64,000 bases of DNA, taken from Clostridia bacterium (lineage in GTDB: Bacteria; Bacillota; Clostridia; UBA1212; DUPL01). Where the stretch lies: NCBI GenBank assembly GCA_050951325.1, contig JBMNIW010000001.1, positions 32,001-96,000 on the forward strand, in the 5' to 3' direction. Shown one piece after another: positions 1 through 64,000 of the stretch (the first letter of the stretch is position 1; every line of letters starts with the position of its first letter). The notes beneath the pieces are model-generated. The model ran no database searches. It saw nothing but the letters and a program-made list of their open reading frames with translations, and was not told the DNA's origin. The position numbers and the translations under genes are program-made.

Positions 1-899
1 TCCGCATCGCCTTTTCTCAACCTGTCCAATATATTAGAGTTTGTTGTAATCAGACTGTCTATTGTATATATAAGTTCCAGAAACTCCTCATCATCACAGT
101 ATGTCTCTTCATAAGTTTCACCTTTATCCGAATATGAAATCCCCCTTATCTTGTCTGTCAGTGCCAATATCGGTTTATTAATGTACCTGTTTACATACCA
201 AAGAAGCACAACACTTAATGGCACAACCAATACAACAAACACTGAAAGAGCAATTATTGCAACTTGCAGCTCCCTGCCATTATCCATATCGATTTTAAGA
301 GCGGCCGCCTCAGAAAGCTCCAGTATATATTTTTCACTATCATTTTCTGCAGATGGTATTACTGTCGTTTTTCCATCAATTATCCTGTCAAGTTCATTTA
401 AGAATAATTTGTCCATCTCTCTTGCCAGTAATATGTAATCAAATTGGTTATCCTCGTAACTTGCCTTTGCAAGAATAAATGGTTTGCCTCTTATGAATTT
501 TATGTCGGTATCCTTTTCGGATCGCATGAAACTCTTAACGTTTTCATCATTGCCCAAATCTTCAACACTAGTATCAAAATATCGCTCATACACATTTGTG
601 CTCGATACAAAACAGACACAGTCCGCTCCACTTTCTTCAATAACCTCAATAATATTATCATCACCACCCGAAACATGTCCATAGGCATTTCCATTTGTGG
701 AAAGAACAACCGCATTATGGTATAAGTGTTGCATTGCTCTCTCCATAAAATCCCTTGCATTGCCAATGGCGCTGTTTTGCTTCTGGCGCTGTTGGTTCAC
801 TGCGTGCATCGATAACAATATTATTAATATCAGTACTGCTGACAACATCAACAAAATCGGAATAAAGACCGCCCGTACAATCTTCTTCGTAATTTTCAT
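1..899 (-). CDS. Membrane sensor protein, N-terminal part (TM - extracellular domain - TM - HAMP-like); runs off the window
   Basis: Not in the ORF track because it has no stop in the window. Manual translation from ATG at 899: MKITKKIVRAVFIPILLMLSAVLILIILLS...VAIIALSVFVVLVVPLSVVLLWYVNRYINKPILALTDKIRGIS, i.e. two TM helices followed by a HAMP-like 'I.KPI..L' start. Output domain is not visible. Confidence 0.65.
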   Translation of the reverse strand, partial: MKITKKIVRAVFIPILLMLSAVLILIILLSMHAVNQQRQKQNSAIGNARDFMERAMQHLYHNAVVLSTNGNAYGHVSGGDDNIIEVIEESGADCVCFVSSTNVYERYFDTSVEDLGNDENVKSFMRSEKDTDIKFIRGKPFILAKASYEDNQFDYILLAREMDKLFLNELDRIIDGKTTVIPSAENDSEKYILELSEAAALKIDMDNGRELQVAIIALSVFVVLVVPLSVVLLWYVNRYINKPILALTDKIRGISYSDKGETYEETYCDDEEFLELIYTIDSLITTNSNILDRLRKGDA

Positions 900-1032
900 C
901 TTGATTCCTTCGTTTTTTTAATGATATTATTATAGACTATATCACATTCTTAATAGCATGGCAACACTTTAGTAATAGAATTATCAGAAACTATAAGAAG
1001 CTCGTATATAACTTATATTCATGTACGGCAAT

Positions 1033-1067
1033 AAAAACATGCGCACTGGCAAGTACCAATGCGCATG
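1033..1067 (-). terminator. Probable intrinsic terminator (minus strand)
   Basis: Stem CATGCGCA...TGCGCATG followed by a T-run on the minus strand. Confidence 0.55.
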
Positions 1068-1309
1068 CGTCTGCTAACCCTTGAATTTGTGTCTGTTCTT
1101 CTGAACAAACCTGTTTAGTTCATAAAAGGAGGTGAAGTCATGCTCAACTATTTTCTCCTGCATCTCTTTCGGAAGCGAATGAAAAAGTTGATAGCTTGAC
1201 GTATCCTGAGCAAGCAGCTCGTCAATTCCTGAAAACATGCCAAAAAACATTTAGAACACCCCGTAATATATTATTCTCAATAACAGCTATTTGATACCAC
1301 AAAAACATT

Positions 1310-1930
1310 TCAAATAATCCCATTAATTATTTCTGCGTAATCATCCGGCGGTATCAGGCAAGCATAAAGGTAATTCTCAAAAACTTCCTTTACAAAATTT
1401 TGTCTAAAAAAACACCAGGAGTAATAGTAGGCCAAACAGCCAGTCTCATCATCAAAAACAAAAGAGCCGAACCTGCAAGTAGAGTTGAACTCTGCCAGCA
1501 TTATTTTCAACGCATCTTCATTCCCATCTTTTATTTCATATGGCAACACTGTATTTATTGTTACCGTCTGTGAAATAGGCTCGATAATTACAAAAACATT
1601 TACAACAACATTTGAAAGCCCAAAGCAAACCACAAGAATCATATCATCATCAATAGACCTGTACGTCCAGTTTTTCTCATCCATGTACTGCTTCAACTTT
1701 TCATAATAACCTCTTGACTCTTCAGTTCTTCTTCTGTCCGACTCATTCTGTTCCTCTATTATCTCCTCCAGCGTTTTTCCACTCACGGCAGTAAATAACT
1801 CTGCCAGTTCCTCATCATCCTTTATTTCATCTATATAATCTTCCAATACATTTACGTTTTCATTAATCTGTTTTAGTATGAATCTTAACTGCCTTTCCAA
1901 TTCCTCGTCCGTCATTCTCTCACTTCTCAT
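1310..1930 (-). CDS. YbjN-like domain protein
   Basis: 206 aa; C-terminal 'AEFNSTCRFGSFVFDDETGCLAY' resembles the YbjN/type III chaperone-like family. Confidence 0.55.
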   Translation of the reverse strand: MRSERMTDEELERQLRFILKQINENVNVLEDYIDEIKDDEELAELFTAVSGKTLEEIIEEQNESDRRRTEESRGYYEKLKQYMDEKNWTYRSIDDDMILVVCFGLSNVVVNVFVIIEPISQTVTINTVLPYEIKDGNEDALKIMLAEFNSTCRFGSFVFDDETGCLAYYYSWCFFRQNFVKEVFENYLYACLIPPDDYAEIINGII

Positions 1931-2119
1931 ACCTTATTCTACTATACTCATAATATATACAAAAAGAAGCCTTTTCGTGAAAAGGCCCTCAAGCTACCCC
2001 GATTCTTTGAATAGAATTGGCGAAATATATAATGTACGGGTAATTAATATACAAAAGATAAAACACTCAAAACCATTTCCATTTTAACCCAAATTGCCCA
2101 TTAGCAAAACCGAAGGATT

Positions 2120-2698
2120 TCAAATTTCCTTCGGTTTTGTCATATCATAATTCTTATCTCTCATGCTCTTTAATGCTTCAAAGAATCGAGAAGCTTTTCC
2201 TTTCCCCCTCTTATTCAATGGAAGGTCAAGCATTTCAATCATCTTCTTGACATCATCAATTCTTTTCATTAAGAACTCAATCTCAATTTCATAATCCTCA
2301 TGCCCCAGATAACTGCTAATGTCAAATTCAACCCTTATACCGTCGTCAATGACATATCTTGTCCTCCTTGTGTGAAGTACACCCTTAAGATCGTACCTCT
2401 TCCCCTCTACAGTTATGGAGCCGTAAACCATATCAACACTTCTCTCTTCTTCGTAACACAGGGAATATCTCTTGTCGGTCTTTAAATGCTTTTTTACCTG
2501 CAACTTCAAAGCACCGTCCTTGTGCCGTATTCTAATAGTAATTCCGCTTTTTCGCAACTCAAAGTTGTCGTTATCATAATAGTAATTTGCCTGCTCTATT
2601 ACATTAACAGAGATTTTCTTGTACTTCCGTTTCAGAGTTTCCTGCGCTTTGTTGAAAAACTCCTTGTCTACTAAAAATTTGTACTCCAACTCTTTCAT
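2120..2698 (-). CDS. CYTH domain (triphosphate tunnel metalloenzyme) protein
   Basis: N-terminal ExExK motif (ELEYKF), 'QANYYYD', 'IRIR', 'DYEIEIE', C-terminal 'GKASRFF'. Confidence 0.9.
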   Translation of the reverse strand: MKELEYKFLVDKEFFNKAQETLKRKYKKISVNVIEQANYYYDNDNFELRKSGITIRIRHKDGALKLQVKKHLKTDKRYSLCYEEERSVDMVYGSITVEGKRYDLKGVLHTRRTRYVIDDGIRVEFDISSYLGHEDYEIEIEFLMKRIDDVKKMIEMLDLPLNKRGKGKASRFFEALKSMRDKNYDMTKPKEI

Positions 2699-3135
2699 TC
2701 TTCAGACTTCTCTACCTTTCGCATTACATTGCAAATTTTAAAACAGACAGACATCTCATCCAATCCAGTAATACAAACTTTGACAGAATCTGCCAACAAA
2801 AGAACTCTGGAAAACAGTTCAATGGTTCGGTCGTAACTTGACAGGTAAAGTGATGGGGTTTTCCATTCCACATTCACATCAAGTCCGTCCTTGCCAAACT
2901 GGTATTGAATAATATCATTATCATTGTCTGAAATAATTTGAATAAAAGAAATTATAGTCTTAAATTTGTTGTACTGGACTTTGTTCACTTCAAGCATATC
3001 CGGTTTGTCATAAACCTTCTTCTCCTGACTCTCTCCCCCACAGGGCTTACTGTAATGTTCTGATAACGCAACTAATAGCTCTTCTATCTCTTTTGCCAAA
3101 CCAGCGTATTTCATATTGTCCATATCCTTATCCAA
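2695..3135 (-). CDS. Hypothetical protein
   Basis: 146 aa ORF whose stop overlaps the CYTH start (ATGA coupling); start uncertain. Confidence 0.55.
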   Translation of the reverse strand: MDKDMDNMKYAGLAKEIEELLVALSEHYSKPCGGESQEKKVYDKPDMLEVNKVQYNKFKTIISFIQIISDNDNDIIQYQFGKDGLDVNVEWKTPSLYLSSYDRTIELFSRVLLLADSVKVCITGLDEMSVCFKICNVMRKVEKSEE

Positions 3136-3482
3136 GACTACGCATACTGTCAGCTACAGACGTGTAGCATAACCTCCTTCCATTGATTAGTAAAATGATT
3201 TTACTATACATTCGTAAAATTGTCCATTAAGGATATAAAAAGAAATTTTATCCAACCGGGCAGCTATGCATAACAGCCAATTTTGCTTTCTTTGGATAGA
3301 GCCTCTGTAATTCGTTTAGGAAGAGCTATACTGATAGAGAAAAATACTTTACACTAATTGACAAGACACAACCTACGTTTCTCTAAAAAAGGTGATTTAT
3401 AGCTCAGAATCCTTTTCCTTTTTTTACGAACCAATCGTCCCAACTTGACATAGTGGCATCTGGGCAGCATGCCCCGCAAACC

Positions 3483-3514
3483 AAAAAAAGACTGGCATGA
3501 CGCCAGCCTTTTTT
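3483..3514 (-). terminator. Intrinsic terminator after the sortase-type surface protein gene
   Basis: AAAAAAGACTGGCatgacGCCAGCCTTTTTT inverted repeat with A/T tails. Confidence 0.65.
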
Positions 3515-3526
3515 ATGCATCACAAA

Positions 3527-4732
3527 TTATTTAACTTTTCTTCTCTTTACCAGAACTGCTGCAAGAGCTGCAAATCCGTATGCTATGATACCAACATCGC
3601 CTGTTGTTGGGTTTTCAGCATCAAGTGGAATCAGATAGTCATTAACACCTTCTGTTTCAACAAACATTACAGTTCCTGCCATTACCAGTGGACCATTATA
3701 GTCTGGATTTTTTGTTCCATTAAAACCATACTCAATAAGCCCTTCTGGTGCATCTATGCTGGAACAAGCAACAACATAGTAGAATACTGTTGGGTCTGGA
3801 TCCTGGTCTGGTTCCAGTTCAACATAGAATATATACTGTCCTGGATTCATTGGCTCGAACGCTGCTTGCAAATGAGTGTCTTGAGAAAGCGACAAATCCT
3901 CTCTTGCAACAGGCTCGCCTGCCAAAGTCTGTTCAACAGATGTATCAAACTTGTACAGCGCCCAGTGACCCTTTGCATTGTTCTTGCTTGCATACAGGTA
4001 GAAGTTAATTCCATAGAATGGAGCAGCTGCATTGAATCTAATCCAGTAGTGACCTGGTTTCGAAGGATCGGAAACAGTATTTAGCCAAATACCGATATTA
4101 AGGTCAGTTCCTGAAAAAGGTACTTCTACAGGGAAATCCCTGTCTCCTTCGTTGGAGCCGAGGTTTTGTCCGTCTGGTGTGGCAGCAAATGCATTCATGT
4201 CATCAACAGTCTTGAAGAATCCAATACCAGCAACGGTTATCATGGTATTTTCTACAGGACTCTCACCGTATGGGTCGAACCTGATAAAACCAACATCCCC
4301 TGCGTTAGCAGCACCCAGGTCAACATAAATCCACTGCCAATCGGTCCCTTCAGCCCATGTGAATATAATGGATTTTCCACCTACGGCACCTTGACCCTTT
4401 ACATTATAGAAAATTTCGCCTTCCAAACCGCCTCCAGCATACTCTTTCTTGACCTTCATGGCAAGAATCTTGTATGTAGAGGTATCAATATTCTCGACAA
4501 AATCAATACCAATATTAGGGTCGCCCTTGCCCAATATCTTGAGTTTCAACACGTCACCGGATACCAATGACTTCATATTGTTTCCACTCGCAGCCACAGA
4601 GCCGTTAATAACCTGATTATCTTTGAAAATCATGGACTTTGAATGTGGTGGATCAGCAGCCTGTGTCCTAAGCGGAACCAATGCCAATACCATGCACAAA
4701 GCAATTACCAACACAGTACATTTTTTTAACAT
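3527..4732 (-). CDS. Secreted surface protein with NPxTG-type sorting signal, probable carbohydrate-binding beta-sandwich domains
   Basis: Signal peptide; C-terminal ENPTTGD, then a hydrophobic helix and KRRKVK tail; internal 'GFIRFDP' and 'WQWIYVDL' strands. Confidence 0.7.
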   Translation of the reverse strand: MLKKCTVLVIALCMVLALVPLRTQAADPPHSKSMIFKDNQVINGSVAASGNNMKSLVSGDVLKLKILGKGDPNIGIDFVENIDTSTYKILAMKVKKEYAGGGLEGEIFYNVKGQGAVGGKSIIFTWAEGTDWQWIYVDLGAANAGDVGFIRFDPYGESPVENTMITVAGIGFFKTVDDMNAFAATPDGQNLGSNEGDRDFPVEVPFSGTDLNIGIWLNTVSDPSKPGHYWIRFNAAAPFYGINFYLYASKNNAKGHWALYKFDTSVEQTLAGEPVAREDLSLSQDTHLQAAFEPMNPGQYIFYVELEPDQDPDPTVFYYVVACSSIDAPEGLIEYGFNGTKNPDYNGPLVMAGTVMFVETEGVNDYLIPLDAENPTTGDVGIIAYGFAALAAVLVKRRKVK

Positions 4733-5209
4733 TTGTTTTCCTCCTTTTAATTTTTCGATAAACTATGTAAATATATATTACTATATATTGCAAAGCATGT
4801 CTATATTTAATTTATATTATTTATAATCAAAACCTATTCACTTCATAATTATTACCAACCTGTTATGACTATTTCTCATCTCCAATACATTATTTATTTT
4901 CATACTTATATTATACACATCTTTAAAAATTAGTCACATATGTAAATATTATCAAAAATAAAAATATCTGCTTGGTATATTACGGTGGTTTTTATTAACT
5001 TTTTCCGACAAACACCCTCGAATAACCAAATACCACAATCCTCACAAGAATATTGTGTTATATTCACGGACTAATGTTGTTGATAATTTTTTCACATTAC
5101 AATATAATTTAAGTATTATTCCACTACAGTTCCACACCTGTATAAAAACCCACAGTCCTGAATATGCTTTTTAATCAAAGGCATAATATACATAAAAGGA
5201 GGAATATAA

Positions 5210-5815
5210 ATGAGTCGTGTATTGTATATCAAGGCAAACGCAAAGAAGGAAGGCGAATCGAGAACCTTCAGAATTGCAGACAGTTTTATCGAAGCATACA
5301 AGAGCTTTCATCCAAACGATGAAATCATCACCCTGGATCTGTACAAGGAAGGAATAGATTTTTTGCGTGAAGACGACCTTAACGCAGTCCTTGCCCACAA
5401 AGAGACAGAAGACCGGGAACACCCAATCCTGAAGTACGCATATCAGTTCAGGGACGCTGATAAATATGTAATAGCCGAACCTTTGTGGAATCTTTCAATT
5501 CCAGCCATTTTGAAGGCATATCTTGACTATGTTACGGTAAGCGGCATAACATTCAGATATACCGAGTATGGCGCAGAAGGTTTGTGCAAAGGAAAGAAAG
5601 CCATAAATATTACAACAAGAGGCGGCAACTATACAGAAAAAGGTGCTGCCGAGTATGAAATGGGTGACAGGTATCTCAGGACACTATTTGGGTTCCTTGG
5701 AATAGTAGATTTCAAGACCCTGTCCGTGGATGAACTCGACGTTGTAGGAACGGATGTAGAGGCAAGCATTAAAGAAGCAATCAAGGAAGCAATAAGACTG
5801 GCTGAGACATTTTAA
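5210..5815 (+). CDS. azoR: FMN-dependent NADH-azoreductase
   Basis: Motifs 'ADKYVIAEPLWNLSIPAILKAYLD', 'GITFRYT..G..GL', 'TRGGNY', 'YLRTLFGFLGI'; RBS AGGAGG. Confidence 0.92.
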   Translation: MSRVLYIKANAKKEGESRTFRIADSFIEAYKSFHPNDEIITLDLYKEGIDFLREDDLNAVLAHKETEDREHPILKYAYQFRDADKYVIAEPLWNLSIPAILKAYLDYVTVSGITFRYTEYGAEGLCKGKKAINITTRGGNYTEKGAAEYEMGDRYLRTLFGFLGIVDFKTLSVDELDVVGTDVEASIKEAIKEAIRLAETF

Positions 5816-5823
5816 CTTGTACC

Positions 5824-5853
5824 AAACTGCCTGCCGCCTGGGCGGGCAGTTTA
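5824..5853 (+). terminator. Intrinsic terminator after azoR
   Basis: AAACTGCCTGCC-gcctg-GGCGGGCAGTTT stem followed by T residues. Confidence 0.65.
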
Positions 5854-5889
5854 CACAATAAATAGAATTTAGCAAGGAGTAGTAGTAAC

Positions 5890-7128
5890 ATGAAAAAACT
5901 GATAATACTTGTAGTAACCTTTTCATTATTTGCCGCATCCTGCAGCAATACAAGTGTTACCGAAAAAAAGAGAACCGAAAGGGTGCCCAACCCTACACCG
6001 GACGTCATAAAACCTGACAACAAATATGTAGACGTGCCAGCGTATGACAAGTTTGGGCAATGGCCTTACAAAGATGGGGAGGAATACTATTCCTCCAAGG
6101 TAGGCACCTGGTTTACAGTATGGTGGACTGACGAAAGCAAACCGACCCATGATCACTGGTTTGCTGAAGGCTGGACCCGTTTAAAGCCCGTTGATTACGG
6201 ATATTATTCAAGTGGCGATGAGGATTATCTAACAAGCGTCCTTTCACGACTTAAATACATAGGTGTTGACTATCTGATGATTGACGACACAAACGGCCAC
6301 TGGAACGATTTCGGCCTTATCGCCAAGAACATTGAGCAAGTCTTCAAAGTTGCCAACGAACTTGGTGAAAACAGTCCACAGATTGCAATAGCAACAGGAG
6401 GACCCTTGAGAGACGGCAATACGAAAATCCAGGAAAAGGAACTCGATGCGTATTGGAAACTGCATAATGATCACCCCGGCACCTTCTTCCAGTACAAAGG
6501 AAAACCCTTCCTTATCATGTACATTGCCGGCGAAGTCAACAAACGTCATTCAGATGACAGGTTTACCATAAGACACGGCACGGGATTCATCTCCTGGCAG
6601 AAGAAAGCTCAAGACCAGTCAATATTCCAAACAGAAGGCAACTGGGGATGGGTCTTTGACATACAGAATGAGGGCAGCGAGGTTATTGGCGTTCAGCCTG
6701 GCTACAACAAGGCTCATCAGGGAATAGAGATTCAAACCATTTACAGGGAGAACGGAAAACACTATATACAATCCTGGCTGAATGCAATAAAACAGAACCC
6801 GGAAATGATAATAATCCCAAGCTACAATGACCACGCAGAGGAAACAGGTTGGGAGGCCACGGTTCCCATCAGGCCGCCAAGCAATGAAAATTGCGACCAA
6901 GGAACCGAAGGTGAAGACCCTTACCTGTATGAGAAAATTACCGAGGCGTATCTTGCACTCAGATACGGATTTATCGATGGTTTCATGTACAGGGAGGAAA
7001 ACAGCAAAGAAACATACCTGTTCAAGAACAACAAGCTCGCCAAAGTTGAGCCAAAAGAAACCGATTTGGTTATAATTATACCGGACGGCTATTTTGAATG
7101 GGAAAGCAACAAAAACACAAAGAAGTAG
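5890..7128 (+). CDS. Lipoprotein, distant GH99/GH71-like glycoside hydrolase
   Basis: Lipobox FAASC; 'GYYSSGD', 'GVDYLMIDDTNG', 'YKGKPF', 'QPGYN', 'SYNDHAEETGWE' parallel the GH99-like TIM-barrel motifs. Confidence 0.6.
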   Translation: MKKLIILVVTFSLFAASCSNTSVTEKKRTERVPNPTPDVIKPDNKYVDVPAYDKFGQWPYKDGEEYYSSKVGTWFTVWWTDESKPTHDHWFAEGWTRLKPVDYGYYSSGDEDYLTSVLSRLKYIGVDYLMIDDTNGHWNDFGLIAKNIEQVFKVANELGENSPQIAIATGGPLRDGNTKIQEKELDAYWKLHNDHPGTFFQYKGKPFLIMYIAGEVNKRHSDDRFTIRHGTGFISWQKKAQDQSIFQTEGNWGWVFDIQNEGSEVIGVQPGYNKAHQGIEIQTIYRENGKHYIQSWLNAIKQNPEMIIIPSYNDHAEETGWEATVPIRPPSNENCDQGTEGEDPYLYEKITEAYLALRYGFIDGFMYREENSKETYLFKNNKLAKVEPKETDLVIIIPDGYFEWESNKNTKK

Positions 7129-7166
7129 CAAAATGCCCTGCAGGACCAAACCTTGCAGGGCTTATT

Positions 7167-8993
7167 TTACGGATTCACAAGCGGGATGTTTGCACCCTCG
7201 CTTAATCTTAGAACTCCCAGCTCTTTACAATCCTTGTAAAACTCCTTCTCAAGTCTGTCATACTCGAAAACATCCGCAAACTCTCCCCTTCTTGAAGTTA
7301 GTTTATAGAATCTGTAAGAGAGTTCCGATCTTCTTACACGTTCCAAAACCCTCTCATTCTCAGCTTCCTCTTTTGCCTTTTCCCAAAGAGAATCAAGATG
7401 TGCAAGCTCTTCGTTGTTTATCAACGACCTATACAAGGAAGCAGCATCAACCACCAGGTTGAAATGAACACTTGGGGCTGATACCTTTTCATGCAGGAAC
7501 TCAACATACTCTTTCACATACGGACTTGCCTTTCCGTAATACGTCTCAAGAAACTCGTTAATATGAATTTCCACATCCGTATATGGATCCCACAATAATT
7601 TAGCCAGAATATATGACCTAAGCTCGCCAAATTCTCCATTCAATCCCTCCTGATAGTTGCCCTGCTCAAACACTCCCTTAACATTGTTCTCAAAGAAGAA
7701 CTGCATGTTTGGCTGCAGGGTGTCAAGGTTCGGAAATGGACAGAGGTATTGGGCAAAGTTTGTAGTATAGTCCCATATGTATATCCTGTTTGAGATTTTT
7801 GCCCACCTTTCAATACAACCCTTTATTCCTGAATTGTTAGGGCAATTGCCAATGGGATGAGCCGAGCACCCTCCCGTGCACACCCGTACAATAACATTGT
7901 CCAAAGGCTTTGTCACCCTGGGCGGCTCTATGGAATATTGGTATGCCAGAGTATCCACATAAACATCAGGAAACTCATCTTTTATAGCCTCTGCAATTTT
8001 GTTTACAAACCTTATCAATGTACCAGACTTGGAACGCTCCTCCCTATCCACCTTTTTGCATTCGCTGCAGGTACAATACGATTCAATCACAAAACTGTCA
8101 TTCTGGGAAACAGATACAATCTTTGCTTCAGGATTCTCCCTGAGCCACTCCTTTACTTTGTCTATACAAATCTTGAGGACATCGGGATTGGTAAGACAAA
8201 GCTGACTGTATAGATGCTTAGCGGTCCTTTCACCGTTTATCTCAGAGAAGTACTCTGGATGCTCGTCAAAGTATACTGATGCTGGCACCAGATGCTCGAA
8301 TGTATGTACAAAGTGAGGACCTGCATAAAAGATACCGCTCCCCAAATTCTTGGGTATGGTTCTTCCATTCTCTCCGCTCTTAAGACAGCCGTTCAGTCTG
8401 AGCTTCGTACTAAATACAGGATCATATGTATTTGTCCAGAACAAATCCCTGTACTCAAAGACAGGCTTGTCGGACTTTGGTTCATGAAGCTGCAGCTCCA
8501 AGGTCTTGTTTGAAGGCACTTTTTCCACACCTTCAGCAAAGAACCTGCAACCTAAAGACTCCAAAAAGTCATATACACCGTAAATGGTTCCTCTGTCCCC
8601 ACCGCCAGCTATGACAAGCTTCTTGTTGCTCCAAAGGATGGTAAAACCCTCTTCTCCCAGAGAGTCCCGATCCACTTCATAATCCTTTTCCCTGTTGGTC
8701 TTGCCAACAACAATCTCCAATTCAGTTTCCTTTTTATTATCCTTAATAATCGGAATATTAAACCCCGTAATTTTCTTAATATACTTCTGTAATTCCTCCG
8801 CTGCATACTGCTCTGCCTTGCTTGCCTTTGCTCCAACAACTATTTTGTAATTGCTTTTTCCTTCATAAACAAGATATACGATTCCTTCAGGAGCATCAGG
8901 AATGTCATAGGTTTTTGTGCAGCCTGAAAGAGTACACATTAGCATTACAAAAGAACTTAGAGCAAATGCAAACGCTTTTCCTGAAAATCTCAT
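7167..8993 (-). CDS. DUF4838 domain lipoprotein (GH-like, with GH20/GH67 N-terminal-like domain)
   Basis: Start MRFSGK at 8993, lipobox LSGC; 'AAEELQKYIKKITG', 'RGTIYGVYDFLE.LGCRF', 'HPEYF', 'QLCLTNPDV', 'TLAYQY', 'YIWDY', 'AKLLWDP'. Confidence 0.85.
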   Translation of the reverse strand: MRFSGKAFAFALSSFVMLMCTLSGCTKTYDIPDAPEGIVYLVYEGKSNYKIVVGAKASKAEQYAAEELQKYIKKITGFNIPIIKDNKKETELEIVVGKTNREKDYEVDRDSLGEEGFTILWSNKKLVIAGGGDRGTIYGVYDFLESLGCRFFAEGVEKVPSNKTLELQLHEPKSDKPVFEYRDLFWTNTYDPVFSTKLRLNGCLKSGENGRTIPKNLGSGIFYAGPHFVHTFEHLVPASVYFDEHPEYFSEINGERTAKHLYSQLCLTNPDVLKICIDKVKEWLRENPEAKIVSVSQNDSFVIESYCTCSECKKVDREERSKSGTLIRFVNKIAEAIKDEFPDVYVDTLAYQYSIEPPRVTKPLDNVIVRVCTGGCSAHPIGNCPNNSGIKGCIERWAKISNRIYIWDYTTNFAQYLCPFPNLDTLQPNMQFFFENNVKGVFEQGNYQEGLNGEFGELRSYILAKLLWDPYTDVEIHINEFLETYYGKASPYVKEYVEFLHEKVSAPSVHFNLVVDAASLYRSLINNEELAHLDSLWEKAKEEAENERVLERVRRSELSYRFYKLTSRRGEFADVFEYDRLEKEFYKDCKELGVLRLSEGANIPLVNP

Positions 8994-8995
8994 AT

Positions 8996-10027
8996 TCACT
9001 TGACCGCTCTCCTTCTCGCAATAATTGCTATTACAACACCTACCAATACCAATACAACGCATACAACCGCAAAAGGTATCCAATCAGCCTTTTCGCCTTT
9101 TTCTTCGTCCGGCTTCTTGGTTGATTCATTTGTTTCTTTTGGAACTTCCGTATCAGTAGGCTCTGGTTTCGGAGTACCCGTAGGTTCCGGAGTATCCTCC
9201 ACTTCATAGCTCATAGTAACATTGTCAACATAAAAAGGATGATTCCTTCCTCCAAAGGCCACATGACAATCTTCCGCCACTAGTCTTGCATTATCAAGCT
9301 CCAATACCACATTGCCTTCGCTGTCTTTCAAAACCACCTTTTTGAAATACTCAAAGTCAACAGGCATATGTTCTGCGTCAATTTCGTACCTTCCCTTGTC
9401 GGACATCTCACAAGTTGCAATCAGTGCATCGTTAACAAAAACCTCAATTTTCTCACCATCATCCACAAATTTGATATTATTAAACTCTTTGTAATTGTAC
9501 GTCTCAGGCATTGGAAAATCATGATACACCGAACTAATCTGTTCATTCTCCGAATCCATCTGCATGTTCTTTATCCTAATTCGTACAGAATCCTGCCTTA
9601 ACGAAACCAGAAGTCCTGGTCCTCCGGTGGAGGACTCACCATTCTTGCCGCCCTTTTCTGTGTACCAATCCCACTCATAGAAAGGAAATGGTGCGCTTTC
9701 GTTCCTGCCTGCCCTGACAAAAACATTCACATCTCCCACCGCTTCCAGTTTCAAATCCAAACTAAATGTGTAAGGTGCAGTTATAGGGTCGTAGGAATAA
9801 AATTCTGAAAATCCCGTTACCTTTAAGAACTTGTTTCCGTCCTTTTCTTCAAGAACCGTCTCGCCATGAACAACAGAATGACCCCAGTCATAGCTGAACT
9901 TGTCAAAGTCGACGAAAGACGAACCAACCTCTTCATCCTCAAAGCTGCCGTCAGTTGTATATGTATATGCACTGACGAAAATGCAGAGGACGAGAAGAAG
10001 TACTACAATAATGAATTGCTTTTTCAT
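8996..10027 (-). CDS. Membrane-anchored secreted protein with concanavalin-like beta-sandwich, PT/E linker and C-terminal TM
   Basis: Signal peptide, 'TPEPTGTPKPEPT' linker, C-terminal TM plus RRRAVK. Confidence 0.75.
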   Translation of the reverse strand: MKKQFIIVVLLLVLCIFVSAYTYTTDGSFEDEEVGSSFVDFDKFSYDWGHSVVHGETVLEEKDGNKFLKVTGFSEFYSYDPITAPYTFSLDLKLEAVGDVNVFVRAGRNESAPFPFYEWDWYTEKGGKNGESSTGGPGLLVSLRQDSVRIRIKNMQMDSENEQISSVYHDFPMPETYNYKEFNNIKFVDDGEKIEVFVNDALIATCEMSDKGRYEIDAEHMPVDFEYFKKVVLKDSEGNVVLELDNARLVAEDCHVAFGGRNHPFYVDNVTMSYEVEDTPEPTGTPKPEPTDTEVPKETNESTKKPDEEKGEKADWIPFAVVCVVLVLVGVVIAIIARRRAVK

Positions 10028-10142
10028 TCTCTTTCACTCCCAACGAAATATCGTTATCCTAGGAATATCTTATACAATTTTCTTATTTTTTTCAACAAGT
10101 TAATATTTATCTATTCCATTCACTGTAAAATAAGTATATAAT

Positions 10143-11114
10143 ATGGTTTCGAAAGATACACAGGAGGTTTTTCAATTGAGTATTGTTAGAATTGAAAATG
10201 TAACCAAAAAATATGGAAACATTGTGGCAGTAAATGATTTGTCACTTTCAATAGAAGAAGGTGAAATATTTGGTCTTCTTGGACCAAATGGAGCTGGAAA
10301 AAGCACCTTGATTAACATGATTACTTCCTTGATAACCATCGACGAAGGAAACATATATATTAAGGATGCAAATACAAAATCAAATGCGAACCTAACAAAA
10401 TCATTCACTGGCATAGTCCCTCAGGATATAGCGATATATGAGGACCTGACTTGTTTGGAAAACGTCAAATTCTTTGCAGGACTTTATGGTTTAAGAGGCA
10501 AGGAACTAAAAAGCAAGGCAATGGAAGCCCTTGAGTTTACAGGACTTTCCGACAAGGCCAAGGATTTTCCAAAAGGATTCTCAGGCGGCATGAAAAGAAG
10601 ACTCAACATCGCATGTGCCATTGCCCACAATCCTGAGATAATCATAATGGACGAACCTACGGTAGGCATTGACCCCCAGTCAAGAAACCACATTCTTCAG
10701 TCCGTAAAGGAATTGAACAGACGCGGCTGCACCGTTATATATACCAGCCACTATATGGAAGAGGTTGAAGAATTGTGTTCAAGAATTGCCATTATCGACT
10801 ATGGCAAAGTAATTGCTTTGGGCACAAAGCAGGAACTTAAAAGCATCGTAAAGCACAAGAATGAAGTATGGGTTACTGTAAAGAATAATATAGACAAGAT
10901 AGTACAAGAGGAATTGAAGGAAATTCCCGGTGTAACCGATGTTGAAATATATGAAAACACGGTCATGGTATACAGCATGCATGAAAGCGAGAACCTGGAA
11001 TCCATTATCGCATACTTCACATCAAAAGGGCTTGGAATACTTCAGATTGAATCAAAGGTCCCGGATCTTGAAACAGTGTTCCTTACACTGACAGGCAGAA
11101 AACTTAGGGACTGA
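10143..11114 (+). CDS. ABC exporter ATP-binding subunit (LnrL/YfiL-like)
   Basis: Walker A GPNGAGKS, signature FSGGMKRR, Walker B IIIMDEPT, 'GIDPQSRNHIL', C-terminal 'LETVFLTLTGRKLRD'. Confidence 0.92.
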   Translation: MVSKDTQEVFQLSIVRIENVTKKYGNIVAVNDLSLSIEEGEIFGLLGPNGAGKSTLINMITSLITIDEGNIYIKDANTKSNANLTKSFTGIVPQDIAIYEDLTCLENVKFFAGLYGLRGKELKSKAMEALEFTGLSDKAKDFPKGFSGGMKRRLNIACAIAHNPEIIIMDEPTVGIDPQSRNHILQSVKELNRRGCTVIYTSHYMEEVEELCSRIAIIDYGKVIALGTKQELKSIVKHKNEVWVTVKNNIDKIVQEELKEIPGVTDVEIYENTVMVYSMHESENLESIIAYFTSKGLGILQIESKVPDLETVFLTLTGRKLRD

Positions 11115-11126
11115 CAGGAGGTTGTA

Positions 11127-12248
11127 ATGAATACTCTAAATATCATAATTAAAGAGTTGAAGCAGCTTGTCAGGGATAAAAAATCCAATGCCATCATGAT
11201 CCTTCTTCCAATTGTACTGATTTTCATTCTTTCAAAGGCTTTCTCAGGCAATTTTGGACAAACCCTGAAACTTGGCGATGTCAGTGTGCTTTATACCATG
11301 AATGCGGAAGAAAGCCTTGAGCAGAGCTTTGAAATGTTTATGGAAACCATAAACAAGGAGCTTGGCATTCAGTTTGTGGAAGCAAGCAAGAAAAAAGAAG
11401 GATTAAAAGCAGTCAAGGATGTAAAATACGCCTGCTATATAATGATAGAGGAAAATGAAATAGAGATATATAAAAACGAGAGATACAACTTTAGTGCAAA
11501 TCTTGTTGAATCCATGGTAAGAAGCTTTGCCAAGAGGTATGACGCATTGAATGAAATTGCAAAGTCAAACCCCCAGGCAATTGAAGCCATATTGAGCGAT
11601 GAGACCATGAATTTCACAGAGATAAAGTCGCTGGACGGAAAAAGATCACCAAGTTCTCTCGACTATTACGCAGTCACCATGCTCACTCTGTTTCTACTGT
11701 ACTCATCCTTGACAGGTTATTCATCCATCAAGAGCGAGCAGTACTTGAGAACACAATACAGAATATTTGCTTCCCCTGTAAAGAAACATGAATACCTGAC
11801 AGGCAAAATAATTGGGGATTTGTCCATTTCACTTTTGCAGGCCATGTGTGTCTTCATATTTGGAAAATACCTTCTTAACGCCAACTGGGGCAGCGACATA
11901 CCCACTGTATTATTGGTTGTACTTGCAGAATGCATAATGACCGTCTCTTTGGGAGCATGCACTGCAGTGCTTTTCCAGAAAGGCGAAACAGGGATTGCGG
12001 TTATCAACATTGCAATACCCGTAATGGCTTTCCTGGGCGGAGGATACGTACCCTTGTCCCAGACAGGTGACGCCATCAACAAACTTAGTGTAATATCACC
12101 GCTCAAGTGGACCAACGAAGCAATATTCAAGGTAATCTACAACAACGATTACAGCAGCGTGCCCATTGCCATAGGCATCAGTATTGGCATTGCGGCAATT
12201 GCAATTATGCTGACTGCAATAAAAACCGGAAAGGAAAAAAGCATATGA
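11127..12248 (+). CDS. ABC-2 type permease (LnrM-like)
   Basis: N-terminal TM, extracellular loop, then multiple TMs; 'RIFASPV', 'FLGGGYVP', 'SPLKW'. Confidence 0.88.
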   Translation: MNTLNIIIKELKQLVRDKKSNAIMILLPIVLIFILSKAFSGNFGQTLKLGDVSVLYTMNAEESLEQSFEMFMETINKELGIQFVEASKKKEGLKAVKDVKYACYIMIEENEIEIYKNERYNFSANLVESMVRSFAKRYDALNEIAKSNPQAIEAILSDETMNFTEIKSLDGKRSPSSLDYYAVTMLTLFLLYSSLTGYSSIKSEQYLRTQYRIFASPVKKHEYLTGKIIGDLSISLLQAMCVFIFGKYLLNANWGSDIPTVLLVVLAECIMTVSLGACTAVLFQKGETGIAVINIAIPVMAFLGGGYVPLSQTGDAINKLSVISPLKWTNEAIFKVIYNNDYSSVPIAIGISIGIAAIAIMLTAIKTGKEKSI

Positions 12249-13396
12249 AAACCCTTCTGTTTTTGGTTAAAAATATATTAACACTAACTTTCAGAAGAAA
12301 ATCCAATATAGTTGTATACCTCATCCTGCCTATTATAAGTGTATTGGTTTCCCTTTTGATATACAGTAACACTGGCTCCAGCAACATGATTATAGGTTAC
12401 GTCGACAATGACAATACATTCTTTTCAATGGAGCTTCTTGACTCCATGGAATCGTTGTACGGCTACACTTTGAAAGATGTCAAAGGCGAGGATATGAATG
12501 ACCTTTTGCTGGATAACAAAATTGCTGCAGCCATTGTCATACCCAAAGGCTATGAAGACGGCATTTACAACAGCAGTATGGAAAACATACAAATTGTTTC
12601 CATCAAGGGATATGAGACCACCGCATGGCTTGAAAACTATATAAACCTGCACCAGAGAAACATAAAAGACCTGTGTTTTCGCCTGCAAACGGAGACAGGG
12701 AAAGCTTTGATGCAATGTATAAAAGCCATGCAGAGAACAAGCTTGAGGTATATGATATAAACCTCTCGGATGACAGATCCAAAAAGGACACGACCATCAC
12801 AAGCCTTGGCTTTCTTATCATGTTCATAATGCTTGGACAGGGCTTTTCTACACAGATGATACTGAAAGAAAAAAGAGAGAGAACTTACTACCGTATAGCC
12901 TCCTCTCCCGTTAAGACTTCAGAATTTCTGTTGGCCAACATCGTTGCATCAATGCTCATAAGTCTTATTCAAATAATACTTGTACTTGTCTTTTTGGAAC
13001 ATGTATTTCAAATAAATACATTCGTTCCGAGCAAACATTATGATATCAATCCTCTTTGTATTCTCACTGGTGGCCTGTGGAATAGGTCTTGTCGTAACAT
13101 CCTACTCCGACTCCTCCTATATGGCAAGCACGCTGAATACAATGATACTCACACCAACCTGCATGATTGGAGGATGCTTCTGGCCTGTATACATCATGCC
13201 AAAGTTCATGCAAAACCTTTCCTACATTGTGCCCCAGAGATGGGCTTTGGAGGCCATTGAGAAAATACAAAAAGGATACGACTACACGGCCATCGTCCTG
13301 AACCTGTTTGTTCTTTTGATGTTTGCAGTCGTATTCTTCATGATTGCTATTCTAAGGTTGAAAAAGCTAAAGAGCGTGGAGAAATTCGTTTATTGA
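12245..13396 (+). CDS. ABC-2 type permease (LnrN-like), split by two frameshifts
   Basis: Three consecutive ORF fragments (12107-12760, 12673-13260, 13040-13396) join into one permease: MKTLLFLVK... / ...EKRERTYYRIASSPV... / ...IGGCFWP...PQRW. Shifts near 12675 and 13035; likely assembly indels. Confidence 0.8.
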
Positions 13397-13875
13397 TATC
13401 TGGCGTAAGATTTTCCATACCAGCTCATGGCACACGCAGCAATGAACAATGTACCTGAGATTTTGGCAAGAAATGAAACATAATCAAGGTTCATAAATAT
13501 GGCATTCAGCGTCAGCACTTCCGCCTGGGTTTTATTTGCCAAAAACTGCATGTTGCTTATAAATCTGCCCAGGAAGGAAAAAGCTCCGCTGAACAAGACT
13601 ATGCCAACTATCTCAAACGCTCTTGTAGAGTAAACATCCTTGAGTTTGCTTAGTATAACCAAAGAGATGGTTGCCTGTATAATATAATGCAGTATGGAAG
13701 TCACATATCCAAATGGCAGAACAAAGCTGGCGTTTTCAATATCTTCATAAACAAGAGAATATGAAGCGGCAAGCTTTTTCTGTACAGTGATAAAACAAGT
13801 GAATGCAATAAGATAAATCAAACCCAAAATTAAAGAGATACTAAACATCCATTTGATAGTTTTTTCTTTATACAT
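13390..13875 (-). CDS. Hypothetical membrane protein (about 4 TM)
   Basis: 161 aa with four hydrophobic segments. Confidence 0.65.
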   Translation of the reverse strand: MYKEKTIKWMFSISLILGLIYLIAFTCFITVQKKLAASYSLVYEDIENASFVLPFGYVTSILHYIIQATISLVILSKLKDVYSTRAFEIVGIVLFSGAFSFLGRFISNMQFLANKTQAEVLTLNAIFMNLDYVSFLAKISGTLFIAACAMSWYGKSYARYQ

Positions 13876-13892
13876 AAAATACTTCTTTCAAT

Positions 13893-13930
13893 ACAATTCA
13901 CCATTCGCAATTGGCGAATGGTGAATTGTT
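13893..13930 (-). terminator. Long perfect inverted repeat / terminator after the GH99-like gene
   Basis: ACAATTCACCATTCGC-aattg-GCGAATGGTGAATTGT. Confidence 0.6.
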
Positions 13931-13960
13931 TTCATCATTCAACAAATATATTAATCTACC

Positions 13961-15952
13961 CTAAACTGATTTTTTATTTACAAGTATGATAACAGCAGCA
14001 GCAATTACACCAACCAAGACTATACTGGTTGCAATTATGATAGCGGTAGTGGTGGTAAAGCTAAAGCCTTCTTTCTCATCTCCCTTTTCTTCCAGATAAG
14101 CCGCCTTGTCCCTGAAGGCAAAGCAGAGTCTTCCGCCTGGAGCCACGTCGCCATTGAGGTAGAAGTCCATTATATCTCCATCCTCCTGCATATTGTCGGA
14201 CCACTTGAAGTTGAAGTTGAGAGGCTTATTCTTGAAGCCCAACATTTCTCTTGGGACTTCTATCTGCAGTACATTGCCGTTAACCGAGTATCTAACTTCG
14301 CCAACCTGCTCCCAGTCCCAGCCGCCTTTGCTTCTTTCAAGATATGCAACACTGTCGCTTGGAGTCCTTCTGTTTATAACGTATTCAAACTCTTCCCAGT
14401 CTACGGAGGTTTCTGTTGCCCTCTGGGTGTCCAAAAACAATCTCATCCAGGCCGGATCCGTATGAGGTGTAAGATCATCCACGGTTCTAACATAGAAATA
14501 TATGTTGTCATCATCGTATGTAACCTTTGTGTTTACTATGTCATTCCTCATGGTGTAGTTCTCATACTTGAGCCTGCCCCAGCCTCTTGAGTTTCTTTCG
14601 TAGGTGTTCTTTGTATAGTGATCATAGGACAGAATGGCAGGATCATCCCACTGGGACAAATCTCCAAATATGTCGATGGATACGCCATTCTCTGCATAAT
14701 CAATATCGGAAGCTCCCTTGAACCTCCTTACATTTGCAATGAGCTGGTAATAGTAGTAGTCTTTGAGAGCTCCTTTTGAAGGCTCTATGTCTCTTGAGTT
14801 CTCATCGTCAAACTGGTCGGGGAATGCATTCTCTATACCCATCCATTCATCGAATCTGCCCATTATCCATTCATTCCAGCCCGTTACAAAAATAATTTCC
14901 GGGTCCTGTTCAATGGCAAAATCAAACTGCTGTTGGAAGTTAAGACCATAGAACATGGAATTCTCAATATTCTTGTCAACCTTTATGGTCTTGTTCCTGT
15001 AGGTGTATGAATAGGAATATTCACCATTGGTATAGCTTCTTCCCATGTTGTTCGGTCCATTCATGGCACAGAGTCTCCATTCCACATAGTCTGCATTCTG
15101 CGCAATGCCAACTGTAACCTGTTCAACGGTACCGTCTTCATTCTTGTAGACGGCTTGAGGGTAAACATGGAGCCAACCCCAGTATCTGTCGTCCTTGTCA
15201 TCCTCGAAATATGAAGCTACATTTCTTCTCCATGTGAAGAACTCATAGATCTCCTTTTCCAGTGCGTTGTTCTGGTTAAGGCACTCCGGATGCGCCATAA
15301 TGAGGGGCTTGCCTTCCCAGTAGAACCACAAATCCTTGTATGCCTCTTTTTTGTAAAGCCTGTTGTAAATTGATTTCAATGATACAACAGTATCAGCTAA
15401 CGGCCCGAAGTTGAGCATGAAAATAATCTGCGGAGTCTTGACTCCCTGCTCTCTTGCTTCAGACCATACTTCACACAGAGCCAGGTATGCAGGTTCCCAG
15501 GTAAAGCTTCCGTTTGTACAGTCAAATGCAACAAAATCAATACCAGCATCCGCCAGCATCTCTGCCTGCTTTCTCAAAACGTATTTGTCGGTGCTGGTAT
15601 AATAACCGTAAATAGGCTCGTTCCAGAAGTATGATGTCGCATAATATTTTTTTCTCCAAAGATCATGGTTAAAATCATTCTTGATTTCAGGATGCTCTTT
15701 CATAATCTCAGTGACATTGTGAGGAGTATTGCTGATAAAGTTATAATGCCAGGTCCAGTAGAAAATACCTACGTATTTACCTTGCTTGATACCCTCCACC
15801 TCTTTATTCGTCGGCAACTCTCTACCCAGGCCGTCCACAGAAACCCATTTGGTTGGATCAATCTCTGCAGACACTACCATTGCAAGCAGCTGACTTAGAA
15901 TAAGTACAAATACAATTGCAAAGAGGACTCTCCTTTTAAACACCTGATTCAC
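13961..15952 (-). CDS. Surface-anchored GH99/GH71-like glycoside hydrolase with C-terminal beta-sandwich and TM anchor
   Basis: Signal peptide; 'DGLGRELP', 'VGIFYWTWH', 'WNEPIYGYY', 'MLADAGIDF..FDCTN', 'TGWNEW', 'SRDIEP'; C-terminal TM. Confidence 0.72.
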   Translation of the reverse strand: MNQVFKRRVLFAIVFVLILSQLLAMVVSAEIDPTKWVSVDGLGRELPTNKEVEGIKQGKYVGIFYWTWHYNFISNTPHNVTEIMKEHPEIKNDFNHDLWRKKYYATSYFWNEPIYGYYTSTDKYVLRKQAEMLADAGIDFVAFDCTNGSFTWEPAYLALCEVWSEAREQGVKTPQIIFMLNFGPLADTVVSLKSIYNRLYKKEAYKDLWFYWEGKPLIMAHPECLNQNNALEKEIYEFFTWRRNVASYFEDDKDDRYWGWLHVYPQAVYKNEDGTVEQVTVGIAQNADYVEWRLCAMNGPNNMGRSYTNGEYSYSYTYRNKTIKVDKNIENSMFYGLNFQQQFDFAIEQDPEIIFVTGWNEWIMGRFDEWMGIENAFPDQFDDENSRDIEPSKGALKDYYYYQLIANVRRFKGASDIDYAENGVSIDIFGDLSQWDDPAILSYDHYTKNTYERNSRGWGRLKYENYTMRNDIVNTKVTYDDDNIYFYVRTVDDLTPHTDPAWMRLFLDTQRATETSVDWEEFEYVINRRTPSDSVAYLERSKGGWDWEQVGEVRYSVNGNVLQIEVPREMLGFKNKPLNFNFKWSDNMQEDGDIMDFYLNGDVAPGGRLCFAFRDKAAYLEEKGDEKEGFSFTTTTAIIIATSIVLVGVIAAAVIILVNKKSV

Positions 15953-16164
15953 TCCTTATCATTTTGTATGCCAACATTCTATATCATGTCGGCTAAATTT
16001 TCAACAACCTGTGAAAAAAGAGGCATGATTTGAACATTATTAAAAACATTTAGTCAAAAACCAACCAACCCTTGTTGTTTTTACATATTATTTAAACAAT
16101 TTTACATATTTATATTATTACTGTTATGATTTAATCAGTATGGAATGATTAATCGGAGGTTCAT

Positions 16165-17775
16165 ATGAAAAGAATAGTGTGTTTCCTTGTATGCATTTCC
16201 ATGGTTCTTGCTATAGGGTGTAATGAAAAAACACCAGAAAAGATATACCAGCGCAACTGGCCTATAACCGATGCATACAAAAGCAAGGATATTGAAAAGC
16301 TTTTGATCAAGGTTAACAAATACTTTCAGGAGAACATGGAAACCCCAACAAACTCCTGGGATGATGCGGTCTATCACTCAGGGAACATACGCGCCTTCAT
16401 GCATACCGGTGTAAAGGAATTCTATGACTACAGTTATGGATACGCAACAAAACACCACTTTTTTGTTAACAACGGTGCAAATACAATAAACGGTGACTTT
16501 TACTGCATATCCCAGTTATACATAGACTTGTACCGGCTTACAGGAAAGGATTACATGCTGAAAGATGTATTGAGAAATGCAGATTTCAACGCAGACAGCC
16601 GTACCACCTTTGACTGGGTTGACCTTCTTTACATGTCTCTTCCAGTATTTGTTGATCTTACCCATATCACAGGGGACACAAAATACATTGATGACGCATT
16701 GAGAGCATATGAAAAAGCAAGAGAGATCATGTGGGATGAAGAAGACAGTCTTTGGTACAGGGACGCAAGGTTTGTCTACGGAGGCGGAAATCCCGACTCT
16801 GTAACCCCAAGCGGCAAAAAGGTATACTGGTCAAGGGGTAATGGCTGGGCTTTTTCTGCACTGGCAAAGTCCCTTGAATATCTAGACAAAGACCATATAG
16901 CGTATGAAATATTTGCAAATGACCTTAAACTTATGGCGGATGCTTTGAAGGAAAGACAGAGGGACGATGGTACATGGAATGCAAACCTTGACGACCCGGA
17001 GCATTTCGGAGGAATCGAAACCTCAGGCACAGTAATGTTCATGTACGGCTATATTGTAGGAATAAGGCTTGGAATACTGGATTTTGATACATACTTTCCC
17101 ATCGTACAGAAAATATATGAAGGATTGAAAAAACATGCAATTTCCAAAGAAGGCAGACTGCTGTATGTGCAGCCTGGGTCCGACAGTCCTCAAAGATACG
17201 CAAACTACCATGACGAGGATAAAAGAAGGGAACAAACCCGTCAATTTGCAGTAGGAGTATTCGTCATGGCCCTTTCCGAACTCATGCTTTTGTGCAAGGA
17301 TTATCAAAAACCGGATATAAATCTGAAAGAACCCGAGTACACTCCCTTTGCAACTCCAAAACTGGAAGAAGACTACTACATGGGAAAGATAAAAGCAAAA
17401 GCAACGAAAGAGCAGACAGGGAACACAGCAGACAGAATAGTTGACAAGAAGTTCGATGATATTAATGGACAGAGATGGTCCGCACAAGGATATCCAAACA
17501 GCGTAACGCTGGAATTTGAGGAAGTTCTTGATTTGCGGAAAATAACGGTTGTTCCGTATTTTAACAGGACATACATCTACACCATCGAAGCATCCATTGA
17601 CGGCGAGAATTATAATCTCATAGTTGAAAACGATGGCGAAATGCCTGCCATGAGATTCATTGACCATGAAATTGACACAAAAGCCAAATACATAAGACTT
17701 ACTGTCACTGGATGCACGAACTATACAGGTGATTGGATAAGCATAAACGAAGTACTTGTGTATGTTATAGATTAA
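16165..17775 (+). CDS. GH105 (GH88/105) unsaturated uronyl hydrolase lipoprotein with F5/8 type C (CBM32-like) domain
   Basis: Lipobox LAIGC; 'WVDLLYM', 'YWSRGNGW', 'QRDDGTW', 'ETSGT'; C-terminal 'RWSA', 'AKYIRLTV', 'ISINEV'. Confidence 0.88.
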   Translation: MKRIVCFLVCISMVLAIGCNEKTPEKIYQRNWPITDAYKSKDIEKLLIKVNKYFQENMETPTNSWDDAVYHSGNIRAFMHTGVKEFYDYSYGYATKHHFFVNNGANTINGDFYCISQLYIDLYRLTGKDYMLKDVLRNADFNADSRTTFDWVDLLYMSLPVFVDLTHITGDTKYIDDALRAYEKAREIMWDEEDSLWYRDARFVYGGGNPDSVTPSGKKVYWSRGNGWAFSALAKSLEYLDKDHIAYEIFANDLKLMADALKERQRDDGTWNANLDDPEHFGGIETSGTVMFMYGYIVGIRLGILDFDTYFPIVQKIYEGLKKHAISKEGRLLYVQPGSDSPQRYANYHDEDKRREQTRQFAVGVFVMALSELMLLCKDYQKPDINLKEPEYTPFATPKLEEDYYMGKIKAKATKEQTGNTADRIVDKKFDDINGQRWSAQGYPNSVTLEFEEVLDLRKITVVPYFNRTYIYTIEASIDGENYNLIVENDGEMPAMRFIDHEIDTKAKYIRLTVTGCTNYTGDWISINEVLVYVID

Positions 17776-17791
17776 CCAATGGAGGTGTTAA

Positions 17792-18550
17792 ATGTATAAA
17801 AAGCTTGTACTAATCATATTGTTCCTCTTGATTATTGGTCTACTGCCCGTTCATGCAGAAAGAACATACTTTTTCCAATGCGGTGACAGAACCCTTTGGG
17901 AGCCGGTAGAAGAAACATACATTGAGGGACAACAGGAAAAAGAATTGGGACCTATTAGAGTTTCAAGAGGTATTGGTATTGGATGGTTCAAGGCTGGAAA
18001 TGCGGTTGAAATTCTTGAACCTGTAGATTTTGGAGAAGGAATCATCAGCATGTCTGCCAAGGTAGCAGCTCAGTATCCTGAGGATCATTTTGAGACAAAC
18101 ATGCCCGATGCAAGGTTTGAAATCCGCATCGACTCCCATGACGGACCAATAATTGCATACGTCAAACCAATCGGCACCACATCTTGGGAGATCATGGAAG
18201 ATGCAGAAGTCGAAATTACCGAGGAAGGTAAAAACGTTAAAGGAGAACACACAATTTTCATAGTCAACCGTATTGGCACGCCGGAGGAATACCTCGAAGG
18301 AACTATAAAAGGCTCATGCAACTTCAATGAGCTTGAAATAGTTACAGATGCGGAAGAACCAACTCCCAAACCCACACCGGAACCTACAGAAACACCGACG
18401 AAGGCACCAACCCAGTCTCCGACACCCAGCAAGACACCTATACCCGACAAAAGCAACAATTACTCCTATGTAATTTTTATCATCATCGGTGCGGCAGTTG
18501 TTTTAGGTGCTGTTGTTGCAGTTCTTCTGATAAGAAAAAGAGGTAAATAA
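17792..18550 (+). CDS. Membrane-anchored carbohydrate-binding protein (CBM6-like) with PT linker
   Basis: Signal peptide; 'VDFGEG', 'EIRIDSHDGPIIA', 'TTSW', 'GEHTIF' are CBM6-like; PT-rich linker; C-terminal TM plus RKRGK. Confidence 0.75.
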   Translation: MYKKLVLIILFLLIIGLLPVHAERTYFFQCGDRTLWEPVEETYIEGQQEKELGPIRVSRGIGIGWFKAGNAVEILEPVDFGEGIISMSAKVAAQYPEDHFETNMPDARFEIRIDSHDGPIIAYVKPIGTTSWEIMEDAEVEITEEGKNVKGEHTIFIVNRIGTPEEYLEGTIKGSCNFNELEIVTDAEEPTPKPTPEPTETPTKAPTQSPTPSKTPIPDKSNNYSYVIFIIIGAAVVLGAVVAVLLIRKRGK

Positions 18551-18593
18551 AATTAGGTAAAAAATAAGAGGCAACCCCTCTTTTTTTTTCACC

Positions 18594-18884
18594 TCAAAAC
18601 GGGAAGTCATCGTCTTCTTCATCATGATATCCAAACACTTCATCAATCAGGAACATATCCTCATCAAAATCATCTTCAACATCGTCGTCTTCATCTTCAT
18701 CGTCGGAATAATAGTCTTCGTCTTCATCATCGGAGAAATAGTCGTCATCATCGTAGTCATCATAGTCGTCATCAAAATCATCGTCGAAATCGTCATCAAA
18801 GTCATCAAAATCATCATAATCATCTTCGAGATCATCGAAATCATCATAATCAAAATAGTCGTTTTTCTTTTTCTTTTTTCCCAT
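18594..18884 (-). CDS. Small, extremely acidic low-complexity protein
   Basis: RBS GGAGG upstream; MGKKKKKN followed by D/E/F/Y-rich repeats ending DDDFPF. Confidence 0.65.
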   Translation of the reverse strand: MGKKKKKNDYFDYDDFDDLEDDYDDFDDFDDDFDDDFDDDYDDYDDDDYFSDDEDEDYYSDDEDEDDDVEDDFDEDMFLIDEVFGYHDEEDDDFPF

Positions 18885-19123
18885 ATGAAAACCTCCACAG
18901 ATAATAACTTAGCATATATTTTACTCAGTTTTTTTCAATAATCAAGATGGTTTTTAAATATTTTTATGTAAATTTTTCAGTTATTCAAGCTCCTCCAAAA
19001 TACGTCATATTCCCTTATTTCCTTTATTTTCCTCCCCACCATTATACCATGATACTATACGAAATAGTTTAATTTTTTTTACATTTGATATATACTATAA
19101 AAAAACACGAAAAGGAGATACAG

Positions 19124-20707
19124 ATGAAGACTTTGAATCATACGAATTTTCAATCAGATGGTGAGATAAAGACAAGACAAACTGCACTGTTCAATCGTCT
19201 TCATGACGATATATACATGCCTCATTATGTCTTTACCGCAGACCAGAACGGCTGGCCTGGAGACTGGGAAGGAAGAACCATACTTGCCCTTGTTTCCCTT
19301 GCCAAGGTTTTGAAAGAAGAGCCAAAATACTTGGACGGCATAATTGAAAATTTGAAAGACCATCTTAACGAAAAAGGTTATCTTGGTCATGTCCTTCCAA
19401 AAGGCACTGCAGATGAACAGCAGCTGTCTGGCCACAGCTGGCTGCTAAGAGGTCTGTGCGAATATTACAGATACAAAAAAGACGAAAGCGTTCTGGAGAC
19501 AATTAAAGGGATTGTGAAGAACCTTTTTCTTCCATTAAGAAAGAACTATGAAACCTATCCTATACTTCCTGAACAAAGAGTATATGAAGGACACGAATCA
19601 GGCAGCGTTGCAGGCATGGTGAACAATTGGTACATATCCACCGACACAGGGTGCGCTTTTATTCCTCTTGACGGTATCAGCGATGCTTATGAACTTATGC
19701 TGGATGTGGACAAAGACCTGGCAAGAGAATTAAGATACATGCTGGGTTTCATGATAGATAAATTCATGACCATCCCCTTTACGGAAATTTGCGTCCAAAC
19801 CCATGCCACCCTCACTGGATTAAGAGGCATGATGAGGATGTTCAAACACATGAGGAATCATGTTTATCTTTCCTTTGTAAAAGATACTTTTGATTTGTAT
19901 ATCAACGAAGGCATGACCGCAAATTTTGCAAACTACAATTGGTTTGGAAGACCTGAATGGACGGAGCCTTGTGCAATAATAGACTCGTTCATGCTTGCAT
20001 GCCAGCTGTATAAGGAAACTGCGGAACAAAGATATGCAGATTACGCAAATTACATACTCTACAATGGAATATATAGATCTCAAAGAGAAAACGGAGGATT
20101 CGGCACCGACAACTGCGCAGGACCCGAGGATGATTACGTTATCCCAACCAACTACGAGGCATACTGGTGCTGCACGATGCGAGGAGGAGAAGGCCTTTTT
20201 GCAGTCTCGCAGTACAGCCTTTTGGAAAGAGGAAAGGATATTGTCATGATCTACCCTGTCAGCGGCATTTACCAGGTTAAGGGCATAACAATGCACATAC
20301 GTACGGACTATCCCAAATCGGGAAACATCTCAATTACCATATTTGAGAACAATAGTGACAAGAACGTCACTATGGAATTCATGATGTTCCGAACGTATGT
20401 TGATGTAAAATTCCTGTACAATTTCAAACAGAGAAAAATTATCATAACCAAAGACAAGAACGAGTATCTGATTGACTTCAAACTCCCTATTTACTACAAA
20501 CTCGCAGAAGGCAAGCATAACAAGAAGGATAAGAAGCTCCTTATGCGCGGCCCTGCAATTCTGGGAAGTCTGAGTCCGGTGTCCGTTCCTAATGAATTGA
20601 GCAACATTGTAGTCGAGGAATTCATCCCACTCTACGACACTTCATTTACAAGACCTAGAAACAGAGTGGAAAAAGACAAAATATATATACTGTTTGACGG
20701 TCAATGA
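19124..20707 (+). CDS. GH127/GH146-like beta-L-arabinofuranosidase
   Basis: 'GWPGDWEGR', 'HAT', 'EPCA', 'WCCTMRG' (Cys motif of GH127), 'TDYP..G'; RBS AAGGAG before ATG 19124. Confidence 0.78.
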   Translation: MKTLNHTNFQSDGEIKTRQTALFNRLHDDIYMPHYVFTADQNGWPGDWEGRTILALVSLAKVLKEEPKYLDGIIENLKDHLNEKGYLGHVLPKGTADEQQLSGHSWLLRGLCEYYRYKKDESVLETIKGIVKNLFLPLRKNYETYPILPEQRVYEGHESGSVAGMVNNWYISTDTGCAFIPLDGISDAYELMLDVDKDLARELRYMLGFMIDKFMTIPFTEICVQTHATLTGLRGMMRMFKHMRNHVYLSFVKDTFDLYINEGMTANFANYNWFGRPEWTEPCAIIDSFMLACQLYKETAEQRYADYANYILYNGIYRSQRENGGFGTDNCAGPEDDYVIPTNYEAYWCCTMRGGEGLFAVSQYSLLERGKDIVMIYPVSGIYQVKGITMHIRTDYPKSGNISITIFENNSDKNVTMEFMMFRTYVDVKFLYNFKQRKIIITKDKNEYLIDFKLPIYYKLAEGKHNKKDKKLLMRGPAILGSLSPVSVPNELSNIVVEEFIPLYDTSFTRPRNRVEKDKIYILFDGQ

Positions 20708-21237
20708 TTGTATAATTTGACGTAGAGTTGCAACAATTCAACGACACTGCCTTCCCCGGCATGATTTACAAGGAACTCTGCAAATCCAATTTTCTCACCA
20801 CTTTGTTCGTCACGCCCGGTCTTTTCATCAAAAGACTGGGTTGTTTTTATAAAATCCTTCAAAGCTTCCCTGGTCATTTCATTAGCATCAGCAATTCTAT
20901 TTCTTAGTGTCTCCATTTCCTTAAGTCGAATCTGAAATACCCCTATCATATCTACAAGTTCATAAAACTTTTCATAAAGCTTTCCCTGCTCCTTGCTAAC
21001 CTCTTCCAGATAATTTGCATATTCCTCATTTGCCTTAACCATAACATCAATAGTCTTTAAAGCAATTTTATCCCGGGAGAAACGTTTTTCCTCCTCGTAC
21101 ATGAACTTGACTTCCTCCAGCTTCTCCTTGAGATACAAATTGTCATCCTGAAGTGTGTCTATTCTTTTCTCGTAGTCATCGATTATCTTTCTTGTTTGCT
21201 TTCTACTGTAACCAAAAAGCTGCTTTTTCAACTTCAT
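20701..21237 (-). CDS. DivIVA-like coiled-coil protein
   Basis: N-terminal 'LKKQLFGYSRKQT..IIDDY...I..L...N..LKE' resembles the DivIVA membrane-targeting domain; coiled coil follows. Confidence 0.55.
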   Translation of the reverse strand: MKLKKQLFGYSRKQTRKIIDDYEKRIDTLQDDNLYLKEKLEEVKFMYEEEKRFSRDKIALKTIDVMVKANEEYANYLEEVSKEQGKLYEKFYELVDMIGVFQIRLKEMETLRNRIADANEMTREALKDFIKTTQSFDEKTGRDEQSGEKIGFAEFLVNHAGEGSVVELLQLYVKLYNH

Positions 21238-21283
21238 AAAAACTTCCCCTTTTAGACATGGAAAAAGGATTGTTATCAACAAT

Positions 21284-21634
21284 CTAGCTTTTCTCGTCGA
21301 TAAACAATCCTTCCTGGTTAGTGGCTTTTGGATAATAGGAGATTTGCTTTTTAGCATTGGCAGCGTTTCTTACGCTTTTTGCGTAAAGCTCGAGAATCAG
21401 TTTGATTTTCCTCTCATTCTCCTTATCCATCTCATAGATTTTTTTTAATTCCTCCTGAAGTGAGGTGTCAAACTTAACATTGTGAACAACAAACTCATCT
21501 ATAATAGCCTGCCTGTTTGCAACAAGCGTTTCAATACCATCAATGTCCGTCTCCTCTTCATCAAGGCTATCGGATATTTTTTTTGTAAGTGCGAACAACT
21601 CTTCAACCTTTTTCGTAATTGTATCAATATCCAT
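21284..21634 (-). CDS. fliT: Flagellar protein FliT-like
   Basis: Directly after fliS; 'LVANRQAIID', C-terminal 'GLFIDEK'. Confidence 0.65.
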   Translation of the reverse strand: MDIDTITKKVEELFALTKKISDSLDEEETDIDGIETLVANRQAIIDEFVVHNVKFDTSLQEELKKIYEMDKENERKIKLILELYAKSVRNAANAKKQISYYPKATNQEGLFIDEKS

Positions 21635-21635
21635 A

Positions 21636-22043
21636 CTATGCTCCATCGCCGGTGTTGTCGTATGCAACTTTTCTCTCAATCTTTATAGCTTCTTCCCATG
21701 CATCCCTTATCTCGGTTATCCTGTTGATAGCCTCGTTGAGCTTCTCCGTGTCGTTTGATATGTTTGCAAGTATGAGCAATCTGTACACATACTCATATAT
21801 CTGGAACAGATTGTTCGATAACTCATAGCTCATATCAAGGGTAGACATAAGTTCCGTCAAGATTGCCTCCGCCTTCTGGATGGCATTGTTCTTAAGCTCA
21901 TGGTTGTTCTCTTCAATGTGCAAGAGCGCCAAATTCATCTGCTTGATGCATCCGTCATAAAGCATCAGGGTAAGATCCCCTGGCGATGCAGTCATAATCG
22001 CTTGCGTTTTATACTTCTGATAAGGATTTACCGCCATTTTCAC
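21636..22043 (-). CDS. fliS: Flagellin chaperone FliS
   Basis: 'NPYQKY...IMTASPGDLTLMLYDG', 'LFQIYEY', 'IRDAW'. Confidence 0.95.
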   Translation of the reverse strand: MKMAVNPYQKYKTQAIMTASPGDLTLMLYDGCIKQMNLALLHIEENNHELKNNAIQKAEAILTELMSTLDMSYELSNNLFQIYEYVYRLLILANISNDTEKLNEAINRITEIRDAWEEAIKIERKVAYDNTGDGA

Positions 22044-22049
22044 CTCTCC

Positions 22050-23570
22050 TTACTGTCCTTGATTAAACTGTGCGTAAAGCCAGGACTGCTGGGAATACAT
22101 ATTGGACAAAGCCGCTTCAAGGCGGGCAAACTGCCTGTAGTATCTCTCCTGGATTTCATACAATTTTATTTCAAGATCACTAATCTTATCCTCGTACTCC
22201 CTTATTCCTCTGTCCATCCTGTCAATCTGAAGGCTGTCATAGTATGTATTGAAAGTAGAGGTCATTCTTGCAAAGAATCCACTTTGCGCATACTTCTCAC
22301 TGGTAGACAGTTCTGCTCCTGAAGGAGAAGACTGCATGAAAAGATTCATGACATCATCGGGTCTTTCTTTAATGTACTTTGCAAGCTTGGTCTCATCCAC
22401 ATGAAGTTTTCCCTTCTCCAGGTAACTTCCAGTGGTTATGCCAATATCGCTTAGGGCAAGACCTATACCCTCCACCTTTTGATATATGGAAGAGCGCAAT
22501 GAGTTAACCAATTTGGAAAGAGCGGGATCGTTCTTAAGAAGACCACTTTTTGCCTTGGCCTCCCACTCCTCAATATCCTTTGCTTCCATCTCCTTCTTTT
22601 GAGCCTCGGTCAATGGAGCAAAGTCATAATTCTTTTTCTCACTTAGAAGACCATTAAGCTCTTCTACAAGCTCATTGTATTTCTGTACAAATTCCTTTAT
22701 CTTGTCAACAGTATGCTGCACATCCCTGCTTACAACAAAATCCACAGGGGCGTTTGTTTTGCCTGTAAGGTTGTATGTTATTCCATCAATTGTGAAACTG
22801 TTGGAACTCTTTTTAACATCCACACCGTTGATGGTAACGAATGCGTCTTCTCCGTTAACAACAGCATCACCCAGACCAAACAGACTGCCTTCAACATTCT
22901 TGAAATCAATTACAGCATCCTCGCCTGTGTTCTTGGTCTCAATATGCAGGCTCATTGTAAGTTCGCTGAAATGCATGTTTACCCCTGCATCGCTTCTGTT
23001 AACTGTATCCAGCATATGTTTTATTGTATCCGTTGATTCAAAGGTAAATGTCTCATCATTTATTGTAAATGACAGTGTTTTCCTAACCTCTTCTCCGTTT
23101 TCAGGATCCATTGGCTCTTCATGAAATTCCAAACCTTCTACAGATTCCAAGGTGGCATACATACCAGGAATACTGTCAACAGAAAGATTTGCAGACAGCT
23201 TTGCAGTCTCTGCAAGTCTTGTGATTTTATCTATCCTGTATGTACCTTCCCTTGCTGAACTGTTAGCGGTTATCTTTACATAAGGGTTTGCAGCCATCTC
23301 GACATTGAACTTCTTGTATACGGAGGAAGTGTTCATGTTCAAGCTACTGAGAGCACTAGAATAAGTGTCTCTGAACGTTCTCAGCTTGTTCCTGACATTT
23401 GTTACAGCTTCCCTTCTCCACTCTGCAAGAACTTTCTGTCTATATACCTTGTCAACCTTAAGTTGTTCTATTCTCATCAAATCATTAACGATGGAATCAG
23501 TATCAAGTCCTGATGCCATTCCGGTCAATCTGAGGCGTGATGACAACCCATTTATTGAGTTTAACGACAT
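22050..23570 (-). CDS. fliD: Flagellar filament cap protein FliD
   Basis: 'GMASGLDTDSIV', 'SNSFTIDG', 'PLTEAQK..M....IE.WE.KAKSGLL', 'QFARLE'. Confidence 0.95.
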   Translation of the reverse strand: MSLNSINGLSSRLRLTGMASGLDTDSIVNDLMRIEQLKVDKVYRQKVLAEWRREAVTNVRNKLRTFRDTYSSALSSLNMNTSSVYKKFNVEMAANPYVKITANSSAREGTYRIDKITRLAETAKLSANLSVDSIPGMYATLESVEGLEFHEEPMDPENGEEVRKTLSFTINDETFTFESTDTIKHMLDTVNRSDAGVNMHFSELTMSLHIETKNTGEDAVIDFKNVEGSLFGLGDAVVNGEDAFVTINGVDVKKSSNSFTIDGITYNLTGKTNAPVDFVVSRDVQHTVDKIKEFVQKYNELVEELNGLLSEKKNYDFAPLTEAQKKEMEAKDIEEWEAKAKSGLLKNDPALSKLVNSLRSSIYQKVEGIGLALSDIGITTGSYLEKGKLHVDETKLAKYIKERPDDVMNLFMQSSPSGAELSTSEKYAQSGFFARMTSTFNTYYDSLQIDRMDRGIREYEDKISDLEIKLYEIQERYYRQFARLEAALSNMYSQQSWLYAQFNQGQ

Positions 23571-23601
23571 AACATTACCTCCTTTGTTTTCTACACTTAT
23601 A

Positions 23602-23628
23602 TTATCGATATTAAGGGAGAAAACTTTA
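23602..23628 (-). promoter_or_regulatory. Sigma-28 (SigD/FliA) promoter of fliD
   Basis: TAAAGTTT-N11-ATCGATAA on the minus strand. Confidence 0.85.
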
Positions 23629-23735
23629 GCAATTCAGACCACATATTAATTTATCCGTACCCAGAAGTTGTATTTGTGCTGTTAATGGTATAGAATAGAC
23701 ATAAATTTACTGATGGTAGAGGGGTGTAATGCATC

Positions 23736-26321
23736 TTGAAACGAAGAATATTGGTAATCTTACTTGCAGGCCTTGTATTCACAACGAACATGTCTGTAAT
23801 AGGCGAGAGAAAGATAGAAGAGCTGGGAGACGGCTATTACAGATACGTGAATGACTTTAATGCTTCAAAGCAGTTCATAATCAACGATACACTGCTTGCT
23901 TTTAACAATGAAAACAATTTCCAATTTAAAGATGGTGTCATAAGTATTGAGGGGGATACTTGGGCATTGTTCACCACATCCCAGCTGCTCGGCGAAAAGC
24001 CATATACAGTAACCATGGATGTCATGTCCAAGGAGGTCAACCCTGCGGCAACCTGCGGAGCTGCTTTTAATGTCAGAGCTAAAAAGGCATCCACTTTCAT
24101 GGATCAGGGCATTACGTTCATGGTAAGAAACAAATCCTTGAGGGTGTTCATGAAAACCCGTGAACTTGCCCATATTCAGCTGCCCTTTTCCTTTGCAGAC
24201 GAAATGAGAAAAGTATATATCGAGGATAATCTCGATGTAATTAGATTCCATGCAGATGACGATAACGGCAAGGTATTGCTTGCTGAAGTTGAGCTGACAG
24301 AAGAAAGAGTAACAGTTAAAGACAACAAAGGCAAGCAAAAAGGCAACGCAAAAAGGGAAAATGTACCCGATACAGGCTTCTTTGGTTTTATGTCCCACTT
24401 TGCCAAAACCACTGTTGACAACTTCTCCTTTGAGTATTATATAGAGCAGTATGAGCCTGCTGACATGTCAAACTTCTGGGACACGTATTATGACACATGG
24501 GTTGCTACGGATGATTTGGAAAGAACTCTTCCAGTAACATATACAAATACGGTTAAAAAGAATAAAAAGGTAGGAATCTTCTACTTTCTGTGGCATGACA
24601 GAAACGGCGGACCCTTGTTTGACCACTATGCCGCATATCTGGAAGGCGGAATTGACAAGGTTTGGGATATTATCAAACAAGGCGACGAAGGTTATGGCCA
24701 TTATTGGGCAGAACCCTATTTTGGCTACTACCGTTCCGATGACGAGTGGGTTATTAGAAAGCACACAACCATGCTTGTAAATGCAGGCATCGACTTTATA
24801 TATTTCGACATGTCAAACGGACACATATATGAGCATGTGCTTACCAAAATTCTTGGTACATGGAAGCAAATGAGAGAAGAAGGCTTGAAAACACCTGAGT
24901 TCGTCTGCTTCCTGGGAGACAGAACCGATCTAGGGTATAAAACAGCAATGGATGTATGGAATACGGTATACCAGCATGGTATTTACAGGGACATGTATTT
25001 TATGTGGGATGGAAAACCTTTGCTACTTGGAAATCTTGCAGAGGTGCCCGATGAGATTAAGGAGAACTTTACCATTAGGAGATCCTGGGCGTTTACCGAT
25101 TGGGACTGGTATACCGAATCTGACGGAAAAGGCAAATGGCCATGGATTGCACTTCATCCGCAAGGTCCGGGCAAAAGCTTTGAAGGAATTATTGAACAGG
25201 TGATAGTTTCCTGCGGATTCCATTCCAACTCCTCCTCAGGAAGAAGCTTTCACAATGGTCAGCAGCCAACGGACGGTAAAAACGCCTTTGAATTCGAGCT
25301 GGAAACCACTCCTTTAGGACTTGCCTTCAAGGAGCAGTGGGAGCACGCTCTTAAGATAAATCCTCCTATTGTAATGGTAACAGGTTGGAACGAATGGTGG
25401 GCAGGCAGGTGGCCAAACGCAGGAGAAGGACAGAAAATAGCAAATACTTATACCATAACCAAGGACCACCCTGATTACATGCACAATTATGTGGATTGTT
25501 TCAATCCTGAATTCAGCCGTGACATAGAGCCCATGAAATACGGTTTTGGAGACAACTACTACTATCAAATGGTAAGCTACATAAGGCAGTTCAAAGGAGC
25601 AAGACCACTACCCACCGCAACAAAACCAAAAACAATAACCATTAACAATGATTTTTCCCAGTGGGATGATGTGGGTCCGGAGTTCAGAGATACAATCAAT
25701 GACACTAAGCACAGGGATTTCCCCGGAAATGCCAGCGGACTTCATTACACCAATACCACCGGAAGAAACGACATAGTATCCGCAAAGGTTGCAAGGGACC
25801 AGGATTACATCTACTTCCTTGTAACAACAAAGGAAGATATTACAGCGCCAGAAGGTGAAAACTGGATGAACCTCTATATTGACGCAGATCAGAATTTCAA
25901 CACAGGCTGGAAGGGTTACGACTATGTTATCAACAGATCCAGGACGGAAAACACGGTTTCTGTGGAAAAGTCTGTGGATAACTCTTACGTTTGGGAAATA
26001 ATTCACGATGCAGAGTACATTATTTCGGGAAATAATTTGCATCTGAGGATTCCCCTCTCGGTTTTGAACCTTACAACTGACTCATCCTTTGACTTTAAAT
26101 GGGCTGACAACTCCACCACCACAGGTGAAATCATGGAGTTTATGGACAAAGGAGATGCAGCTCCTGATGACAGGTTCAACTTCAGATTCGTTGCATCAGC
26201 TCCCGTTGATAACATAAGTGAAACAGCGATAATAATTATAGCAGCGGCTTCCGTAGCAGCAGTTATAATCGTAATTGCAGTACTGCTTGCACGTAGAAAC
26301 AGAATTGAAAAAGTAAAATAA
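23736..26321 (+). CDS. Surface-anchored GH99/GH71-like glycoside hydrolase with extra N-terminal beta-sandwich; paralog of 13961-15952
   Basis: 'DDLERTLP', 'VGIFYFLWH', 'WAEPYFGYY', 'MLVNAGIDF.YFDMSN', 'TGWNEW', 'SRDIEP', 'RNDIV..KV'; C-terminal TM. Confidence 0.72.
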   Translation: MKRRILVILLAGLVFTTNMSVIGERKIEELGDGYYRYVNDFNASKQFIINDTLLAFNNENNFQFKDGVISIEGDTWALFTTSQLLGEKPYTVTMDVMSKEVNPAATCGAAFNVRAKKASTFMDQGITFMVRNKSLRVFMKTRELAHIQLPFSFADEMRKVYIEDNLDVIRFHADDDNGKVLLAEVELTEERVTVKDNKGKQKGNAKRENVPDTGFFGFMSHFAKTTVDNFSFEYYIEQYEPADMSNFWDTYYDTWVATDDLERTLPVTYTNTVKKNKKVGIFYFLWHDRNGGPLFDHYAAYLEGGIDKVWDIIKQGDEGYGHYWAEPYFGYYRSDDEWVIRKHTTMLVNAGIDFIYFDMSNGHIYEHVLTKILGTWKQMREEGLKTPEFVCFLGDRTDLGYKTAMDVWNTVYQHGIYRDMYFMWDGKPLLLGNLAEVPDEIKENFTIRRSWAFTDWDWYTESDGKGKWPWIALHPQGPGKSFEGIIEQVIVSCGFHSNSSSGRSFHNGQQPTDGKNAFEFELETTPLGLAFKEQWEHALKINPPIVMVTGWNEWWAGRWPNAGEGQKIANTYTITKDHPDYMHNYVDCFNPEFSRDIEPMKYGFGDNYYYQMVSYIRQFKGARPLPTATKPKTITINNDFSQWDDVGPEFRDTINDTKHRDFPGNASGLHYTNTTGRNDIVSAKVARDQDYIYFLVTTKEDITAPEGENWMNLYIDADQNFNTGWKGYDYVINRSRTENTVSVEKSVDNSYVWEIIHDAEYIISGNNLHLRIPLSVLNLTTDSSFDFKWADNSTTTGEIMEFMDKGDAAPDDRFNFRFVASAPVDNISETAIIIIAAASVAAVIIVIAVLLARRNRIEKVK

Positions 26322-26323
26322 CC

Positions 26324-26363
26324 AAAAAGAAGGCTCCAGCATTTTTGCCGGAGCCTTCTTTTT
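26324..26363. terminator. Bidirectional intrinsic terminator
   Basis: AAAAAGAAGGCTCC...GGAGCCTTCTTTTT between convergent genes. Confidence 0.75.
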
Positions 26364-26439
26364 ATGTCATCAAACCTCTACTCTTTCCCCACATATTATT
26401 AAAGGAAATATTCATAAAACCTATTAACACAACATATAC

Positions 26440-26648
26440 TTAATGGCGGTTTGCTGTTTCGTAACACCATCTTGCAATGTCTGCTATCAAATCAAGCGCT
26501 TCTTCCATAAGCTAGGCATGCTCCATGATATTCTATCCTCCGCATCTGGAACAACTTCTTTAATTGCCTCCCTAACTTTAAAAAGTAAAGGCTGCACGTT
26601 CTCTTCCTGCATTAAAATATATTCATCTATTGTTGATACTCTCCGCAT
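26440..26648 (-). pseudogene. YdhG/DUF1801-family remnant with internal deletion
   Basis: Reads MRRVSTIDEYILMQEENVQPLLFKVREAIKEVVPDAEDRISWSMP, then jumps in another frame to the family C-terminus LIADIARWCYET; the central part is missing. Confidence 0.65.
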
Positions 26649-26660
26649 GCCACTACCCCC

Positions 26661-27206
26661 TCAAACACGAAGATAACCTCTAAAACCTCTTGATGCATAA
26701 TAGGATTCCGCACCATTGTGGTAGACAAAAACAGTATCATATCTTTTATCGCAGAACAATGCTCCTCCCAGCTTCCTTATACGCTCAGGAGTCTTTACCC
26801 AGCTTGATGTCTTTGTATCAAAATCACCCAAACTCTGCAACTTGTGGTACTCTTCCACCGTTAAAATCTCTATGCCCATTTCTTTTGCCATGCCAAGAGC
26901 ACTGCCTGTTGGCTTGTTTGCTTTCCTGGATTCCCATGCTTCATTATCGTAACACAGGCTTCTCCTTCCCGCAGGACTTTCAGGAGAACAATCAAAGAAA
27001 ACATACTCATCCTTCTCCCTGTCGTACGCCACCATGTCAGGCTCTCCTCCACTTATCTCCATTTTCTGAAGAACCTTGAGCTTTTCATCGTTTGACTCAA
27101 GTTTCCCAAGTACATCCTTCCATTCAATACCTTCATGCCTGTTTCTATTCTTCTCAAAACGTTCCCTTAATGTATCCAAAAGCTTGTTTCTTTCTTCTTG
27201 TTTCAT
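26661..27206 (-). CDS. DUF4256 family protein
   Basis: 'RFEKN.NRH..IEW', 'GGEPD', 'ESPAGRRSLCYD', 'DTKTSSW', 'YHNGAESYYASRGFRG'. Confidence 0.9.
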   Translation of the reverse strand: MKQEERNKLLDTLRERFEKNRNRHEGIEWKDVLGKLESNDEKLKVLQKMEISGGEPDMVAYDREKDEYVFFDCSPESPAGRRSLCYDNEAWESRKANKPTGSALGMAKEMGIEILTVEEYHKLQSLGDFDTKTSSWVKTPERIRKLGGALFCDKRYDTVFVYHNGAESYYASRGFRGYLRV

Positions 27207-27223
27207 ATATTATCCCTCACGTT

Positions 27224-29118
27224 TCAGCTTCTCTTTCTTACGATAATAAAAACAATTAAAACCAACGCCCCTGCACCTATAACTATTAAATATGCTGCAC
27301 CAAACTCATTATCCTCAATGCCTGTATCAGGGGTATTTGTCACATTCGGTGTGGGACTTGGACTATTTGTCTCTTCTGCATGAGTTTCCTCAGCACCCAT
27401 TGTTGGCTTGGGTGTGCTGGTGGCACTGCTTTCTGTAAGAACTGGAGTATCCGTAGGACGGGTTGTTTCCTCCCCTGCGGTAGGTTTAACAGGCTCCAGT
27501 TTTGGTATTATCTCCGTTAGTTCATCCTTGCATACCGAGCATACCTTCTTTTTAAGACCTTCTTCATGCTCAGTAGGGTTCTTAACTATAATCCAGTCTT
27601 CATATGTGTGGTCCTTCTTTGGTATAATCTCGGTACTTAATATAGAACCACATATACTGCAAATAGTCTCCTTCTTTCCATTACTTGTACATGTTGCCTC
27701 CGTTATTTCCACATGGGTTGATTCATGCCTGCAATCCTGCTTTACAAACACGGCATTCACAACAAGGTCCTTGTTTGGCATTTTGCCAGGCAGGTTAGGT
27801 TCCCATCCAACAAAATCATATCCTGGTTTTTCTGGAGCTGCTGGCAAAATGATACTGTCACCTTCCTTGTATACTTGTGTTGTATACACACTGCCATCAA
27901 CCTTGTATGTCACAGTATATGTAAACTGTATGGTATCAAGGTTGACACTGCCATTTGTGACATATGTATCATCATTAGGTGATATGTATTGGTAGTATGT
28001 AAGAATGTTGTTCTTTATGGTGAAGTAATAGATGTAGCCGTTTGATGTGTTTGGCGTGGCTATTTCCATGCTTTTTCCTGTAACCGTATCATACGCAAAC
28101 ACCTTTGTCGGAGTGTTGTAGAACAAATATCCATTATACTCACCAAGACCTGTAAAACAACCTTTCCAATAAGAGCCACCTCCTACAACCGGCCACATGT
28201 CCTGTATCGTGAACAGCTGAGTACTTTTATTGGTGCCAAAATCATACTTGTACAATGTGGAATTTGAGCTGTTTATGTAATACCAGCTTCCTCTTACGTA
28301 AGCAAAAGGAGCATCCACATCTCCCCAGAAGTAGTTGTCATACCTGGTCGAATTTGCTGGATAATTACTGTTCCAGGAGTAGTGATCCGTATCTTTTATA
28401 CCATCATCACTTCTAAGGAAATTATCATGTTTTACCCTTCCTGGTTTGTCCATAATTGGATCGTCCCATGTTACATCTACATGATACCACTTTCCATCAA
28501 TCTTTATTAAATTCCAAATATGGTTCATCAAGTCACTTTCAGCATAAACACTTCAATGCCAAGCTTTTTCAATACTGCCATGTATGCAAGCGTGTATGAC
28601 TGGCATACACCTTTTCCCTCCTTGAAATAGCTGTATGCATCATTTATTTCCAAATCCATATCATATTCATAATTGGCAGCAAGATAGTCATGCACATACA
28701 AAGCCTTTTCAATATCACTCAATCCAGATGGCACACTCTTTACAATGTCATCAACGAACTGATTGTATTCCTTCCTTGCATTAGCCAAAGCATTTCCCGT
28801 CATCTTGTATGAAGGAATCACTTTGATTATTGTGTTGTTAACCATCTGTATTTGATACTGGTATTCAACATAAAAAAGTTCAGGACTCTCATAAAGAATC
28901 GAAAAGTATGTATCTCTAACATCAGACGCCATCGATGTAGACAAATTCAAAGGCTTTAAATCTATTTCTCCAGACACTGATGAAAGCCCGGAGTATATAA
29001 CGTTGTACAAATCATTGCTCTGGCTGTGAACTGGGACATATGCAAGGCTTGATACACAAATGAGAACCAGTGTCAATACGACCAAAACCGTCCTTCTAAA
29101 GTTTATTCGTTTAGTCAT
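27224..29118 (-). CDS. Surface-anchored transglutaminase-like (Cys-His-Asp) protein, split by one frameshift near 28540
   Basis: Upstream ORF has a signal peptide and 'GVCQSY' (catalytic Cys); downstream ORF begins 'NHIWN...WYHVDVTWDD' (His, Asp), then an InlB-B-like repeat, CxxC repeats, a T/P linker and a TM. The triad is split across the two ORFs, so this is one gene. Confidence 0.8.
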
Positions 29119-29618
29119 ACCAACACCCCATTATACTCAATTCGTGAAAACAAAATATTTATAAACTCACCAAGACCTTTTGCATCTTCCATATCAAATC
29201 TGTTTAACACAGGACTATCTATGTCCAATACTCCTATCAAGTTATCTCCCTTGACAATAGGCAGAACAATTTCTGATCTGGATGCAGGATCACATACAAT
29301 ATGACCCGGAAACTCTTCAGTATTCTTAACTACCTGCACTTTCAGACTTGCAGCTGCACTGCCGCACACCCCTTTACCTATCGGAATTCTTACACATGCA
29401 GGTTTTCCCTGAAAGGGTCCAAGCACCAGTTCCTCATCCCTGTATAAATAGAAACCTGCCCAATTAATATCGGGCATAAGGTTATACAGTAAAGCAGATG
29501 CATTGCAAAGCCCAGACAGCCAGTCTCGGTCGTCTCCCAACAATGCATCAAGATATTTATTTAATCTATTATAAAACTCTTTCTTGTTATCTGTCTCAAT
29601 CAACTCATATGTAAACAT
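29115..29618 (-). CDS. msrC: GAF-domain free methionine-R-sulfoxide reductase
   Basis: 'NWAGFYL', 'LGPFQGKPACVRI..GKGVCG', 'FPGHIVCD..SRSEIV.P', 'LDIDSP...RF'. Confidence 0.9.
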   Translation of the reverse strand: MFTYELIETDNKKEFYNRLNKYLDALLGDDRDWLSGLCNASALLYNLMPDINWAGFYLYRDEELVLGPFQGKPACVRIPIGKGVCGSAAASLKVQVVKNTEEFPGHIVCDPASRSEIVLPIVKGDNLIGVLDIDSPVLNRFDMEDAKGLGEFINILFSRIEYNGVLV

Positions 29619-29649
29619 AATCAATGCTCCAATACTGTTTATATGGTTA

Positions 29650-29678
29650 ATTATAAAGAAGTATGGAGATATGGTCAA
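29650..29678 (-). promoter_or_regulatory. Sigma-A promoter of the msrC operon
   Basis: TTGACC-N17-TATAAT on the minus strand. Confidence 0.75.
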
Positions 29679-29803
29679 ATGAAATAGTTTACTATCAAGA
29701 GTCTGAGTCACCGAACTACTTCCGCCACACTATATGGTTTTTTTGCTACGTTTTTATTGTCGTATGCTACAGCTGCGTTCTCCTTAACGATAATTCCCTA
29801 TTC

Positions 29804-30202
29804 TCACATCATATTCATATGATGATGCGTATCCACATGTTGCTGCATATCCATATGTTGCTGCATATCCATACGATGATGCGTATCCATATTAAGTTGC
29901 ATCTGTTCATCCATCTGTCTCTGTAATTCAATCTGATTCTGAATTTGCATGTTTATTTCCTGTTGCTGCATCTGATCCATAAACAATTGCTGCTGCATCT
30001 GAAACTGTCTAAGTTGTTCCTCGTTTTGCATTCGGTTAACCATTTGTTGATGCTGGTCTATGTTGTTGTTATAAAGCGTCTGCTGGTTATTATATGGTTT
30101 GTTTTTATTAACTATATAGACTATTGTAACTATCATACATACTAGAATTATTGCAACCACTACACATACAAGGAAACCGATAACAAGTATCATACTAAAC
30201 AT
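29804..30202 (-). CDS. Single-TM protein with Q/N/M/H-rich low-complexity tail
   Basis: RBS AAGGAG, ATG 30202; long hydrophobic N-terminus, then QQQ/MDMQQH/DTHH repeats. Confidence 0.7.
   Translation of the reverse strand: MFSMILVIGFLVCVVVAIILVCMIVTIVYIVNKNKPYNNQQTLYNNNIDQHQQMVNRMQNEEQLRQFQMQQQLFMDQMQQQEINMQIQNQIELQRQMDEQMQLNMDTHHRMDMQQHMDMQQHVDTHHHMNMM
29821..29890. repeat. Short coding tandem repeats (18-bp period)
   Basis: ATGTTGCTGCATATCCAT twice, flanked by two copies of GATGATGCGTATCCA. Confidence 0.75.
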
Positions 30203-30230
30203 ATTACAACTCTCCTTTATTATTTTCTGT

Positions 30231-30264
30231 ATTATATTACATTTCCGGGACAAAAAATTGCACT
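30231..30264 (-). promoter_or_regulatory. Conserved element copy 1: AGTGCAATTTTTTGTC-CC-N10-TATAAT
   Basis: 16-mer at 30249-30264 is identical to copies 2 and 3; -10 box at 30231-30236. Confidence 0.8.
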
Positions 30265-30361
30265 AATGATATTAATATAAAGTATATATTCATTTTCTGG
30301 TGTTGCCTGTTATTATGACCGTACGGCATATTAGAGACATTCACAGTTCCATTTGGGTCTT

Positions 30362-30397
30362 AAAAGCTGTCGCATATTTTTCTATACGACAGCTTTT
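30362..30397 (-). terminator. Intrinsic terminator after lipoprotein gene
   Basis: AAAAGCTGTCG...CGACAGCTTTT. Confidence 0.7.
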
Positions 30398-30410
30398 TGT
30401 TCTAACTACC

Positions 30411-31016
30411 TTAATGGTTATATCGCAGAAAAGATTGTGTTATTAGATAAGATAGATCCGCATTCATCATAAGTACTGACTCTTCTGTAAAATAGAAAGT
30501 CCATACAACGTAATTGTTTGAAGATATAACGCAACCCTCTAAAGCGCCAAAAACACCATCACATATTAGTCCATCCTCATTCGACATTTTTATTTCAACA
30601 TCGTGCAAATTATATACTGTCGTACTTAGTCCGTTGTGAATAAACGCTTCCATATGTATGGCATTACCATCATAATAGACATATTTTGGACTTATAACAA
30701 CCATATTATCGCCTGTATTTGGGACGTTGCTTATGAAGACGTTATTCGGATTAGCAGTTTCGTTTGCAGGCTCTTCAGTCTTTTGAGGCTTATCTGTCTC
30801 TTGTACCCCATCAGTTTTTGCAGGCTTCTCTGTCTCTTGTATCCCATCAGTTTTTGTCGGATCTTCAGTTGATTCGTCAATCCCAGGATTTTTGTTTTCC
30901 GAATCCGTAACACTAGGTGTCTGCTCATGATATTCTAGAATATCATTTTCTGTGCGAGCACATCCTACAGTTAAAACTGTTATTAATACTGTTATAAGAA
31001 TAAAAACTTTTTTCAT
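30411..31016 (-). CDS. Lipoprotein with SLAP-like C-terminal domain homologous to the kinase ectodomain
   Basis: RBS GGAGG, MKKVFIL..., lipobox TVGC; T/E/K/P linker with a 12-aa repeat; domain 'VVISPKYVYYDGNAIHMEAFIHNG'. Confidence 0.75.
   Translation of the reverse strand: MKKVFILITVLITVLTVGCARTENDILEYHEQTPSVTDSENKNPGIDESTEDPTKTDGIQETEKPAKTDGVQETDKPQKTEEPANETANPNNVFISNVPNTGDNMVVISPKYVYYDGNAIHMEAFIHNGLSTTVYNLHDVEIKMSNEDGLICDGVFGALEGCVISSNNYVVWTFYFTEESVLMMNADLSYLITQSFLRYNH
30786..30856. repeat. 36-bp tandem duplication in the lipoprotein linker
   Basis: Encodes KTDGIQETEKPA / KTDGVQETDKPQ. Confidence 0.75.
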
Positions 31017-31054
31017 AAGATTACCTCCCGAAGTTAATGGTCTTTGTTGTGTAT

Positions 31055-31088
31055 ATAATAACAAAGTAGTAAGACAAAAAATTGCACT
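31055..31088 (-). promoter_or_regulatory. Conserved element copy 2: AGTGCAATTTTTTGTC-TT-N10-TATTAT
   Basis: 16-mer at 31073-31088; -10 box at 31055-31060. Confidence 0.8.
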
Positions 31089-31160
31089 GTTTATATACTA
31101 TTCTAAGCGTGGCATATCTGTAGCATAGAAGCTAAGTCTCATAATGTACACTAGATGTTA

Positions 31161-31751
31161 TTACTTGAACTTAACACTAATCCTTTCATTGTTATAATGC
31201 AAATCAAAAATATAGAGTGTTGAAATATGAAAAGTTAGACTATCAGCTTCTTTGTAACCATTAAAATAATACTCAAACTCACGTCTTTCACCGGATGCAA
31301 TGTCACCATCCAAAAAGTCATTCATATGTATGATTAAGTCTAATGGATACTTTTTCCCGGTACCATCCAAAACATATGCATCCATAGGGCTAAACTGTAT
31401 GTTTTGAGTTTTATGTTTGTTCTCCATTATACCTTTTACAACCAAAAAACTTCCATCTATCTTGTATCCGGTTATTGTAATCACTAGATTACCACCTACT
31501 GCTGTACCTTCAGCATTGGTATCGTTAAAACCATCTCCCGCCGGTGTTTCTTGCGGATGTTTTCCTGGAGTATTTGTTTTTTCCGCTGGATTGTTTGTAG
31601 TCTGTTCAACAGGTTCATTCGTAGCTTTTCCACCAGGTTCCGACGTTTCTGATATTAGCTCACCAACTGTAGTATCGTTGTCGTCCCAATCCTTGCAACC
31701 TACCATGAATACGATTGCTAGAAATATAATTACAAGCAGTGTTTTCTTCAT
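31161..31751 (-). CDS. Lipoprotein with Ig-like (DUF4352-like) domain
   Basis: RBS GGAGG, MKKTLL..., lipobox MVGC; linker; 'LVVKG.MEN', 'LDGTGKKY', 'GDIASGE.RE...YF'. Confidence 0.72.
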   Translation of the reverse strand: MKKTLLVIIFLAIVFMVGCKDWDDNDTTVGELISETSEPGGKATNEPVEQTTNNPAEKTNTPGKHPQETPAGDGFNDTNAEGTAVGGNLVITITGYKIDGSFLVVKGIMENKHKTQNIQFSPMDAYVLDGTGKKYPLDLIIHMNDFLDGDIASGERREFEYYFNGYKEADSLTFHISTLYIFDLHYNNERISVKFK

Positions 31752-31794
31752 ACATAGCCCTCCCCCATATATTAGCGTATTGTAGTACATATCT

Positions 31795-31828
31795 ATGATA
31801 TCAAGTATGAAGGACAAAAAATTGCACT
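31795..31828 (-). promoter_or_regulatory. Conserved element copy 3: AGTGCAATTTTTTGTC-CT-N10-TATCAT
   Basis: 16-mer at 31813-31828, 4 bp after the kinase stop; -10 box at 31795-31800. Confidence 0.8.
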
Positions 31829-31832
31829 ATTT

Positions 31833-33581
31833 TCAATTTACTATCCGTTTGCATGTAGCCTTCCATTTAATATGCGTCAAGTCCACATCTGTCTTTTTTA
31901 CATACTTGCCTTCAAACACCAATGTATAAATTACTATTTCCTTAGAAGCAATCTTGCTATTCACTACAGTTGAAAATGCCTTCGATGCAATAACATTCTC
32001 GTTCTTGTCAAGAATTGTTATTTTAATATTTTTTACTCCATCTATGTCGATATCATAGCCATTGTAAAAAAACGCAACCATATAAAGCTTTTCGTCTTTA
32101 AAATATATATTCTTAGGTGAAATAATCACTTTGTTATCGGCCTTTAAACTTTCTTCAAAATCAGCCATATAAAACTGCGTATCAGTGTATACTCTGTCCT
32201 TTCTCTTACCGACATTTAATACAAATAATAATGCACTAATAACAACTAAACATAACACTATGCCAACTGTTCTTCTTGTTTTCTTTGACTTATCACGTTC
32301 AGTGCTTTCTACTAAGTTCAACAAATATTTTTTGTGTATTAAATGCAACTCCTGTTTAAGCTCTGTGACACTCATATATCTGGCTTCCGGGTTCGGATGC
32401 ATGGCTTTTTCGATAACATTAATAATATATTCAGGTGTGTTTTTGCAATACTTTCGATTCAAGTTAGCAGGAGGATTAATACCTTCCACTAAAAAATAGA
32501 GCAATGCACCAAGGCTATAGACATCACTCCTCTGATCGCAAACACCTTTGTTTAGCAATTCCGGTGCCGAATACCCAAAGGTTCCTACAGAGGGCATTTC
32601 ACGAATATAGTCTTTTTTATGACTAAGCAATGCAGTACCGAAATCAACCAAATAGAGGCGGTTATCATTGCCCAAAATAACATTGCTTGGTTTGAGATCG
32701 TTAAAGATGACCGGATTTTTCTCGTTATGCAGATATTCAATAATGTTACACAACTCAATACATTTCTTTATTGCATTAGATGCAGCCAATGGCCCTGATT
32801 CTTTTAACAAGTCATTCAGATTTCTACCATCGATATAATCCATAACAAGGTAAACGGTTTGATTGTCGTAGAATACATCATATATTCTCGGAATACCTTC
32901 GTGATTAATAGATAACAAAACCTGCTTTTCGTTCTCAGTATAAATCTTATCTTTCAGTTCATAGTTAATTTCTTTTACAGCAACATATATATCAAGATTG
33001 ATATGATATGCCTTAAACACTCTCCCGCCGCCACCGCTTCCAATCAGTTCATCAAGACGACAATAACCTCCAACAATATCGTTGACTTCTGCCTGTAATT
33101 TCTCAGGCGACGGCTGTATGTCATCCTTGTCCAATATTTTAAGTTCATAAAGAACTTTTCCAATAACCAAAAAAATCTCAACACACAACTCATAGTTTAC
33201 ACTCTCAGTCATTATCGTTGATGTATTATGAGCACTCAAATTACGTATGATTCTTATCCTATTTAGCCTATTTAGGGTTGTTCTATCAAAGCTGTATCCT
33301 TTTTTACTTAATTCCTCAAAGTTTTTCATAAAATCAGACTCAATATAACGGTCATCTAATATGTCTGATAAAACATAATGTAACAAGCTTAGCAACTCAA
33401 TTACTAAAGTAAAATAATCACTAACCTGTTTCCCGGAATTTAGTCTTTTACAGAGTTCAACCCACTTCTTTTTTACTTCCTGCTTGTTACTGTATTTGTA
33501 GGTCGCTTTATTCTTCATTTCCCTAGATTTTATATAATCGTCCAGTTTCATTATTTTGCTCATCTGACTGCCCCTATTCAT
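31833..33581 (-). CDS. Membrane Hanks-type Ser/Thr kinase with N-terminal HEPN/DUF4145-like domain and C-terminal SLAP-like ectodomain
   Basis: GSGGGGRV, VAVK, FNDLKPSN, DFG, GTFGYSAPE, DVYSLG; N-terminal 'LNRIRIIRNLSAH'; TM 'VGIVLCLVVISALLFVL'. True start may be MSKIM at 33563. Confidence 0.88.
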   Translation of the reverse strand: MNRGSQMSKIMKLDDYIKSREMKNKATYKYSNKQEVKKKWVELCKRLNSGKQVSDYFTLVIELLSLLHYVLSDILDDRYIESDFMKNFEELSKKGYSFDRTTLNRLNRIRIIRNLSAHNTSTIMTESVNYELCVEIFLVIGKVLYELKILDKDDIQPSPEKLQAEVNDIVGGYCRLDELIGSGGGGRVFKAYHINLDIYVAVKEINYELKDKIYTENEKQVLLSINHEGIPRIYDVFYDNQTVYLVMDYIDGRNLNDLLKESGPLAASNAIKKCIELCNIIEYLHNEKNPVIFNDLKPSNVILGNDNRLYLVDFGTALLSHKKDYIREMPSVGTFGYSAPELLNKGVCDQRSDVYSLGALLYFLVEGINPPANLNRKYCKNTPEYIINVIEKAMHPNPEARYMSVTELKQELHLIHKKYLLNLVESTERDKSKKTRRTVGIVLCLVVISALLFVLNVGKRKDRVYTDTQFYMADFEESLKADNKVIISPKNIYFKDEKLYMVAFFYNGYDIDIDGVKNIKITILDKNENVIASKAFSTVVNSKIASKEIVIYTLVFEGKYVKKTDVDLTHIKWKATCKRIVN

Positions 33582-34502
33582 TTATTCTATATAGTATGAC
33601 AAGCATTGTTCTGCAGACCGTATCATATCGTTTCTTAATTCTTCGGGCTCAAGCACAATTGCAGATGAACCATAACTCCTAAGCCACCTTTTGAAGCTGT
33701 TTATGCCTGCAATTGTATCCTCATATATTATGTAACCCTCATATTCTGTTATCTTCTTGTTTTTCCTGTGGGACAAATCCCTTTTAACCTTATAAATTAC
33801 ATTTGCCTCGTCCAAAAACTTTACTTTTACGTTGAATAGATTACCTTGTTCCATACCCCAGCTATACTCAAGAAGACTCTCGACATGCTCCACTCCAATA
33901 GGCTCGAACCTTTCATTAGTTGCTTTAATCTCTATCATTCTGTCAAGCCTGTACGTTGCAATTCTTCCATTGTGCTGTCCTATGATGTAAACCATGTTAT
34001 CTATTTCATAATATACAATCCTCAACGGTTCTATTAAAAAATCGCTTGTTTTATATCTTGTCTTGTACTTTACCTTTAGCTTCTTCCTATTCTCTATAGC
34101 TAGTGTGATAATCAGGAACTTGTCCTTTTGTTCAGCTAAACCATGTGTAGACTTTATCCTAATACCAAGGATCTCATCATCAAAAAACGCATTTGCAACA
34201 AGACTTTCAAATAGGAACTTCTCCACTGAGTTAATGCACAAATAAACAATATCATCACTGTCCTCTTCATCCTCGCATGCAATATTCCATGTCATATCAC
34301 CCAAATCCATTATTGCGTCTTCATGTTCCTCACTGTAAATATCAAGAAGTCTGAACTCAGGGTTGTATGATATGAGCTCAAGATTGCGCAAGACAACACC
34401 CTCAGGTACCTTCAAGATATTTGCCAGCTGTTTTGTCGTAATTCCCCTGTTATTTGCAATAATAGCTATAAGTTGCAGCATCAGGCTCATGTCTTTCTTC
34501 AT
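33582..34502 (-). CDS. HTH-WYL-WCX transcriptional regulator (PafC-like)
   Basis: N-terminal HTH 'ITTKQLANILKVPEGVVLRNLELI'; WYL core 'AIENRKKLKVKY...IEPLRI.Y....YIIG....IATYRLDRM'; WCX 'WLRSYGSSAIVLEPEELR'. Confidence 0.88.
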   Translation of the reverse strand: MKKDMSLMLQLIAIIANNRGITTKQLANILKVPEGVVLRNLELISYNPEFRLLDIYSEEHEDAIMDLGDMTWNIACEDEEDSDDIVYLCINSVEKFLFESLVANAFFDDEILGIRIKSTHGLAEQKDKFLIITLAIENRKKLKVKYKTRYKTSDFLIEPLRIVYYEIDNMVYIIGQHNGRIATYRLDRMIEIKATNERFEPIGVEHVESLLEYSWGMEQGNLFNVKVKFLDEANVIYKVKRDLSHRKNKKITEYEGYIIYEDTIAGINSFKRWLRSYGSSAIVLEPEELRNDMIRSAEQCLSYYIE

Positions 34503-35675
34503 ATTTGATACCTACCCCGTAACTTTTTAAAATTCTTTCATATGTATTTCGCATTAAGTCTTTCAATTCATTTGGGGAGATGACCCTGCAGGAAGAGCCA
34601 AAGCTCCGCAAAAAACGAGCAAAGTCATGCATCCCATAAATTGTATCTTTATAAATTATTGTCTCCCCGAAAACTGACAAACTACAGCTTTTTCTTAATC
34701 TTTTCAGCCTTGTTAATCTTTCCATAATGTTAAACTTGTTATCAAATTCAACAACAACATCAAACGGGCCGTCGAGCGATGCTCCAAACATTAACTCTAA
34801 TTTTTGCATCACATTGTCGTCCTTGTAGCACTCATTTCTTATGTTTGTAGATTTTATTTCAATAATAGAACTAATATCAATAAAGAAGATTTCGTCTTTA
34901 ACCTTACCGATAACATAACTTTTATCGTTATCGTAATGGTAGAACAGAGTAATAACCTGAACGATTACGGATAGTTTTCCTACCTTTGAGTTATATGTTA
35001 TTTCTAAAGACTTTCTTCTATAATCACAGGTTTCAAACTCATCAATATTTCTCAAAAGATGTTTGCTTATACGATATCTTCTACCGATAGAATATATGTC
35101 GTATTCATCCTCATAAGGCATTGTTTGAGTTATTATTTTACTTTTCAGGGAGTGAAGAATGTCGTTGAGCGGAAGATGATGCTTGTACAAGTTTGAGAGT
35201 TCTAAAAAGGCATAAAGATTAACATCATCTGTTTTATACAGAAAATCAGACGTAGCAGACAGACAGCATTTGTTGTTCTCATCAATGTATATCAAATTGT
35301 TTTCAACACATAGTTCTATCGCCCTAATAATGGTCTTTTCACTGAAACATCAGCGTCGCACAGACTTTCTTTAAGCATTTCAACAAGTTCTCTGTGTTCA
35401 AGTCTGCCGTTACACTCACCAACGGTCAACAAAATTTTAATAACTCTCAAATCAGTGTTGCTAAGAAGCATTCCTTTTTCGTAATCGTCTTCAACCAACA
35501 CGTAATTATTGTTTTTTCTCCTTATGTTGTATCCCAGTTTTCTAAGATCCTTTATATAATAGCTTACACTGCGATTGCTAATATCCAACAACATCTTAAT
35601 TTCATCGAAAGTAATCGTATTGTGTGTCAAAAAATGGTGTATCAACTTGTTTATTTTTTGCTCCTTTACGCTCAT
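34450..35675 (-). CDS. HTH-HTH-WYL-WCX transcriptional regulator (PafB-like), split by one frameshift near 35345
   Basis: ORF 35316-35675 has HTH 'TFDEIKMLLDISNRSVSYYIKDL'; the alternative frame continues 'SEKTIIRAIELCVENNLIYID' into ORF 34450-35295, which ends in WCX 'FLRSFGSSCRVISPNELK'. Confidence 0.78.
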
Positions 35676-35729
35676 TAAATTCCTCCGAATACCTCCACAT
35701 CAATATTAGGTTATTTTTAAGTTATTGGT

Positions 35730-35757
35730 ATTATACACCATAATCCTAGTCAGTCAA
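35730..35757 (-). promoter_or_regulatory. Sigma-A promoter of the WYL-WYL-kinase operon
   Basis: TTGACT-N16-TATAAT on the minus strand. Confidence 0.65.
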
Positions 35758-35818
35758 GCTTCTGAGCTATACAAAATGTAACACAAATATAGCATGTGAA
35801 TAAAAATTGGAGCATAAT

Positions 35819-35850
35819 AAAAGGAATGGAACCAATTAGCTCCATTCCTT
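35819..35850 (-). terminator. Terminator after flagellin
   Basis: AAGGAATGGA...TCCATTCCTT followed by T residues on the minus strand. Confidence 0.7.
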
Positions 35851-35870
35851 GATTACTATACACTAGTTAC

Positions 35871-37075
35871 TTATTGAAGCAGCTGCAGTACTGACTGTGG
35901 TGCCTGGTTGGCCTGAGCCAGCATTGCTGTAGCAGCTTGTGCCAGGATGTTGTTCTTGGTGTACTCCATCATTTCGTTAGCCATGTCAACGTCACGAATA
36001 CGGCTTTCAGCCGCAGTAAGATTTTCAGCTGATGTATTCAGGTTGTTGATGGTATGCTCAAGACGGTTCTGGTATAGCACCAAGTTTAGCTCTTTCCTCA
36101 GAAACCTTGTTTATTGCCTTGTCTATGGTGTCAATCGCTGCAGTCTGCGATCAGTGTCTGCTGCTTACAGAAACATAAGCAACATCCAGAGCCTCCGCTG
36201 ACATGTCACCAATGAGAAAGATCTATGCTCTGATCCTTATTGGCACCAATCTGGAATGTCATGCGTACCCATCAGCTGCACGTAACATTATCTGCTTCAC
36301 TCTGTTGTCCTTCACCATTGCCTCGCTTGTAGTAGATAATGATGTATCATCTTTTACCACCGTAACGGTATCTCTTTTGTCGCCAATCGTCAACGTCTTC
36401 TAGATATATCTTCTTCTGTCCAAATCGTCTTTAGTAAAGGATCACCTGAGCCTACATTCTTTCCTACCTATAATTCACATCAAATCGTTAATCTCGATGA
36501 TAGCTCCAACATGTTCACTCAGACTGGTATCCTCGTCATATGTTAATGTACTGAGTAATTTCAAATGTATCACCTAAAGCAAGTGTCACTAACAGTAATT
36601 GAATCTAGCATATTCGGCATTTGTACTCTGTATCGACCTTGATACTTATACACCACGATCACCATTCAACAGTGTCTTCTCGTTAAACTCGGTTTGCTCA
36701 GCAATTCTTGTAAGTTCCTCCTGAAGCTGATCTACTTCATTCTGTAAAGCTGTACGGTCTACTCACTTCATTTGTATCAGTAGCTGCCTGTACTGCTAGC
36801 TCTCTCATTCTTTGAAGAATTGAGTGAGTTTCGTTTAGTGCGCCTTCTGCAGTCTGAATGAGTGAAATTGCGTCCTGTGAGTTCTTGGAAGCCATCTTGA
36901 GACCACGGATTTGAGCTCTCATCTTTTCGGATATGGCGAGACCAGCTGCGTCGTCTCCAGCTCTGTTGATTCTGTAGCCGGAAGAAAGCTTCTCAATTGA
37001 TTTCTGGATGTTGTTGTTGTTAACTCCCAAATACCTTTGGGCATTCATTGCCATTAAGTTGTTGTTAATTCTCAT
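35871..37075 (-). CDS. fliC: Flagellin, interrupted by several single-base indels (assembly error or recent pseudogene)
   Basis: N-terminus MRINNN...[27 protein letters not shown]; shifted frames give [55 protein letters not shown]...[11 protein letters not shown]...QSVLQLLQ. Confidence 0.92.
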
Positions 37076-37080
37076 TATAA

Positions 37081-37115
37081 TTCCTCCTTGAAATTTAATA
37101 TTCGGCATCCTTGCC
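37081..37115 (-). promoter_or_regulatory. CsrA-binding sites in the flagellin leader
   Basis: Hairpin GGCA-AGGA-TGCC (37104-37115) and a second AGGA within the Shine-Dalgarno AAGGAGGA, as in Bacillus hag. Confidence 0.7.
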
Positions 37116-37180
37116 TGTATTTAATGTACCGAACAGAAACATCTTTGGCGCCTTCGTGATGTTTCTCCGTTCAATACATA

Positions 37181-37207
37181 TAATCGGAAAGTAAAGCAAA
37201 AACTTTA
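37181..37207 (-). promoter_or_regulatory. Sigma-28 promoter of flagellin
   Basis: TAAAGTTT-N11-TCCGATTA on the minus strand. Confidence 0.85.
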
Positions 37208-37411
37208 GAGATCACCCAATGAAAACATTGAAGATATTGCCTCTATATTCGACTTGGCAGTATCTTCATACAATTCACCGCGTATAATGGGGATTTCTTT
37301 TGGAGCATCAATACCAATGCTGACCCTGTCATTATCGCATTCCAGTATTTTAATTTTAATGTCATCCCCAATAATCAGAGACTCACCCTTCTTGCGTGAC
37401 AGCACCAGCAT
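37205..37411 (-). CDS. csrA: Carbon storage regulator CsrA
   Basis: [18 protein letters not shown]...[18 protein letters not shown]. Confidence 0.95.
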
Positions 37412-37877
37412 CGTCTTTTCCTCCCTGTTGTATTAATGAAACCAGCATATTGTACATTGGTTCCCGGATACTGTACTGCTTGTCATCCAGGATAACCTGC
37501 TTTGCCTTGAACTTCTTTATGTTTATCAGTATTGGTGCAGCCAGATTAACAGTCATCTTCTTTAAATCTTTTGGAACAACGGCTACATTCAAAACCAGAA
37601 TATCTTCATCACTCTCAATCTCTATTTCCTTAAAAACCGACTCTTTAACCTTTGGGTTATAGTCGGCTTTAAAGTCATAAGGATTTACTACAGGGAGAGC
37701 AATATCCTTTTCATCTATCGATTGTAGGAAAAATATCGGGTAGCTTTCCTTTGGAGTTAAAAAGATAAATCTTTTGAGTTCCTCTATGCCAGGAATCCCC
37801 TTTTCAAACTCAATAATTTTCTTCTCGTCAACCTCAATTTCTCCAAACCTGGTTGTTTGTATAACCATTTTAGTCAC
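37383..37877 (-). CDS. fliW: Flagellar assembly factor FliW
   Basis: 'TTRFGEIEV', 'GIPG.E', 'LQS', '[12 protein letters not shown]', 'QVIL'. Confidence 0.93.
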
Positions 37878-37879
37878 TC

Positions 37880-38485
37880 CTATGCTTTTCTATCAATATT
37901 CTTGCCAATCTTCTTTTCAATATATTTCTCTATAAGGGGTTCAGTATCCGTAACAACGGAAATCTCAATGGAAGGCCACCTTTTCATGTAAATCTCAACC
38001 TTGGGTCTGGACGCTTTAATGACTGGCTTGTTAATCTCCCAGTCAAACTCAAGCTCGTGAGGAGTCCATTCAAGCTCAAAATAGCCTTTTTCCCAGATAA
38101 TCTTGTTCTGAGGAAACTTCGCTATATTTACGCTTGTCTCCTTGATTGTATTCTTAAGGGCGATCTCAGGAATGGGATTGTTCTTTTTCTCAATTTCCAT
38201 GAGAAGATCCCCTTCCTCGGCAATTCTTCTAATTGCATCAAGAGTCTTTTGTCTTGCTTTCTGAAATCTTGTAGAAGACAGGAAAAGAGTTGTCATATTA
38301 CCAGAAGCAACAAGGTATTGGCTTTGGTCCAGCTTGAACTTGGAAGGCTTGGATTTTATACGAAACTCTGCTTGTTTGCGCCTTATAGTCATTTTGGGCA
38401 AAGAGTTCTCAATCTCAATATTGGCTTTTTCAGTTCTAATACCAATCTGACCCATAGTCGTCCTTATCTGAATACGACCAATCAT
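37880..38485 (-). CDS. DUF6470 / YviE-like flagellar operon protein
   Basis: Sits between flgL and fliW; 'I.RIAEEGD.L..IE', 'VEIYM..WPSIEI'. Confidence 0.75.
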   Translation of the reverse strand: MIGRIQIRTTMGQIGIRTEKANIEIENSLPKMTIRRKQAEFRIKSKPSKFKLDQSQYLVASGNMTTLFLSSTRFQKARQKTLDAIRRIAEEGDLLMEIEKKNNPIPEIALKNTIKETSVNIAKFPQNKIIWEKGYFELEWTPHELEFDWEINKPVIKASRPKVEIYMKRWPSIEISVVTDTEPLIEKYIEKKIGKNIDRKA

Positions 38486-38499
38486 GTCCCCTCACCTCT

Positions 38500-39429
38500 T
38501 TATCTCAAAAAGTCAACCAAAGAAGGTTGAATAACCCTTGCACCTACTGCAAGAGCCGTTCTGAAAACAGCTTCTTCCATCTTGAAATACATAATCGTTT
38601 CAGCCTGGTCAATGTCCTCCATTCTGGCCTTCACATCTTCATAAGTAATTATATCTGCATCAAATCTATCTATAACTGATTGAATTCTGTTGGACTTACC
38701 TCCAATCTCTGCTACGAGTGCAAGAATATGCTCCTGACTCTCCTGCAGTCTTCCCACAAAAGAATCCACAGGGTCGTCATTTCTTAGTGAATTAGACAAG
38801 TCAGCCAGCATCTGAATCATGTTGTTTTCTCCATATCCAACAACCCTTGCGCCACTCATGGTTACATCCATGCTTACATTGTTTCCAACCAGGTACTCAA
38901 TGGATTCTTTACTAAACGCATCAAGAGTTATTAGGTCACCGTTTGTAAGGTCCTCTCCATTGTAAAGAAATGTTCCGCCAATCTCCCTAAAAGGAGCTGT
39001 TGCCACATTGTAACCACCAAATATGTGCTGGCTTCCGTATGTGGAGTTAAGCGCATTTATGACCTGTTGTCTGATTTGGTCAATCTCTACAGCAATAGCT
39101 TCCTTCTCCGAAGGAGTATTAGTATCATTCGGAGCATTTACAGTAAGCTCATAAGCTCTCTTTAACAAATTATTTATCTCCATCAAAGCAGTCTCGGTAA
39201 AATCCAAAACCGCCTGAGCATCTTCCGCATTCTCTTTATATTGTATTGACTTTGAAAGATTCTTTCTTGCCTGTAGTGATTTAATAACACCCACCGGATC
39301 CTGGGATATTTTAGTTATCCTCTTTCCAGTAGAAAGCTGACTCTCATACTGATGCATGCGTGACATTGATCTTTTCAGATTAGTCATCATATTTCTTACC
39401 AGCATTGAATTAGTAATACGCATAAACAC
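38500..39429 (-). CDS. flgL: Hook-associated protein FlgL
   Basis: MRITNSML..., 'QLSTGKRI...SQDP', 'IQPSLVDFLR'. Confidence 0.95.
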   Translation of the reverse strand: MFMRITNSMLVRNMMTNLKRSMSRMHQYESQLSTGKRITKISQDPVGVIKSLQARKNLSKSIQYKENAEDAQAVLDFTETALMEINNLLKRAYELTVNAPNDTNTPSEKEAIAVEIDQIRQQVINALNSTYGSQHIFGGYNVATAPFREIGGTFLYNGEDLTNGDLITLDAFSKESIEYLVGNNVSMDVTMSGARVVGYGENNMIQMLADLSNSLRNDDPVDSFVGRLQESQEHILALVAEIGGKSNRIQSVIDRFDADIITYEDVKARMEDIDQAETIMYFKMEEAVFRTALAVGARVIQPSLVDFLR

Positions 39430-39457
39430 ACCTCTTTTTAATGTTTTTCACAATATT

Positions 39458-40945
39458 TTATCTTCCTACCAAGCCAACCCTGTTGATTAATACATCCAGC
39501 ATCTCATCCAGAGCAGTCAGAATCCTGGCAGCTGCCTGATAAGACTTTTCAAACTTAACCATATTTGCCATCTCTTCATCAATTGACACACCCGAGATGC
39601 TCATACGCTGCTCCATAACGCTGTTCAAAAGCGCTTCTTCATTGTCGCGCATTGTGCTGGCATAAGCAGTATCAATACCAAGTTCTGCAATATAGCTGCT
39701 CATGTACGCCTCGAAGTTGTCACTGCCGCCTATTGCCGCTTGTTCCCTTAAATTTATAAGTTCAAGGATAATCTTGTTGTTTCCAGAGTTGATAGAACCC
39801 ACCACTTCCGCATCCGATGCAGCAATCTTGAACACATCCTTTATAATCTCATCATTCACCTTTATACTCAATGCATCGATACCGCTTGGATCAAAGAAAT
39901 CAATTCCAGTCATAGATGAACCGCCACCTTGCGGGATGGTCCATCCCTTTCTGTGAATCTCGTTTATTCCGTTGACAAGGGAATTTGCAAAATAGTCAAG
40001 CTTGTCCTTGTAATATTGGATGCCTTTAACCTCATCGGTGTTTCCATCTCTAATATCCAAGTAACCTTTAAGCTTTCCTGATTCAAGGTTGTCCATGTCA
40101 ATGCCATCAACCCTGATATAGTGGTAGTCACTGCCTGGTTTATTGTACATCTCCAGCTTGTTAGCCTGGTCGTGATCTATAAGGACAACTTCTTGTCTGT
40201 CTCCATTTTCATCGAAATACGTCATGTTGACAGTAAGCCTTAGCTCATTGCCAACCTTGTTCTCTACATATGTAATGTTTGCATACTCTGAGAGCTTGTC
40301 AAGAAGCACGTTTCTCTTGTCTCTCAAGTCATTTGCCACATTGCCACCAAGCTCGTATCTGGCTATGCTTTTGTTATATGCCAAAATCTTATCAATATAT
40401 TCGTTAACCTGCTTTACAGATGTGGTAAAAGCGTAATCCTGTTCATCCTGTATCTGATTCAGCTGACTTCCATAGTAATTGATGGTATCAGTTAGAGTGA
40501 TTGCCTGCTGCAGAAAGTTTGTCCTTACATCCTTGCTTCCTACATTGGATGCAAGCTCCTGCATGCCGACAAAGAATCTGTCAATTATACTCATAACCCC
40601 TATATCGGAAGGCTCCTGCAGCAGTTTCTCAATGTAGCTCAAGGCCTCTGCCTTGACGGTCCATTCACCCATCAAGGAAGCTTCATTTCTGTACTGTCTG
40701 TCAAGAAACTGGTTTCTTATCTGTTGGATATAGTCGATGCTGACTCCACCACCTACAAGAGCGTTTGTCAAAGGAGCCACCAGTGTTTGAGTAACGTATG
40801 GATCTATTGAAGAACTTTCAATTCTTTGCCTTGAATAACCTTCTGTTTCAACGTTTGCTATGTTGTGTGCTGTTACATCCAAAGCCTTCTGATTATAGCG
40901 AAGTCCTGTTTTTGCAATCTCAAAACCGTAAAAAGTAGAACTCAT
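39458..40945 (-). CDS. flgK: Hook-associated protein FlgK
   Basis: 'STFYGFEIAKTGL', 'HNIAN.ETEGYSRQ', 'NDLRDKR', 'SGVSIDEEM'. Confidence 0.95.
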   Translation of the reverse strand: MSSTFYGFEIAKTGLRYNQKALDVTAHNIANVETEGYSRQRIESSSIDPYVTQTLVAPLTNALVGGGVSIDYIQQIRNQFLDRQYRNEASLMGEWTVKAEALSYIEKLLQEPSDIGVMSIIDRFFVGMQELASNVGSKDVRTNFLQQAITLTDTINYYGSQLNQIQDEQDYAFTTSVKQVNEYIDKILAYNKSIARYELGGNVANDLRDKRNVLLDKLSEYANITYVENKVGNELRLTVNMTYFDENGDRQEVVLIDHDQANKLEMYNKPGSDYHYIRVDGIDMDNLESGKLKGYLDIRDGNTDEVKGIQYYKDKLDYFANSLVNGINEIHRKGWTIPQGGGSSMTGIDFFDPSGIDALSIKVNDEIIKDVFKIAASDAEVVGSINSGNNKIILELINLREQAAIGGSDNFEAYMSSYIAELGIDTAYASTMRDNEEALLNSVMEQRMSISGVSIDEEMANMVKFEKSYQAAARILTALDEMLDVLINRVGLVGR

Positions 40946-40954
40946 AATTTCCTC

Positions 40955-41464
40955 CTATACGCTTTCATCTATTATGTTGGTTTTCTGTGTAATGGTTCTT
41001 TGTCCCTTGGGATTGTATATGTTCTCGCTTCCGTCCCCTATAACAACCTTTTGGATTACCTCTTTTATGTAATTCAGATTGTTCTCTATAAGCCGCATGT
41101 TCGTCTTGTTGTATACCTTCTGTTTTTCAATAACATCCACAAGACCCTCGCTGACTTCCTCAATTGTAGTGGTATCCTCGTTCCTGTCCTTGAGCTCTCT
41201 TACAAGACCGGATATTGTAATGTCTTCTTCCGACATGCCAAGACTCTTTGCAAGACTGCTTGCAATCTCCATCCTCTTTTGCTCTTCCTGCCCTATTTTG
41301 ACAAGAAGCACCTCTTCAGCCTCAACTATCTTATTGAGAGACTGAATGTCTCTATTCAGGACCACCTCCGTCTTTTGTCCGGATAGCTCGTTTATTGCTT
41401 CGTAATATGCTTTTTGCTTTTCCAACGATTCGGTCAATTTCCCGACAAGTTCCCTGTACTCCAT
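40955..41464 (-). CDS. flgN: Flagellar export chaperone FlgN
   Basis: Helical protein between flgM and flgK; 'N..LI...L.YI', 'Y...G'. Confidence 0.82.
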   Translation of the reverse strand: MEYRELVGKLTESLEKQKAYYEAINELSGQKTEVVLNRDIQSLNKIVEAEEVLLVKIGQEEQKRMEIASSLAKSLGMSEEDITISGLVRELKDRNEDTTTIEEVSEGLVDVIEKQKVYNKTNMRLIENNLNYIKEVIQKVVIGDGSENIYNPKGQRTITQKTNIIDESV

Positions 41465-41478
41465 TTAATCACCTTCAG

Positions 41479-41766
41479 TTATGCCTTTTCATCAATGCGT
41501 GTTCCTTTTATCATCTTCTCCGCAATCTTGCCGCTGTCTATGGTATAGATGCCTTTCTCTATCCTTTCCTTTATCTCATTAACCTTGTCGTATCTTACTT
41601 CATCGATATCCTTGATTGCCTTGATTGCCTTTGAATATATTTTTGCGTTGTCGGACAAATCCAGCTTGTCGTTTATCTCAAACCCATCATTTACATTTGC
41701 CTTTTTAATCTGACTTGTCTTGTATGCGGAAATGGGATCCGTAGGATTTGTAGGATTAATTTTCAT
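41479..41766 (-). CDS. flgM: Anti-sigma-28 factor FlgM
   Basis: 'DKLDLS', 'VRYDKVNEIKERIEKGIYTID...IAEKM'. Confidence 0.92.
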   Translation of the reverse strand: MKINPTNPTDPISAYKTSQIKKANVNDGFEINDKLDLSDNAKIYSKAIKAIKDIDEVRYDKVNEIKERIEKGIYTIDSGKIAEKMIKGTRIDEKA

Positions 41767-41781
41767 GCTGACACCTTCTTT

Positions 41782-42225
41782 CTACTCTTCTTCATCATCT
41801 TTCTTCTTGCTCCTTGGAATGTAATGCATTCTCTCCTTGCCTGTCGCACTTTGAGATCTGCCTGTAGCTGTTTCTCCAGGCCTCAAATTCGATTTAAGAT
41901 ATGAAAGCTCGTTATGTTTCTTTACAGTGCATTCAAGGCAGTACCTGCCTGAATCTATGGGCTTGTCGCAGGACTCGCATTTCAACTCTTTGTTGCCTTC
42001 CATGCTAAGCCTTCCCTCTTTGAGCAGGAGCAGTATTATTTTTTCATTAACCTCAGTCTCCTCACTCAACTCTTTTATAGTTGCCAGCCTGTTCTTTTCA
42101 AGATAGTTCCTGCATTTCTCAAACGCCTCATCTATTGCCAATATGCATTTGGGGCAGTAGGGACTTACCTTGTAATTGAAAGGCTTGCTGCAGTTTTTAC
42201 AGTATCTTATGCTCAGTGATGACAT
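41782..42225 (-). CDS. YvyF-like flagellar operon zinc-finger protein
   Basis: CxxC...CxxC, 'LLKEGRL', 'CESC..PI.SGRYC..C'; upstream of flgM. Confidence 0.82.
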   Translation of the reverse strand: MSSLSIRYCKNCSKPFNYKVSPYCPKCILAIDEAFEKCRNYLEKNRLATIKELSEETEVNEKIILLLLKEGRLSMEGNKELKCESCDKPIDSGRYCLECTVKKHNELSYLKSNLRPGETATGRSQSATGKERMHYIPRSKKKDDEEE

Positions 42226-42251
42226 ATTAAAAACTCCTTTTTGTCAGTTCA

Positions 42252-42962
42252 TTATCTACGCAGATTGTTAGCTATACCCTCCATCTCATCACTTATGGAC
42301 ACCAATCTTGAAGATACCTGGTATGCCCTCTGCGCTTTAATCATTTCAGTCAGCTGCTCTGTCAGATCCACATTGGAATGTTCAAGAAATCCTCTTGACA
42401 CCTTTGCGTTATTTACCTGCTGAGCCTCTCCTGAAGCTTCTGTAACCTGATACAGATTGCTGCCTTCCTCACTCAATCCTTCCGGATTAACAAAGGTAAA
42501 CACCCCCAAGTCACCGGAAAGTTCTCCATCAGCAACAGTTATTCTTTCCAGATTCTCATCCAGTACAAAGTTTCCGTTGGCAGTGACAAGGTAATTGACA
42601 TTGTCAATTGTCGTGGTGTAAAAATTACCGGCTCTTGTATACCTTATTCCTTCTTCCGTCTCCACAGCAAAAAAACCTTCTCCATTTATTGCAAAATCCA
42701 GGTCTCTATCAGTGCTTTCCAAGGAACCCATTGTAAAGTCCTTGACTACTGCGGACAGAAGTACACCGTGTCCTTTCTGCAGATTGTTGTCCTGGTCCTC
42801 TTCCACCGGATTTAACATTGTCTGGTAAAGAGCATCTGTAAACGCAACTCTCTTTTGCTTGTAACCGGTTGTATTGACATTTGCAATATTGTTGGCTATA
42901 TTATCAAGTTTTTTCTGTCCTGCCTTCATGCCGGATGCTGCTGTATGCAAAGATTGTATCAT
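42252..42962 (-). CDS. flgG: Flagellar rod protein FlgG/FlhP
   Basis: 'ANNIANVNTTGYK', 'YTRAGNF', 'LEHSNVDL', 'AQRAYQ'. Confidence 0.88.
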   Translation of the reverse strand: MIQSLHTAASGMKAGQKKLDNIANNIANVNTTGYKQKRVAFTDALYQTMLNPVEEDQDNNLQKGHGVLLSAVVKDFTMGSLESTDRDLDFAINGEGFFAVETEEGIRYTRAGNFYTTTIDNVNYLVTANGNFVLDENLERITVADGELSGDLGVFTFVNPEGLSEEGSNLYQVTEASGEAQQVNNAKVSRGFLEHSNVDLTEQLTEMIKAQRAYQVSSRLVSISDEMEGIANNLRR

Positions 42963-42973
42963 GACTCACACCT

Positions 42974-43729
42974 TTATACCTTTCCTATTTCATTGACAGC
43001 CTTGTCCAAAGTGCTGTCAATTGTGGTTATTACCCGCTGGTTGGATTCATAAGCTCTTGCCACTTCAATCATACTTATAACCTGCTCAATCAAGTCCACA
43101 TTTGAAGCTTCAAGGAAGCCCTGTTTGACTTTGGCCTCACTCTCAACAGTCTCAGCCTCTCCAAATGTGTAATACAAACTCTCTCCTTCTTTCCTGAGAA
43201 GCGAATTGTCCACAAAGGAAACAACCAGCATTTCGTCCACCAAATCGCCTTCTTCGTCAAAGACCTGGCCGTTTTCATTCACCTTGAAATTGTTTGAACC
43301 CACATTGAGACTTCCGTTTACACCTTGCACATAGTAGCCTTCCGCAGTAACAAGCATTCCCTGGTTATCCACGAAAAAGGCTCCGTTCCTTGTATACCTT
43401 AAGCCATTGGGCGTCTCGACTACAAAGAAACCGTCTCCCTCAAGAGCCAAATCAGCATTCCTTCTTGTCTCATTAAAGGAACCCTGTATAAACTTGGTAA
43501 ATACCTCGTCCACATGGACTCCTTTTGTAATTGAGCCAACTATCTCATTCTGCCTCAATACGTTGGGGTCGTTTATCCTCTCAATCAGGACCTCGTTGAA
43601 CGATCTGGAAAGCATCAAGTCTTCCTTGTATCCCGTCGTTTCAACGTTGGCCACATTATTCGCTATAACATTTATTTTATTCCTCTGTGTCAGCATTCCT
43701 GTTCCTGCTGTGTACAGTCCTCTAACCAT
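42974..43729 (-). CDS. flgF: Flagellar rod protein FlgF/FlhO
   Basis: Start MVRGLYTAGTGM at 43729; 'ANNVANVETTGYK', 'YTRNGAF', 'LEASNVD', 'RAYESNQ'. Confidence 0.88.
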   Translation of the reverse strand: MVRGLYTAGTGMLTQRNKINVIANNVANVETTGYKEDLMLSRSFNEVLIERINDPNVLRQNEIVGSITKGVHVDEVFTKFIQGSFNETRRNADLALEGDGFFVVETPNGLRYTRNGAFFVDNQGMLVTAEGYYVQGVNGSLNVGSNNFKVNENGQVFDEEGDLVDEMLVVSFVDNSLLRKEGESLYYTFGEAETVESEAKVKQGFLEASNVDLIEQVISMIEVARAYESNQRVITTIDSTLDKAVNEIGKV

Positions 43730-43767
43730 TTTGAATCCTCGCTTTAGATATTCTCTGTTCAGTAATA

Positions 43768-43794
43768 TAATCGACAAAGGCACAATAAACTTTA
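43768..43794 (-). promoter_or_regulatory. Sigma-28 promoter of the flhO-flhP-flgM operon
   Basis: TAAAGTTT-N11-GTCGATTA on the minus strand. Confidence 0.82.
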
Positions 43795-43896
43795 GCATTT
43801 TTGGTGTCAAAATACAAATCTTTATCAGTTGAATAAAGCCTTCTCCTATGATATATTTACCAAAACATAAAGATACGTACAACAGGAGCTGATGGA

Positions 43897-45225
43897 ATGA
43901 CAGTAAGTGTAAATTTTGACAAAATCACAGGCAGGATAAAGCCTCTGCACGGAATCGGGAATGCACCACTTCTGGGAACAAACCCGAAGCTGTTTCCCTA
44001 CCTCAAAGAGGCCGGCATCCCCTATTCACGTCTTCACGATACAGGAGGAAGATACGGCGGTGGCTGTTTTGTTGACATAAACAATGTCTTTCGGGATTTT
44101 GACAGAGACCCAAAAGATCCTGACTCCTATGACTTTGCCTTTACCGACTGGCTGATTACCGAGCTTGTACAACAGGGAGTAAAGCCGTTTTACAGACTCG
44201 GAACCACCATAGAAAACAGCCACAGAATAAAAGCCTATTACATCTACCCTCCAAAAGACAAACTGAAATGGGCACAAATATGTGAAGGCATAATCCGCCA
44301 CTATAACGAAGGCTGGGCAAGCGGCTTTTACTACGATATTGAATACTGGGAGATATGGAACGAGCCTGACAACGAACCCAATATTGAGGACAACCCCATG
44401 TGGAAAGGCACCATGGAAGAATATTTTGAACTTTATAAAGTGGCCTCAAACTACCTAAAAGACAAATTTCCTCATCTAAAGATCGGAGGGTATGCAAGCT
44501 GTGGTTTCTACTATCTTTCAGAAGCCGTGGTGGAGAGTGCAAACTCCTCCACAAGAACCGGTTACTTCATACACTTCTTCAATGAGTTTTTGAAATTCAT
44601 AACCTCTGAAGAAAACAAATCCCCCCTTGATTTCTTCTCATGGCATTCCTACGCCAATCCTCAAGAGAATATTAAGTATGCGAAATATGCAAGGAAGATG
44701 CTGGATGAATACGGCTTATACGACACTGAAACTATCCTGAACGAATGGAATCCAGGCATTCAGTATCGAAGCACATCAAAAGACTGTGCAAATATTGCAG
44801 CCATGTTCTGTGCCCTTCAAAAAGCCCCTGTCGACAAAGCCATGTACTACGACGGACAGGTCCACACAAGTTACGGGGGCATGTTCGACCCTGTCAAACA
44901 GGACATATTCAAAGCCTATTATGCTTTCTATGCATTCAACAAGCTTTATGAGCTTTCGAATGAAATTGAATGCTCAAGCAGCAAGGAAGGCATCTACACC
45001 ATTGCAGCTATAGACACAAATACTGCAAGAATTCTAATATCAAATCCGACTGAAAAAGAGTATAATCTTGCAATACAAACATATACAAGAAAAAAAATCA
45101 CTTCTGTAAGAAAGCACATTGTGGACAGGGATAAAAACTTTGAGGAAACGGATGAAAACAGATTAACTCCTGAATCAATAATTTTGATTGAGTATGAGTT
45201 TGAAAGGAATGAAAAGAATGATTGA
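43897..45225 (+). CDS. GH39-like glycoside hydrolase
   Basis: 'IPYSRLHD', 'YWEIWNEPD' (acid/base), 'LDFFSWHSY', 'LNEWN' (nucleophile); no signal peptide. Confidence 0.85.
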   Translation: MTVSVNFDKITGRIKPLHGIGNAPLLGTNPKLFPYLKEAGIPYSRLHDTGGRYGGGCFVDINNVFRDFDRDPKDPDSYDFAFTDWLITELVQQGVKPFYRLGTTIENSHRIKAYYIYPPKDKLKWAQICEGIIRHYNEGWASGFYYDIEYWEIWNEPDNEPNIEDNPMWKGTMEEYFELYKVASNYLKDKFPHLKIGGYASCGFYYLSEAVVESANSSTRTGYFIHFFNEFLKFITSEENKSPLDFFSWHSYANPQENIKYAKYARKMLDEYGLYDTETILNEWNPGIQYRSTSKDCANIAAMFCALQKAPVDKAMYYDGQVHTSYGGMFDPVKQDIFKAYYAFYAFNKLYELSNEIECSSSKEGIYTIAAIDTNTARILISNPTEKEYNLAIQTYTRKKITSVRKHIVDRDKNFEETDENRLTPESIILIEYEFERNEKND

Positions 45226-47044
45226 TTTGGTTAAAAACAAAGTGGAAATGCTGGAAGGCGGTTCATTCAAGTATACTGGCATAGTGGATGAAACCATACA
45301 CCTGGTTCAGGAAAAACAGCTGAAGGACGCAAACTACTGGAAACTGTTTGTCGAGCAGTACAGAAAAGGAAACGTGGACGATCACGACAGAGGCTGGCGT
45401 GGTGAATACTGGGGCAAGATGATGAGAGGCGCCTCCCTTACGTATCTCTACACCCAGGATGAGGAACTTTACAACCTGCTTGAAGCAAGTGTATACGACC
45501 TCCTTACGACCCAGGACGAGCTGAACAGGTTCTCCACCTACTCTATTGAATGCGAGTTTAGCGAGTGGGATATGTGGAGTAGAAAATATATTTTACTAGG
45601 CAGCATGTATTTCCTAGACATATGCAAGGACGAAGAACTTAAGAACAAACTTGTTAATGCTCTTGTAAGGCACGCAGATTACATTATCTCCAAAGTTGGA
45701 GATGAAGAACAAGGAAAGATACCGGTAACCAAAACCAGCATTTTCTGGAACGGCCTTAATTCCAGTTCCATCCTGGAGCCTTTTGTAAGGTTGTATGTGC
45801 TTACCGGATTTGAAAGATACCTTGACTTTGTAAGACATATTATCAAATGCGGTGGAACGGATGGCTTCAATGTATTTGAGGCAGCTTATGAAAACAAGCT
45901 GTACCCCTATGAATATCCGGTCACAAAAGCCTATGAGATGATGTCCTGTTTTGAAGGCCTTCTTTGGTATTACAGGGTAACCAGGGAAGAAAAGTATCTT
46001 TCAGCTGCTAAAAACTTTGCAAACAAGGTAATAGAGTCTGACATTACTGTAATTGGTTCGGCAGGATGCACTCATGAACTATTTGACAACTCCATTATCA
46101 ACCAATTCGACCCAGCATACGATGGAATCATGCAGGAAACCTGTGTAACGGTTACCTGGCTTAAATTCCTATACCAGCTTTTGCAGATAACAGGTGACAA
46201 ATCCTATGCCGACCATATTGAAGTCTCCATATACAATGCCCTGCTTGGCTCAATAAATACGGAAGGCAATGAAAGAATCAACACAACTCCCGTATTCGAC
46301 AGCTACAGCCCTTTAAGAAAGGCAAGCAGAGGAAGAGCCACAGGCGGCCTTAAAGACATTGCTCCGGATACCTACTACGGCTGCTGCATTGCAATTGGAG
46401 CTGCTGGTACTGCCCTTTCCGCTCTTTCCAGTGTTGGAAGAACCGAAAAAGGTTTTCAATTCAACCTATACTACAATGGAATTATAAAAACGAAGACACC
46501 GAAGGGCAATAACATTGAGTTTGGAATCAACACAACTTATCCGGTAGGAGAAGATATAGATATTAATATAAATCTTGATAGAGAGGAGGAACTCACTCTT
46601 GATTTCAGGCTTCCTTTTGGTGGCAAACTGTATGTAAACGATAATGAAATTGACACAGATACAGTCACAAGGGTTTGGAAGGCAGGAGACAAAGCTTGTA
46701 TAAAAACAAATCTTAAGATAAGGCTTCTTAAAGATACCGACATACTGCCTGAAGCTGCAGAAAGAAAAGAAAGATACGGAGTCCTTCTTAGAGGACCCAT
46801 TGTACTTGCAAGGGATGCCAGAATAAGTAATGATTTGGATACACCTCTTGCATTCCAAACAGACAATGAAGGTTATGTCACAAGCAAGTTTTTAGAAACC
46901 AAGGCTCCTTTTAGAACTCTTCTTGCATATGAATTAGAGCTTGAGGGTGGGAAATATACCTTTGTAGATTACGCTCATGCAGGCAGGATATGGGACGAGA
47001 ACCTCCCTATGGCAGCTTGGATTATTATCAACGATAAAATTTAA
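45218..47044 (+). CDS. GH127 beta-L-arabinofuranosidase-like protein
   Basis: 'WRGEYWGK', 'KAYEMMS', 'QETCVTVTW', 'YNALLG', 'GCC', 'RGPIVLARD'. Confidence 0.85.
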   Translation: MIDLVKNKVEMLEGGSFKYTGIVDETIHLVQEKQLKDANYWKLFVEQYRKGNVDDHDRGWRGEYWGKMMRGASLTYLYTQDEELYNLLEASVYDLLTTQDELNRFSTYSIECEFSEWDMWSRKYILLGSMYFLDICKDEELKNKLVNALVRHADYIISKVGDEEQGKIPVTKTSIFWNGLNSSSILEPFVRLYVLTGFERYLDFVRHIIKCGGTDGFNVFEAAYENKLYPYEYPVTKAYEMMSCFEGLLWYYRVTREEKYLSAAKNFANKVIESDITVIGSAGCTHELFDNSIINQFDPAYDGIMQETCVTVTWLKFLYQLLQITGDKSYADHIEVSIYNALLGSINTEGNERINTTPVFDSYSPLRKASRGRATGGLKDIAPDTYYGCCIAIGAAGTALSALSSVGRTEKGFQFNLYYNGIIKTKTPKGNNIEFGINTTYPVGEDIDININLDREEELTLDFRLPFGGKLYVNDNEIDTDTVTRVWKAGDKACIKTNLKIRLLKDTDILPEAAERKERYGVLLRGPIVLARDARISNDLDTPLAFQTDNEGYVTSKFLETKAPFRTLLAYELELEGGKYTFVDYAHAGRIWDENLPMAAWIIINDKI

Positions 47045-47067
47045 GAGGGTAGCTTCACGCAGCCCTC

Positions 47068-47748
47068 TTAACTTGAAATGTCAAATGTCACAAACAAATC
47101 AAATTCATTTTGCTGAGCAGGTCTTTTCTCATATTGAAAGCTTATCTCAAACTTTACACCATCCACCTTGTCTTCAACAAAAAATTTGTCGCCCAATACT
47201 TCCACATCATATCTTTCATAGGTGTTGTAGAAGTCAAAAAATTGATTCTTGGTACCAACAGTCTTGTACATAATTCCGTTAACAGACAATTCGGATTCCA
47301 ATCTGTTGCTTGCATCTATTAATAAATGAAATGGCATGTAAATTTCAACATCTGTATTATCATTTTTAAGTACAGCAACCGGACAAAAGAACGTTTTCAT
47401 TCCACGAACGAACAGCATATAGTAGTTTAAAAATTCGTCATTCTTGTCAGCCTTCGTAATGAGAACATACTTGTCCTGGTAAACGCTGGCGGAGAGATTA
47501 AAGTTTTCATCATCATACTTGTTGATATAGTCTGCAAGCTCTTTGGCTGAAATGTCATCAAGGAACAGATGCTTGCTGCCTCCATAAAGTTTTTGAAGCT
47601 TTATGTTTATTCTCAGCTCATCATTTCCGGTAAGTCTATCCTTTGCCTCTATGTAGCTGCCTTTCCTTGTCCCATCGCATGAAGACAAGATTACGATTAG
47701 GACCAGAATCAAACATGTAATGATTACTTTGATATTCTTCTTTGACAT
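47068..47748 (-). CDS. Hypothetical lipoprotein
   Basis: Lipobox LSSC after a basic/hydrophobic signal. Confidence 0.7.
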   Translation of the reverse strand: MSKKNIKVIITCLILVLIVILSSCDGTRKGSYIEAKDRLTGNDELRINIKLQKLYGGSKHLFLDDISAKELADYINKYDDENFNLSASVYQDKYVLITKADKNDEFLNYYMLFVRGMKTFFCPVAVLKNDNTDVEIYMPFHLLIDASNRLESELSVNGIMYKTVGTKNQFFDFYNTYERYDVEVLGDKFFVEDKVDGVKFEISFQYEKRPAQQNEFDLFVTFDISS

Positions 47749-47851
47749 TACAAATCATCCTTTTTAAAAAATAATCGTACCAATTTATAAGCTAATTTTA
47801 TTTTTACAGGAAGATATTGTCAATGTCATCTGTAACAACAAACTGTTAATC

Positions 47852-48574
47852 TTATGCAAACAAATAGTTAATCATATCAGCCAGCGTAAGGTTGTCCACA
47901 TCAAAAATACGTTCCTTCATGTCAACAACCTTGTAGTCCAATTCAGTGTACTTTAAGAACGACATGAAATCTCCGTCATACCAGGGTGGAGTCCATGTTC
48001 CGGATCTTGCAATATGTATATTGGACATCTCAACTCCATCATCAAGGTCCTCAATGTTTAAATATTCAATGTCAAATTTTTCATTCTGCTGTCTGAAAAA
48101 GTCCTTGTCTTCATATGTATTGGGGCTGTAGATAATATATGCTTTATGGATCAGACCGTCTATAAAGAGCTTTCCCAGCCAGTTGGCACAGCTTATCTCA
48201 AACTCCAAAGAGGCAAGACCCCCATAACCCAAATCAGCATGGGAGTCAAACAAATATACTTCCTTGCATTTTGCTCTTTGTGCGATATTGTACGACAGTT
48301 TGTGAGAGTCTGAGACAATCATTCTTGTATTCCTGCCAATACGAAACTTTTCTTTGAGCTTGTCCCAGAACACAGTATAGTCATCCAGCTTGAAAAGATC
48401 CTTTATGTCTATTCCTCTAACCTTTAGTTTGAAATATCGTTTGTACCATAAATCATGAATGCTTTTTTGGCATTCAATATATGAGTTTAGATAATCTTGA
48501 GGGGTCTTGATGAAATAGTCCCAATCTATTGACAAGAGACATCTCATAATCCCGCACCTTCTTTGTTCCCACAA
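47852..48574 (-). CDS. Arginase-fold / UPF0489-like metalloprotein
   Basis: 'LLSIDWDYF', 'DSH', 'FDSHADLGY', 'CANW', 'RSGTWTPPW.D'. Confidence 0.65.
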   Translation of the reverse strand: MWEQRRCGIMRCLLSIDWDYFIKTPQDYLNSYIECQKSIHDLWYKRYFKLKVRGIDIKDLFKLDDYTVFWDKLKEKFRIGRNTRMIVSDSHKLSYNIAQRAKCKEVYLFDSHADLGYGGLASLEFEISCANWLGKLFIDGLIHKAYIIYSPNTYEDKDFFRQQNEKFDIEYLNIEDLDDGVEMSNIHIARSGTWTPPWYDGDFMSFLKYTELDYKVVDMKERIFDVDNLTLADMINYLFA

Positions 48575-48593
48575 TATTTATATATACATTATA

Positions 48594-49625
48594 TCACATT
48601 TTACCAGAAAGTGCGGAAACAATTGTCGAAGCAACCTTGTTCAAAGGCACCCTTTTTACAACCGCCCCTATGTCATATGCAGCTTTGGGCATGCCGTATA
48701 CAACGCTGCTCTCTTCATCCTGTCCTATGGTAAAGTTGCCGTTTTTCTTCATGGATAGAAGCCCCATCGCTCCATCCTTGCCCATTCCAGTCAGAATTAC
48801 TCCTATTGCGTTCCCCTTGCATATCTTGGCAACCGACTCAAACAAAACGTCAACAGAAGGCCTGTGATTGTTGACCTTGTCTTCCTTAACACAGTTAACC
48901 CTGTATACACTTCCAAGCTTGGAGACCCTCGTATGGAAATCCCCAGGTGCAACATACACATGCCCCGGTTTTATAATATCCCTGTCCTCAGCTTCCTTGA
49001 CTTTGAAACCTGTAGTTTCATTAAGACCATCTGCAAACATTTTTGAGAAAACAGGAGGTATGTGCTGAACTATGACAATGCCCGGCATATCCTTTGGAAG
49101 CTCCTTCAATATCTGACGGATCGCCTCTGTTCCTCCAGTAGATGCGCCAATGGCTATCAGGTCGATATTTGATTTTGTTATATCATTCATATGCTCCTTT
49201 TCAAGCACCAGTTCCTCATTGTTGTATGGAACCTTTGCCATGGAGGCAATTCTTATCTTCCCAACCAGCTCATTTACAAACAAATCAAGCTCCTCTTTAT
49301 TGCCAGCCTTTGGTTTGGCAATAAAGTCTACGGCACCTGCATGAAGCGCTTTAAAAACCACATTGCTGACTGAACTGACCACCACAACAGGTATGGGATA
49401 TTGCGGCATCAGCTGTCTTATGAATTCAATGCCGTTCATCTTCGGCATCTCAATGTCACAGGTCAAAACATCTGGTTTGTATTTCTTTATCTTATCTACT
49501 GCATCATAAGGATCAGCAGCAGTTGCTACCACTTCCAGGTTTGAATATGAAGCAAGCTTTGCAGATAGCATTTCTCTAAAAAACAAAGAATCATCAACTA
49601 TCATCACTTTTATTACACTACCCAC
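48594..49625 (-). CDS. cheB: Chemotaxis methylesterase CheB
   Basis: REC domain (VDDS, DIEMP) plus 'GASTGG', 'VQHIP', 'RPSVDVLF', 'LTGMGKDG'. Confidence 0.96.
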   Translation of the reverse strand: MGSVIKVMIVDDSLFFREMLSAKLASYSNLEVVATAADPYDAVDKIKKYKPDVLTCDIEMPKMNGIEFIRQLMPQYPIPVVVVSSVSNVVFKALHAGAVDFIAKPKAGNKEELDLFVNELVGKIRIASMAKVPYNNEELVLEKEHMNDITKSNIDLIAIGASTGGTEAIRQILKELPKDMPGIVIVQHIPPVFSKMFADGLNETTGFKVKEAEDRDIIKPGHVYVAPGDFHTRVSKLGSVYRVNCVKEDKVNNHRPSVDVLFESVAKICKGNAIGVILTGMGKDGAMGLLSMKKNGNFTIGQDEESSVVYGMPKAAYDIGAVVKRVPLNKVASTIVSALSGKM

Positions 49626-49702
49626 AGAATACTACTCCTTTATATATGGTATTCAATTAATTATACCAAAAGTACTACAGTTTTGAAATGAAGCAAATTT
49701 TA

Positions 49703-49730
49703 ACAATTGTGTACAATATTCCATATTATA
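49703..49730 (+). promoter_or_regulatory. Putative sigma-K-type promoter
   Basis: ACA-N16-CATATTATA. Confidence 0.5.
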
Positions 49731-49761
49731 TAATGACACTTCAAATTGTTGAGGCAAAACA

Positions 49762-50055
49762 ATGACGATAGAAATACACGAAGCTCTATGCCAAGAGTTC
49801 AAAGAACACATAGGAGAGACAGTGACAGTCTACACTACATCAGGAGGACGTTCAGGAGTTGGTTTTACAGGACTTCTGACACATGCCAACTGCTACTTTA
49901 TTAGACTGGTAAAACACCTGCGACCTGTTGTATGCCCGCATTTCGATTACAGAAAAAAGAAATGTTATACCTGCAAACAATATAAATTCAAAGGAGTAAC
50001 CACCATTATCCCCATGGATAAAATAGCGGCCTTTGTACACAGTACAAAAAGTTAA
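49762..50055 (+). CDS. Small Cys-containing protein, putative spore-coat family; paralog of the next gene
   Basis: 'HIGETVTVYTTSGGRSGVGFTGLL'...'IP.DKIAA'. Confidence 0.65.
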   Translation: MTIEIHEALCQEFKEHIGETVTVYTTSGGRSGVGFTGLLTHANCYFIRLVKHLRPVVCPHFDYRKKKCYTCKQYKFKGVTTIIPMDKIAAFVHSTKS

Positions 50056-50082
50056 CATAAAACATGCACTCTCCATATAATA
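50055..50082 (+). promoter_or_regulatory. Putative sigma-K-type promoter
   Basis: ACA-N16-CATATAATA. Confidence 0.5.
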
Positions 50083-50129
50083 TACTGAATCCGGAAATAC
50101 ACGGATGAAAATGTATAAGGAGGTGCAAC

Positions 50130-50438
50130 ATGTATTTTGCAGACAATTTGAAGGATGACCTGATAGACCATATTGGTGAAACAATAACTGTATTCACAAA
50201 GAGCGGCGGCGAATCAGGCAGAGGATTTACAGGTGTGCTCCTATCTGTAAACGGATGCCTTGTTAGGTTGACTACTCGCATAGGCCCTGCTCCTGGCTGT
50301 GCATTGGGCAACGCTTGTGACTTTTGCTATAACTCAAAGAGATCACGTGGAGATTTCAGAGGCTTCCAGAGAGACATTGGCTCAGTTATTGACATCCCAA
50401 TTGACAGTATAGCTGCAGTTGTATTCAACGCCGTGTAA
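50130..50438 (+). CDS. Small Cys-containing protein, putative spore-coat family
   Basis: RBS AAGGAGG; 'HIGETITVFTKSGGESGRGFTGVL'...'IPIDSIAA'; followed by a terminator at about 50459-50487. Confidence 0.7.
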   Translation: MYFADNLKDDLIDHIGETITVFTKSGGESGRGFTGVLLSVNGCLVRLTTRIGPAPGCALGNACDFCYNSKRSRGDFRGFQRDIGSVIDIPIDSIAAVVFNAV

Positions 50439-50578
50439 TTTGGCATTGACATATATTTAAGAGGCTGTTTTCACACAGCCTCTTTTTGTTAGTAAAATCA
50501 TATCTATAAAGTATTTGTACTTGTCAGCACGCAAGTCATAATTCCAACGATTAGCTGAACTATTTTTGCTATTTGGGC

Positions 50579-50968
50579 TCACTCATCGTCAGGTAAGAAA
50601 TGTTTCTTCAAGGCTTCAAAGGTTTCATCACTAATAACATGCTCAATTCTGCAGGCGTCTTCTTTTGCAATGTCTTTATCAACGCCAAGACTTATGAAGA
50701 ATTCACTGAGCATAATATGCCTTTCATATGTCTTCTTCGCTATTTTCAGCCCCTCACCCGTAAGCATCAAATATCCATTTTCATCTACTTCCACATATCC
50801 TTCGTCTTTCAAAAGTCCAATAGCACGACTTACACTGGGTTTTGAATAACCCATATGCCTGCTTACATCAATAGCGCGTACATTTGGACTCCTTAATGAT
50901 AACAAGTAAATAGTCTCCAAATACATTTCACCGGATTCGTACAGTGCCAAAATACAACCACCTTTCAC
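50579..50968 (-). CDS. DtxR/MntR family metal-dependent regulator
   Basis: 'ESGEMYLETI', 'SKPSVSRA', 'YERH', 'DACRIEHVIS'. Confidence 0.92.
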   Translation of the reverse strand: MKGGCILALYESGEMYLETIYLLSLRSPNVRAIDVSRHMGYSKPSVSRAIGLLKDEGYVEVDENGYLMLTGEGLKIAKKTYERHIMLSEFFISLGVDKDIAKEDACRIEHVISDETFEALKKHFLPDDE

Positions 50969-51031
50969 TTCCTATCACAAATATAGTACCACAAATTGCA
51001 TGCATGCTCAAAAAAATATTTTTCTATCCTA

Positions 51032-51085
51032 TTGACATTTATACATTGTTGATGTAAACTGTAATCAGTTAGCCAATGCTAACTG
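51032..51085 (+). promoter_or_regulatory. Sigma-A promoter with DtxR-like operator palindrome
   Basis: TTGACA-N17-TAAACT (51032-51060), then CAGTTAGC-caat-GCTAACTG (51066-51085). Confidence 0.7.
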
Positions 51086-51112
51086 TTGTTTGGCAAACAA
51101 GGGGGAATAAAT

Positions 51113-51319
51113 ATGCCAAAACTTCTATCAACTGTTTTGACAATCTTACTTAATGTAGCACTGTTTGGAGCGCTCATAAGTATATTTGCATATAGAATAA
51201 GGAAGAACATGAGGAAAAAGAAGGACATTACAGAAAGCAGCTGCGCACACAGCTGCAGTTCATGCCCAATGAGCACAAGATGTAATGACATGCTGATAGA
51301 AAATCCCTTCAAATCATAA
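51113..51319 (+). CDS. FeoB-associated Cys-rich membrane protein-like
   Basis: One TM, a basic stretch and 'CAHSCSSCP...C'; divergent from the DtxR gene. Confidence 0.65.
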   Translation: MPKLLSTVLTILLNVALFGALISIFAYRIRKNMRKKKDITESSCAHSCSSCPMSTRCNDMLIENPFKS

Positions 51320-51476
51320 ACAAACAACGCTTTTTCATTAATGTGGTTAAAACTCTCCATATTCAAAAAAAGGAGCACTATGCTCCTTTTTTATATTTTA
51401 GCGGAACCATTATAAGCAGCAATACTAATATTAAAATTTAGAAAATCAGGTACAATGCCATATTTATAACAGTTAG

Positions 51477-52994
51477 TTAATCCTTCTTCTCAAACAAAAT
51501 ATACCTGTACCTGTCATGTATGTCTTCAGCTGTTTCTATTATCTCATAATTCTCAAACAGCACTGGACACCGTATGTCAGTTATCTTCTCTCGTTTTTTA
51601 ACCCTTGCAACCACAAAATCAACCTGCTTGTTTGCAATAATCCTTGTCTGTTCGTCATGCATTTCAGGAAATTCCTCATAAGTTATGTTGTTGGTCTGAA
51701 AGAATTTCATTTCAGGCTGTATTCCGGAAGCGAAATAAAAACCTCCGTCGACAAAACCGTAGTTCAACATTGTCGCATTTTCCCTCTTGTTGATTATACT
51801 TGCAAATTTGTATTGAGGATATTCAAGTTTTCCCCTGAAAAGATACGGCATGCAGTTGTTGAAAAGAAGAACGTATGCAAGGCTGAATATTACAATTGTT
51901 CTTTTCATAAGTTTCACATCTTTTAACTTTGGAATCTTTTCAACAATTTTAAGTCTGTACTTCTCCTCAAACAAATCATATAGAGCAATAACTCCAAACA
52001 CCGTAAAGCCTGTCACTATTAAAAGGTAGTAGTCGTACCATACATTGGAAAAGGTTACTCCCAGATATGAAATGACAAAGGTGACAAGCAGAAATCTTCT
52101 TGCGGTCCTGTTCTTTAAATATTTGCTTGTCAAAGCAAATTTGTAAATTCCCAGCACCATAACAGGAAAAAGTACAATATTCTGACCTATGTTCTTCAGT
52201 GTGTTAAAAACAAAGTAAACCGGGATAAGAAGCTTTGAGCCGCTATTGTAAAGAAATATGTTGCAGTAAAAATATGTGTAAAAAAGATCATCCAATGCGT
52301 TATGGCCATGAAAGTATAATAGTACAGGAGCTGTAACAATCACAAAACCTGTCAATACCATAAGAAGTGATGCAATCAGTTCTCCAAACCTCTTGTACTT
52401 AATAAGGCGTACAAGCGAGAATAAAAAGAAGCCAATCCAAAAACCCAGCAGATTAAACTTGAGCCAGAACACAAAACCAACAAAAATACCATTTAAAAAC
52501 ATCATCCAAAGATTATATAATCTTCCCCTCTCCCCGTTGAGATACATATCCAGCATGTAATACATGGATATTGCAATAAGAGGAAGTACAAACTCTTCCA
52601 CATTGTCTCCCCTTAAATAACATCTGGATGTCATGATAAGCCCCAGAGTAAAAAAGACAATAAAATTGGCCTTTTTCTCAGGCACAAACAAACATGCTGT
52701 TTTTCTTGTGTAAATCATGAATACAATGAGAAAAACATATTGTAAAAAATAAACTCCAATAAACGATGTAGTGGAGATGCGGGAAGCTAATGCATGCATA
52801 AAAAAAATAACAGGCCCTTTTTGATCAAACAAGTCTCTGTATGGTACCTGCCCTTTTAAAATTCCCTTGCCGATTGTCATAAAGCAATTCTGATCCACCC
52901 TGTTATGTATCGGGTAAAGAAATGATGTCATGGAACAAATAGTCAGTAAAAAAAACGCTAGAACAAGTATAAAAGCAAAGCTTTTAAATCTCAT
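51477..52994 (-). CDS. Integral membrane glycosyltransferase (GT-C / PMT-2-like)
   Basis: 'D...F.TIGKGIL.G.VPYRDLFDQKGP' loop motif, 'EEF.LP', many TMs. Confidence 0.78.
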   Translation of the reverse strand: MRFKSFAFILVLAFFLLTICSMTSFLYPIHNRVDQNCFMTIGKGILKGQVPYRDLFDQKGPVIFFMHALASRISTTSFIGVYFLQYVFLIVFMIYTRKTACLFVPEKKANFIVFFTLGLIMTSRCYLRGDNVEEFVLPLIAISMYYMLDMYLNGERGRLYNLWMMFLNGIFVGFVFWLKFNLLGFWIGFFLFSLVRLIKYKRFGELIASLLMVLTGFVIVTAPVLLYFHGHNALDDLFYTYFYCNIFLYNSGSKLLIPVYFVFNTLKNIGQNIVLFPVMVLGIYKFALTSKYLKNRTARRFLLVTFVISYLGVTFSNVWYDYYLLIVTGFTVFGVIALYDLFEEKYRLKIVEKIPKLKDVKLMKRTIVIFSLAYVLLFNNCMPYLFRGKLEYPQYKFASIINKRENATMLNYGFVDGGFYFASGIQPEMKFFQTNNITYEEFPEMHDEQTRIIANKQVDFVVARVKKREKITDIRCPVLFENYEIIETAEDIHDRYRYILFEKKD

Positions 52995-53074
52995 AAACCA
53001 TAGTCCTTCTTTCAAACCTATAATAATCTGGCAGCTCATTATACCAGCTAGTACATATTTTGCCAAGATTGGTG

Positions 53075-53641
53075 TTAAAAAAACCTCTCCTTGTACATCC
53101 GGACAAAACGTTTGCAAATATCCGGGTCAAACTGCGTGCCTGCATGCCTGCCTAGCTCAGCAAGAGCATCATTAACACTCATAACCAGGTTGTATGGTCT
53201 TGCGTTTGTCATAGCATCAAAGGCATCTATGACTGAAACAATCCTTGCAATAACAGGAATCGCTTCCATCTTTCTGCCATAAGGATAGCCAGTTCCGTCC
53301 CATCTCTCATGATGATGCAGAATCGCTTCCGCCACATCACGAAGAAAAGCATACTGGCTTAGCAGCTCCCATCCTCTTAACGGATGGGTCTTTATCTCTG
53401 CCCATTCCTCTTCTGTAAGTCTGCCTTTCTTGTTTAGAATGCAAGCTGGAATAAATCTCTTTCCAATATCATGAATTGCACAAGTAAGTTCAAGCACATC
53501 TCCATCGGATTCGGATAGCCCTATAGTCTCAACCATGCCTCTTGAAAGGATCATCATTCGTCTTGAGTGAGCTCTTGTTGTATCGTCAAAGTCGGATATC
53601 GACTCTTTAATAATTACAAGGGCCCTGTTTATTTCATCCAA
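53075..53641 (-). CDS. HD-GYP domain c-di-GMP phosphodiesterase
   Basis: 'HS.R', 'HDIGK', 'HHHERWDGTGYP', 'DAFDAMT..RPY', 'GTQFDP'. Confidence 0.92.
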   Translation of the reverse strand: MDEINRALVIIKESISDFDDTTRAHSRRMMILSRGMVETIGLSESDGDVLELTCAIHDIGKRFIPACILNKKGRLTEEEWAEIKTHPLRGWELLSQYAFLRDVAEAILHHHERWDGTGYPYGRKMEAIPVIARIVSVIDAFDAMTNARPYNLVMSVNDALAELGRHAGTQFDPDICKRFVRMYKERFF

Positions 53642-54372
53642 TCAATCTTCCCCCTAAGTTTCATTAGCGCCTTGGAGTGAATCTGAGATACCCTGGATTC
53701 GCTGACACCCAAAACATGCCCAATCTCCTTGATACTTAGGTCATCGTAATAGTAGAGGGAGATTACAAGCTTTTCCCTGTCGGAAAGGCTATCAATACCT
53801 TTAGCCAGTATTTCCTTGAGTTCCAGCTCATCATAACTTTCTTCCGGCAGTTCGCTTTTACTCTCGGAAGGCAGAGACACACATTTCTCAAGCACATCCT
53901 CAAGATACATTACATTGTATGTGTAAGCATCATCAAGGGTCTTTTGCAATGTCTCCTGGTCCATATTCAGGTGTTTAGCCAGCTCCTCATCGGTGGGAGG
54001 ACGACCAAGCTGTATCTCCAAGCTCTCCATGGCGCTCTCAACATTCTTTATTCTCTTCCTAAGGCTTGTGGAAACAAAATCCTGTCTCCTGAGATAATCT
54101 ATTATTTCCCCTTTTATACGAAGATATGCAAAGCTTTCAAACGGCACCCCCTTGCCTGGGTCAAATCTGTCTACCGCATGTATAAGTCCCATTATGCCGC
54201 TTCCCAGAAGGTCATCCAGATCCACGTATTTACTGTAACTGGGCATCATTTTGTATACTATCTTTTTCACAAGAGGCAGATAATTCAGTATCAGGGCATC
54301 CCTGTCTTCCTGTTTTTTGTTTTTAGCATATTTCTCCCACATATGTACAGACTCATCTTTAGTTTTCAACAT
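53629..54372 (-). CDS. fliA: RNA polymerase sigma-28 factor FliA/SigD
   Basis: 'DDL...G..GLI.AVDRFDP', 'RIKGEIIDYLR..D', 'LGVSESRVSQIHSKA'. Confidence 0.95.
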   Translation of the reverse strand: MLKTKDESVHMWEKYAKNKKQEDRDALILNYLPLVKKIVYKMMPSYSKYVDLDDLLGSGIMGLIHAVDRFDPGKGVPFESFAYLRIKGEIIDYLRRQDFVSTSLRKRIKNVESAMESLEIQLGRPPTDEELAKHLNMDQETLQKTLDDAYTYNVMYLEDVLEKCVSLPSESKSELPEESYDELELKEILAKGIDSLSDREKLVISLYYYDDLSIKEIGHVLGVSESRVSQIHSKALMKLRGKIDWMK

Positions 54373-54907
54373 GTACTCCTCCAGACTCGAGATACCTATA
54401 ACCTATATCACCAATACCATCTTTCTTGTCATAAAACCAGCCCAACAACTCAAGTTCGTGTTTAAGGTAGGCCCTTACCGTACTTGAAATATTAGATACG
54501 GTTCTTTCTGCTGCTGATTTGGTTTCCACCGGTCCTACAACCAGTTTGACAGTGTTTTTGTTTGCATTGAATATATTGCGCATAAGAAGCAATTTGATTT
54601 GAGAGTAAATGCCCAAAACACTTTCGTTGGAATCGTCGGTCAGGGTAATTACATCAATATTGTGATTTGCAAACTGCTCCACAAAGTTTACTTCTTTTGC
54701 GGCAAAGATATAGTATTCGTATTCTGTTTTTGAAATAAATGTTTTTGCTTCCTCAACACTTTCAGTGTCAATAAAAACAGCTCTATCCAAACGCCTGGCA
54801 AGTTTTTTGCAGAAGGAATCCGCATCCTTGTAATAGGCGCATGTCAGGACAAATATCAGTCTGTAATTTTTAAAAACCATCTTACGCAAACTGTGTGCCT
54901 GATCCAT
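54359..54907 (-). CDS. Degenerate FlhG/FleN-like protein lacking the P-loop
   Basis: Between flhF and fliA; N-terminal DQAxxLR (MDQAHSLRK); no KGGVGK motif. Confidence 0.7.
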   Translation of the reverse strand: MDQAHSLRKMVFKNYRLIFVLTCAYYKDADSFCKKLARRLDRAVFIDTESVEEAKTFISKTEYEYYIFAAKEVNFVEQFANHNIDVITLTDDSNESVLGIYSQIKLLLMRNIFNANKNTVKLVVGPVETKSAAERTVSNISSTVRAYLKHELELLGWFYDKKDGIGDIGYRYLESGGVHVEN

Positions 54908-54920
54908 TTTAAAGCCCTTT

Positions 54921-56063
54921 CTATATTATTCTGTCTGTTATATAACTTAAATTCTCCTCGTTAAGCTCTATAATATCGTCAGGTACATTCTGACCTGTTG
55001 TCACATATCCGATACTCTTCTTTGACTGCCATGCAATATTTACAATATTGCCAAAAGTAGGCGTTTCATCCACCTTGGTAACTACCAGCTTGTAATTATC
55101 AAGAAACTCATAATTCTTAAGTATATGCAGGCATCCCTTGTAAGAGGTTGTGGCACTCATTACCAAATAAACTTCATACGAGTCACACATTTCAAATAGC
55201 GGCATTACCTCTTCCTTTCTTACAGGGTCGGTAGGACTTCTGCCTGCAGTATCCACAAGAATAACATCCTCCTGCTCATGGTTCATGAGTACTTTGCCAA
55301 ACTCCTCATTGTTTCTTACTACCTCAAGAGGTATGTTAAGAATATCGGCATAAGTCTTTAACTGTTCCACAGCTGCTATCCTGTATGTATCACATGCCAC
55401 CAGACAGACCTTTGCCTTTTTCTCAAGAGTAAATATGGAGGCAAGTTTTGCAATTGTTGTGGTTTTTCCCACTCCGGTAGGTCCCAACAGGAAAATTATC
55501 TTCCTTCTGTATTTTGCAAGCTTTACAGGCATTGGCTCACCAAGATGGGATTGCAACAGATACCTGATGACATCCTCCATTTGAGCGTCTTCCCTTTTTC
55601 TGACTATTTCCTCCGCTTCCTTTACAATCTCAATTGCAACCTCTTCCAATACCTCTTCCTCAACCAACTTTTTGACATAGTCATTGTCCTGATACACCTC
55701 TGCCCTTGGCTCTTCTTCTTTCACTTCCTTAACTTCTTCAACCTTTTCTTCCACTTGCTCGGATTGAGCACCATTGTTGTTCACGGCATTACTTAAGATA
55801 GACTCAAAATGCTCGCTTAGACTGTCAATCTTTGTTTGAAGAAGTTTATTGTATTCATAATCAATGTCAGGCTCGATTTTGGGAGTTGGTTTTCTTGCAT
55901 CCGCCACAGCAATAACCTCTATCATGGGAGGCTGGAACAGTCCTTTTAAACCCTTTCTCCTTACATTCCTGGTGTTGACAATGACTGCATCGGGGCCAAG
56001 AGAATATTTGATTTTAGAAACCGCCTCAGACATGTCCTCCACAAGAAATCTTCTTACATTCAT
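54921..56063 (-). CDS. flhF: Flagellar SRP-GTPase FlhF
   Basis: GPTGVGKTTTIAKLA, DTYRIAAVEQL, DTAGRS, TKVDE, GQNVPDDI. Confidence 0.95.
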   Translation of the reverse strand: MNVRRFLVEDMSEAVSKIKYSLGPDAVIVNTRNVRRKGLKGLFQPPMIEVIAVADARKPTPKIEPDIDYEYNKLLQTKIDSLSEHFESILSNAVNNNGAQSEQVEEKVEEVKEVKEEEPRAEVYQDNDYVKKLVEEEVLEEVAIEIVKEAEEIVRKREDAQMEDVIRYLLQSHLGEPMPVKLAKYRRKIIFLLGPTGVGKTTTIAKLASIFTLEKKAKVCLVACDTYRIAAVEQLKTYADILNIPLEVVRNNEEFGKVLMNHEQEDVILVDTAGRSPTDPVRKEEVMPLFEMCDSYEVYLVMSATTSYKGCLHILKNYEFLDNYKLVVTKVDETPTFGNIVNIAWQSKKSIGYVTTGQNVPDDIIELNEENLSYITDRII

Positions 56064-56081
56064 ACCCTCTCTCCTCTTCGG

Positions 56082-58121
56082 TTATATTCCAATTATTTTC
56101 TCCGCATGTATTTGTACATCTGGCTCTATCTCGCTGTATGACAGAACCACCAAATCAGGTACAAGTTGTTCCGTCATTCTCTTAAAGTGGTATCGAACAA
56201 TAGGTGAAGTTATGACAATAGGCTCGATACCTGTTCTTCCCAGACTTTCAATTGCATCCCTCAAGTTCAAAAGTATCTTCTGCAGAACCTGGGGTTCCAG
56301 ATTCACATAGGAACCATGCTTTGTCTTGTGTATATTGTTAAGTATTAGCTGTTCAAGTTCCGGATCCAATGTAATGGAAACCACCACCTCGTCCTTTCTC
56401 AGAAATCTGTGCGTAATGGTCCTTTTAAGACTTTGACGCACATATTCCACAAGCATCTCTATATCTTTTGTGATGATGCCGTAATCTCCCAGCGTCTCCA
56501 AAATGGTAGGCAAATCTCTTATCGGTACTCCCTCTCTCAAAAGATTTGCAAGCACCTTTTGAACTTCTCCCAGTGTTACCACGTTTGGCACAACCTCTTC
56601 CACAAGAACAGGCTGCGTATTTTTGACAATATCAAGAAGATTCCTGACCTGCTGTCTTGTCAGAAGCTCATGACCATGCCTCTTTAAGACTTCAGTAAGA
56701 TGCGTTGCAATCACCGAAGACAAATCAATCAATGTAAAACCATACATTTCAGCCTTTGCCTTGTTGTTTTTATGTATCCATTTTGCCGGCAGACCAAAGG
56801 CTCTTTCAATTGTGTCCACTCCATCAATACTGTCAGGGGTGTCATCACTCTTTATCCCCAGGTAATGGTCGGGCATAATCTCACCCTCTGCCACCTGGTT
56901 GCCCTTTATCTTGATAATATATGTATCAGGATCAAGCTGCATGTTGTCCCTCAGCCTGATTACCGGGATTATCATTCCAAGTTCTGTTGCACACTGCTTC
57001 CTTATCATTGTAACCCTGTCGAGAAGATCTCCACCCTGGGATGCGTCAACAAGAGGTATGATATTGTACCCAAATTCAAACTCAATCGGGTCAATTTCCA
57101 GAAGGCTGTGCACATCCTCCGGTTTTCTCTTCTCCTTTGCAATCTGCTTTTCCCTCTCCGTCTCAATCATCTCAATTTCCTTTTTCTTGTTTTTATTAAT
57201 GGTTACCGAGAGGAATATGAATAAGAACCCTAATACAAGCAATGGAATCTTAGGAAAGCCTGGTATTAGGACCATAAAAAGGAGAATGCCTCCGGAGATT
57301 AGAAGGATATTGGCATTGCCAAACAGCTGCTCCTTCATGTCCACGCCCATGCTGTCTTCCGATGCACTTCTTGTTACAGTTATACCTGTTGCAGTGGATA
57401 CCAAAAGTGCAGGCAGCTGGATTACAAGACCGCCTCCAACTGTAGCAAGCGCATAAACCTCCACCACCTGGCCAAAACTCATGCCGCCCTGCAGCATTCC
57501 AATAATTATGCCACCAATGAAGTTGATAATTGTTATCAGTATGCCTACAATGGCATCGCCTTTTACGAATTTGCTAGCACCGTCCATTGCTCCGAAGAAA
57601 TCCGACTCTCTCTGTATATCTTTTCTTCTCTTTTTGGCAGTTTCCTCATCAATAAGGCCGGAGTTTAAATCCGCATCTATTGCCATCTGTTTACCAGGCA
57701 TTGCATCCAAGGTAAATCTTGCCGCAACTTCAGCAACTCTCTCCGAACCCTTGGTAATAACTATGAACTGGATGGCAACAAGTATAAGGAATACAATGAA
57801 ACCTACAACCACATTACCCGATATTACAAAGTTGCCAAAGGTATATATAACTTCCCCTGCCTGCCCGCTGTTTGAAAGAATCAGTCTTGTGGCTGATATG
57901 TTAAGACCAAGCCTGAACAAGGTTATGATTAATAATAGCGAGGGGAAAATTGAAAACTGCAGAGGCTCGGTTATGTACAATGATGTCAGAAGGACCACTA
58001 TTGACAAAACAAGATTAAGCAGTAATAGAAAGTCCAAAGCAATTGTGCCAAGCGGTATGATAATAAGCACAATAATTGCAATTATGGCAAGAGATACAAT
58101 TATATCCCCAATCTTAAGCAT
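56082..58121 (-). CDS. flhA: Flagellar export protein FlhA
   Basis: 'RVAEVAARFTLDAMPGKQMAIDADL', 'GAMDGASKFVKGDA'. Confidence 0.97.
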   Translation of the reverse strand: MLKIGDIIVSLAIIAIIVLIIIPLGTIALDFLLLLNLVLSIVVLLTSLYITEPLQFSIFPSLLLIITLFRLGLNISATRLILSNSGQAGEVIYTFGNFVISGNVVVGFIVFLILVAIQFIVITKGSERVAEVAARFTLDAMPGKQMAIDADLNSGLIDEETAKKRRKDIQRESDFFGAMDGASKFVKGDAIVGILITIINFIGGIIIGMLQGGMSFGQVVEVYALATVGGGLVIQLPALLVSTATGITVTRSASEDSMGVDMKEQLFGNANILLISGGILLFMVLIPGFPKIPLLVLGFLFIFLSVTINKNKKKEIEMIETEREKQIAKEKRKPEDVHSLLEIDPIEFEFGYNIIPLVDASQGGDLLDRVTMIRKQCATELGMIIPVIRLRDNMQLDPDTYIIKIKGNQVAEGEIMPDHYLGIKSDDTPDSIDGVDTIERAFGLPAKWIHKNNKAKAEMYGFTLIDLSSVIATHLTEVLKRHGHELLTRQQVRNLLDIVKNTQPVLVEEVVPNVVTLGEVQKVLANLLREGVPIRDLPTILETLGDYGIITKDIEMLVEYVRQSLKRTITHRFLRKDEVVVSITLDPELEQLILNNIHKTKHGSYVNLEPQVLQKILLNLRDAIESLGRTGIEPIVITSPIVRYHFKRMTEQLVPDLVVLSYSEIEPDVQIHAEKIIGI

Positions 58122-59203
58122 TAATAACCACCTCTGTAATTTTTCATCCTGTAAACATAAGCAAGTATTTCAGCCACCGCTCTGTACAGGCTTTCAGGAA
58201 TCTGCTGCCCTATTTCCGTAGTGTCATATAGAGCTCTTGCAACTTCCTTGTTTTCCACAATCTCAACATTATTCTCTTTGGCAACTTCCCTTATCCTAAG
58301 TGCCACATAACCTTTACCTTTTGCCAGCACTATGGGGGATTGGTGCTTTTCCGGATCGTACTTTAGTGCTACTGCATAGTGAGTTGGGTTTACAACCACC
58401 ACATCCGCTTCCGGTACTGCATGCATCATTCTACGCATGCCAATCTCTCTTTGTTTTTCCCTTATCCTGCTCTTTGTCTGCGGATTTCCTTCAAGCTGCT
58501 TGAACTCTTCCTTTACTTCCTGCTTTGTCATCATCAGGTTTCTTTCAAACATCCACCACTGGTAGAAATAGTCCAGAACTCCAATAACCAATAGAAAAAG
58601 TCCGCACCTCATTCCAACTTCCAGGGCCAGGTCCACAATAAAATCAAGCGATGTTCCCAAATCGTATGTAACAAGAGTAGGTATTTCATCTACCTTCTTA
58701 CTTATGGTGGAGTAAAGCACAAGTCCTAGTATCGTTATTTTAATAATCGATTTCAAAAGCTCCACCAAGGCTCTCATTGAAAAAACTCTTTTTAGCCCGT
58801 TTATGGGATTAAGCCTGTCAAATCTTGGCCTTAATGCCTTGGTTGTAAGCAGAAATCCAATCTGCATGTAGTTGACAAGCAATCCTGTAAGGACTGCAGC
58901 CACGAGGATGGGAAATATACATAACAATATGAATACCAAACCTTTAATAAGGTAATTGTGGACAAAGTCCTTGTCAAAGTTTGCACTCTCAAGGTTTGTG
59001 TCCATCCTCAATTCAAGAAATACGCTTGAAACCTTGAGCCCTATATATGATGAAAAGGTTTTAATTATTGTAACCAGGCTTAGTAATACTACTGCACTGG
59101 AAAGTTCCTGGCTTTTTAAAACCTCGCCTTTTTCCCTCGTATCCCTTCGTTTCTTCGGGGTTGGCTTTTCAGTCTTGTCGTCCATTGCCATGAACAGAAT
59201 CAC
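58121..59203 (-). CDS. flhB: Flagellar export protein FlhB
   Basis: 'KTEKPTPKK', 'EG.PQ.KSRIR', NPTH autocleavage site. Confidence 0.96.
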   Translation of the reverse strand: MILFMAMDDKTEKPTPKKRRDTREKGEVLKSQELSSAVVLLSLVTIIKTFSSYIGLKVSSVFLELRMDTNLESANFDKDFVHNYLIKGLVFILLCIFPILVAAVLTGLLVNYMQIGFLLTTKALRPRFDRLNPINGLKRVFSMRALVELLKSIIKITILGLVLYSTISKKVDEIPTLVTYDLGTSLDFIVDLALEVGMRCGLFLLVIGVLDYFYQWWMFERNLMMTKQEVKEEFKQLEGNPQTKSRIREKQREIGMRRMMHAVPEADVVVVNPTHYAVALKYDPEKHQSPIVLAKGKGYVALRIREVAKENNVEIVENKEVARALYDTTEIGQQIPESLYRAVAEILAYVYRMKNYRGGY

Positions 59204-59976
59204 GCCGCCACACCCCCGAGGAGCTCATTGATAGATTCATACATGGTGTTAAAAAGCGGCTGGGTCATTTGCACAAACATGGGAGATATCAATACAAGCA
59301 ACAAAAGTCCGATTATTACCTTAAGAGGTATACCGATTATGAACATGTTCATCTGGGGAACCGTTCTCATAAGAATACCCATTATCATCTCGGTAATGAA
59401 GGTGGCCGCCACAATCGGCATTGCAATCTGAACTCCCATTACAATGCAAGATACAAACACACTGACAATTACGCCAGTCATGTCGAAATTAATAGTAAAG
59501 TTGCCTGGAGGCAATGTATAAAAAGTATTGGCAAGTATTCTAATAAGTGCATGGTGTCCGTTCGTAATAAAAAAGCAAATAAGCATGACTATATTCAGTA
59601 GGTTTGCATTTATTGATACCTGTGTACCCATTTCATGGCTGAAAAGCTGTGCCATTCCAAATCCAATCTGCACGTCAATAAGCTGCCCTGCCATATTGGC
59701 CACGGAAAACACCATTACAGTAACGTATCCAATTAACAGTCCGACAAACATCTCTTTCAAACAACTTATAGTATACGCGTAAAGGTTGAACACTTGATTG
59801 CTTGGTGCTGGAAACAAATTGTAGAGTATCAAACTAAGCATCACACTAAAACCAATTTTGAACATCGCAGGTACATTCCTTCTGCCAAACACGGGCGAAA
59901 AGGTAAAAATAGCAGCTATTCTTATCAGTATGAGCATGAAATGCATTGTAAAATTAAAAAGTACTTCTGTTTCCAT
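59200..59976 (-). CDS. fliR: Flagellar export protein FliR
   Basis: 'AGQLIDVQIGF', 'PQMNMF.IG.PLK'. Confidence 0.94.
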   Translation of the reverse strand: METEVLFNFTMHFMLILIRIAAIFTFSPVFGRRNVPAMFKIGFSVMLSLILYNLFPAPSNQVFNLYAYTISCLKEMFVGLLIGYVTVMVFSVANMAGQLIDVQIGFGMAQLFSHEMGTQVSINANLLNIVMLICFFITNGHHALIRILANTFYTLPPGNFTINFDMTGVIVSVFVSCIVMGVQIAMPIVAATFITEMIMGILMRTVPQMNMFIIGIPLKVIIGLLLLVLISPMFVQMTQPLFNTMYESINELLGGVAA

Positions 59977-59989
59977 TTACCAAATCCAC

Positions 59990-60271
59990 CTAAACCATAT
60001 GTGCCATGTAGTCAAAAATCATGGATGCAAAATCAATCAGTCTTGTAATCATCCAGGGCCCGAAAACAATCAGGGCTATGAATATGGCAAGTATCTTAAG
60101 TACAAAACCTAAAGACTGCTCGTTTATCTGGGTTGCAGCCTGAATAATTGAAACGCAAAGTCCGATGACAATGGCAGATATAAGTATTGGAGATGCCACG
60201 GTCAATACAACAGAAAGTGCTTCTTTTAAAATTGCAACAGCATCCGACTGGTCCATATCTTCAACCTCCAA
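59990..60271 (-). CDS. fliQ: Flagellar export protein FliQ
   Basis: 'GL.VSIIQAATQINEQSL.FV.K', 'GPWM'. Confidence 0.94.
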   Translation of the reverse strand: MEVEDMDQSDAVAILKEALSVVLTVASPILISAIVIGLCVSIIQAATQINEQSLGFVLKILAIFIALIVFGPWMITRLIDFASMIFDYMAHMV

Positions 60272-61028
60272 AACTCTCTACCAATGTTTTTACTGTAAGG
60301 CTCCAGCCATCCACCAACACAAACAAAAGCACTTTAAAAGGCAGCGATATCATGGTCGGCGGAAGCATCATCATACCCATTGACATCAGCGTGCTTGCTA
60401 CAATCATGTCAATAACAATGAAAGGTATTAGTATGAAAAATCCCATTTGGAAGCCTCGTTTAAGCTCGCTAATGGCAAAGGCGGGAACCACAGTGGTCAT
60501 CGGAAGCTCGTCGTAGGTTTCTGGTGCATCCTTTCCCGAAAGCTCAATGAACAAGTTGAGATCCTGACTGTATGTATTCTTCAGCATGAACTCCTTGAGG
60601 GGTTTTTTCCCTCTTTCTAGAGCCTCCTGAGTATTTATCTCTCCCTGCATTAAAGGTCTGTATGCTTCTCTATTAATCTCTGACAAAACAGGCTGCATTA
60701 TAAAAAATGTAAGGAACAGGGCAAGCCCTATGAGCACCTGGTTAGGCGGCATCTGCTGTGCTCCTATTCCACTTCTTGTAAAGGAGAGCACAATTATGAT
60801 CCTCGTAAAGCAGGTCATCATCAAAAGTATTGCAGGTGCAATGGAAAGGATGGTCAAAAGTAGAATAATATTGACCACACTGGAGGAGTTCTCCACCTCT
60901 GGAAATGGAATAGGTTCTTCCTGCGCAAATGCAATACCAGGGAGAAGCAATGACAAGGCAATCAGGACAAATGCGGTTGATACAAGAAAGGTTGTCTTTT
61001 TAATCTTCTTCGTCTTTTTCATTGACAA
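60261..61028 (-). CDS. fliP: Flagellar export protein FliP
   Basis: 'FTRIIIVL', 'PPNQVL', 'MGMMMLPP..ISLPFK..LFVLVDGW'. Confidence 0.96.
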   Translation of the reverse strand: MSMKKTKKIKKTTFLVSTAFVLIALSLLLPGIAFAQEEPIPFPEVENSSSVVNIILLLTILSIAPAILLMMTCFTRIIIVLSFTRSGIGAQQMPPNQVLIGLALFLTFFIMQPVLSEINREAYRPLMQGEINTQEALERGKKPLKEFMLKNTYSQDLNLFIELSGKDAPETYDELPMTTVVPAFAISELKRGFQMGFFILIPFIVIDMIVASTLMSMGMMMLPPTMISLPFKVLLFVLVDGWSLTVKTLVESFGG

Positions 61029-61326
61029 ACCTCCTTAGTACTTTGTCAAAAGGAATCTTTACCTGCATTGGCTCAATCTCCATTATCTCATCCTTTGAAA
61101 AGGTATCCAGAACATTGATACTGTTTGGCGCAACACCAATAAGATACACCTTTTCGCCCCTTGCAAGGAGTATGATGGATTTGTCCCTGTCCACAGGGAT
61201 TCTTTCAATGACTCTCAAGTTTCTACCTTTTACAAGGGTATATGACCTGACTGATATCCACTTTGTAACAAAGAAACATCCAATCAGCACAAGTACAAAT
61301 ACAAATATGTACAACAACTCAGGCAA
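61000..61326 (-). CDS. fliO: Flagellar protein FliO/FliZ
   Basis: One TM, 'LRVIER', 'YLIGV'; between fliY and fliP. Confidence 0.82.
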   Translation of the reverse strand: MPELLYIFVFVLVLIGCFFVTKWISVRSYTLVKGRNLRVIERIPVDRDKSIILLARGEKVYLIGVAPNSINVLDTFSKDEIMEIEPMQVKIPFDKVLRRFVNEKDEED

Positions 61327-61329
61327 TTC

Positions 61330-62424
61330 TTACGCCCTTTCCTTCCTGATAACGCTTTTTTTAGATAAAACTTCCGTTATCCTTACACCATAATTCTCGT
61401 CCACAACAACGACTTCGCCTTTTGCAATCAGCTTGCCGTTTACCACCACATCAACCAAATCTCCTGCAAATCTGTCCAGAACCACTACCGAACCTTCGTT
61501 AAGCTCAAGTATTTCCTTAATCATCTTTTTACTTCTTCCCAGTTCAATGGTAATGGGCAGTGGCACATCCATAAGAAGACCCAAATTGTCTCCCACATCA
61601 ACTTCTTCACTCTTCTCCTCTTCATCCTCGTCTTCAAAAGACTTGAGTTCAAGAGGAGATACGTTTACCTTGGCAGATGGCTGCCTTGTTGCTTTCTTTT
61701 CTTTCTTTTCCTCTTCCCTGTCGGCTTTTGCCTCCACTTTTACCTCCTCCGTTTCCGATATTGTATCCGGATTCTCAACAGGCTCTTCTCCCGTATTAAG
61801 AAGTTTTCCGGCAAATTTTATGGCATAATCCTTGGACATAATCTGCATTATCTCGCTGTTGATTATGTCTTCCACAACCATCTTGAAACTTATTTTTACA
61901 ATCTCGTCATCTTCAAGTATATTGTCGAGTTTGGTGTCAGCAAATCTAACTTCAAAGAGCTTTGGAGGAGCAATGGTGACACTAGTGCCCAGCATCTCCG
62001 ACATGCTCGTTGCAGCAGATCCCATCATCTGGTTCATGATTTCACCAAGTGCGGAAAGACGTATTTCATCCAGTTCTTCTCCCGGATTCGTTCCATCTCC
62101 ACCCATCAGAAGATCCGTAATTATTAGGGCGTCCACCATTTTGAGAACAAGGAATGAAAACCCTTCAACACCTGAAAGGTACTTTACCTCTATTCCCACA
62201 TAGGGAATGGTGTAAGTTTCAGCCATTTTTCTCATGGTTGTAACGGAAACTTTCGGCGTGGTTATGTCAACCCTTTTTCCTAGTATCTCATAAAGGGTTG
62301 TCGCCGCAGTTCCCATACTTATATTCCCTATTTCGCCTAAAGTATCTATCTCATCATCAGTAATATTTACCGAATTGCTTTTCAACAATGCATCAATTTC
62401 CGCTTGAGATAAAATCCCACTCAT
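61330..62424 (-). CDS. fliY: Flagellar motor switch phosphatase FliY
   Basis: 'LSQAEIDALL', two CheC motifs (EIGNI, EIMNQ), C-terminal FliN domain 'GEVVVVDENYGVRI'. Confidence 0.95.
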   Translation of the reverse strand: MSGILSQAEIDALLKSNSVNITDDEIDTLGEIGNISMGTAATTLYEILGKRVDITTPKVSVTTMRKMAETYTIPYVGIEVKYLSGVEGFSFLVLKMVDALIITDLLMGGDGTNPGEELDEIRLSALGEIMNQMMGSAATSMSEMLGTSVTIAPPKLFEVRFADTKLDNILEDDEIVKISFKMVVEDIINSEIMQIMSKDYAIKFAGKLLNTGEEPVENPDTISETEEVKVEAKADREEEKKEKKATRQPSAKVNVSPLELKSFEDEDEEEKSEEVDVGDNLGLLMDVPLPITIELGRSKKMIKEILELNEGSVVVLDRFAGDLVDVVVNGKLIAKGEVVVVDENYGVRITEVLSKKSVIRKERA

Positions 62425-63406
62425 CTATATTGTCCTCCTCATACTCAATGTCATTTATCATAATTGAATACCGTCTATCTTTAACTCCCAATTTCCCCTT
62501 AAACTTTGGCAGATGTTCCACATACAGATTTATTGGATTGTCCACCCTGTGGTCAAGAACAATTACATCTCCTTCCTGTATATCCATAACGTCCTTAACA
62601 CAGCTGTATGTGTTATTGAACCTTGCCACCAGGTTCAGCTTGGTCGTGTCTATAAGGTCTTTTATCTGTTCAGACATTTCATCTGATTTCTGTTCTCCGT
62701 ATACATTGTACATGGACTTAACCGAAAGCAGCTTTTCTATAGGCTTTATAGCCAGGTGCGGAAGACAAAAATGTATAAAGCCTTCCACATTGCTAATCTT
62801 TACATTCATTGTAACTATGGCAATCTGCTCGTTGGTGGCTGCAATCTGTGCATACTGCGGGTTTGTTTCTATCCTCTCCAAAGAGGAGTCCACCTCCACC
62901 ACCTTCTGCCAAGCCTCGTCAAGAAGCTGCAGCATCTGTCTAAAAAGTTTCTCCATAATTACAATCTCAATTTCTGTAAAGTAGAGTTCCGGCTCCTCGT
63001 CGGTTATGGCTCCTCCCAGCACTCTGTTAATCATAACATAGGCAAGTTCCGTAGAAATTGAAATAAGGGAAGAACCCGCCAGCGGCGAAAGTCCAATCAC
63101 GCCAAGAAAGCTTACATTGGGAAGTGAATTTGCAAATTCAATATATTTGGTTTCTTCTATAGAAACCAAATCAATCTCACAGCTTGTCCTTAAGGTACCT
63201 GTAAAAAAGTTGGTTAAAAACCTGGAATAGCTTTCGAATATATTGCTGATAGTTCTTAATTGCTCTTTTGTAAATTTGTTTGCCAGCCTGAAGTTGTACT
63301 TCTTCACCCTCATTTCCGGTTTGGATTCCTTATCCACCGGAAATATGCCGGCATTAAGCGACTTTAACAGTTCGTCTATTTCGCTTTGTGACAAAACATT
63401 AGCCAT
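62393..63406 (-). CDS. fliM: Flagellar motor switch protein FliM
   Basis: 'VLSQSEIDELL', 'FTKEQLRT', 'ETNPQYAQI'. Confidence 0.95.
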   Translation of the reverse strand: MANVLSQSEIDELLKSLNAGIFPVDKESKPEMRVKKYNFRLANKFTKEQLRTISNIFESYSRFLTNFFTGTLRTSCEIDLVSIEETKYIEFANSLPNVSFLGVIGLSPLAGSSLISISTELAYVMINRVLGGAITDEEPELYFTEIEIVIMEKLFRQMLQLLDEAWQKVVEVDSSLERIETNPQYAQIAATNEQIAIVTMNVKISNVEGFIHFCLPHLAIKPIEKLLSVKSMYNVYGEQKSDEMSEQIKDLIDTTKLNLVARFNNTYSCVKDVMDIQEGDVIVLDHRVDNPINLYVEHLPKFKGKLGVKDRRYSIMINDIEYEEDNIDEWDFISSGN

Positions 63407-63439
63407 TCATTTCACCCAATCCTGTCATATTGTCTTTTG

Positions 63440-63835
63440 TCATTGCACTACAATCTCTTCGAAATATACGTTTACAAACGCCTCCGTTTCAAACACCTCG
63501 TTAAGATGGTTGATTATATCCTCTTTCAGCATCTCCATACCGTTTTCCTGATTTATTTCTCCGGGAGTCTTCTGTCTCAATACCGTTATAATTGCATCCC
63601 TTACGATATGGTTGTCCTTCTCCAGGGATTTGATCATCTTCTTGTTTGAGACTTCCAGAATCAGCTTGGCTTTTATCAGGCTGTTTTCCTCATTCAGGTT
63701 GGTTATGAATTCAGAGCCCGGATCATATGTAGTTGTTGGATTGTTCTGTTTTGCAATTAATGAGTAGGTAAATATTCCTCCTACAACGAGCACGGTGCTC
63801 AGAACTATTATCAATGCAACTAATACCTTGTTCAT
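63440..63835 (-). CDS. fliL: Flagellar basal body protein FliL
   Basis: N-terminal TM, 'FITNL', 'VRDAII..L', 'VYFEEIVVQ'. Confidence 0.9.
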   Translation of the reverse strand: MNKVLVALIIVLSTVLVVGGIFTYSLIAKQNNPTTTYDPGSEFITNLNEENSLIKAKLILEVSNKKMIKSLEKDNHIVRDAIITVLRQKTPGEINQENGMEMLKEDIINHLNEVFETEAFVNVYFEEIVVQ

Positions 63836-63836
63836 G

Positions 63837-64000
63837 TTAATCCTCCGGTGTAATGGTAATATCTGCAGATCTTGTTATAACAAAATCAACTCTTCTGTTT
63901 CTTGCACGGCCTTCAGCAGTTTCATTGGTGTCAACGGGATGATATTCGCCATAGCCCACTGCTGATATCTTAAGGGGAGAGAAACCTTTCTCTTCTATGA
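63837..64000 (-). CDS. motB: Flagellar motor protein MotB, C-terminal fragment
   Basis: Manual translation ISAVGYGEYHPVDTNETAEGRARNRRVDFVI (OmpA-like end), directly upstream of fliL. Confidence 0.88.
   Translation of the reverse strand, partial: IEEKGFSPLKISAVGYGEYHPVDTNETAEGRARNRRVDFVITRSADITITPED

Follow-up and report, generated by a model that had tools for sequence, protein, structure and literature searches.

A rare clostridial WYL pair and kinase receptor module that probably switches on three adjacent envelope genes through PafBC-like promoters

Several WYL regulators have been described that resemble the proteins encoded at the locus studied here. PafBC of Actinobacteria, a WYL heterodimer, activates the LexA-independent response to DNA damage, DriD of Caulobacter is a homodimeric WYL activator that is itself activated by ssDNA, and BrxR and CapW are homodimeric WYL repressors, as regulators of their type are, encoded upstream of BREX and CBASS defence operons. 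Here we describe a module in which two WYL genes are joined to a membrane kinase and to three envelope genes; it was identified in a 64,000-nucleotide stretch of DNA from a Clostridia bacterium (the window). The host is an anaerobic-digester bacterium, and the organism is widespread, since 15 DNA runs contain 0.98-0.99 of the sampled words.

All genes of the module lie on the minus strand at 29804..35757, in the order WYL1 (split), WYL2, HEPN-kinase, lipoprotein E, lipoprotein F and Q/M/H-rich membrane protein (Table 1). A preliminary description of the sequence had the gene content and the positions right, namely a WYL pair, a kinase and three motif-bearing envelope genes, but not the single intact first WYL gene: WYL1 is frameshifted here, so that the proposed self-contained nature of the module is not supported in this genome. 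The promoter of the WYL-WYL-kinase operon is the top sigma-70-type match in the scanned region (11/12), and the terminator-like hairpin of the flagellin gene (35821-35850) is directly upstream of it. The neighbours are flagellar, GAF and transglutaminase-like genes; the suggested link to flagellin or flagellotropic phage was not sustained, as the other loci are not beside flagellar genes. The G+C content of the module is 0.347, against 0.407 and 0.412 in the flanks. RNA-library contigs with 0-1 differing letters cover parts of all six genes, including a 614-nt contig of library X17 on 30417-31030, over lipoprotein F; they constitute weak evidence of expression, because they are contigs only and DNA carry-over is possible.

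Table 1. Coordinates of the genes, domains and promoters of the module in the window.
Feature	Position	Strand	Details
Promoter of the WYL-WYL-kinase operon	35730..35757	-	TTGACT, 16 nt, TATAAT; without the 16-mer motif
WYL1 N-terminal fragment, 119 aa, winged HTH	35316..35675	-	Pfam HTH_11 26.8 bits
A4 run, site of the WYL1 frame shift	35336..35339	-	Downstream frame carries on the orthologous sequence
WYL1 C-terminal fragment, 281 aa: linker, degenerate WYL, WCX	34450..35295	-	Pfam WCX 27.7 bits
WYL2, 306 aa, HTH-WYL-WCX	33582..34502	-	RxxR motif (YRLDRM) intact; Pfam WYL 35.7 bits, WCX 40.1 bits
HEPN-like/Ser-Thr kinase/TM/SLAP-ectodomain receptor, 582 aa	31833..33581	-	Start codon abuts WYL2 stop
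HEPN-like domain, residues about 24-152	33126..33512	-	RNLSAH near residues 112-117
Protein kinase domain, residues 177-390	32412..33053	-	Pkinase 146.9 bits; VAVKE, DLKPSN, DFG
Single TM helix of the kinase, residues 435-460	32202..32279	-	Hydropathy scan
SLAP ectodomain of the kinase, residues 482-572	31866..32138	-	TIGR04398 36.9 bits vs cut-off 28.5
Promoter 1: AGTGCAATTTTTTGTC, 12 nt, TATCAT	31795..31828	-	Begins 5 nt past the kinase stop codon
Lipoprotein E, 196 aa from MKKTLL	31161..31751	-	Lipobox MVGC; DUF4352-like C-terminal domain
Promoter 2: AGTGCAATTTTTTGTC, 12 nt, TATTAT	31055..31088	-	Ahead of lipoprotein F
Lipoprotein F, 201 aa from MKKVF	30411..31016	-	Lipobox TVGC; SLAP, TIGR04398 38.1 bits vs 28.5
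Terminator-like inverted repeat after lipoprotein F	30362..30397	-	15-nt arms, 93% complementary, 6 nt apart
Promoter 3: AGTGCAATTTTTTGTC, 12 nt, TATAAT	30231..30264	-	Ahead of the Q/M/H-rich gene
Membrane-anchored Q/M/H-rich protein, 132 aa from MFSMIL	29804..30202	-	TM helix

As in PafBC, two adjacent paralogous HTH-WYL-WCX genes are present in one operon (the first one frameshifted in the window). WYL1 and WYL2 share 30% identity, the WYL1 C-terminal fragment overlaps WYL2 by 53 nt, and all four family loci (window, Clostridium paridis, C. ganghwense and a Lachnospiraceae MAG) have such a tandem of overlapping paralogous genes. The WYL domains are unequal, another PafBC trait (PMC11804915): within the WYL2 family the RxxR motif is present in 12 of 16 members and its second arginine (R188) in all 16, while none of the four WYL1 orthologues has the RxxR arginines, both of which are lacking from WYL1 here whereas PafC keeps them. 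We propose that WYL2 is the sensing subunit and that the degenerate WYL1 mainly supplies a second HTH. The structure model of WYL2 (pLDDT 72.2) matches DriD best (E = 2.2e-12) and also PafBC (9fnd_X, E = 6.7e-11), both with probability 1.00, and BrxR/CapW-type structures are among the fold matches as well (E = 2.8e-07 to 1.4e-05). Orthology to actinobacterial PafB/PafC was rejected, as the profile of the 16-member family reached 6sj9 among PDB sequences only marginally (E = 0.0061, WYL domain only) and the fold ranks DriD above PafBC. The small regulon is a further likeness to DriD, as are the two DNA half-sites around an A/T-rich centre described for it in PMC10853764. DriD, however, is a homodimer on the palindrome ATACGAC(N7)GTCGTAT, whereas here there are two unlike subunits and a non-palindromic GTG...GTC. 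The complex predicted for WYL2 and the WYL1 C-terminal fragment scored 0.72, a mark that 116 of 157 solved complexes attained, as did 2 of 215 mismatched pairs, while the best of three controls scored 0.00; its runs share at least 77% of contacts, with a partner pLDDT of at least 78. The heterodimer assumed in the preliminary description is thus backed by a model that passes its controls, that may reflect the memory of solved WYL dimers and that cannot separate a heterodimer from homodimers.

The intact WYL1 orthologues are encoded by one ORF each (409, 453 and 434 aa). In the window, the N-terminal fragment aligns with their N-termini, and the C-terminal fragment is 49% identical to C. paridis WYL1 and matches the PADLOC WYL model (E = 1.7e-14); apart from the frameshift, both are open and share 45-49% identity with the orthologues. 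The same 1-nt frameshift occurs in three assemblies: the window, a metagenome contig 99% identical to it (L011) and, from DNA run X9, a 7029-nt contig that aligns to 29700-36075 with 0 gaps. This run is flagged as a possible source of the window, of which its contig may therefore not be independent. On reading the sequence, we noticed neither a slippery heptamer at the frameshift nor a start codon with a recognisable ribosome-binding site ahead of the second ORF. The switch may therefore be impaired in this lineage.

An identical promoter element had been claimed for each of the three envelope genes, and it is indeed there: AGTGCAATTTTTTGTC is present in three exact copies (30249-30264, 31073-31088 and 31813-31828), and a search of the entire 3,082,766-base genome that tolerated up to 2 mismatches gave no further copy. 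With up to 3 mismatches tolerated across the window, shuffled sequence averaged 1.67 matches, and three were reached in 25 of 100 shuffles, so the weight of the motif lies in the exactness of the three copies and their genome-wide uniqueness. Across three genomes, six promoters read GTG-N9-TGTC-N12-TAnnnT, align without gaps and have no -35; as read from the alignment, three of the six have a TGn extended -10. A sigma-70 scan that found the operon's own promoter found none of the three motif promoters of the window. In four whole genomes, GTGMAAWWWWWTGTC-N12-TANNNT occurs at only 6 places (3, 1, 2 and 0) and its reversed control at none, a specificity that is partly circular, since these sites are the ones from which the pattern was drawn up. 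All six sites immediately precede a gene of the Q/M-rich, SLAP or DUF4352 kind and are located by a WYL pair or a HEPN-kinase; the assignment of the WYL pair to the motif rests on co-occurrence in three genomes.

The consensus given for PafBC in PMC8635444 is tGTCgg(N10)tA(N3)T, on promoters without a -35. The element identified here is likewise non-palindromic, and its GTC is exactly 12 nt upstream of TAnnnT in all six promoters (the -10s being predicted from sequence), the distance of the published consensus, which makes the PafBC analogy closer than it was first stated to be. Nevertheless, the motif has an extra conserved GTG, about 12 bp upstream of GTC, a half-site absent from that consensus. 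The regulated genes are also different: there is no Pup-proteasome locus or DNA-repair regulon here, the targets being 1-3 envelope genes per genome as compared with roughly 150 genes reported for PafBC in the same source (PMC8635444), and the WYL pair is coupled to a HEPN-kinase.

Lipoprotein E and the C. paridis kinase ectodomain share 38% identity (E = 1e-26). A Pfam scan of lipoprotein E itself gave no match, and a C. ganghwense protein of 209 aa, alike in build rather than directly compared with it, matches DUF4352 (PF11611, 28.4 vs 25.9). Lipoprotein F is 30% identical to a C. paridis lipoprotein (E = 2e-25); the inverted repeat after it is not among the matches of a consensus terminator scan. 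The 94-aa tail of the Q/M/H-rich protein (Q27 M16 N10 H8 D7) is more likely cytoplasmic than surface-exposed, judging from the Lys residues after the TM helix. C. paridis and C. ganghwense also have Q/M-rich counterparts that follow the motif, with no significant BLASTP match between them and this protein (E = 0.14).

In the window and in C. paridis, the kinase start either adjoins the stop of WYL2 or overlaps it; the C. paridis orthologue is 41% identical to the window kinase over 470 aa. VAxK, D-x-K-x-x-N and DFG are present in the window kinase and in eight of the nine aligned homologues that cover the kinase domain (P0032 is degenerate; P0026, which ends ahead of the catalytic loop, is not counted among the nine). 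The top NCBIfam match is PknB_PASTA_kin (154.6 bits, far under the cut-off of 450). PrkC/Stk1 PASTA kinases of Firmicutes are similarly built, with a Hanks-type kinase in the cytoplasm that a single TM helix joins to an extracellular sensor domain, but this receptor has no PASTA repeats and contains instead a SLAP/DUF4352 ectodomain, an additional N-terminal HEPN-like domain and a WYL pair as partner. BLASTP (E = 6e-12) identifies its ectodomain as paralogous to the C-terminal domain of lipoprotein F, and kinase ectodomains, which are swapped between orthologues, are paralogues of the regulon lipoproteins.

The motif, Pfam and fold agree with the earlier assignment of the N-terminal domain as HEPN-like. 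Of 11 aligned sequences, 9 have R-N-x-x-x-H, as does the C. ganghwense kinase; the exceptions are P0021, with N for H, and P0032, without the motif. The DUF4145 match is sub-threshold in the window protein (18.8 vs cut-off 23.1, residues 71-126) and above the cut-off in two of ten scanned homologues (P0026, 28.8; P0028, 24.1). When the domain model (pLDDT 77.1) was compared by VIA-align with 48,161 chains, the top nine rows had Z of 8.6-10.9, in a range (under about 13) that for helical bundles can mean a common arrangement, with rmsd 3.0-3.9 over 112-121 residues. HEPN is named in the titles of four of these rows, and we take the other five to be of the HEPN/DUF86 type. Foldseek gave no match at E <= 0.001, and hhalign against one Swt1-type HEPN none either. 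We did not find this HEPN-kinase receptor architecture in print.

In C. paridis the module is intact, kinase included. In C. ganghwense the kinase is about 460 kb from the WYL pair, yet the gene behind it still has the motif, and a second motif copy is directly beside the pair, so the parts are linked by the motif even where they are not adjacent. The Lachnospiraceae MAG pair has neither motif nor kinase. Thus, in the three close-family genomes the proposed linkage was found for the motif and the Q/M-rich gene (3/3) and only in part for kinase adjacency (2/3), the third genome keeping kinase and motif together at another place; taken as a whole, the WYL pair, kinase, envelope genes and motif are one module that recurs in other genomes. 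The distribution is patchy, with 3 relatives among 141 candidate stretches from 185,579 species genomes, and relatives were found neither in viral contigs (0 of 96 stretches) nor in plasmids and phages.

On balance, we lean towards a PafBC-like heterodimeric WYL activator that drives a tiny local envelope regulon, with the HEPN-kinase as its membrane sensor. The two WYL proteins would form a ligand-gated heterodimer of the PafBC/DriD class that binds the non-palindromic GTG/GTC site in promoters without a -35. Since GTC is 12 nt upstream of the -10, the heterodimer may stand in for -35 recognition, in a manner similar to 'sigma adaptation', and turn on the Q/M-rich membrane or cytoplasmic protein and the SLAP/DUF4352 lipoproteins. 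WYL2, with its ligand-binding arginines kept, would sense the ligand and WYL1 would mainly give the second HTH, while the co-transcribed HEPN-kinase would be the transmembrane input; we infer that the signal runs from kinase to WYL pair. Because the kinase ectodomain is paralogous to the regulated lipoproteins, feedback of the output proteins on the sensor or the ligand is probable. What speaks against this reading is that the promoters are identical and the targets intact in spite of the frameshift, which fits poorly with a strict need for an intact heterodimer.

The frameshift allows a different account, in which the module is a decaying remnant in this genome, its switch disabled and the three genes at a basal or read-through level only. 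The break shared by three assemblies, the second WYL1 ORF that has neither a start with a recognisable ribosome-binding site nor a slippery site ahead of it, the flagellin and transglutaminase-like neighbours, which also look broken, and the lack of a terminator between the kinase and lipoprotein E are all consistent with decay. Yet the lesion is a single one in fragments otherwise open and similar to orthologues, all other genes and the three 16-mers are intact, the WYL1 C-fragment is still predicted to dock on WYL2 and the organism is widespread, so we regard decay as possible but doubtful. The same lesion bears on the sign of regulation. A repressor bound at GTG...GTC, an operator overlapping the -35 region, and released by ligand or phosphorylation, would cover the position where a -35 would be; the promoters with TGn could fire without a -35, BrxR/CapW-type regulators repress and have structures among the WYL2 fold matches, and a broken WYL1 would de-repress the targets, in line with the RNA-library contigs on these genes. 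We nevertheless consider repression unlikely, given that the other three promoters, with neither -35 nor TGn, would be weak alone, that the fixed register between GTC and -10 across genomes is needed by an activator contacting RNA polymerase and not by a repressor, and that WYL2 resembles the activators DriD and PafBC most closely in fold.

The motif could instead be the target of another factor (an alternative sigma or a kinase-phosphorylated regulator, for instance), with the WYL pair controlling something different, perhaps its own operon alone. One C. ganghwense motif copy is beside the kinase with no WYL gene near, and a sigma promoter of two blocks could conceivably consist of the conserved GTG...GTC and the -10; the second copy right by the WYL pair, the absence of a sigma or other regulator gene conserved across loci and the standard housekeeping-type TATNAT -10 make this very unlikely. 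An anti-phage or abortive-infection module, with the HEPN-kinase as toxic effector (RNase and/or kinase), the WYL pair as nucleic-acid-sensing regulator and the envelope genes as accessories, is improbable to the same degree as repression. Several features point to it: the PADLOC models mad6 (E = 2.1e-50) and PD-T4-6 match the kinase domain, HEPN toxins have a fold similar to that of the N-terminal domain, and the low G+C and patchy distribution would suit it. BrxR/CapW share the HTH-WYL-WCX fold and the local control of neighbours, regulating BREX/CBASS in a similar way, and distant relatives of the pair are found in defence islands: a tandem pair in G136 adjoins a HEPN_Swt1 protein (81.5 bits) and ORFs read as DNA methyltransferases, and a single WYL relative in G088 adjoins genes read as cas genes. 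However, a check for a known defence system with PADLOC-DB 2.0 matched only generic WYL and kinase models, with no system-specific partner or set and no match for the three envelope proteins. The motif precedes envelope genes, unlike in BrxR/CapW systems, and not the operon promoter that drives the kinase; relatives are missing from the viral contigs, plasmids and phages searched, and a TM receptor with an ectodomain paralogous to the regulon suits envelope sensing better than intracellular phage sensing.

In Ire1 and RNase L, too, a single chain contains both a HEPN-type domain and a protein kinase, to which Ire1 adds a transmembrane sensor. A HEPN review (PMC3710099) lists KEN-kinase fusions for eukaryotes; here the protein is bacterial, the order is reversed (HEPN-kinase-TM-ectodomain) and the domain is DUF4145-like, not KEN, so that the likeness is one of architecture only, with no whole-protein homology and a putative RNase role of the HEPN domain. 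Quite unlikely as a whole would be a bacterial parallel to the way Ire1 and RNase L work, a pathway in which an envelope cue dimerises the HEPN-kinase through its SLAP/DUF4352 ectodomain, this kinase-driven dimerisation activates the putative HEPN RNase, and the RNA fragments released are the ligand read by WYL2. The WYL heterodimer would then adapt the housekeeping RNA polymerase to the promoters without a -35, and the induced lipoproteins, carrying the sensor's own ectodomain, would titrate the cue and close a feedback loop. If true, a nuclease and a nucleic-acid sensor would together make up a second-messenger-like path leading from the membrane to the promoter, and this would be the first sigma adaptation outside Actinobacteria.

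The module at 29804-35757 on the minus strand encodes two WYL regulators, the first of them split, a membrane kinase with a putative HEPN-like N-terminus, the lipoproteins E and F, and a Q/M/H-rich membrane protein (see table).

Features of the module and adjoining genes (window coordinates)
Feature	Position	Strand	Remarks
Operon promoter	35757-35730	minus	TTGACT, 16 nt, TATAAT; canonical; 3' of the flagellin gene's terminator-like hairpin (sigma-70/terminator scan)
WYL1, N-terminal ORF	within 29804-35757	minus	119 aa; winged HTH (ORF calling and Pfam)
WYL1, C-terminal ORF	within 29804-35757	minus	281 aa; WCX domain; 53-nt overlap with WYL2
WYL2	within 29804-35757	minus	306 aa; HTH-WYL-WCX; stop codon abutted by the kinase gene
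Protein kinase	within 29804-35757	minus	582 aa; adjoins the WYL2 stop codon
Lipoprotein E	31161-31751	minus	preceded by AGTGCAATTTTTTGTC
Lipoprotein F	30411-31016	minus	SLAP domain, 38.1 bits; preceded by AGTGCAATTTTTTGTC
Membrane-anchored Q/M/H-rich protein	within 29804-35757	minus	94-aa tail (Q27 M16 N10 H8 D7); preceded by AGTGCAATTTTTTGTC
Repeats in the lipoprotein F linker	30763-30846	minus	36-nt tandem repeats coding repeated TDG(I/V)QETEKP units
Flagellin	35871-37108	minus	adjoins the module; short ORFs from many frame changes
Transglutaminase-like	27224-29118	minus	apparently split; two ORFs with a 4-nt overlap
DUF4256 protein	26661-27206	minus	293.4 bits; downstream of the transglutaminase-like gene

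The two WYL1 ORFs together represent a single gene, interrupted by a frameshift at the A4 run 35336-35339: intact orthologues are single ORFs of 409, 453 and 434 aa, and the second frame of the window continues their sequence. The break is also found in a 99%-identical metagenome contig and in a 7-kb contig, gap-free on 29700-36075, of a DNA run that is possibly the window's own source. A programmed frameshift was rejected, as the run consists of four A residues and no X XXY YYZ heptamer is present, and since no slippery site was seen we take the frameshift as a real mutation of the window lineage, neither assembly slip nor programmed shift.

Frame changes were also noticed in the neighbouring genes. 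Contigs of other runs, RNA libraries among them, lack single bases at at least nine places of the flagellin gene (36076-36765), so the window carries 1-nt insertions absent from the environmental population, either by strain-specific decay or by misassembly of a multi-copy gene; the 99%-identical metagenome contig has an open 156-aa flagellin C-terminus. In the split transglutaminase-like gene, the catalytic Cys (GVCQSY) ends a 196-aa ORF and the His/Asp part (NHIWN...HVDVTWDD) starts a 435-aa ORF, followed by Listeria-Bacteroides repeats. The DUF4256 protein appears unrelated to the module.

The element AGTGCAATTTTTTGTC occurs in three exact copies, with no further match at up to two mismatches in the 3.08-Mb genome, and a TATNAT hexamer lies exactly 12 nt after each copy. 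None of these three promoters was listed by the sigma-70 scan, a -35 hexamer being absent at 16-18 nt. We compared four genomes, the window's own, Clostridium paridis, C. ganghwense and a Lachnospiraceae metagenome-assembled genome (MAG), in which the pattern GTGMAAWWWWWTGTC-N12-TANNNT, itself derived from the sites found, matches six sites and none elsewhere; its reversed control gave no match in the four genomes, and the six promoters align without gaps. An initial pattern, AGTG-N8-TGTC-N12-TANNNT, was discarded, being both too loose (6, 2, 3 and 0 matches, against 1, 1, 2 and 1 for the control) and too strict, as it missed the site by the C. ganghwense kinase. Each of the six genes is covered in part by contigs from three RNA libraries, which differ from the window at no more than one letter; one such contig, of 614 nt (30417-31030), corresponds to lipoprotein F from ribosome-binding site to stop. 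These contigs indicate presence only, neither levels nor ends, and the stretches that they leave bare (in X17 and X19, most of the kinase and WYL genes) are uninformative, the contigs coming from low-share runs.

The spacing of these promoters is that of PafBC, the heterodimeric WYL activator of Actinobacteria. According to the available portion of its description, PafBC acts on promoters without a -35 element, with the consensus tGTCgg(N10)tA(N3)T, the PafB HTH reading GTC at about -26 and the PafC HTH holding sigma region 4 (PMC8635444). GTC and TAnnnT stand 12 nt apart in that consensus and at exactly this spacing in all six promoters identified here. The WYL2 model (pLDDT 72.2) matches DriD, a WYL activator of Caulobacter, at E = 2.2e-12 and PafBC at E = 6.7e-11; its matches to CapW and BrxR, regulators of defence loci, are weaker. 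PDB sequence searches with the C. paridis WYL1 and the window HTH fragment returned nothing meaningful. The RxxR arginines, which bind ssDNA in PafBC (PMC11804915, in the part available), are retained in WYL2 and lost in all four WYL1 orthologues. DriD differs in recognizing a palindromic site (PMC10853764, likewise in part), whereas the site here is GTG-N9-GTC with an A/T-rich centre, a non-palindromic arrangement that fits two unlike HTH domains. The predicted complex of WYL2 with the WYL1 C-terminal fragment scored 0.72, and none of three controls exceeded 0.00. Among solved complexes 116 of 157 attain that mark, as do 2 of 215 mismatched pairs. Agreement between runs was at least 77% of contacts, partner pLDDT was at least 78, and the main predicted interface is built from C-terminal WCX helices. 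Since WYL dimers have already been solved, this prediction shows likeness rather than proof, and does not tell a heterodimer apart from homodimers.

The WYL2 family is small, with 18 proteins at E <= 0.001 among 774 candidates drawn from 5.8 billion clusters, 14 of them at 41-49% identity, and a scan of 185,579 species, with one genome each, retrieved three loci. In C. paridis an intact WYL1 is followed in turn by WYL2, the kinase (41% identity over 470 aa to that of the window), a terminator, the motif, a Q/M-rich protein, a 91-aa protein and a SLAP lipoprotein. In C. ganghwense, the operon directly upstream of WYL1-WYL2 bears the motif and encodes two proteins, one a Q/M-rich membrane protein and the other a lipoprotein whose tail is Q/M-rich; the pair has no adjacent kinase. 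An orthologous kinase of 625 aa is encoded on the same contig at a distance of about 460 kb, and behind it come a terminator-like hairpin, the motif and a DUF4352 protein. Given the six-site pattern and the gap-free alignment, the motif ties the WYL pair, the kinase and the envelope genes together even when they are not adjacent. The more distant WYL pair of the Lachnospiraceae MAG has neither a kinase nor the motif in the right register. The Q/M-rich proteins of different loci are alike by composition and position, though BLASTP shows no significant similarity between them (E = 0.14). The C. ganghwense lipoprotein (427 aa; 5621-6904 of that locus) has a C-terminal Q/M/N-rich tail sharing local sequence (FMNSLNNNQ...SVTPFDMGGYVQG) with the small Q/M-rich protein next to it, so fusion of the Q/M-rich module to a lipoprotein can occur.

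Searched with WYL2, 3 of 40 genomes of relatives matched, including the window's own, the other two weakly (8.8e-6 and 1.4e-4); in a class-wide sample of 400 genomes, two of which could not be scored, 3 of 398 matched at E <= 1e-25, again including the window's own, the other two being distant and in a different context. No relative was found among 96 stretches of viral contigs, nor any match in plasmid and phage collections. The preliminary description had connected the module, through its position next to flagellin, with flagellotropic phage; this link was rejected, since the genes neighbouring the loci of C. paridis, C. ganghwense and the Lachnospiraceae MAG are unrelated. G+C is 0.347 in the module and 0.407 and 0.412 in its 10-kb flanks; this low value, together with the unrelated contexts elsewhere, is consistent with horizontal acquisition, and no integrase or repeat boundary was seen at 29804-35757. 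In another genome, G136 (5923-10463 of the stretch analysed), the two overlapping genes of a distant tandem WYL pair (453 and 341 aa) lie convergent to the gene of a 705-aa protein whose Swt1-like HEPN domain scores 81.5 bits, adjoining ORFs that read as DNA methyltransferases; the pairing of WYL genes with a HEPN neighbour may thus predate the kinase fusion.

In the window kinase, residues 177-390 form a Pkinase domain (146.9 bits) with VAVKE, DLKPSN and DFG all present, a single transmembrane helix spans residues 435-460, and residues 482-572 form a SLAP domain (TIGR04398, 36.9 bits against a cut-off of 28.5) that matches the one of lipoprotein F (E = 6e-12). The C. paridis kinase ectodomain instead resembles window lipoprotein E (38% identity, E = 1e-26), and, by reading of the sequences rather than pairwise comparison, a like-built ectodomain is present in the C. 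ganghwense kinase and in most relatives from the databases. Sensor domain and induced proteins thus draw on the same two domain families, which favours either a ligand common to both or a direct sensor-decoy relation between them.

The N-terminal 165 residues of the kinase belong to a very rare family: a word-index search with residues 1-170 found only the protein itself, and exhaustive HMMER over 1.84 billion representatives was needed to retrieve 13 proteins at E <= 0.001. A Pfam scan of ten of these, three short fragments being left out, showed nine fused to a kinase domain and one spurious repeat-protein match; DUF4145, of the HEPN clan, is above cut-off in two of the ten and sub-threshold in the window kinase. 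The R-N-x-x-x-H motif is present in 9 of 11 aligned sequences. In one family member, P0032, this motif is lost, the kinase motifs are degenerate (DLNPDN, DFR) and there is no ectodomain; this one case of joint loss hints that HEPN-like and kinase activities are coupled. Foldseek with the AlphaFold model of the N-terminus (pLDDT 77.1) gave nothing at E <= 0.001. In an exhaustive VIA-align search, the best nine matches (112-121 residues, rmsd 3.0-3.9 A) had Z values of 8.6-10.9, a size that, by the tool's own warning, is not decisive for helical bundles; four are titled HEPN and the other five we take to be of the HEPN/DUF86 type, Csm6, AbiA, RnlA, LsoA and Las1 falling below them. The best ESM Atlas score, 0.83, is under the meaningful level, and a cluster at rank 25 (0.79) with DUF4145 on 27% of its members is a lead only; hhalign detected no similarity to the Swt1-type HEPN domain of G136. 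On motif, profile and predicted fold together, we call the domain HEPN-like.

We lean, by a little, towards a PafBC-like activator pair that would supply the missing -35 function at the envelope-gene promoters, with the HEPN-kinase as its putative membrane input. Activation, rather than repression, is suggested for the pair, and signalling would run from kinase to WYL proteins, though both this direction and the ligand are conjectural. The pair could instead repress promoters that manage without a -35 hexamer, to which the TGn extended -10 in three of the six would point; we regard this as improbable. It is very doubtful that some other factor reads the motif. Apart from any of these readings, the frameshift may have put the switch out of action in the window lineage, a possibility that we hold to be real and on balance unlikely.

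An anti-phage defence module, to which we likewise assign a low probability, would be in line with the matches of the kinase to generic PADLOC kinase models, with the proposed HEPN fold, with the low G+C, and with distant relatives located in a restriction-modification island beside the Swt1-type HEPN protein or beside cas genes. Nevertheless, PADLOC recognised no defence system, the motif precedes envelope genes and not the kinase, and searches of viral, plasmid and phage collections found nothing.

HTH-WYL-WCX regulators are known to be common in Firmicutes, and the PafBC mode of regulation may be common to WYL regulators at large, according to the available part of one study (PMC6789036); the 'sigma adaptation' of PafBC type was described for mycobacteria, where, in the accessible text, its authors consider that it may be more general (PMC8635444). 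The accessible portion of a 2013 HEPN survey gives DUF4145 fusions without a Ser/Thr kinase, and kinase-KEN fusions for eukaryotes only (PMC3710099). A full-text literature search, supplements aside, returned no description of a module of WYL pair, HEPN-kinase and envelope genes, nor of a receptor combining a HEPN-like domain, a Hanks kinase and a swappable ectodomain. We regard the pair as a second lineage of tandem WYL regulators, arisen independently and having PafBC-type promoters, that is joined to a receptor architecture not found in print. If the pair did no more than repress a few lipoproteins locally, this would be a modest addition to the WYL family. An unrelated tandem WYL lineage of Clostridia has the GTC-to-(-10) register of PafBC, without a -35 element, and, with a regulon of one to three promoters per genome, its mechanism and ligand would be approachable with few constructs, while the HEPN-kinase receptor would offer a route by which an envelope signal might become a nucleic-acid signal.

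Follow-up and report, generated by a model that had tools for sequence, protein, structure and literature searches.

A putative WYL-responsive bipartite promoter element that stands in for the -35 box in a clostridial surface-protein module

The window analysed here is a stretch of 64,000 nucleotides from a Clostridia bacterium genome (contig JBMNIW010000001.1, positions 32,001 to 96,000). Its minus strand carries an operon of two WYL-domain regulators, WYL-A and WYL-B, and a transmembrane Ser/Thr kinase. Directly downstream lie three promoters, P1 to P3, which serve two lipoprotein genes and one gene for a Q/M/H-rich membrane protein (Table 1). Flagellar genes, the kinase and lipoproteins form the neighbourhood. 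The kinase consists of an N-terminal DUF4145-like region, the kinase domain (177-390), a membrane helix and a SLAP-type ectodomain (482-572). The lipoprotein LP2 is homologous to this ectodomain (E 3e-10), and LP3 is 37% identical to the kinase ectodomain of C. paridis (E 8e-25). QM1 matches no Pfam family above the cut-off. Its tail is encoded by an 18-nt tandem repeat at 29810-29902, and the protein is weakly similar (E 3e-4) to a TM and Q-rich protein of the same module in genome G143. The hairpin between LP2 and P1 is likely a terminator. A PADLOC search of the module returned generic kinase (PD-T4-6, mad6) and WYL models alone and no complete known defence system.

Table 1. Positions of the regulators, promoters and target genes of the module in the window.
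Feature	Position	Strand	Remarks
QM1, 132 aa, one N-terminal membrane helix, Q/M/H-rich tail	29804..30202	-	behind P1
P1 -10 box TATAAT, 12 nt past element	30231..30236	-	outside sigma-70 scan calls, no -35
P1 upstream element AGTGCAATTTTTTGTC, about -40 to -25	30249..30264	-	exact copy
Hairpin AAAAGCTGTCG...CGACAGCTTTT between LP2 and P1	30362..30397	-	inverted repeat I14, 15-nt arms, 93% complementary
LP2 lipoprotein, lipobox LTVGC, SLAP domain	30411..31016	-	behind P2; TIGR04398 SLAP_DUP E 1.3e-9
P2 -10 box TATTAT, extended by an upstream TGt	31055..31060	-	
P2 upstream element	31073..31088	-	exact copy
LP3 lipoprotein, lipobox FMVGC	31161..31751	-	behind P3
P3 -10 box TATCAT, extended by an upstream TGa	31795..31800	-	
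P3 upstream element, begins 4 nt past kinase stop codon	31813..31828	-	exact copy
Transmembrane Ser/Thr kinase	31833..33581	-	Pfam Pkinase E 1e-42; SLAP_DUP E 3e-9
WYL-B, 306 aa, HTH + WYL + WCX	33582..34502	-	Pfam WYL E 8.5e-9, WCX E 4.7e-10
WYL-A, frameshift-split	34450..35675	-	break near 35330-35340
Ordinary WYL-operon promoter TTGACT-16-TATAAT	35730..35757	-	11/12 matches, best minus-strand match of sigma-70 scan

WYL-A is split by a frameshift into an ORF of 119 aa (35316-35675), with a first winged helix-turn-helix domain (wHTH1) and the beginning of a second (wHTH2), and an ORF of 281 aa (34450-35295), with the remainder of wHTH2, a degenerate WYL domain and a WCX domain. The break falls inside the recognition helix of wHTH2. 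Orthologues of WYL-A are unbroken and 388-409 aa long. The identical split recurs in contig L010 (99.6% identical) and in a gap-free DNA contig of run X3. WYL-B is 30% identical to WYL-A over residues 107-304. Their genes are tandem and overlapping in 7/7 genomes, and it is solely from this arrangement that we take the two proteins to form, probably, a heterodimer.

Among the orthologues compared, WYL-A has two invariant basic residues in each of its wHTH domains, R52 and K55 in wHTH1 (helix 51-63) and K131 and R135 in wHTH2 (predicted helix 130-142); the HTH of WYL-B has no invariant basic residue. The WYL domain of WYL-B contains the sequence YRLDRI, of which the second Arg is invariant, and WYL-A reads YFIDVKTI at that place. 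Similarity to solved WYL activators is marginal in sequence. Profile searches against PDB chains gave E 0.006 (6sj9) and 0.019 (7p5x) for WYL-B and E 2.9 (PafC) for WYL-A, and neither single-sequence nor profile searches of PDB sequences would align the HTH domains to PafB. With E values from 0.006 to 2.9, the likeness to PafB and PafC is only of the generic WYL/WCX kind. In a Foldseek search, the model of WYL-A matched DriD (6e-12) and PafBC (2e-11) ahead of CapW (4e-7) and BrxR (8e-7).

All three target genes are preceded by the same 16-mer, which reads AGTGCAATTTTTTGTC on the minus strand in every copy and was located in the window search as exact copies of GACAAAAAATTGCACT on the forward strand. 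The -10 box follows after 12 nt in 3/3 copies, and the start codons (at 30202, 31016 and 31751) lie a further 28, 38 and 43 nt downstream of the box. A repeat search placed the copies, spaced 824 and 740 nt apart, in one register over 39 nt; across these 39 nt identity is confined to the 16-mer, the -10 box being alike. At up to three mismatches the window holds no copy besides the three exact ones, and at up to two mismatches the genome of 3,082,766 bases holds none beyond these three (reversed-pattern control: 1). Arithmetic from a G+C content of 39.8% predicts ∼0.004 exact copies genome-wide, against three observed. The shuffle control allowed up to three mismatches (mean 1.48, with three reached in 15 of 100 shuffles) and is uninformative on three exact copies. 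Even the relaxed pattern GTGCA-N6-TGTC-N12-TANNNT has just three matches in the genome, namely the three window sites. Within this genome, the element is unique to this locus.

A scan with the sigma-70 consensus called 0/3 of these promoters because none of them has a -35 box matching in at least 4/6 positions. The same scan does call the promoter upstream of the WYL operon (Table 1). The searches and the scan bear out the first-pass annotation, which had described three identical 16-mers, each just upstream of a gene, at a fixed distance from a -10 box and with neither a -35 box nor related flanks. The regulator pair to which it had assigned the site does indeed lie just upstream, as tandem paralogues.

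Contigs of the sequencing runs touch the module, and those of all runs are unable to reveal transcription starts or expression levels. The start sites are predictions. In run X17, an RNA library, a contig of 614 nt (depth 11.1) covers LP2 (30417-31030) and ends 18 nt short of the start predicted for P2, a weak hint for the reading favoured below. Most of the kinase and WYL genes are uncovered in runs X16 and X17, and run X15 covers all genes thinly (depth 2.6-4.4); cover in these three runs can be read neither as silence nor as expression. At least 0.98 of the sampled words recur in each of 14 DNA rows, which come from 10 studies and are all flagged as possible sources; the contigs compared with the module are from X3.

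Six other genomes carry the element next to an orthologous WYL pair, with its spacing unchanged. In five module-bearing Clostridiaceae genomes (22 Mb), the pattern GTGCA-W6-TGTC-N12-TANNNT has six matches, all exclusively beside the module (reversed-pattern control: 0). Across 401 Clostridiaceae genomes there are 24 matches in 23 genomes, compared with 6 control matches; six of the 24 are the module sites and 18 are single matches in 18/396 genomes. G186 and G261, unscored in the protein search, might also carry the module. The stricter GTGCAA-W5-TGTC-N12-TATAAT has no match in viral_contigs.

Although the orthologous regulators are just 41-49% identical, the half-sites and the 12-nt distance from GTC to the -10 box are kept in all nine strict sites. 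TGTC, 12 nt and TAT.AT or TATACT follow one another in these nine and in two variant sites of C. ganghwense, so that the distance holds in 11/11 sites from seven genomes. As five of the seven genomes belong to one family and several of the promoters are orthologous, these 11 sites amount to fewer than 11 independent events. The upstream half-site, GTGCA[A/T] at -39 to -34, which the earlier annotation had singled out as an extra element, is present in 9/9 strict sites and degenerate (GTGAA, GGGAA) in C. ganghwense. Neither the sequence of the 12-nt spacer nor any base upstream of -40 is conserved, and runs of A/T occupy the -35 position in all sites. A canonical TGn extended -10 occurs in only 2/9 strict sites. 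The absent -35, the scarcity of TGn and the fact that the WYL operon itself has TTGACT-16-TATAAT all count for promoters that would depend on an activator.

Despite a shuffled gene order, the same kinds of target gene, for SLAP-type lipoproteins and Q/M-rich proteins, recur in the window, G045, G081, G139, G143, G181 and L008. In G143 and G181 the motif promoter heads a string of genes that runs on into WYL-A. In C. ganghwense, where the WYL pair is 32-35% identical and the kinase is absent, AGTGAAAAAAAATGTCC-N11-TATTAT precedes a TM and Q/M-rich gene, a lipoprotein gene, WYL-A and WYL-B, and is apparently the sole promoter of this operon; a second site, TGTCC-N11-TATCAT, stands directly past WYL-B. 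A related WYL pair in a Lachnospiraceae MAG (L009) has no convincing site: a look-alike upstream of a transglutaminase-like gene has another spacing and TGAA, not TGTC. The GTDB family of the window comprises this genome alone, one of 44 other genomes in its order has a weak match to WYL-B (E 8.8e-6), and none of 397 others sampled from its class matches at E 1e-40. A metagenome scan found one locus alone, a contig of 3.4 kb that is 99.6% identical to the window and stops short of the promoters. Given this rarity among relatives, there is no footprint from close relatives and the module looks like an accessory island.

On balance, we favour the reading that the 16-mer is a site at which the WYL pair activates promoters of the housekeeping sigma factor that have no -35 box. 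The 16-mer would form the upstream section of a two-part promoter, [A]GTGCA[A]-W5-TGTC[C]-N11-TATAAT, with a -10 box that would serve the housekeeping sigma factor. The -35 box would be replaced by two conserved half-sites spaced by one turn of the helix, GTGCAA (about -39 to -34) and TGTC (about -28 to -25). WYL-A and WYL-B, probably as a heterodimer, would most likely bind the site and activate transcription by RNA polymerase. The downstream half-site shares both sequence (GTC) and position with the -26 element of the mycobacterial regulator PafBC; the upstream one is an extra feature, matching the extra wHTH domain of WYL-A. The regulon would be local, consisting here of two lipoproteins plus one membrane protein whose tail is rich in Q and M. 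The Ser/Thr kinase of the module, with an ectodomain homologous to the target lipoproteins, is the likely signal input. If wHTH2 reads TGTC, the frameshift in WYL-A means that the activator should be impaired in this genome.

In PafBC, one HTH reads the DNA and the other binds region 4 of sigma, and the protein does not bind DNA without RNA polymerase. The PafBC geometry cited in the first-pass annotation agrees with the published motif tGTCgg(N10)tA(N3)T, in which the -26 element spans -23 to -28 and a -35 is lacking (PMC8635444). The module shares with the Mycobacterium system its tandem WYL paralogues, a -10 box without a -35 and a GTC that falls between -28 and -23 and is followed 12 nt later by TAnnnT. 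It also shares one recognition helix with two conserved basic residues four apart, like R46 and R50 of PafB, which are described as reading GTC (PMC8635444). Judged by eye, the Arg pair in the YRLDRI of WYL-B is spaced like R211 and R214 of PafB, a WYL-domain pair reported to be needed for ssDNA binding (PMC11804915). In contrast, PafBC is presented as a type II regulator with a single -26 element and no upstream consensus (PMC13004042, PMC8635444), whereas GTGCAA is conserved at -39 to -34 here. Further differences are the two wHTH domains and the degenerate WYL domain of WYL-A, the lack of orthology to PafB/PafC, the clostridial rather than actinobacterial hosts without a Pup-proteasome locus, the transmembrane Ser/Thr kinase in the same operon, and one to three local surface-protein promoters compared with ∼150 DNA-damage genes under PafBC. 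The PafBC-type reading of the earlier annotation is partly supported: the geometry, the missing -35, the tandem WYL pair, the uniqueness of the element in the genome and its conserved spacing speak for it, and the extra upstream half, the generic kind of similarity and the frameshift in WYL-A speak against it.

A more specific version, which we hold to be doubtful, is sigma adaptation outside the Actinobacteria. Here, a heterodimer with three wHTH domains would be switched by the kinase: WYL-A would read the two half-sites, the HTH of WYL-B would hold sigma region 4, and the switch would be a transmembrane Hanks-type kinase with an ectodomain homologous to the lipoproteins induced. If this is true, a sigma-adaptation module would couple a signal from outside the cell to promoters of its own without -35 boxes.

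It is also conceivable, with a similarly low probability, that activation proceeds without sigma adaptation. In this scenario, wHTH domains would sit on both half-sites and RNA polymerase would be recruited through other contacts, as by DriD of Caulobacter crescentus (alpha-CTD and beta), with sigma region 4 on the opposite face of the DNA. The conserved upstream GTGCAA means that the site straddles the -35 position with its two half-sites, and such a placement is classed as type IV, that of DriD, as opposed to type II of PafBC, in PMC13004042 and PMC8635444. DriD is likewise a WYL activator of promoters with no -35 and one fixed distance to the -10 box, on a site at both sides of the -35 position (PMC13004042). 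GTC occurs within the DriD half-sites, and DriD is the top Foldseek match of the WYL-A model. However, DriD is described as a homodimer with one wHTH per subunit on the pseudo-palindrome ATACGAC(X)7GTCGTAT, contacting alpha-CTD and beta via a three-helix bundle (PMC13004042). Here, two paralogues face an asymmetric site, of which neither half (GTGCAA, TGTCC) is the reverse complement of the other, so that the pseudo-palindrome of DriD is lacking. The GTC and the -10 box are separated by exactly the PafBC distance, and conserved basic residues are missing from the HTH of WYL-B, as one would expect of a domain without a role in reading DNA.

Alternatively, the 16-mer might be an operator, on which the WYL pair or WYL-B alone would cover -40 to -25 and repress -10-only promoters until a signal arrives; this we consider unlikely. 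A TGn extended -10, which can work without a -35, is present at P2, at P3 and at both sites of C. ganghwense. WYL-A is broken and an RNA-library contig nevertheless covers LP2; a lost repressor would fit this observation better, although P2 does have an extended -10. Self-control is common among repressors, and the C. ganghwense motif promoter, heading an operon that contains the WYL genes, would allow negative self-control. WYL repressors of neighbouring genes are well known, and the defence-system repressors BrxR and CapW share the HTH-WYL-WCX architecture and the control of adjoining genes (PMC13004042). These are repressing homodimers on symmetric operators (PMC13004042), whereas the site here is asymmetric, goes with two distinct paralogues, is phased with the -10 box and belongs to promoters without a -35. 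All 11 sites keep the same distance to the -10 box while the spacer drifts, and an operator needs no such phasing. Both a -35 and TGn are missing from seven of the nine strict sites, which leaves little promoter to repress. Moreover, GTC at the PafBC position would have to be a coincidence, and Foldseek puts the activators first.

That the 16-mer is a site of recombination or cassette shuffling, or is recognised by an unlinked factor or by some alternative sigma factor, is very improbable: although three direct repeats each mark the edge of a small gene, and GTGCAA faintly resembles the -35 boxes of forespore sigma factors, the position is fixed relative to the -10 box and start codon, four of the other genomes have a single copy each, contigs of four runs show no joints, the module contains neither a recombinase nor a sigma gene, a general sigma regulon would exceed one locus per genome, and an Rfam search of 29500-36000 found no family match. 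The recombination site that the earlier annotation had allowed for is without support.

To our knowledge, sigma adaptation has been demonstrated for mycobacterial PafBC only, and the WYL regulators known to us respond to DNA damage or control phage defence. The discoverers of sigma adaptation raised the question of its wider generality (PMC8635444). In our full-text literature search, neither a WYL pair of this kind nor the motif turned up for Clostridia. That six other clostridial genomes repeat the layout suggests that promoter control in the mycobacterial style also exists in this class. The module offers a compact clostridial test case: each genome has one to three of the promoters, their bipartite site is sharply defined, and C. 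paridis, a cultured host with a single site (TATAAT at L007:13335-13340), has intact WYL and kinase genes. The extra DNA-binding domain of the regulator matches the extra half-site, and through the module a WYL regulator would be connected with a membrane Ser/Thr kinase and with cell-surface proteins.

The three identical 16-bp elements that the first-pass annotation had reported are exact at all three positions, in front of the QM1, LP2 and LP3 genes (promoters P1, P2 and P3). A repeat search aligned the sites in one common register, with identity confined to the 16-mer and likeness in the -10 box; neither the sequence 5' of the 16-mer nor the 12-nt spacer is related among the three. The genome-wide scan then proposed found only these three copies in the whole 3.08 Mb genome at up to two mismatches, and the relaxed pattern GTGCA-N6-TGTC-N12-TANNNT has three matches genome-wide, exactly P1-P3. 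A shuffle control of the window, in which 15 of 100 shuffles reach three, counts matches at up to three mismatches and has no bearing on exact copies. As had also been claimed, P1-P3 lack a -35 element, which is why the sigma-70 scan called none of them; a TGn extended -10 box is present at P2 and P3, and the -10 box of P1 is a perfect TATAAT.

Features of the WYL locus (window coordinates)
Feature	Position	Strand	Description
Flagellin gene, in pieces	35871-37108	-	N-terminal ORF 36737-37108; C-terminal ORF 35871-36083
Operon promoter	35757-35730	-	ordinary, TTGACT-16-TATAAT; sigma-70 scan, 11/12
WYL-A	34450-35675	-	two ORFs in the window genome
WYL-B		-	306 aa; HTH, WYL and WCX domains
Ser/Thr kinase		-	582 aa; membrane helix and SLAP-type ectodomain
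16-mer, three exact copies	30249-30264, 31073-31088, 31813-31828	nearby genes all -	GACAAAAAATTGCACT
P3		-	AGTGCAATTTTTTGTC cttcatacttga TATCAT; start codon 43 nt after -10 box
LP3		-	lipoprotein; behind P3
P2		-	AGTGCAATTTTTTGTC ttactactttgt TATTAT; start codon 38 nt after -10 box
LP2		-	SLAP-domain lipoprotein; behind P2
Hairpin	between LP2 and P1	-	
P1		-	AGTGCAATTTTTTGTC ccggaaatgtaa TATAAT; start codon 28 nt after -10 box
QM1		-	132 aa; one membrane helix, Q/M/H-rich tail; behind P1

On the minus strand, 5' to 3', the order is broken flagellin, operon promoter, WYL-A, WYL-B, kinase, P3-LP3, P2-LP2, hairpin and P1-QM1. The WYL-A and WYL-B genes overlap, and no base separates the WYL-B stop codon from the start codon of the kinase gene; the three therefore form a tight operon. 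Two RNA-library contigs give weak hints, being assembled contigs, in support of the P2 and operon starts: one of 614 nt (X17, 30417-31030) corresponds to the LP2 gene and stops 18 nt short of the expected P2 start, and another (X16, 35512-35709) stops 14 nt short of the expected start of the operon promoter.

The island, with the WYL pair at one end and an 861-aa ORF (23736-26321) at the other, lies inside a late flagellar cluster (21636-43882), with flagellin, csrA, fliW, flgL, flgK and flgN on one side and fliD and fliS on the other. Towards its 3' end, the QM1 gene holds four copies of an 18-nt tandem unit (29810-29902), encoding repeated M/D/Q/H hexapeptides. Two minus-strand ORFs in 27224-29118, overlapping by 4 nt, match the NCBIfam model of the MAG6410 transglutaminase-related lipoprotein at positions 131-228 and 242-305 and may be one split gene. 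Of the words sampled from 29000-36000, at least 0.98 occur in each of 14 DNA runs from 10 studies; the runs are labelled metagenome, bioreactor, sludge or anaerobic digester, and each is flagged as a possible source.

No relative covered by the searches carries the module of WYL-A, WYL-B and kinase. The window genome is the only member of its GTDB family; an order search gave one weak match among 44 other genomes, and none of the 397 other genomes of the class sample matched. Among 5.8 billion proteins there are only 18 cluster representatives of WYL-B and 10 of WYL-A. Loci were retrieved for Clostridium paridis (L007), C. ganghwense (L008) and one Lachnospiraceae MAG (L009). Of 401 sampled Clostridiaceae genomes (386 scored), six have a close WYL-B (E below 1e-60): C. 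paridis (G045), C. ganghwense (G046), G081, G139, G143 and G181. Five of the six carry the whole module; C. ganghwense has a more distant pair (32-35% identity) without the kinase.

The element accompanies these genes. In C. paridis, G081 and G139, AGTGCAAATTTTTGTC followed by 12 nt and TATAAT stands directly after the kinase gene and 5' of genes for a small Q/M-rich protein and a SLAP-type lipoprotein. G143 and G181 have GTGCAAAAAAATGTCC, 11 nt and TATAAT before the lipoprotein gene, in a different order: site, lipoprotein, TM and Q-rich gene, WYL-A, WYL-B, kinase. A second G181 site (AGTGCATTTTTTTGTC, 12 nt, TATACT) lies 5' of an SSB-fold gene convergent with the kinase gene. In C. ganghwense, a variant (cAGTGAAAAAAAATGTCC, 11 nt, TATTAT; L008:7066, plus strand) heads an operon that encodes, in order, a TM and Q/M/N-rich protein of 137 aa, a lipoprotein of 427 aa whose tail is Q/M-rich, and the WYL-A/WYL-B pair. 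Another variant (GGGGAAAAAATTTGTCC, 11 nt, TATCAT; L008:11253, plus strand) directly follows WYL-B; no ORF lies downstream of it, and the site may mark a remnant or a small RNA. Within the 21 kb locus, the regular expression for these variants has four matches: these two sites and two more that lack the A/T run and the G-rich 5' part. TGTC, 12 nt and the -10 box are kept in all 11 sites, the half-site 5' of TGTC being slightly more variable; since many of the sites are orthologous, they perhaps represent only about six independent promoters.

In the G181 locus (L053), the lipoprotein and Q-rich genes are separated by an insertion (520-2320) with IS607-like genes. Further on, 5.1 kb with ArsR-like, flavin oxidoreductase and Na+/H+ antiporter genes are flanked by a 31-nt repeat that includes the motif variant (7922, 5' of the SSB-fold gene, and 13031).

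The strict pattern GTGCA-W6-TGTC-N12-TANNNT, which missed the C. ganghwense sites, has 1, 1, 1, 2 and 1 matches in the five module genomes, all at the module; the reversed-pattern control has none there. Across the 401 Clostridiaceae genomes it gives 24 matches in 23 genomes, against 6 for the control. The module sites account for six of the 24, and the remaining 18 are spread singly over 18 of 396 genomes. Among the 15 background matches listed, no match has GTGCAA together with a homopolymeric W5, TGTCC and TATAAT. Real, specific and conserved, the element is almost certainly, judged by sequence and setting, the cis-acting site of the WYL pair next to it. A recombination site or the site of an unlinked factor is highly improbable, the former in view of contigs in which no joints between the 16-mer repeats were seen.

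The AlphaFold model of C. paridis WYL-A (mean pLDDT 70.5, low pTM) runs from two wHTH (residues 20-77 and 90-156) through linker helices and a beta-rich WYL-like domain to a WCX domain, and would thus have one HTH more than PafB, PafC or DriD. Its recognition helices hold invariant residues (R52 and K55 in the first; S129, K131, T132, R135 and A136 in the second), while the WYL-B HTH has no invariant basic residue; in the WYL domain, YRLDRI is kept in WYL-B versus YFIDVKTI in WYL-A. We infer that WYL-A would read the two half-sites and WYL-B sense a ligand; WYL-B may also contact RNA polymerase. Sequence searches against solved proteins gave WYL/WCX similarity only. Because this similarity is marginal throughout, the two are not PafB or PafC orthologues.

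The PafBC-type geometry claimed in the first pass holds for the downstream half-site, which matches the motif tGTCgg(N10)tA(N3)T, as given in PMC8635444, in sequence and distance. There, the PafBC -26 element covers -23 to -28 with no -35 consensus, the PafB HTH reads GTC via R46 and R50, and the PafC HTH contacts sigma region 4. We favour, with some confidence, a site for the activation of promoters that lack a -35 element; strict sigma adaptation is plausible, though tentative. DriD represents a second, different WYL mechanism: according to PMC13004042, its sites lie at a fixed -10 distance in promoters without -35 and extend across the -35 position (type IV, PafBC being type II). The window site, at about -40 to -25, has a DriD-like span and a PafBC-like downstream half, and its geometry therefore fits either mechanism and cannot choose between them. 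A DriD-like mode, for which both this span and the top Foldseek match of the WYL-A model (DriD, 6e-12) speak, is a possibility we hold with reserve. That the element is a repressor operator is a less likely reading; the same search places DriD and PafBC (2e-11) over CapW (4e-7) and BrxR (8e-7).

The WYL regulator itself seems to be damaged in the window genome. WYL-A orthologues each form one protein of 388-409 aa. Here, by three-frame translation, the first ORF reaches a stop codon after DADVSVKRPLLGR and another frame goes on with KTIIRAIELCVENNLIYIDENNK; the frameshift falls at the invariant K131/T132 in the recognition helix of the second wHTH. The split is probably not an error of one assembly, because it recurs in a metagenome contig (L010, 99.6% identical to the window) and a gap-free contig from DNA run X3. 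In the flagellin gene, the window has five extra single bases (36076, 36141, 36149, 36158 and 36214) relative to the X3, X16 and X17 contigs, and the C-terminal ORF is longer in L010; its pieces reflect either an assembly error in a strain-variable region or real decay.

The presumed output and input of the module resemble each other. Residues 481-571 of the window kinase (31833-33581) match LP2 (30411-31016; E 3e-10), and residues 479-631 of the C. paridis kinase (L007:11347-13242) match the window LP3 (31161-31751; 37% identity, E 8e-25). The ectodomain type varies by genome: the window kinase has a SLAP-type and the C. paridis kinase an LP3-type ectodomain. Between the Q/M-rich membrane proteins the likeness is weak (E 3e-4). 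PADLOC returned generic kinase and WYL matches only. Because the kinase ectodomain is, by these matches, homologous to the putatively regulated lipoproteins, the module resembles a signalling unit that serves the cell surface.

Follow-up and report, generated by a model that had tools for sequence, protein, structure and literature searches.

A candidate Ire1-like HEPN–kinase receptor encoded with WYL regulators and lipoproteins in a Clostridia bacterium

What would a bacterial membrane kinase do with a HEPN-like domain at its N-terminus? The question is raised by one gene in the window, the 64,000-nt stretch of Clostridia bacterium DNA analysed here (GenBank assembly GCA_050951325.1, contig JBMNIW010000001.1, positions 32,001 to 96,000). 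The original prediction, made from the sequence alone, proposed a receptor in which ligand-induced dimerisation could switch on RNA cleavage. It lacked what turned out to be the most important context. The new element of our analysis is that the receptor gene is part of a conserved system with a pair of WYL regulators, private promoters and lipoproteins. Our literature searches turned up no account of a bacterial receptor with this HEPN–kinase build.

Build of the receptor

The gene is real as called, with exact coordinates, minus strand and 582 aa in the ORF list, and the predicted order of HEPN, kinase, transmembrane helix and ectodomain is correct according to Pfam and NCBIfam matches together with the AlphaFold model (full length, pLDDT 76.9, pTM 0.60). 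Its features are as follows.

31833..33581, minus strand: HEPN-kinase receptor gene, ORF of 582 aa
33132..33509, minus strand: HEPN domain, residues ~25-150, a helical bundle
33228..33245, minus strand: R113-N114-x3-H118 motif with the basic R110 before it, from conservation and alignment to the DUF4145 motif
33072..33131, minus strand: HEPN-kinase linker, residues 151-170 (LDKDDIxPSxEKLxA), conserved among relatives
32292..33071, minus strand: Hanks-type Ser/Thr kinase, residues ~171-430 (Pfam PF00069), catalytic loop FNDLKPSN at 32682-32705
32217..32270, minus strand: transmembrane helix, residues ~438-455, TVGIVLCLVVISALLFVL, a hydrophobic stretch and a long helix in AlphaFold
31866..32138, minus strand: extracellular SLAP_DUP ('S-type') domain, residues 482-572 (NCBIfam TIGR04398)

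An alternative start at M7 would give a protein of 576 aa, the same as in the relative P0001.

The N-terminal 150 aa are all-helical in AlphaFold (N-domain pLDDT 80.9), and two structure searches with this model identified the HEPN fold, an all-alpha up-and-down helical bundle, with HEPN domains only at the top ranks of both. In the second round the best 14 of 296 chains were all HEPN, and below them Z drops to 6.3. Foldseek by itself gave no match at E <= 0.001, and ESM Atlas scores of at most 0.81 served as leads only. At the sequence level, Pfam DUF4145 is matched by eight of nine family N-domains (E <= 1, the best reaching 4.7e-07). There are further matches of single members to HEPN_RiboL-PSP (5e-05), Csm6 HEPN, Swt1 HEPN and HEPN, and the relative P0041 has a precomputed PF13643 match. 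Against a DUF4145 (PF13643) cut-off of 23.1 bits, the window protein itself scores 18.8 as a whole, 21.6 as the domain alone and 22.2 in six-frame translation. When the family was aligned by hhalign to 12 bona fide DUF4145 domains (E 0.0012, at a probability of just 19.7%), its RNxxxH fell onto the DUF4145 GN..AH motif, R113 replacing the G. Searches of PDB sequences did no better than E 0.29 for the single sequence and, for a profile, E 0.3 to a Cas10, and a word-indexed search with the N-domain returned only the cluster of the protein itself (1 match among 281 candidates).

The motif lies in LNRIRIIRNLSAH, residues 106-118 of the receptor, which contains R113, N114 and H118. R113 and N114 are present in 16 of 16 aligned sequences and H118 in 15; in a wider set, all 24 relatives have RN and 23 have the H, in keeping with the R-x4-6-H motif of HEPN domains. 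Fold and motif conservation were the two checks that the original prediction had set for its N-terminal domain, and both came out in its favour. A lone RNxxxH string could be random, but this one stands above chance because it is conserved in relatives and placed in a HEPN fold. The sole sequence without the histidine, P0003, comes from 1 contig, and its cluster mate, found on 4 contigs, has it. Two degenerate relatives have no RNxxxH; their kinase motifs are also degenerate (DLNPDN in one, and in the other neither Gly loop nor VAIK, with QYG for DFG), and the WYL neighbours are absent. Judging by mean pairwise identity among relatives (kinase 0.45, HEPN 0.38, ectodomain 0.27), the HEPN domain is nearly as conserved as the kinase. 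The linker between them has a value of 0.39, with P157, S158, L162 and A164 conserved in the family alignment and a pLDDT of at least 90 in the full-length model.

The kinase is complete, as predicted. Pfam Pkinase covers residues 177-390 (E 9.8e-43, 146.9 bits against a cut-off of 31.7), VAVKEI, VDFG and SAPE are found in the window protein, and K203, E218, D295, K297, N300, D313-F-G, P340-E, D353 and R401 are invariant in 16 sequences. Because the catalytic loop (residues 292-300) reads IFNDLKPSN, N rather than R precedes the catalytic Asp, and the window kinase is non-RD. This does not hold as a family trait, since relatives have FRD, F/YKD, YND, FQD, FCD, FAD, HAD or FLD at the site. The same genome encodes a separate Hanks kinase of 744 aa with a higher Pkinase score than the receptor. 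An effector swap within the family was considered for the tandem kinases P0048 and P0049, which end in a C-terminal TIR domain, and was rejected, as they have 34-35% identity and another build.

A hydrophobic stretch is found at the position of the transmembrane helix in homologues of the receptor. Both this helix and an ectodomain free of PASTA repeats had been predicted and were recovered. The NCBIfam PASTA-kinase model NF033483 matches the kinase part only (positions 5-288 of the 563 in the profile), and its 154.6 bits compare with a cut-off of 450. The ectodomain had been left without an identity, and this has to be revised: it matches SLAP_DUP at 36.9 bits (cut-off 28.5), and AlphaFold builds a beta sandwich at residues 485-581.

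Partner genes and private promoters

Around the receptor gene, the window encodes the following features.

35730..35757, minus strand: predicted sigma-70-like promoter of the WYL-A/WYL-B/kinase operon, TTGACT-16-TATAAT, 11/12 matches, the best minus-strand site
35316..35675, minus strand: WYL-A N-terminal piece, 119 aa (Pfam HTH_11)
34450..35295, minus strand: WYL-A C-terminal piece, WYL-WCX, 281 aa (Pfam WCX; PADLOC WYL 1.7e-14)
33582..34502, minus strand: WYL-B, HTH-WYL-WCX, 306 aa (Pfam WYL 8.5e-09, WCX 4.7e-10)
31795..31827, minus strand: predicted private promoter 1, GTGCAATTTTTTGTC-N12-TATCAT, in front of the gene for the D-type lipoprotein
31161..31751, minus strand: D-type lipoprotein (DUF4352-like), probable start MKKTLL..., lipobox MVGC
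31055..31087, minus strand: predicted private promoter 2, GTGCAATTTTTTGTC-N12-TATTAT, in front of the gene for the S-type lipoprotein
30411..31016, minus strand: S-type lipoprotein (SLAP_DUP, NCBIfam 37.9 bits), probable start MKKVFIL..., lipobox TVGC
30231..30263, minus strand: predicted private promoter 3, GTGCAATTTTTTGTC-N12-TATAAT, in front of the gene for the small TM/Q-rich protein
29804..30202, minus strand: ORF for a small membrane protein whose tail is rich in Q, M, H and D, probable start MFSMILV...

WYL-A and WYL-B are adjacent paralogues (30% identity over 175 aa, E 5.6e-15), and the stop codon of WYL-B abuts the start codon of the kinase. The tandem pair stands directly upstream of the kinase in five of the six loci (the window, G466, G513, G528 and G566); in the sixth, G676, it lies 460 kb from the kinase and is preceded by the same private motif. 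In relatives WYL-A is a single gene of 390-453 aa. The two pieces in the window align to residues 58-167 (N-terminal piece) and 186-451 (C-terminal piece) of an intact 453-aa WYL-A, and with this split, which recurs in the independent metagenome contig L005, the system of the window may be impaired. Orthologues of WYL-A occur in 5 of 383 genomes of the family, all five being among the six with a strong HEPN-kinase match. Such co-occurrence counts correspond to about three or four independent lineages, because the genomes of the family are mutually related.

The lipoproteins share their domains with the receptors. The S domain of the window receptor is related to the S-type lipoprotein (26% identity over 91 aa, E 9e-12), and the C-terminal domain of the D-type lipoprotein is related to the kinase ectodomains of relatives (25-39% identity, E 1.6e-23 to 1.4e-09). 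The S-type lipoprotein in turn has homologues in the lipoproteins encoded at the loci of G466, G513, G528 and G566 (E 1e-24 to 3e-30), and a neighbour in G676 is homologous to the D-type one (Pfam DUF4352 28.3 bits, cut-off 25.9). The ectodomain types are thus swapped: the lipoprotein has whichever of the S and D types the kinase of its locus is without. Small Q/M/D-rich proteins of similar composition to the window's are encoded in the loci of G466, G513, G528, G566 and G676; BLAST similarity was found among those of the relatives only, with none shown to the window's protein.

The motif GTGMAA-W6-GTC-N12-TAWNAT has nine sites in six genomes, one to three in each. Eight are in HEPN-kinase loci and the ninth is upstream of the unlinked WYL operon, and a reversed-pattern control gave 0 sites. 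None of the nine has a -35 box, and in each the GTC precedes the -10 box by exactly 12 nt. A sigma-70 scan called none of the three private sites in the window. Readings of the private 16-mer as a plain sigma-70, ECF-sigma or sigma-28 promoter were rejected on spacing. The PafBC consensus is tGTCgg(N10)tA(N3)T, with a -26 element in place of the -35 box (PMC8635444). On their geometry, the private sites are predicted to be promoters of this "-26" kind, and we infer that the WYL pair would be the binder. WYL-B gave no sequence match to solved PafBC at E < 0.01, and no Rfam family was found at 28-38 kb of the window.

Likeness to known systems and rival readings

In Ire1 the sensor lies beyond a single transmembrane helix, the two enzymatic domains are cytoplasmic and the output feeds a transcription factor. 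The window system is Ire1-like in logic, since a kinase and a probable HEPN RNase sit inside a membrane receptor, with the WYL pair and private promoters alongside. As in Ire1 and RNase L, a protein kinase and a HEPN-superfamily RNase would be joined in one polypeptide, the KEN domain of those proteins being classed as HEPN (PMC3710099). The differences are considerable. KEN is C-terminal to the kinase, whereas the HEPN domain of the window is N-terminal, with a linker to the N-lobe; it is DUF4145-like, with no KEN among the Pfam matches; and the fusion is found in bacteria, has WYL regulators as its partners and shows no sign of common descent with the eukaryotic one. In the available portion of PMC3710099, kinase-HEPN fusions are of the eukaryotic KEN type only, and a kinase is not among the DUF4145 fusion partners. 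Our favoured reading, to which we give a probability of about 0.5, is an Ire1-like receptor kinase-RNase that acts with WYL activators.

On this reading, the receptor would be a single-pass membrane protein with a DUF4145-like HEPN endoribonuclease and an active Hanks kinase inside, joined by the conserved rigid linker, and an Ig-like sensor outside. The system would have five parts, namely the receptor, WYL-A, WYL-B, a lipoprotein of the other ectodomain type and the small Q-rich protein. The S and D domains, as a pair, would read a cue from the envelope or from outside the cell, upon which the receptor would cluster and the kinase domains would become active. Two HEPN domains would then meet, and RNA would be cut at the composite R-N-x3-H site that they form. 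The WYL pair might be switched on by a nucleic-acid cleavage product or by phosphorylation, and would then drive the private promoters of the lipoprotein and Q-rich genes.

The nearest sequence family of the N-domain is that of RAZR and other DUF4145-type HEPN RNases. In RAZR, defence depends on the conserved R and H of the DUF4145 domain, an RNase that becomes active through higher-order assembly (PMC13017515). RAZR is a soluble protein that has a zinc finger at its N-terminus and an R-x7-H motif (R146, H154), whereas the window protein is membrane-bound and kinase-fused and has [KR]-x2-R-N-x3-H. For the regulators, the likeness is to PafBC, which also has two tandem paralogous HTH-WYL-WCX genes and a non-palindromic GTC 12 nt upstream of TAnnnT with no -35 box. 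PafBC is actinobacterial and the window system belongs to a Firmicute; its WYL-A is ~100 aa longer than WYL-B, its motif has the extra GTGMAA-W6 upstream of the GTC, and the regulon is private, with 1-3 sites per genome against ~150 genes for PafBC (PMC8635444). The PafBC heterodimer is activated by single-stranded nucleic acid (PMC11804915). It is conceivable, if rather doubtful, that single-stranded RNA cut by the HEPN domain is the ligand of WYL-A and WYL-B and turns on the GTC-N12 promoters by sigma adaptation. If so, a bacterial receptor would signal to transcription by way of RNA cleavage, the Ire1 principle would have been invented independently, and a WYL ligand would for the first time have a natural source in a dedicated partner enzyme. 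PASTA kinases such as PrkC, PknB and Stk1 share the Hanks kinase, single transmembrane helix and extracellular sensor, and provide the best NCBIfam match over the kinase. The window receptor differs in having an N-terminal HEPN domain and no PASTA repeats, and its score is far below the PASTA-kinase cut-off. CapK/CapS, an anti-sigma-type kinase pair (PMC13373217), is unrelated.

A serious rival, to which we assign a minority share of the probability, is anti-phage abortive infection. The WYL pair would sense infection or DNA damage, like other WYL regulators, and would control the locus, and the membrane HEPN-kinase would be a suicide effector that degrades RNA and phosphorylates host or phage proteins, with the ectodomain and lipoproteins as phage sensor or exclusion factor. 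Most HEPN domains, DUF4145 among them, are toxins of defence systems (PMC3710099), RAZR being an example, and the neighbouring regulators match PADLOC WYL models built from CRISPR-associated regulators. The distribution of the HEPN-kinase is sporadic (8/385, 2/398 and 1/60 genomes), the GC content of the locus is 0.35 against ~0.40, its position is a variable stretch between flagellin and fliD, frameshifted population variants exist, and in G528 and G566 the private motif stands before the whole operon. Likewise, the best PADLOC matches of the kinase are mad6 (E 2e-50) and PD-T4-6 (2e-48), and its patchy, accessory distribution resembles that of PD-T4-6, MADS Mad6 and BREX PglW. However, all these kinase matches (E 2e-50 to 1e-23) concern a generic kinase domain (residues 161-442 only in the best two), the PknB model does about as well, the HEPN domain, transmembrane helix and ectodomain lie outside every match, and the partner genes of those systems are absent from the locus. 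No recognised defence gene stands beside any examined locus, and the patterns used turned up no relative in viral contigs, nor did tblastn in plasmids. Lipoprotein outputs that share receptor domains also fit feedback in a signalling pathway better than a battery of effectors.

Some HEPN domains are non-catalytic binders of RNA or ligands (PMC3710099). A reading along these lines, which we consider unlikely, is that the HEPN domain is a non-catalytic module for dimerisation or for nucleotide or RNA binding that controls the kinase; the signal would then be phosphorylated WYL-A and WYL-B or other substrates, with RNA left uncut. Very improbable, finally, is an ordinary envelope Ser/Thr kinase whose HEPN likeness arose by chance and whose neighbours are unrelated. 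The profile matches of most family members, the HEPN-only top ranks of both structure searches and the invariant motif argue against chance likeness, and the neighbours are conserved and co-occur across genomes, with a private promoter motif absent elsewhere in those genomes.

If the Ire1-like reading is true, bacteria would possess a membrane receptor through which a signal from outside leads to RNA cleavage. PafBC-type promoters would extend beyond Actinobacteria, and there would be a concrete candidate source of a WYL ligand. The partner set would be compact and genetically separable (a pair of WYL regulators, one to three private promoters and a lipoprotein co-receptor), so that every step is directly testable. 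If the defence reading is true instead, this would be a new abortive-infection system, anchored in the membrane and equipped with two effector activities.

Further relatives and traces of expression

A pattern search derived from a four-sequence alignment found no relative in genome contigs or viral contigs; these patterns were narrow and missed relatives found later. In metagenome contigs, the same patterns recovered only an identical contig. A search with the full-length alignment returned mostly generic kinases, with 598 relatives and 77 loci kept, among which only L023 has the N-domain.

The kinase, WYL and lipoprotein genes are each covered in part by contigs from the RNA libraries of three studies, with most of the kinase gene left uncovered. 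Consisting of contigs only, this is a hint that the locus may be expressed, DNA carry-over being possible. One of them, of 614 nt, spans 30417-31030, the region of the S-type lipoprotein.

Domain structure of the receptor kinase

The receptor gene is found precisely where the original prediction placed it, and is listed here with the regulator genes lying upstream.

Receptor gene and upstream regulator genes in the window
31833..33581, minus strand: receptor ORF, 582 aa
directly upstream of the receptor gene, its stop abutting the receptor start: HTH-WYL-WCX gene, 306 aa
upstream of the receptor: WYL-WCX ORF, 281 aa
upstream of the receptor: HTH_11 ORF, 119 aa

The motif string originally quoted from the N-terminal domain, LNRIRIIRNLSAH, is present at residues 106–118, and the complete Hanks kinase described with an FNDLKPSN loop was recovered, with IFNDLKPSN, VAVKEI, VDFG and SAPE all in place and a Pfam Pkinase match at residues 177–390 (E 9.8e-43). 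The linker from the N-domain to the kinase N-lobe is conserved and is confidently modelled (pLDDT at least 90) in the AlphaFold model of the full-length receptor. A hydrophobic helix at about residues 438–455 is followed by a C-terminal part of about 125 aa. As had been claimed, this has no PASTA repeats: the NCBIfam PASTA-kinase model aligns with the kinase half only (154.6 bits, cut-off 450), and the C-terminal part is a SLAP_DUP domain (36.9 bits vs the NCBIfam cut-off of 28.5). As two further Hanks kinases (744 and 534 aa) are encoded in the genome, the receptor is an accessory kinase copy. The description of the kinase as non-RD does not extend to the family: among relatives the residue before the catalytic Asp is N, R, K, Q, C, A or L, and "non-RD" is therefore no family trait.

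The closest known relative of the N-domain in sequence is DUF4145 (RAZR), which the window receptor matches with 18.8, 21.6 and 22.2 bits, just below the curated Pfam cut-off of 23.1. An exhaustive phmmer search with residues 1–168 against 1.84 billion representatives gave 13 proteins at E <= 0.001 and no more; the real relatives among these all have the N-domain, kinase, TM helix and ectodomain. Scanned singly, eight of nine family N-domains match DUF4145 (best E 4.7e-07), and single N-domains also match HEPN_RiboL-PSP, HEPN_MAE_28990, Csm6 HEPN, Swt1 HEPN and HEPN. With hhalign, the N-domain aligned to 12 true DUF4145 domains drawn from same-class genomes with E 0.0012, the probability being just 19.7%; [KR]110, N114 and H118 lie opposite the DUF4145 motif's R, N and H, and R113 opposite a G. 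The AlphaFold model of residues 1–168 (pLDDT 80.9, pTM 0.74) had no Foldseek match at E <= 0.001, the best coherent rows being HEPN toxins. When 296 Foldseek candidates were re-examined, 14 HEPN entries led the ranking before Z fell to 6.3, which bears out the predicted HEPN fold.

Conservation of the two catalytic sites

A search with the kinase domain added further family members, some of them from named Clostridium-group isolates. In a 16-sequence alignment all kinase catalytic residues are invariant, as are Y30, V36, K39, W40, R113, N114, L144 and L162 of the N-domain, with H118 in 15 of the 16. Conservation of the RNxxxH motif, on which the original prediction depended, holds across the 24 distinct sequences whose kinase motifs are intact: all have RN and 23 have H. 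The sole H-less sequence, the related protein P0003, comes from one contig, and its cluster mate, from four contigs, has H at that position. Averaged over sequence pairs, identity is highest in the kinase (0.45), followed by the linker (0.39) and the HEPN domain (0.38), and lowest in the ectodomain (0.27).

RNxxxH is absent from two degenerate relatives. The one in genome G646 (L114 9936-11360) has DLNPDN in its kinase and no ectodomain; the one in genome G815 (L115 10000-11769) lacks the Gly loop and VAIK and has QYG in place of DFG. The latter looks like a pseudokinase that keeps its TM helix and an ectodomain of the D (DUF4352-like) type. Neither relative has WYL neighbours. Joint loss of RNxxxH and kinase motifs, albeit in two events only, is the pattern that would be expected if the two activities cooperate.

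On single metagenome contigs the receptor is split or frameshifted twice (P0021+P0022 and P0030+P0031), with one break in the kinase and the other in the HEPN domain, which reflects either assembly errors or pseudogenes in the population. Among nearer kinase relatives (34–35% identity), P0048 and P0049 are soluble and join two tandem Hanks kinase domains to a C-terminal TIR domain, another kinase fusion to a conflict-type effector.

Ectodomains, WYL regulators and the private promoter

Two Ig-like ectodomain types occur in the window and the loci of the family of G430, a Clostridium genome: S (SLAP_DUP) and D. The window receptor has an S-type ectodomain and its locus encodes one D-type and one S-type lipoprotein, while the G430-family kinases have D-type ectodomains and an S-type lipoprotein encoded at their loci. 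The window D lipoprotein matches the G430-family kinase ectodomains (E 1.6e-23 to 1.4e-09), and the G430-family S lipoproteins match the window receptor ectodomain (E 2.3e-18 to 4.6e-08); one D homologue exceeds the Pfam DUF4352 cut-off. Since both types occur in five of six loci, whichever is fused to the kinase, their distribution suggests that S and D domains cooperate outside the cell. In the sixth, G676, D alone was seen, the kinase neighbour being a D-type membrane protein. Relatives P0004, P0012, P0013, P0038 and L023 have ectodomains of other kinds. At L023 2328-10734 (G431, a Coprococcus MAG), for example, a 712-aa member has a different and longer ectodomain. Downstream of it comes a Tad/Flp-pilus-like cluster encoding a T2SSE ATPase, T2SSF and several small TM proteins, while on the upstream side the contig ends. 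The window also encodes a small membrane protein (29804-30202, minus strand) with a Met/His/Gln-rich tail, MDMQQHMDMQQHVDTHHHMNMM, reminiscent of metal-binding Met/His motifs; its counterparts at other loci are Q/M/D/F-rich and not His-rich. In G566 (L113 5420-7220), the S-lipoprotein gene and the small TM gene are separated by an inserted IS605-type element, which comprises a resolvase-like gene and an OrfB/TnpB carrying a Cas12f1-like TNB domain.

The N-domain was found in 8 of 385 genomes of G430's family, strongly in six, and neighbourhoods were compared at seven loci from these genomes. WYL-A (390–409 aa, HTH...WCX) and WYL-B (298–320 aa, WYL-WCX) lie immediately ahead of the kinase in G466, G513, G528 and G566. 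In the window, the 119-aa and 281-aa ORFs match opposite ends of an intact WYL-A: the window's own WYL-A is split in two. The same split occurs in an independent metagenome contig 99.6% identical to the window. At E <= 1e-15, WYL-A has orthologues in 5 of the family's 383 genomes, namely the HEPN-kinase genomes that have long contigs; in the sixth strong genome, G524, the kinase's contig is covered for 3.4 kb only. Because the genomes are related, these co-occurrences count as about three or four lineages. G676 is the sole genome with the WYL pair away from the kinase. Close upstream of its kinase lie two tandem secreted proteins, 89% identical (L111 10571-12102), and a HAMP histidine kinase with an OmpR-type response regulator.

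The 16-mer AGTGCAATTTTTTGTC has three copies in the 3.08-Mb genome (<=2 mismatches), one ahead of each of the three genes that follow the receptor, at about 70 nt from the probable start. The same element, a private promoter with the consensus GTGMAA-W6-GTC-N12-TAWNAT, stands ahead of accessory genes in G466, G513, G528, G566 and G676. Genome-wide, it has three sites in the source genome, one in each of G466, G513, G528 and G566, and two in G676; the reversed pattern has none in the six genomes. The second G676 site, 460 kb from the kinase, precedes an operon of a small Q-rich membrane protein, a lipoprotein, WYL-A and WYL-B, and the shared motif therefore ties the two loci in trans. The promoter has no -35 box, a sigma-70 scan calls none of the three window sites, and GTC lies exactly 12 nt ahead of the -10 box. 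The WYL regulators and private promoters are paralleled by PafBC. According to PMC8635444 and PMC6789036, PafBC consists of two tandem WYL paralogues that form a heterodimer and replace -35 recognition through a "-26 element", with the consensus tGTCgg(N10)tA(N3)T. From these parallels in paralogue arrangement and promoter geometry, we infer that the WYL pair probably binds the private promoter element. A conserved extended -10 promoter, AAATTTGATATAAT, stands ahead of WYL-A in G528 (L112) and G566 (L113) and ahead of the kinase in G676 (L111); it looks like a constitutive promoter common to the core genes.

Proposed signalling, possible defence role and genomic setting

Contacts between S and D ectodomains may cluster the receptor, which would activate the kinase and bring HEPN domains together as an active RNase; the WYL pair would next fire the private promoters. 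The signal from receptor to WYL pair could be phosphorylation; the boldest reading, that RNA fragments serve as the WYL ligand, we consider unlikely. Ire1/RNase L is closest in logic, but the receptor falls outside that group because its domain order is reversed and its HEPN domain is not of the KEN type. In the part of PMC3710099 covered, kinase fusions are eukaryotic KEN only, with none for DUF4145. We found neither a description of a bacterial HEPN-kinase receptor of such build nor the term "HEPN-kinase" in the open-access literature searched.

Information could also run in reverse: the WYL pair would sense damage, and the receptor would serve as a suicide effector. Such a defensive role would suit what is generally known of HEPN and WYL proteins, as well as a patchy distribution and a low-GC position between flagellin and fliD; however, no known defence gene lies near the loci examined. 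That position is part of a flagellar region (window 22050-43882), with FlgN, FlgK, FlgL-like, DUF6470, FliW and flagellin genes on one side and FliD on the other. The locus has a GC content of 0.35 vs about 0.40 in its surroundings, which suggests an insertion into the variable flagellin-fliD stretch. The flagellin gene itself (35871-37108, minus strand) is in several frames, with 123 N-terminal and 70 C-terminal aa intact and the middle shifted. All seven single-base indels between the window and metagenome contig L005 lie in it, at about 36.0–36.3 kb. Either the gene is a genuine pseudogene, or one of the two assemblies contains indel errors.

RNA libraries from three studies (labelled anaerobic digester, bioreactor sludge and metagenome) contain contigs that match parts of the locus; of 11 records, 10 match at 99% or above. 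Such contigs do not show transcript ends and may include DNA carry-over. One, of 614 nt, corresponds to the S-lipoprotein gene alone, and other pieces fall on the stretch that encodes the HEPN domain and on the WYL genes.
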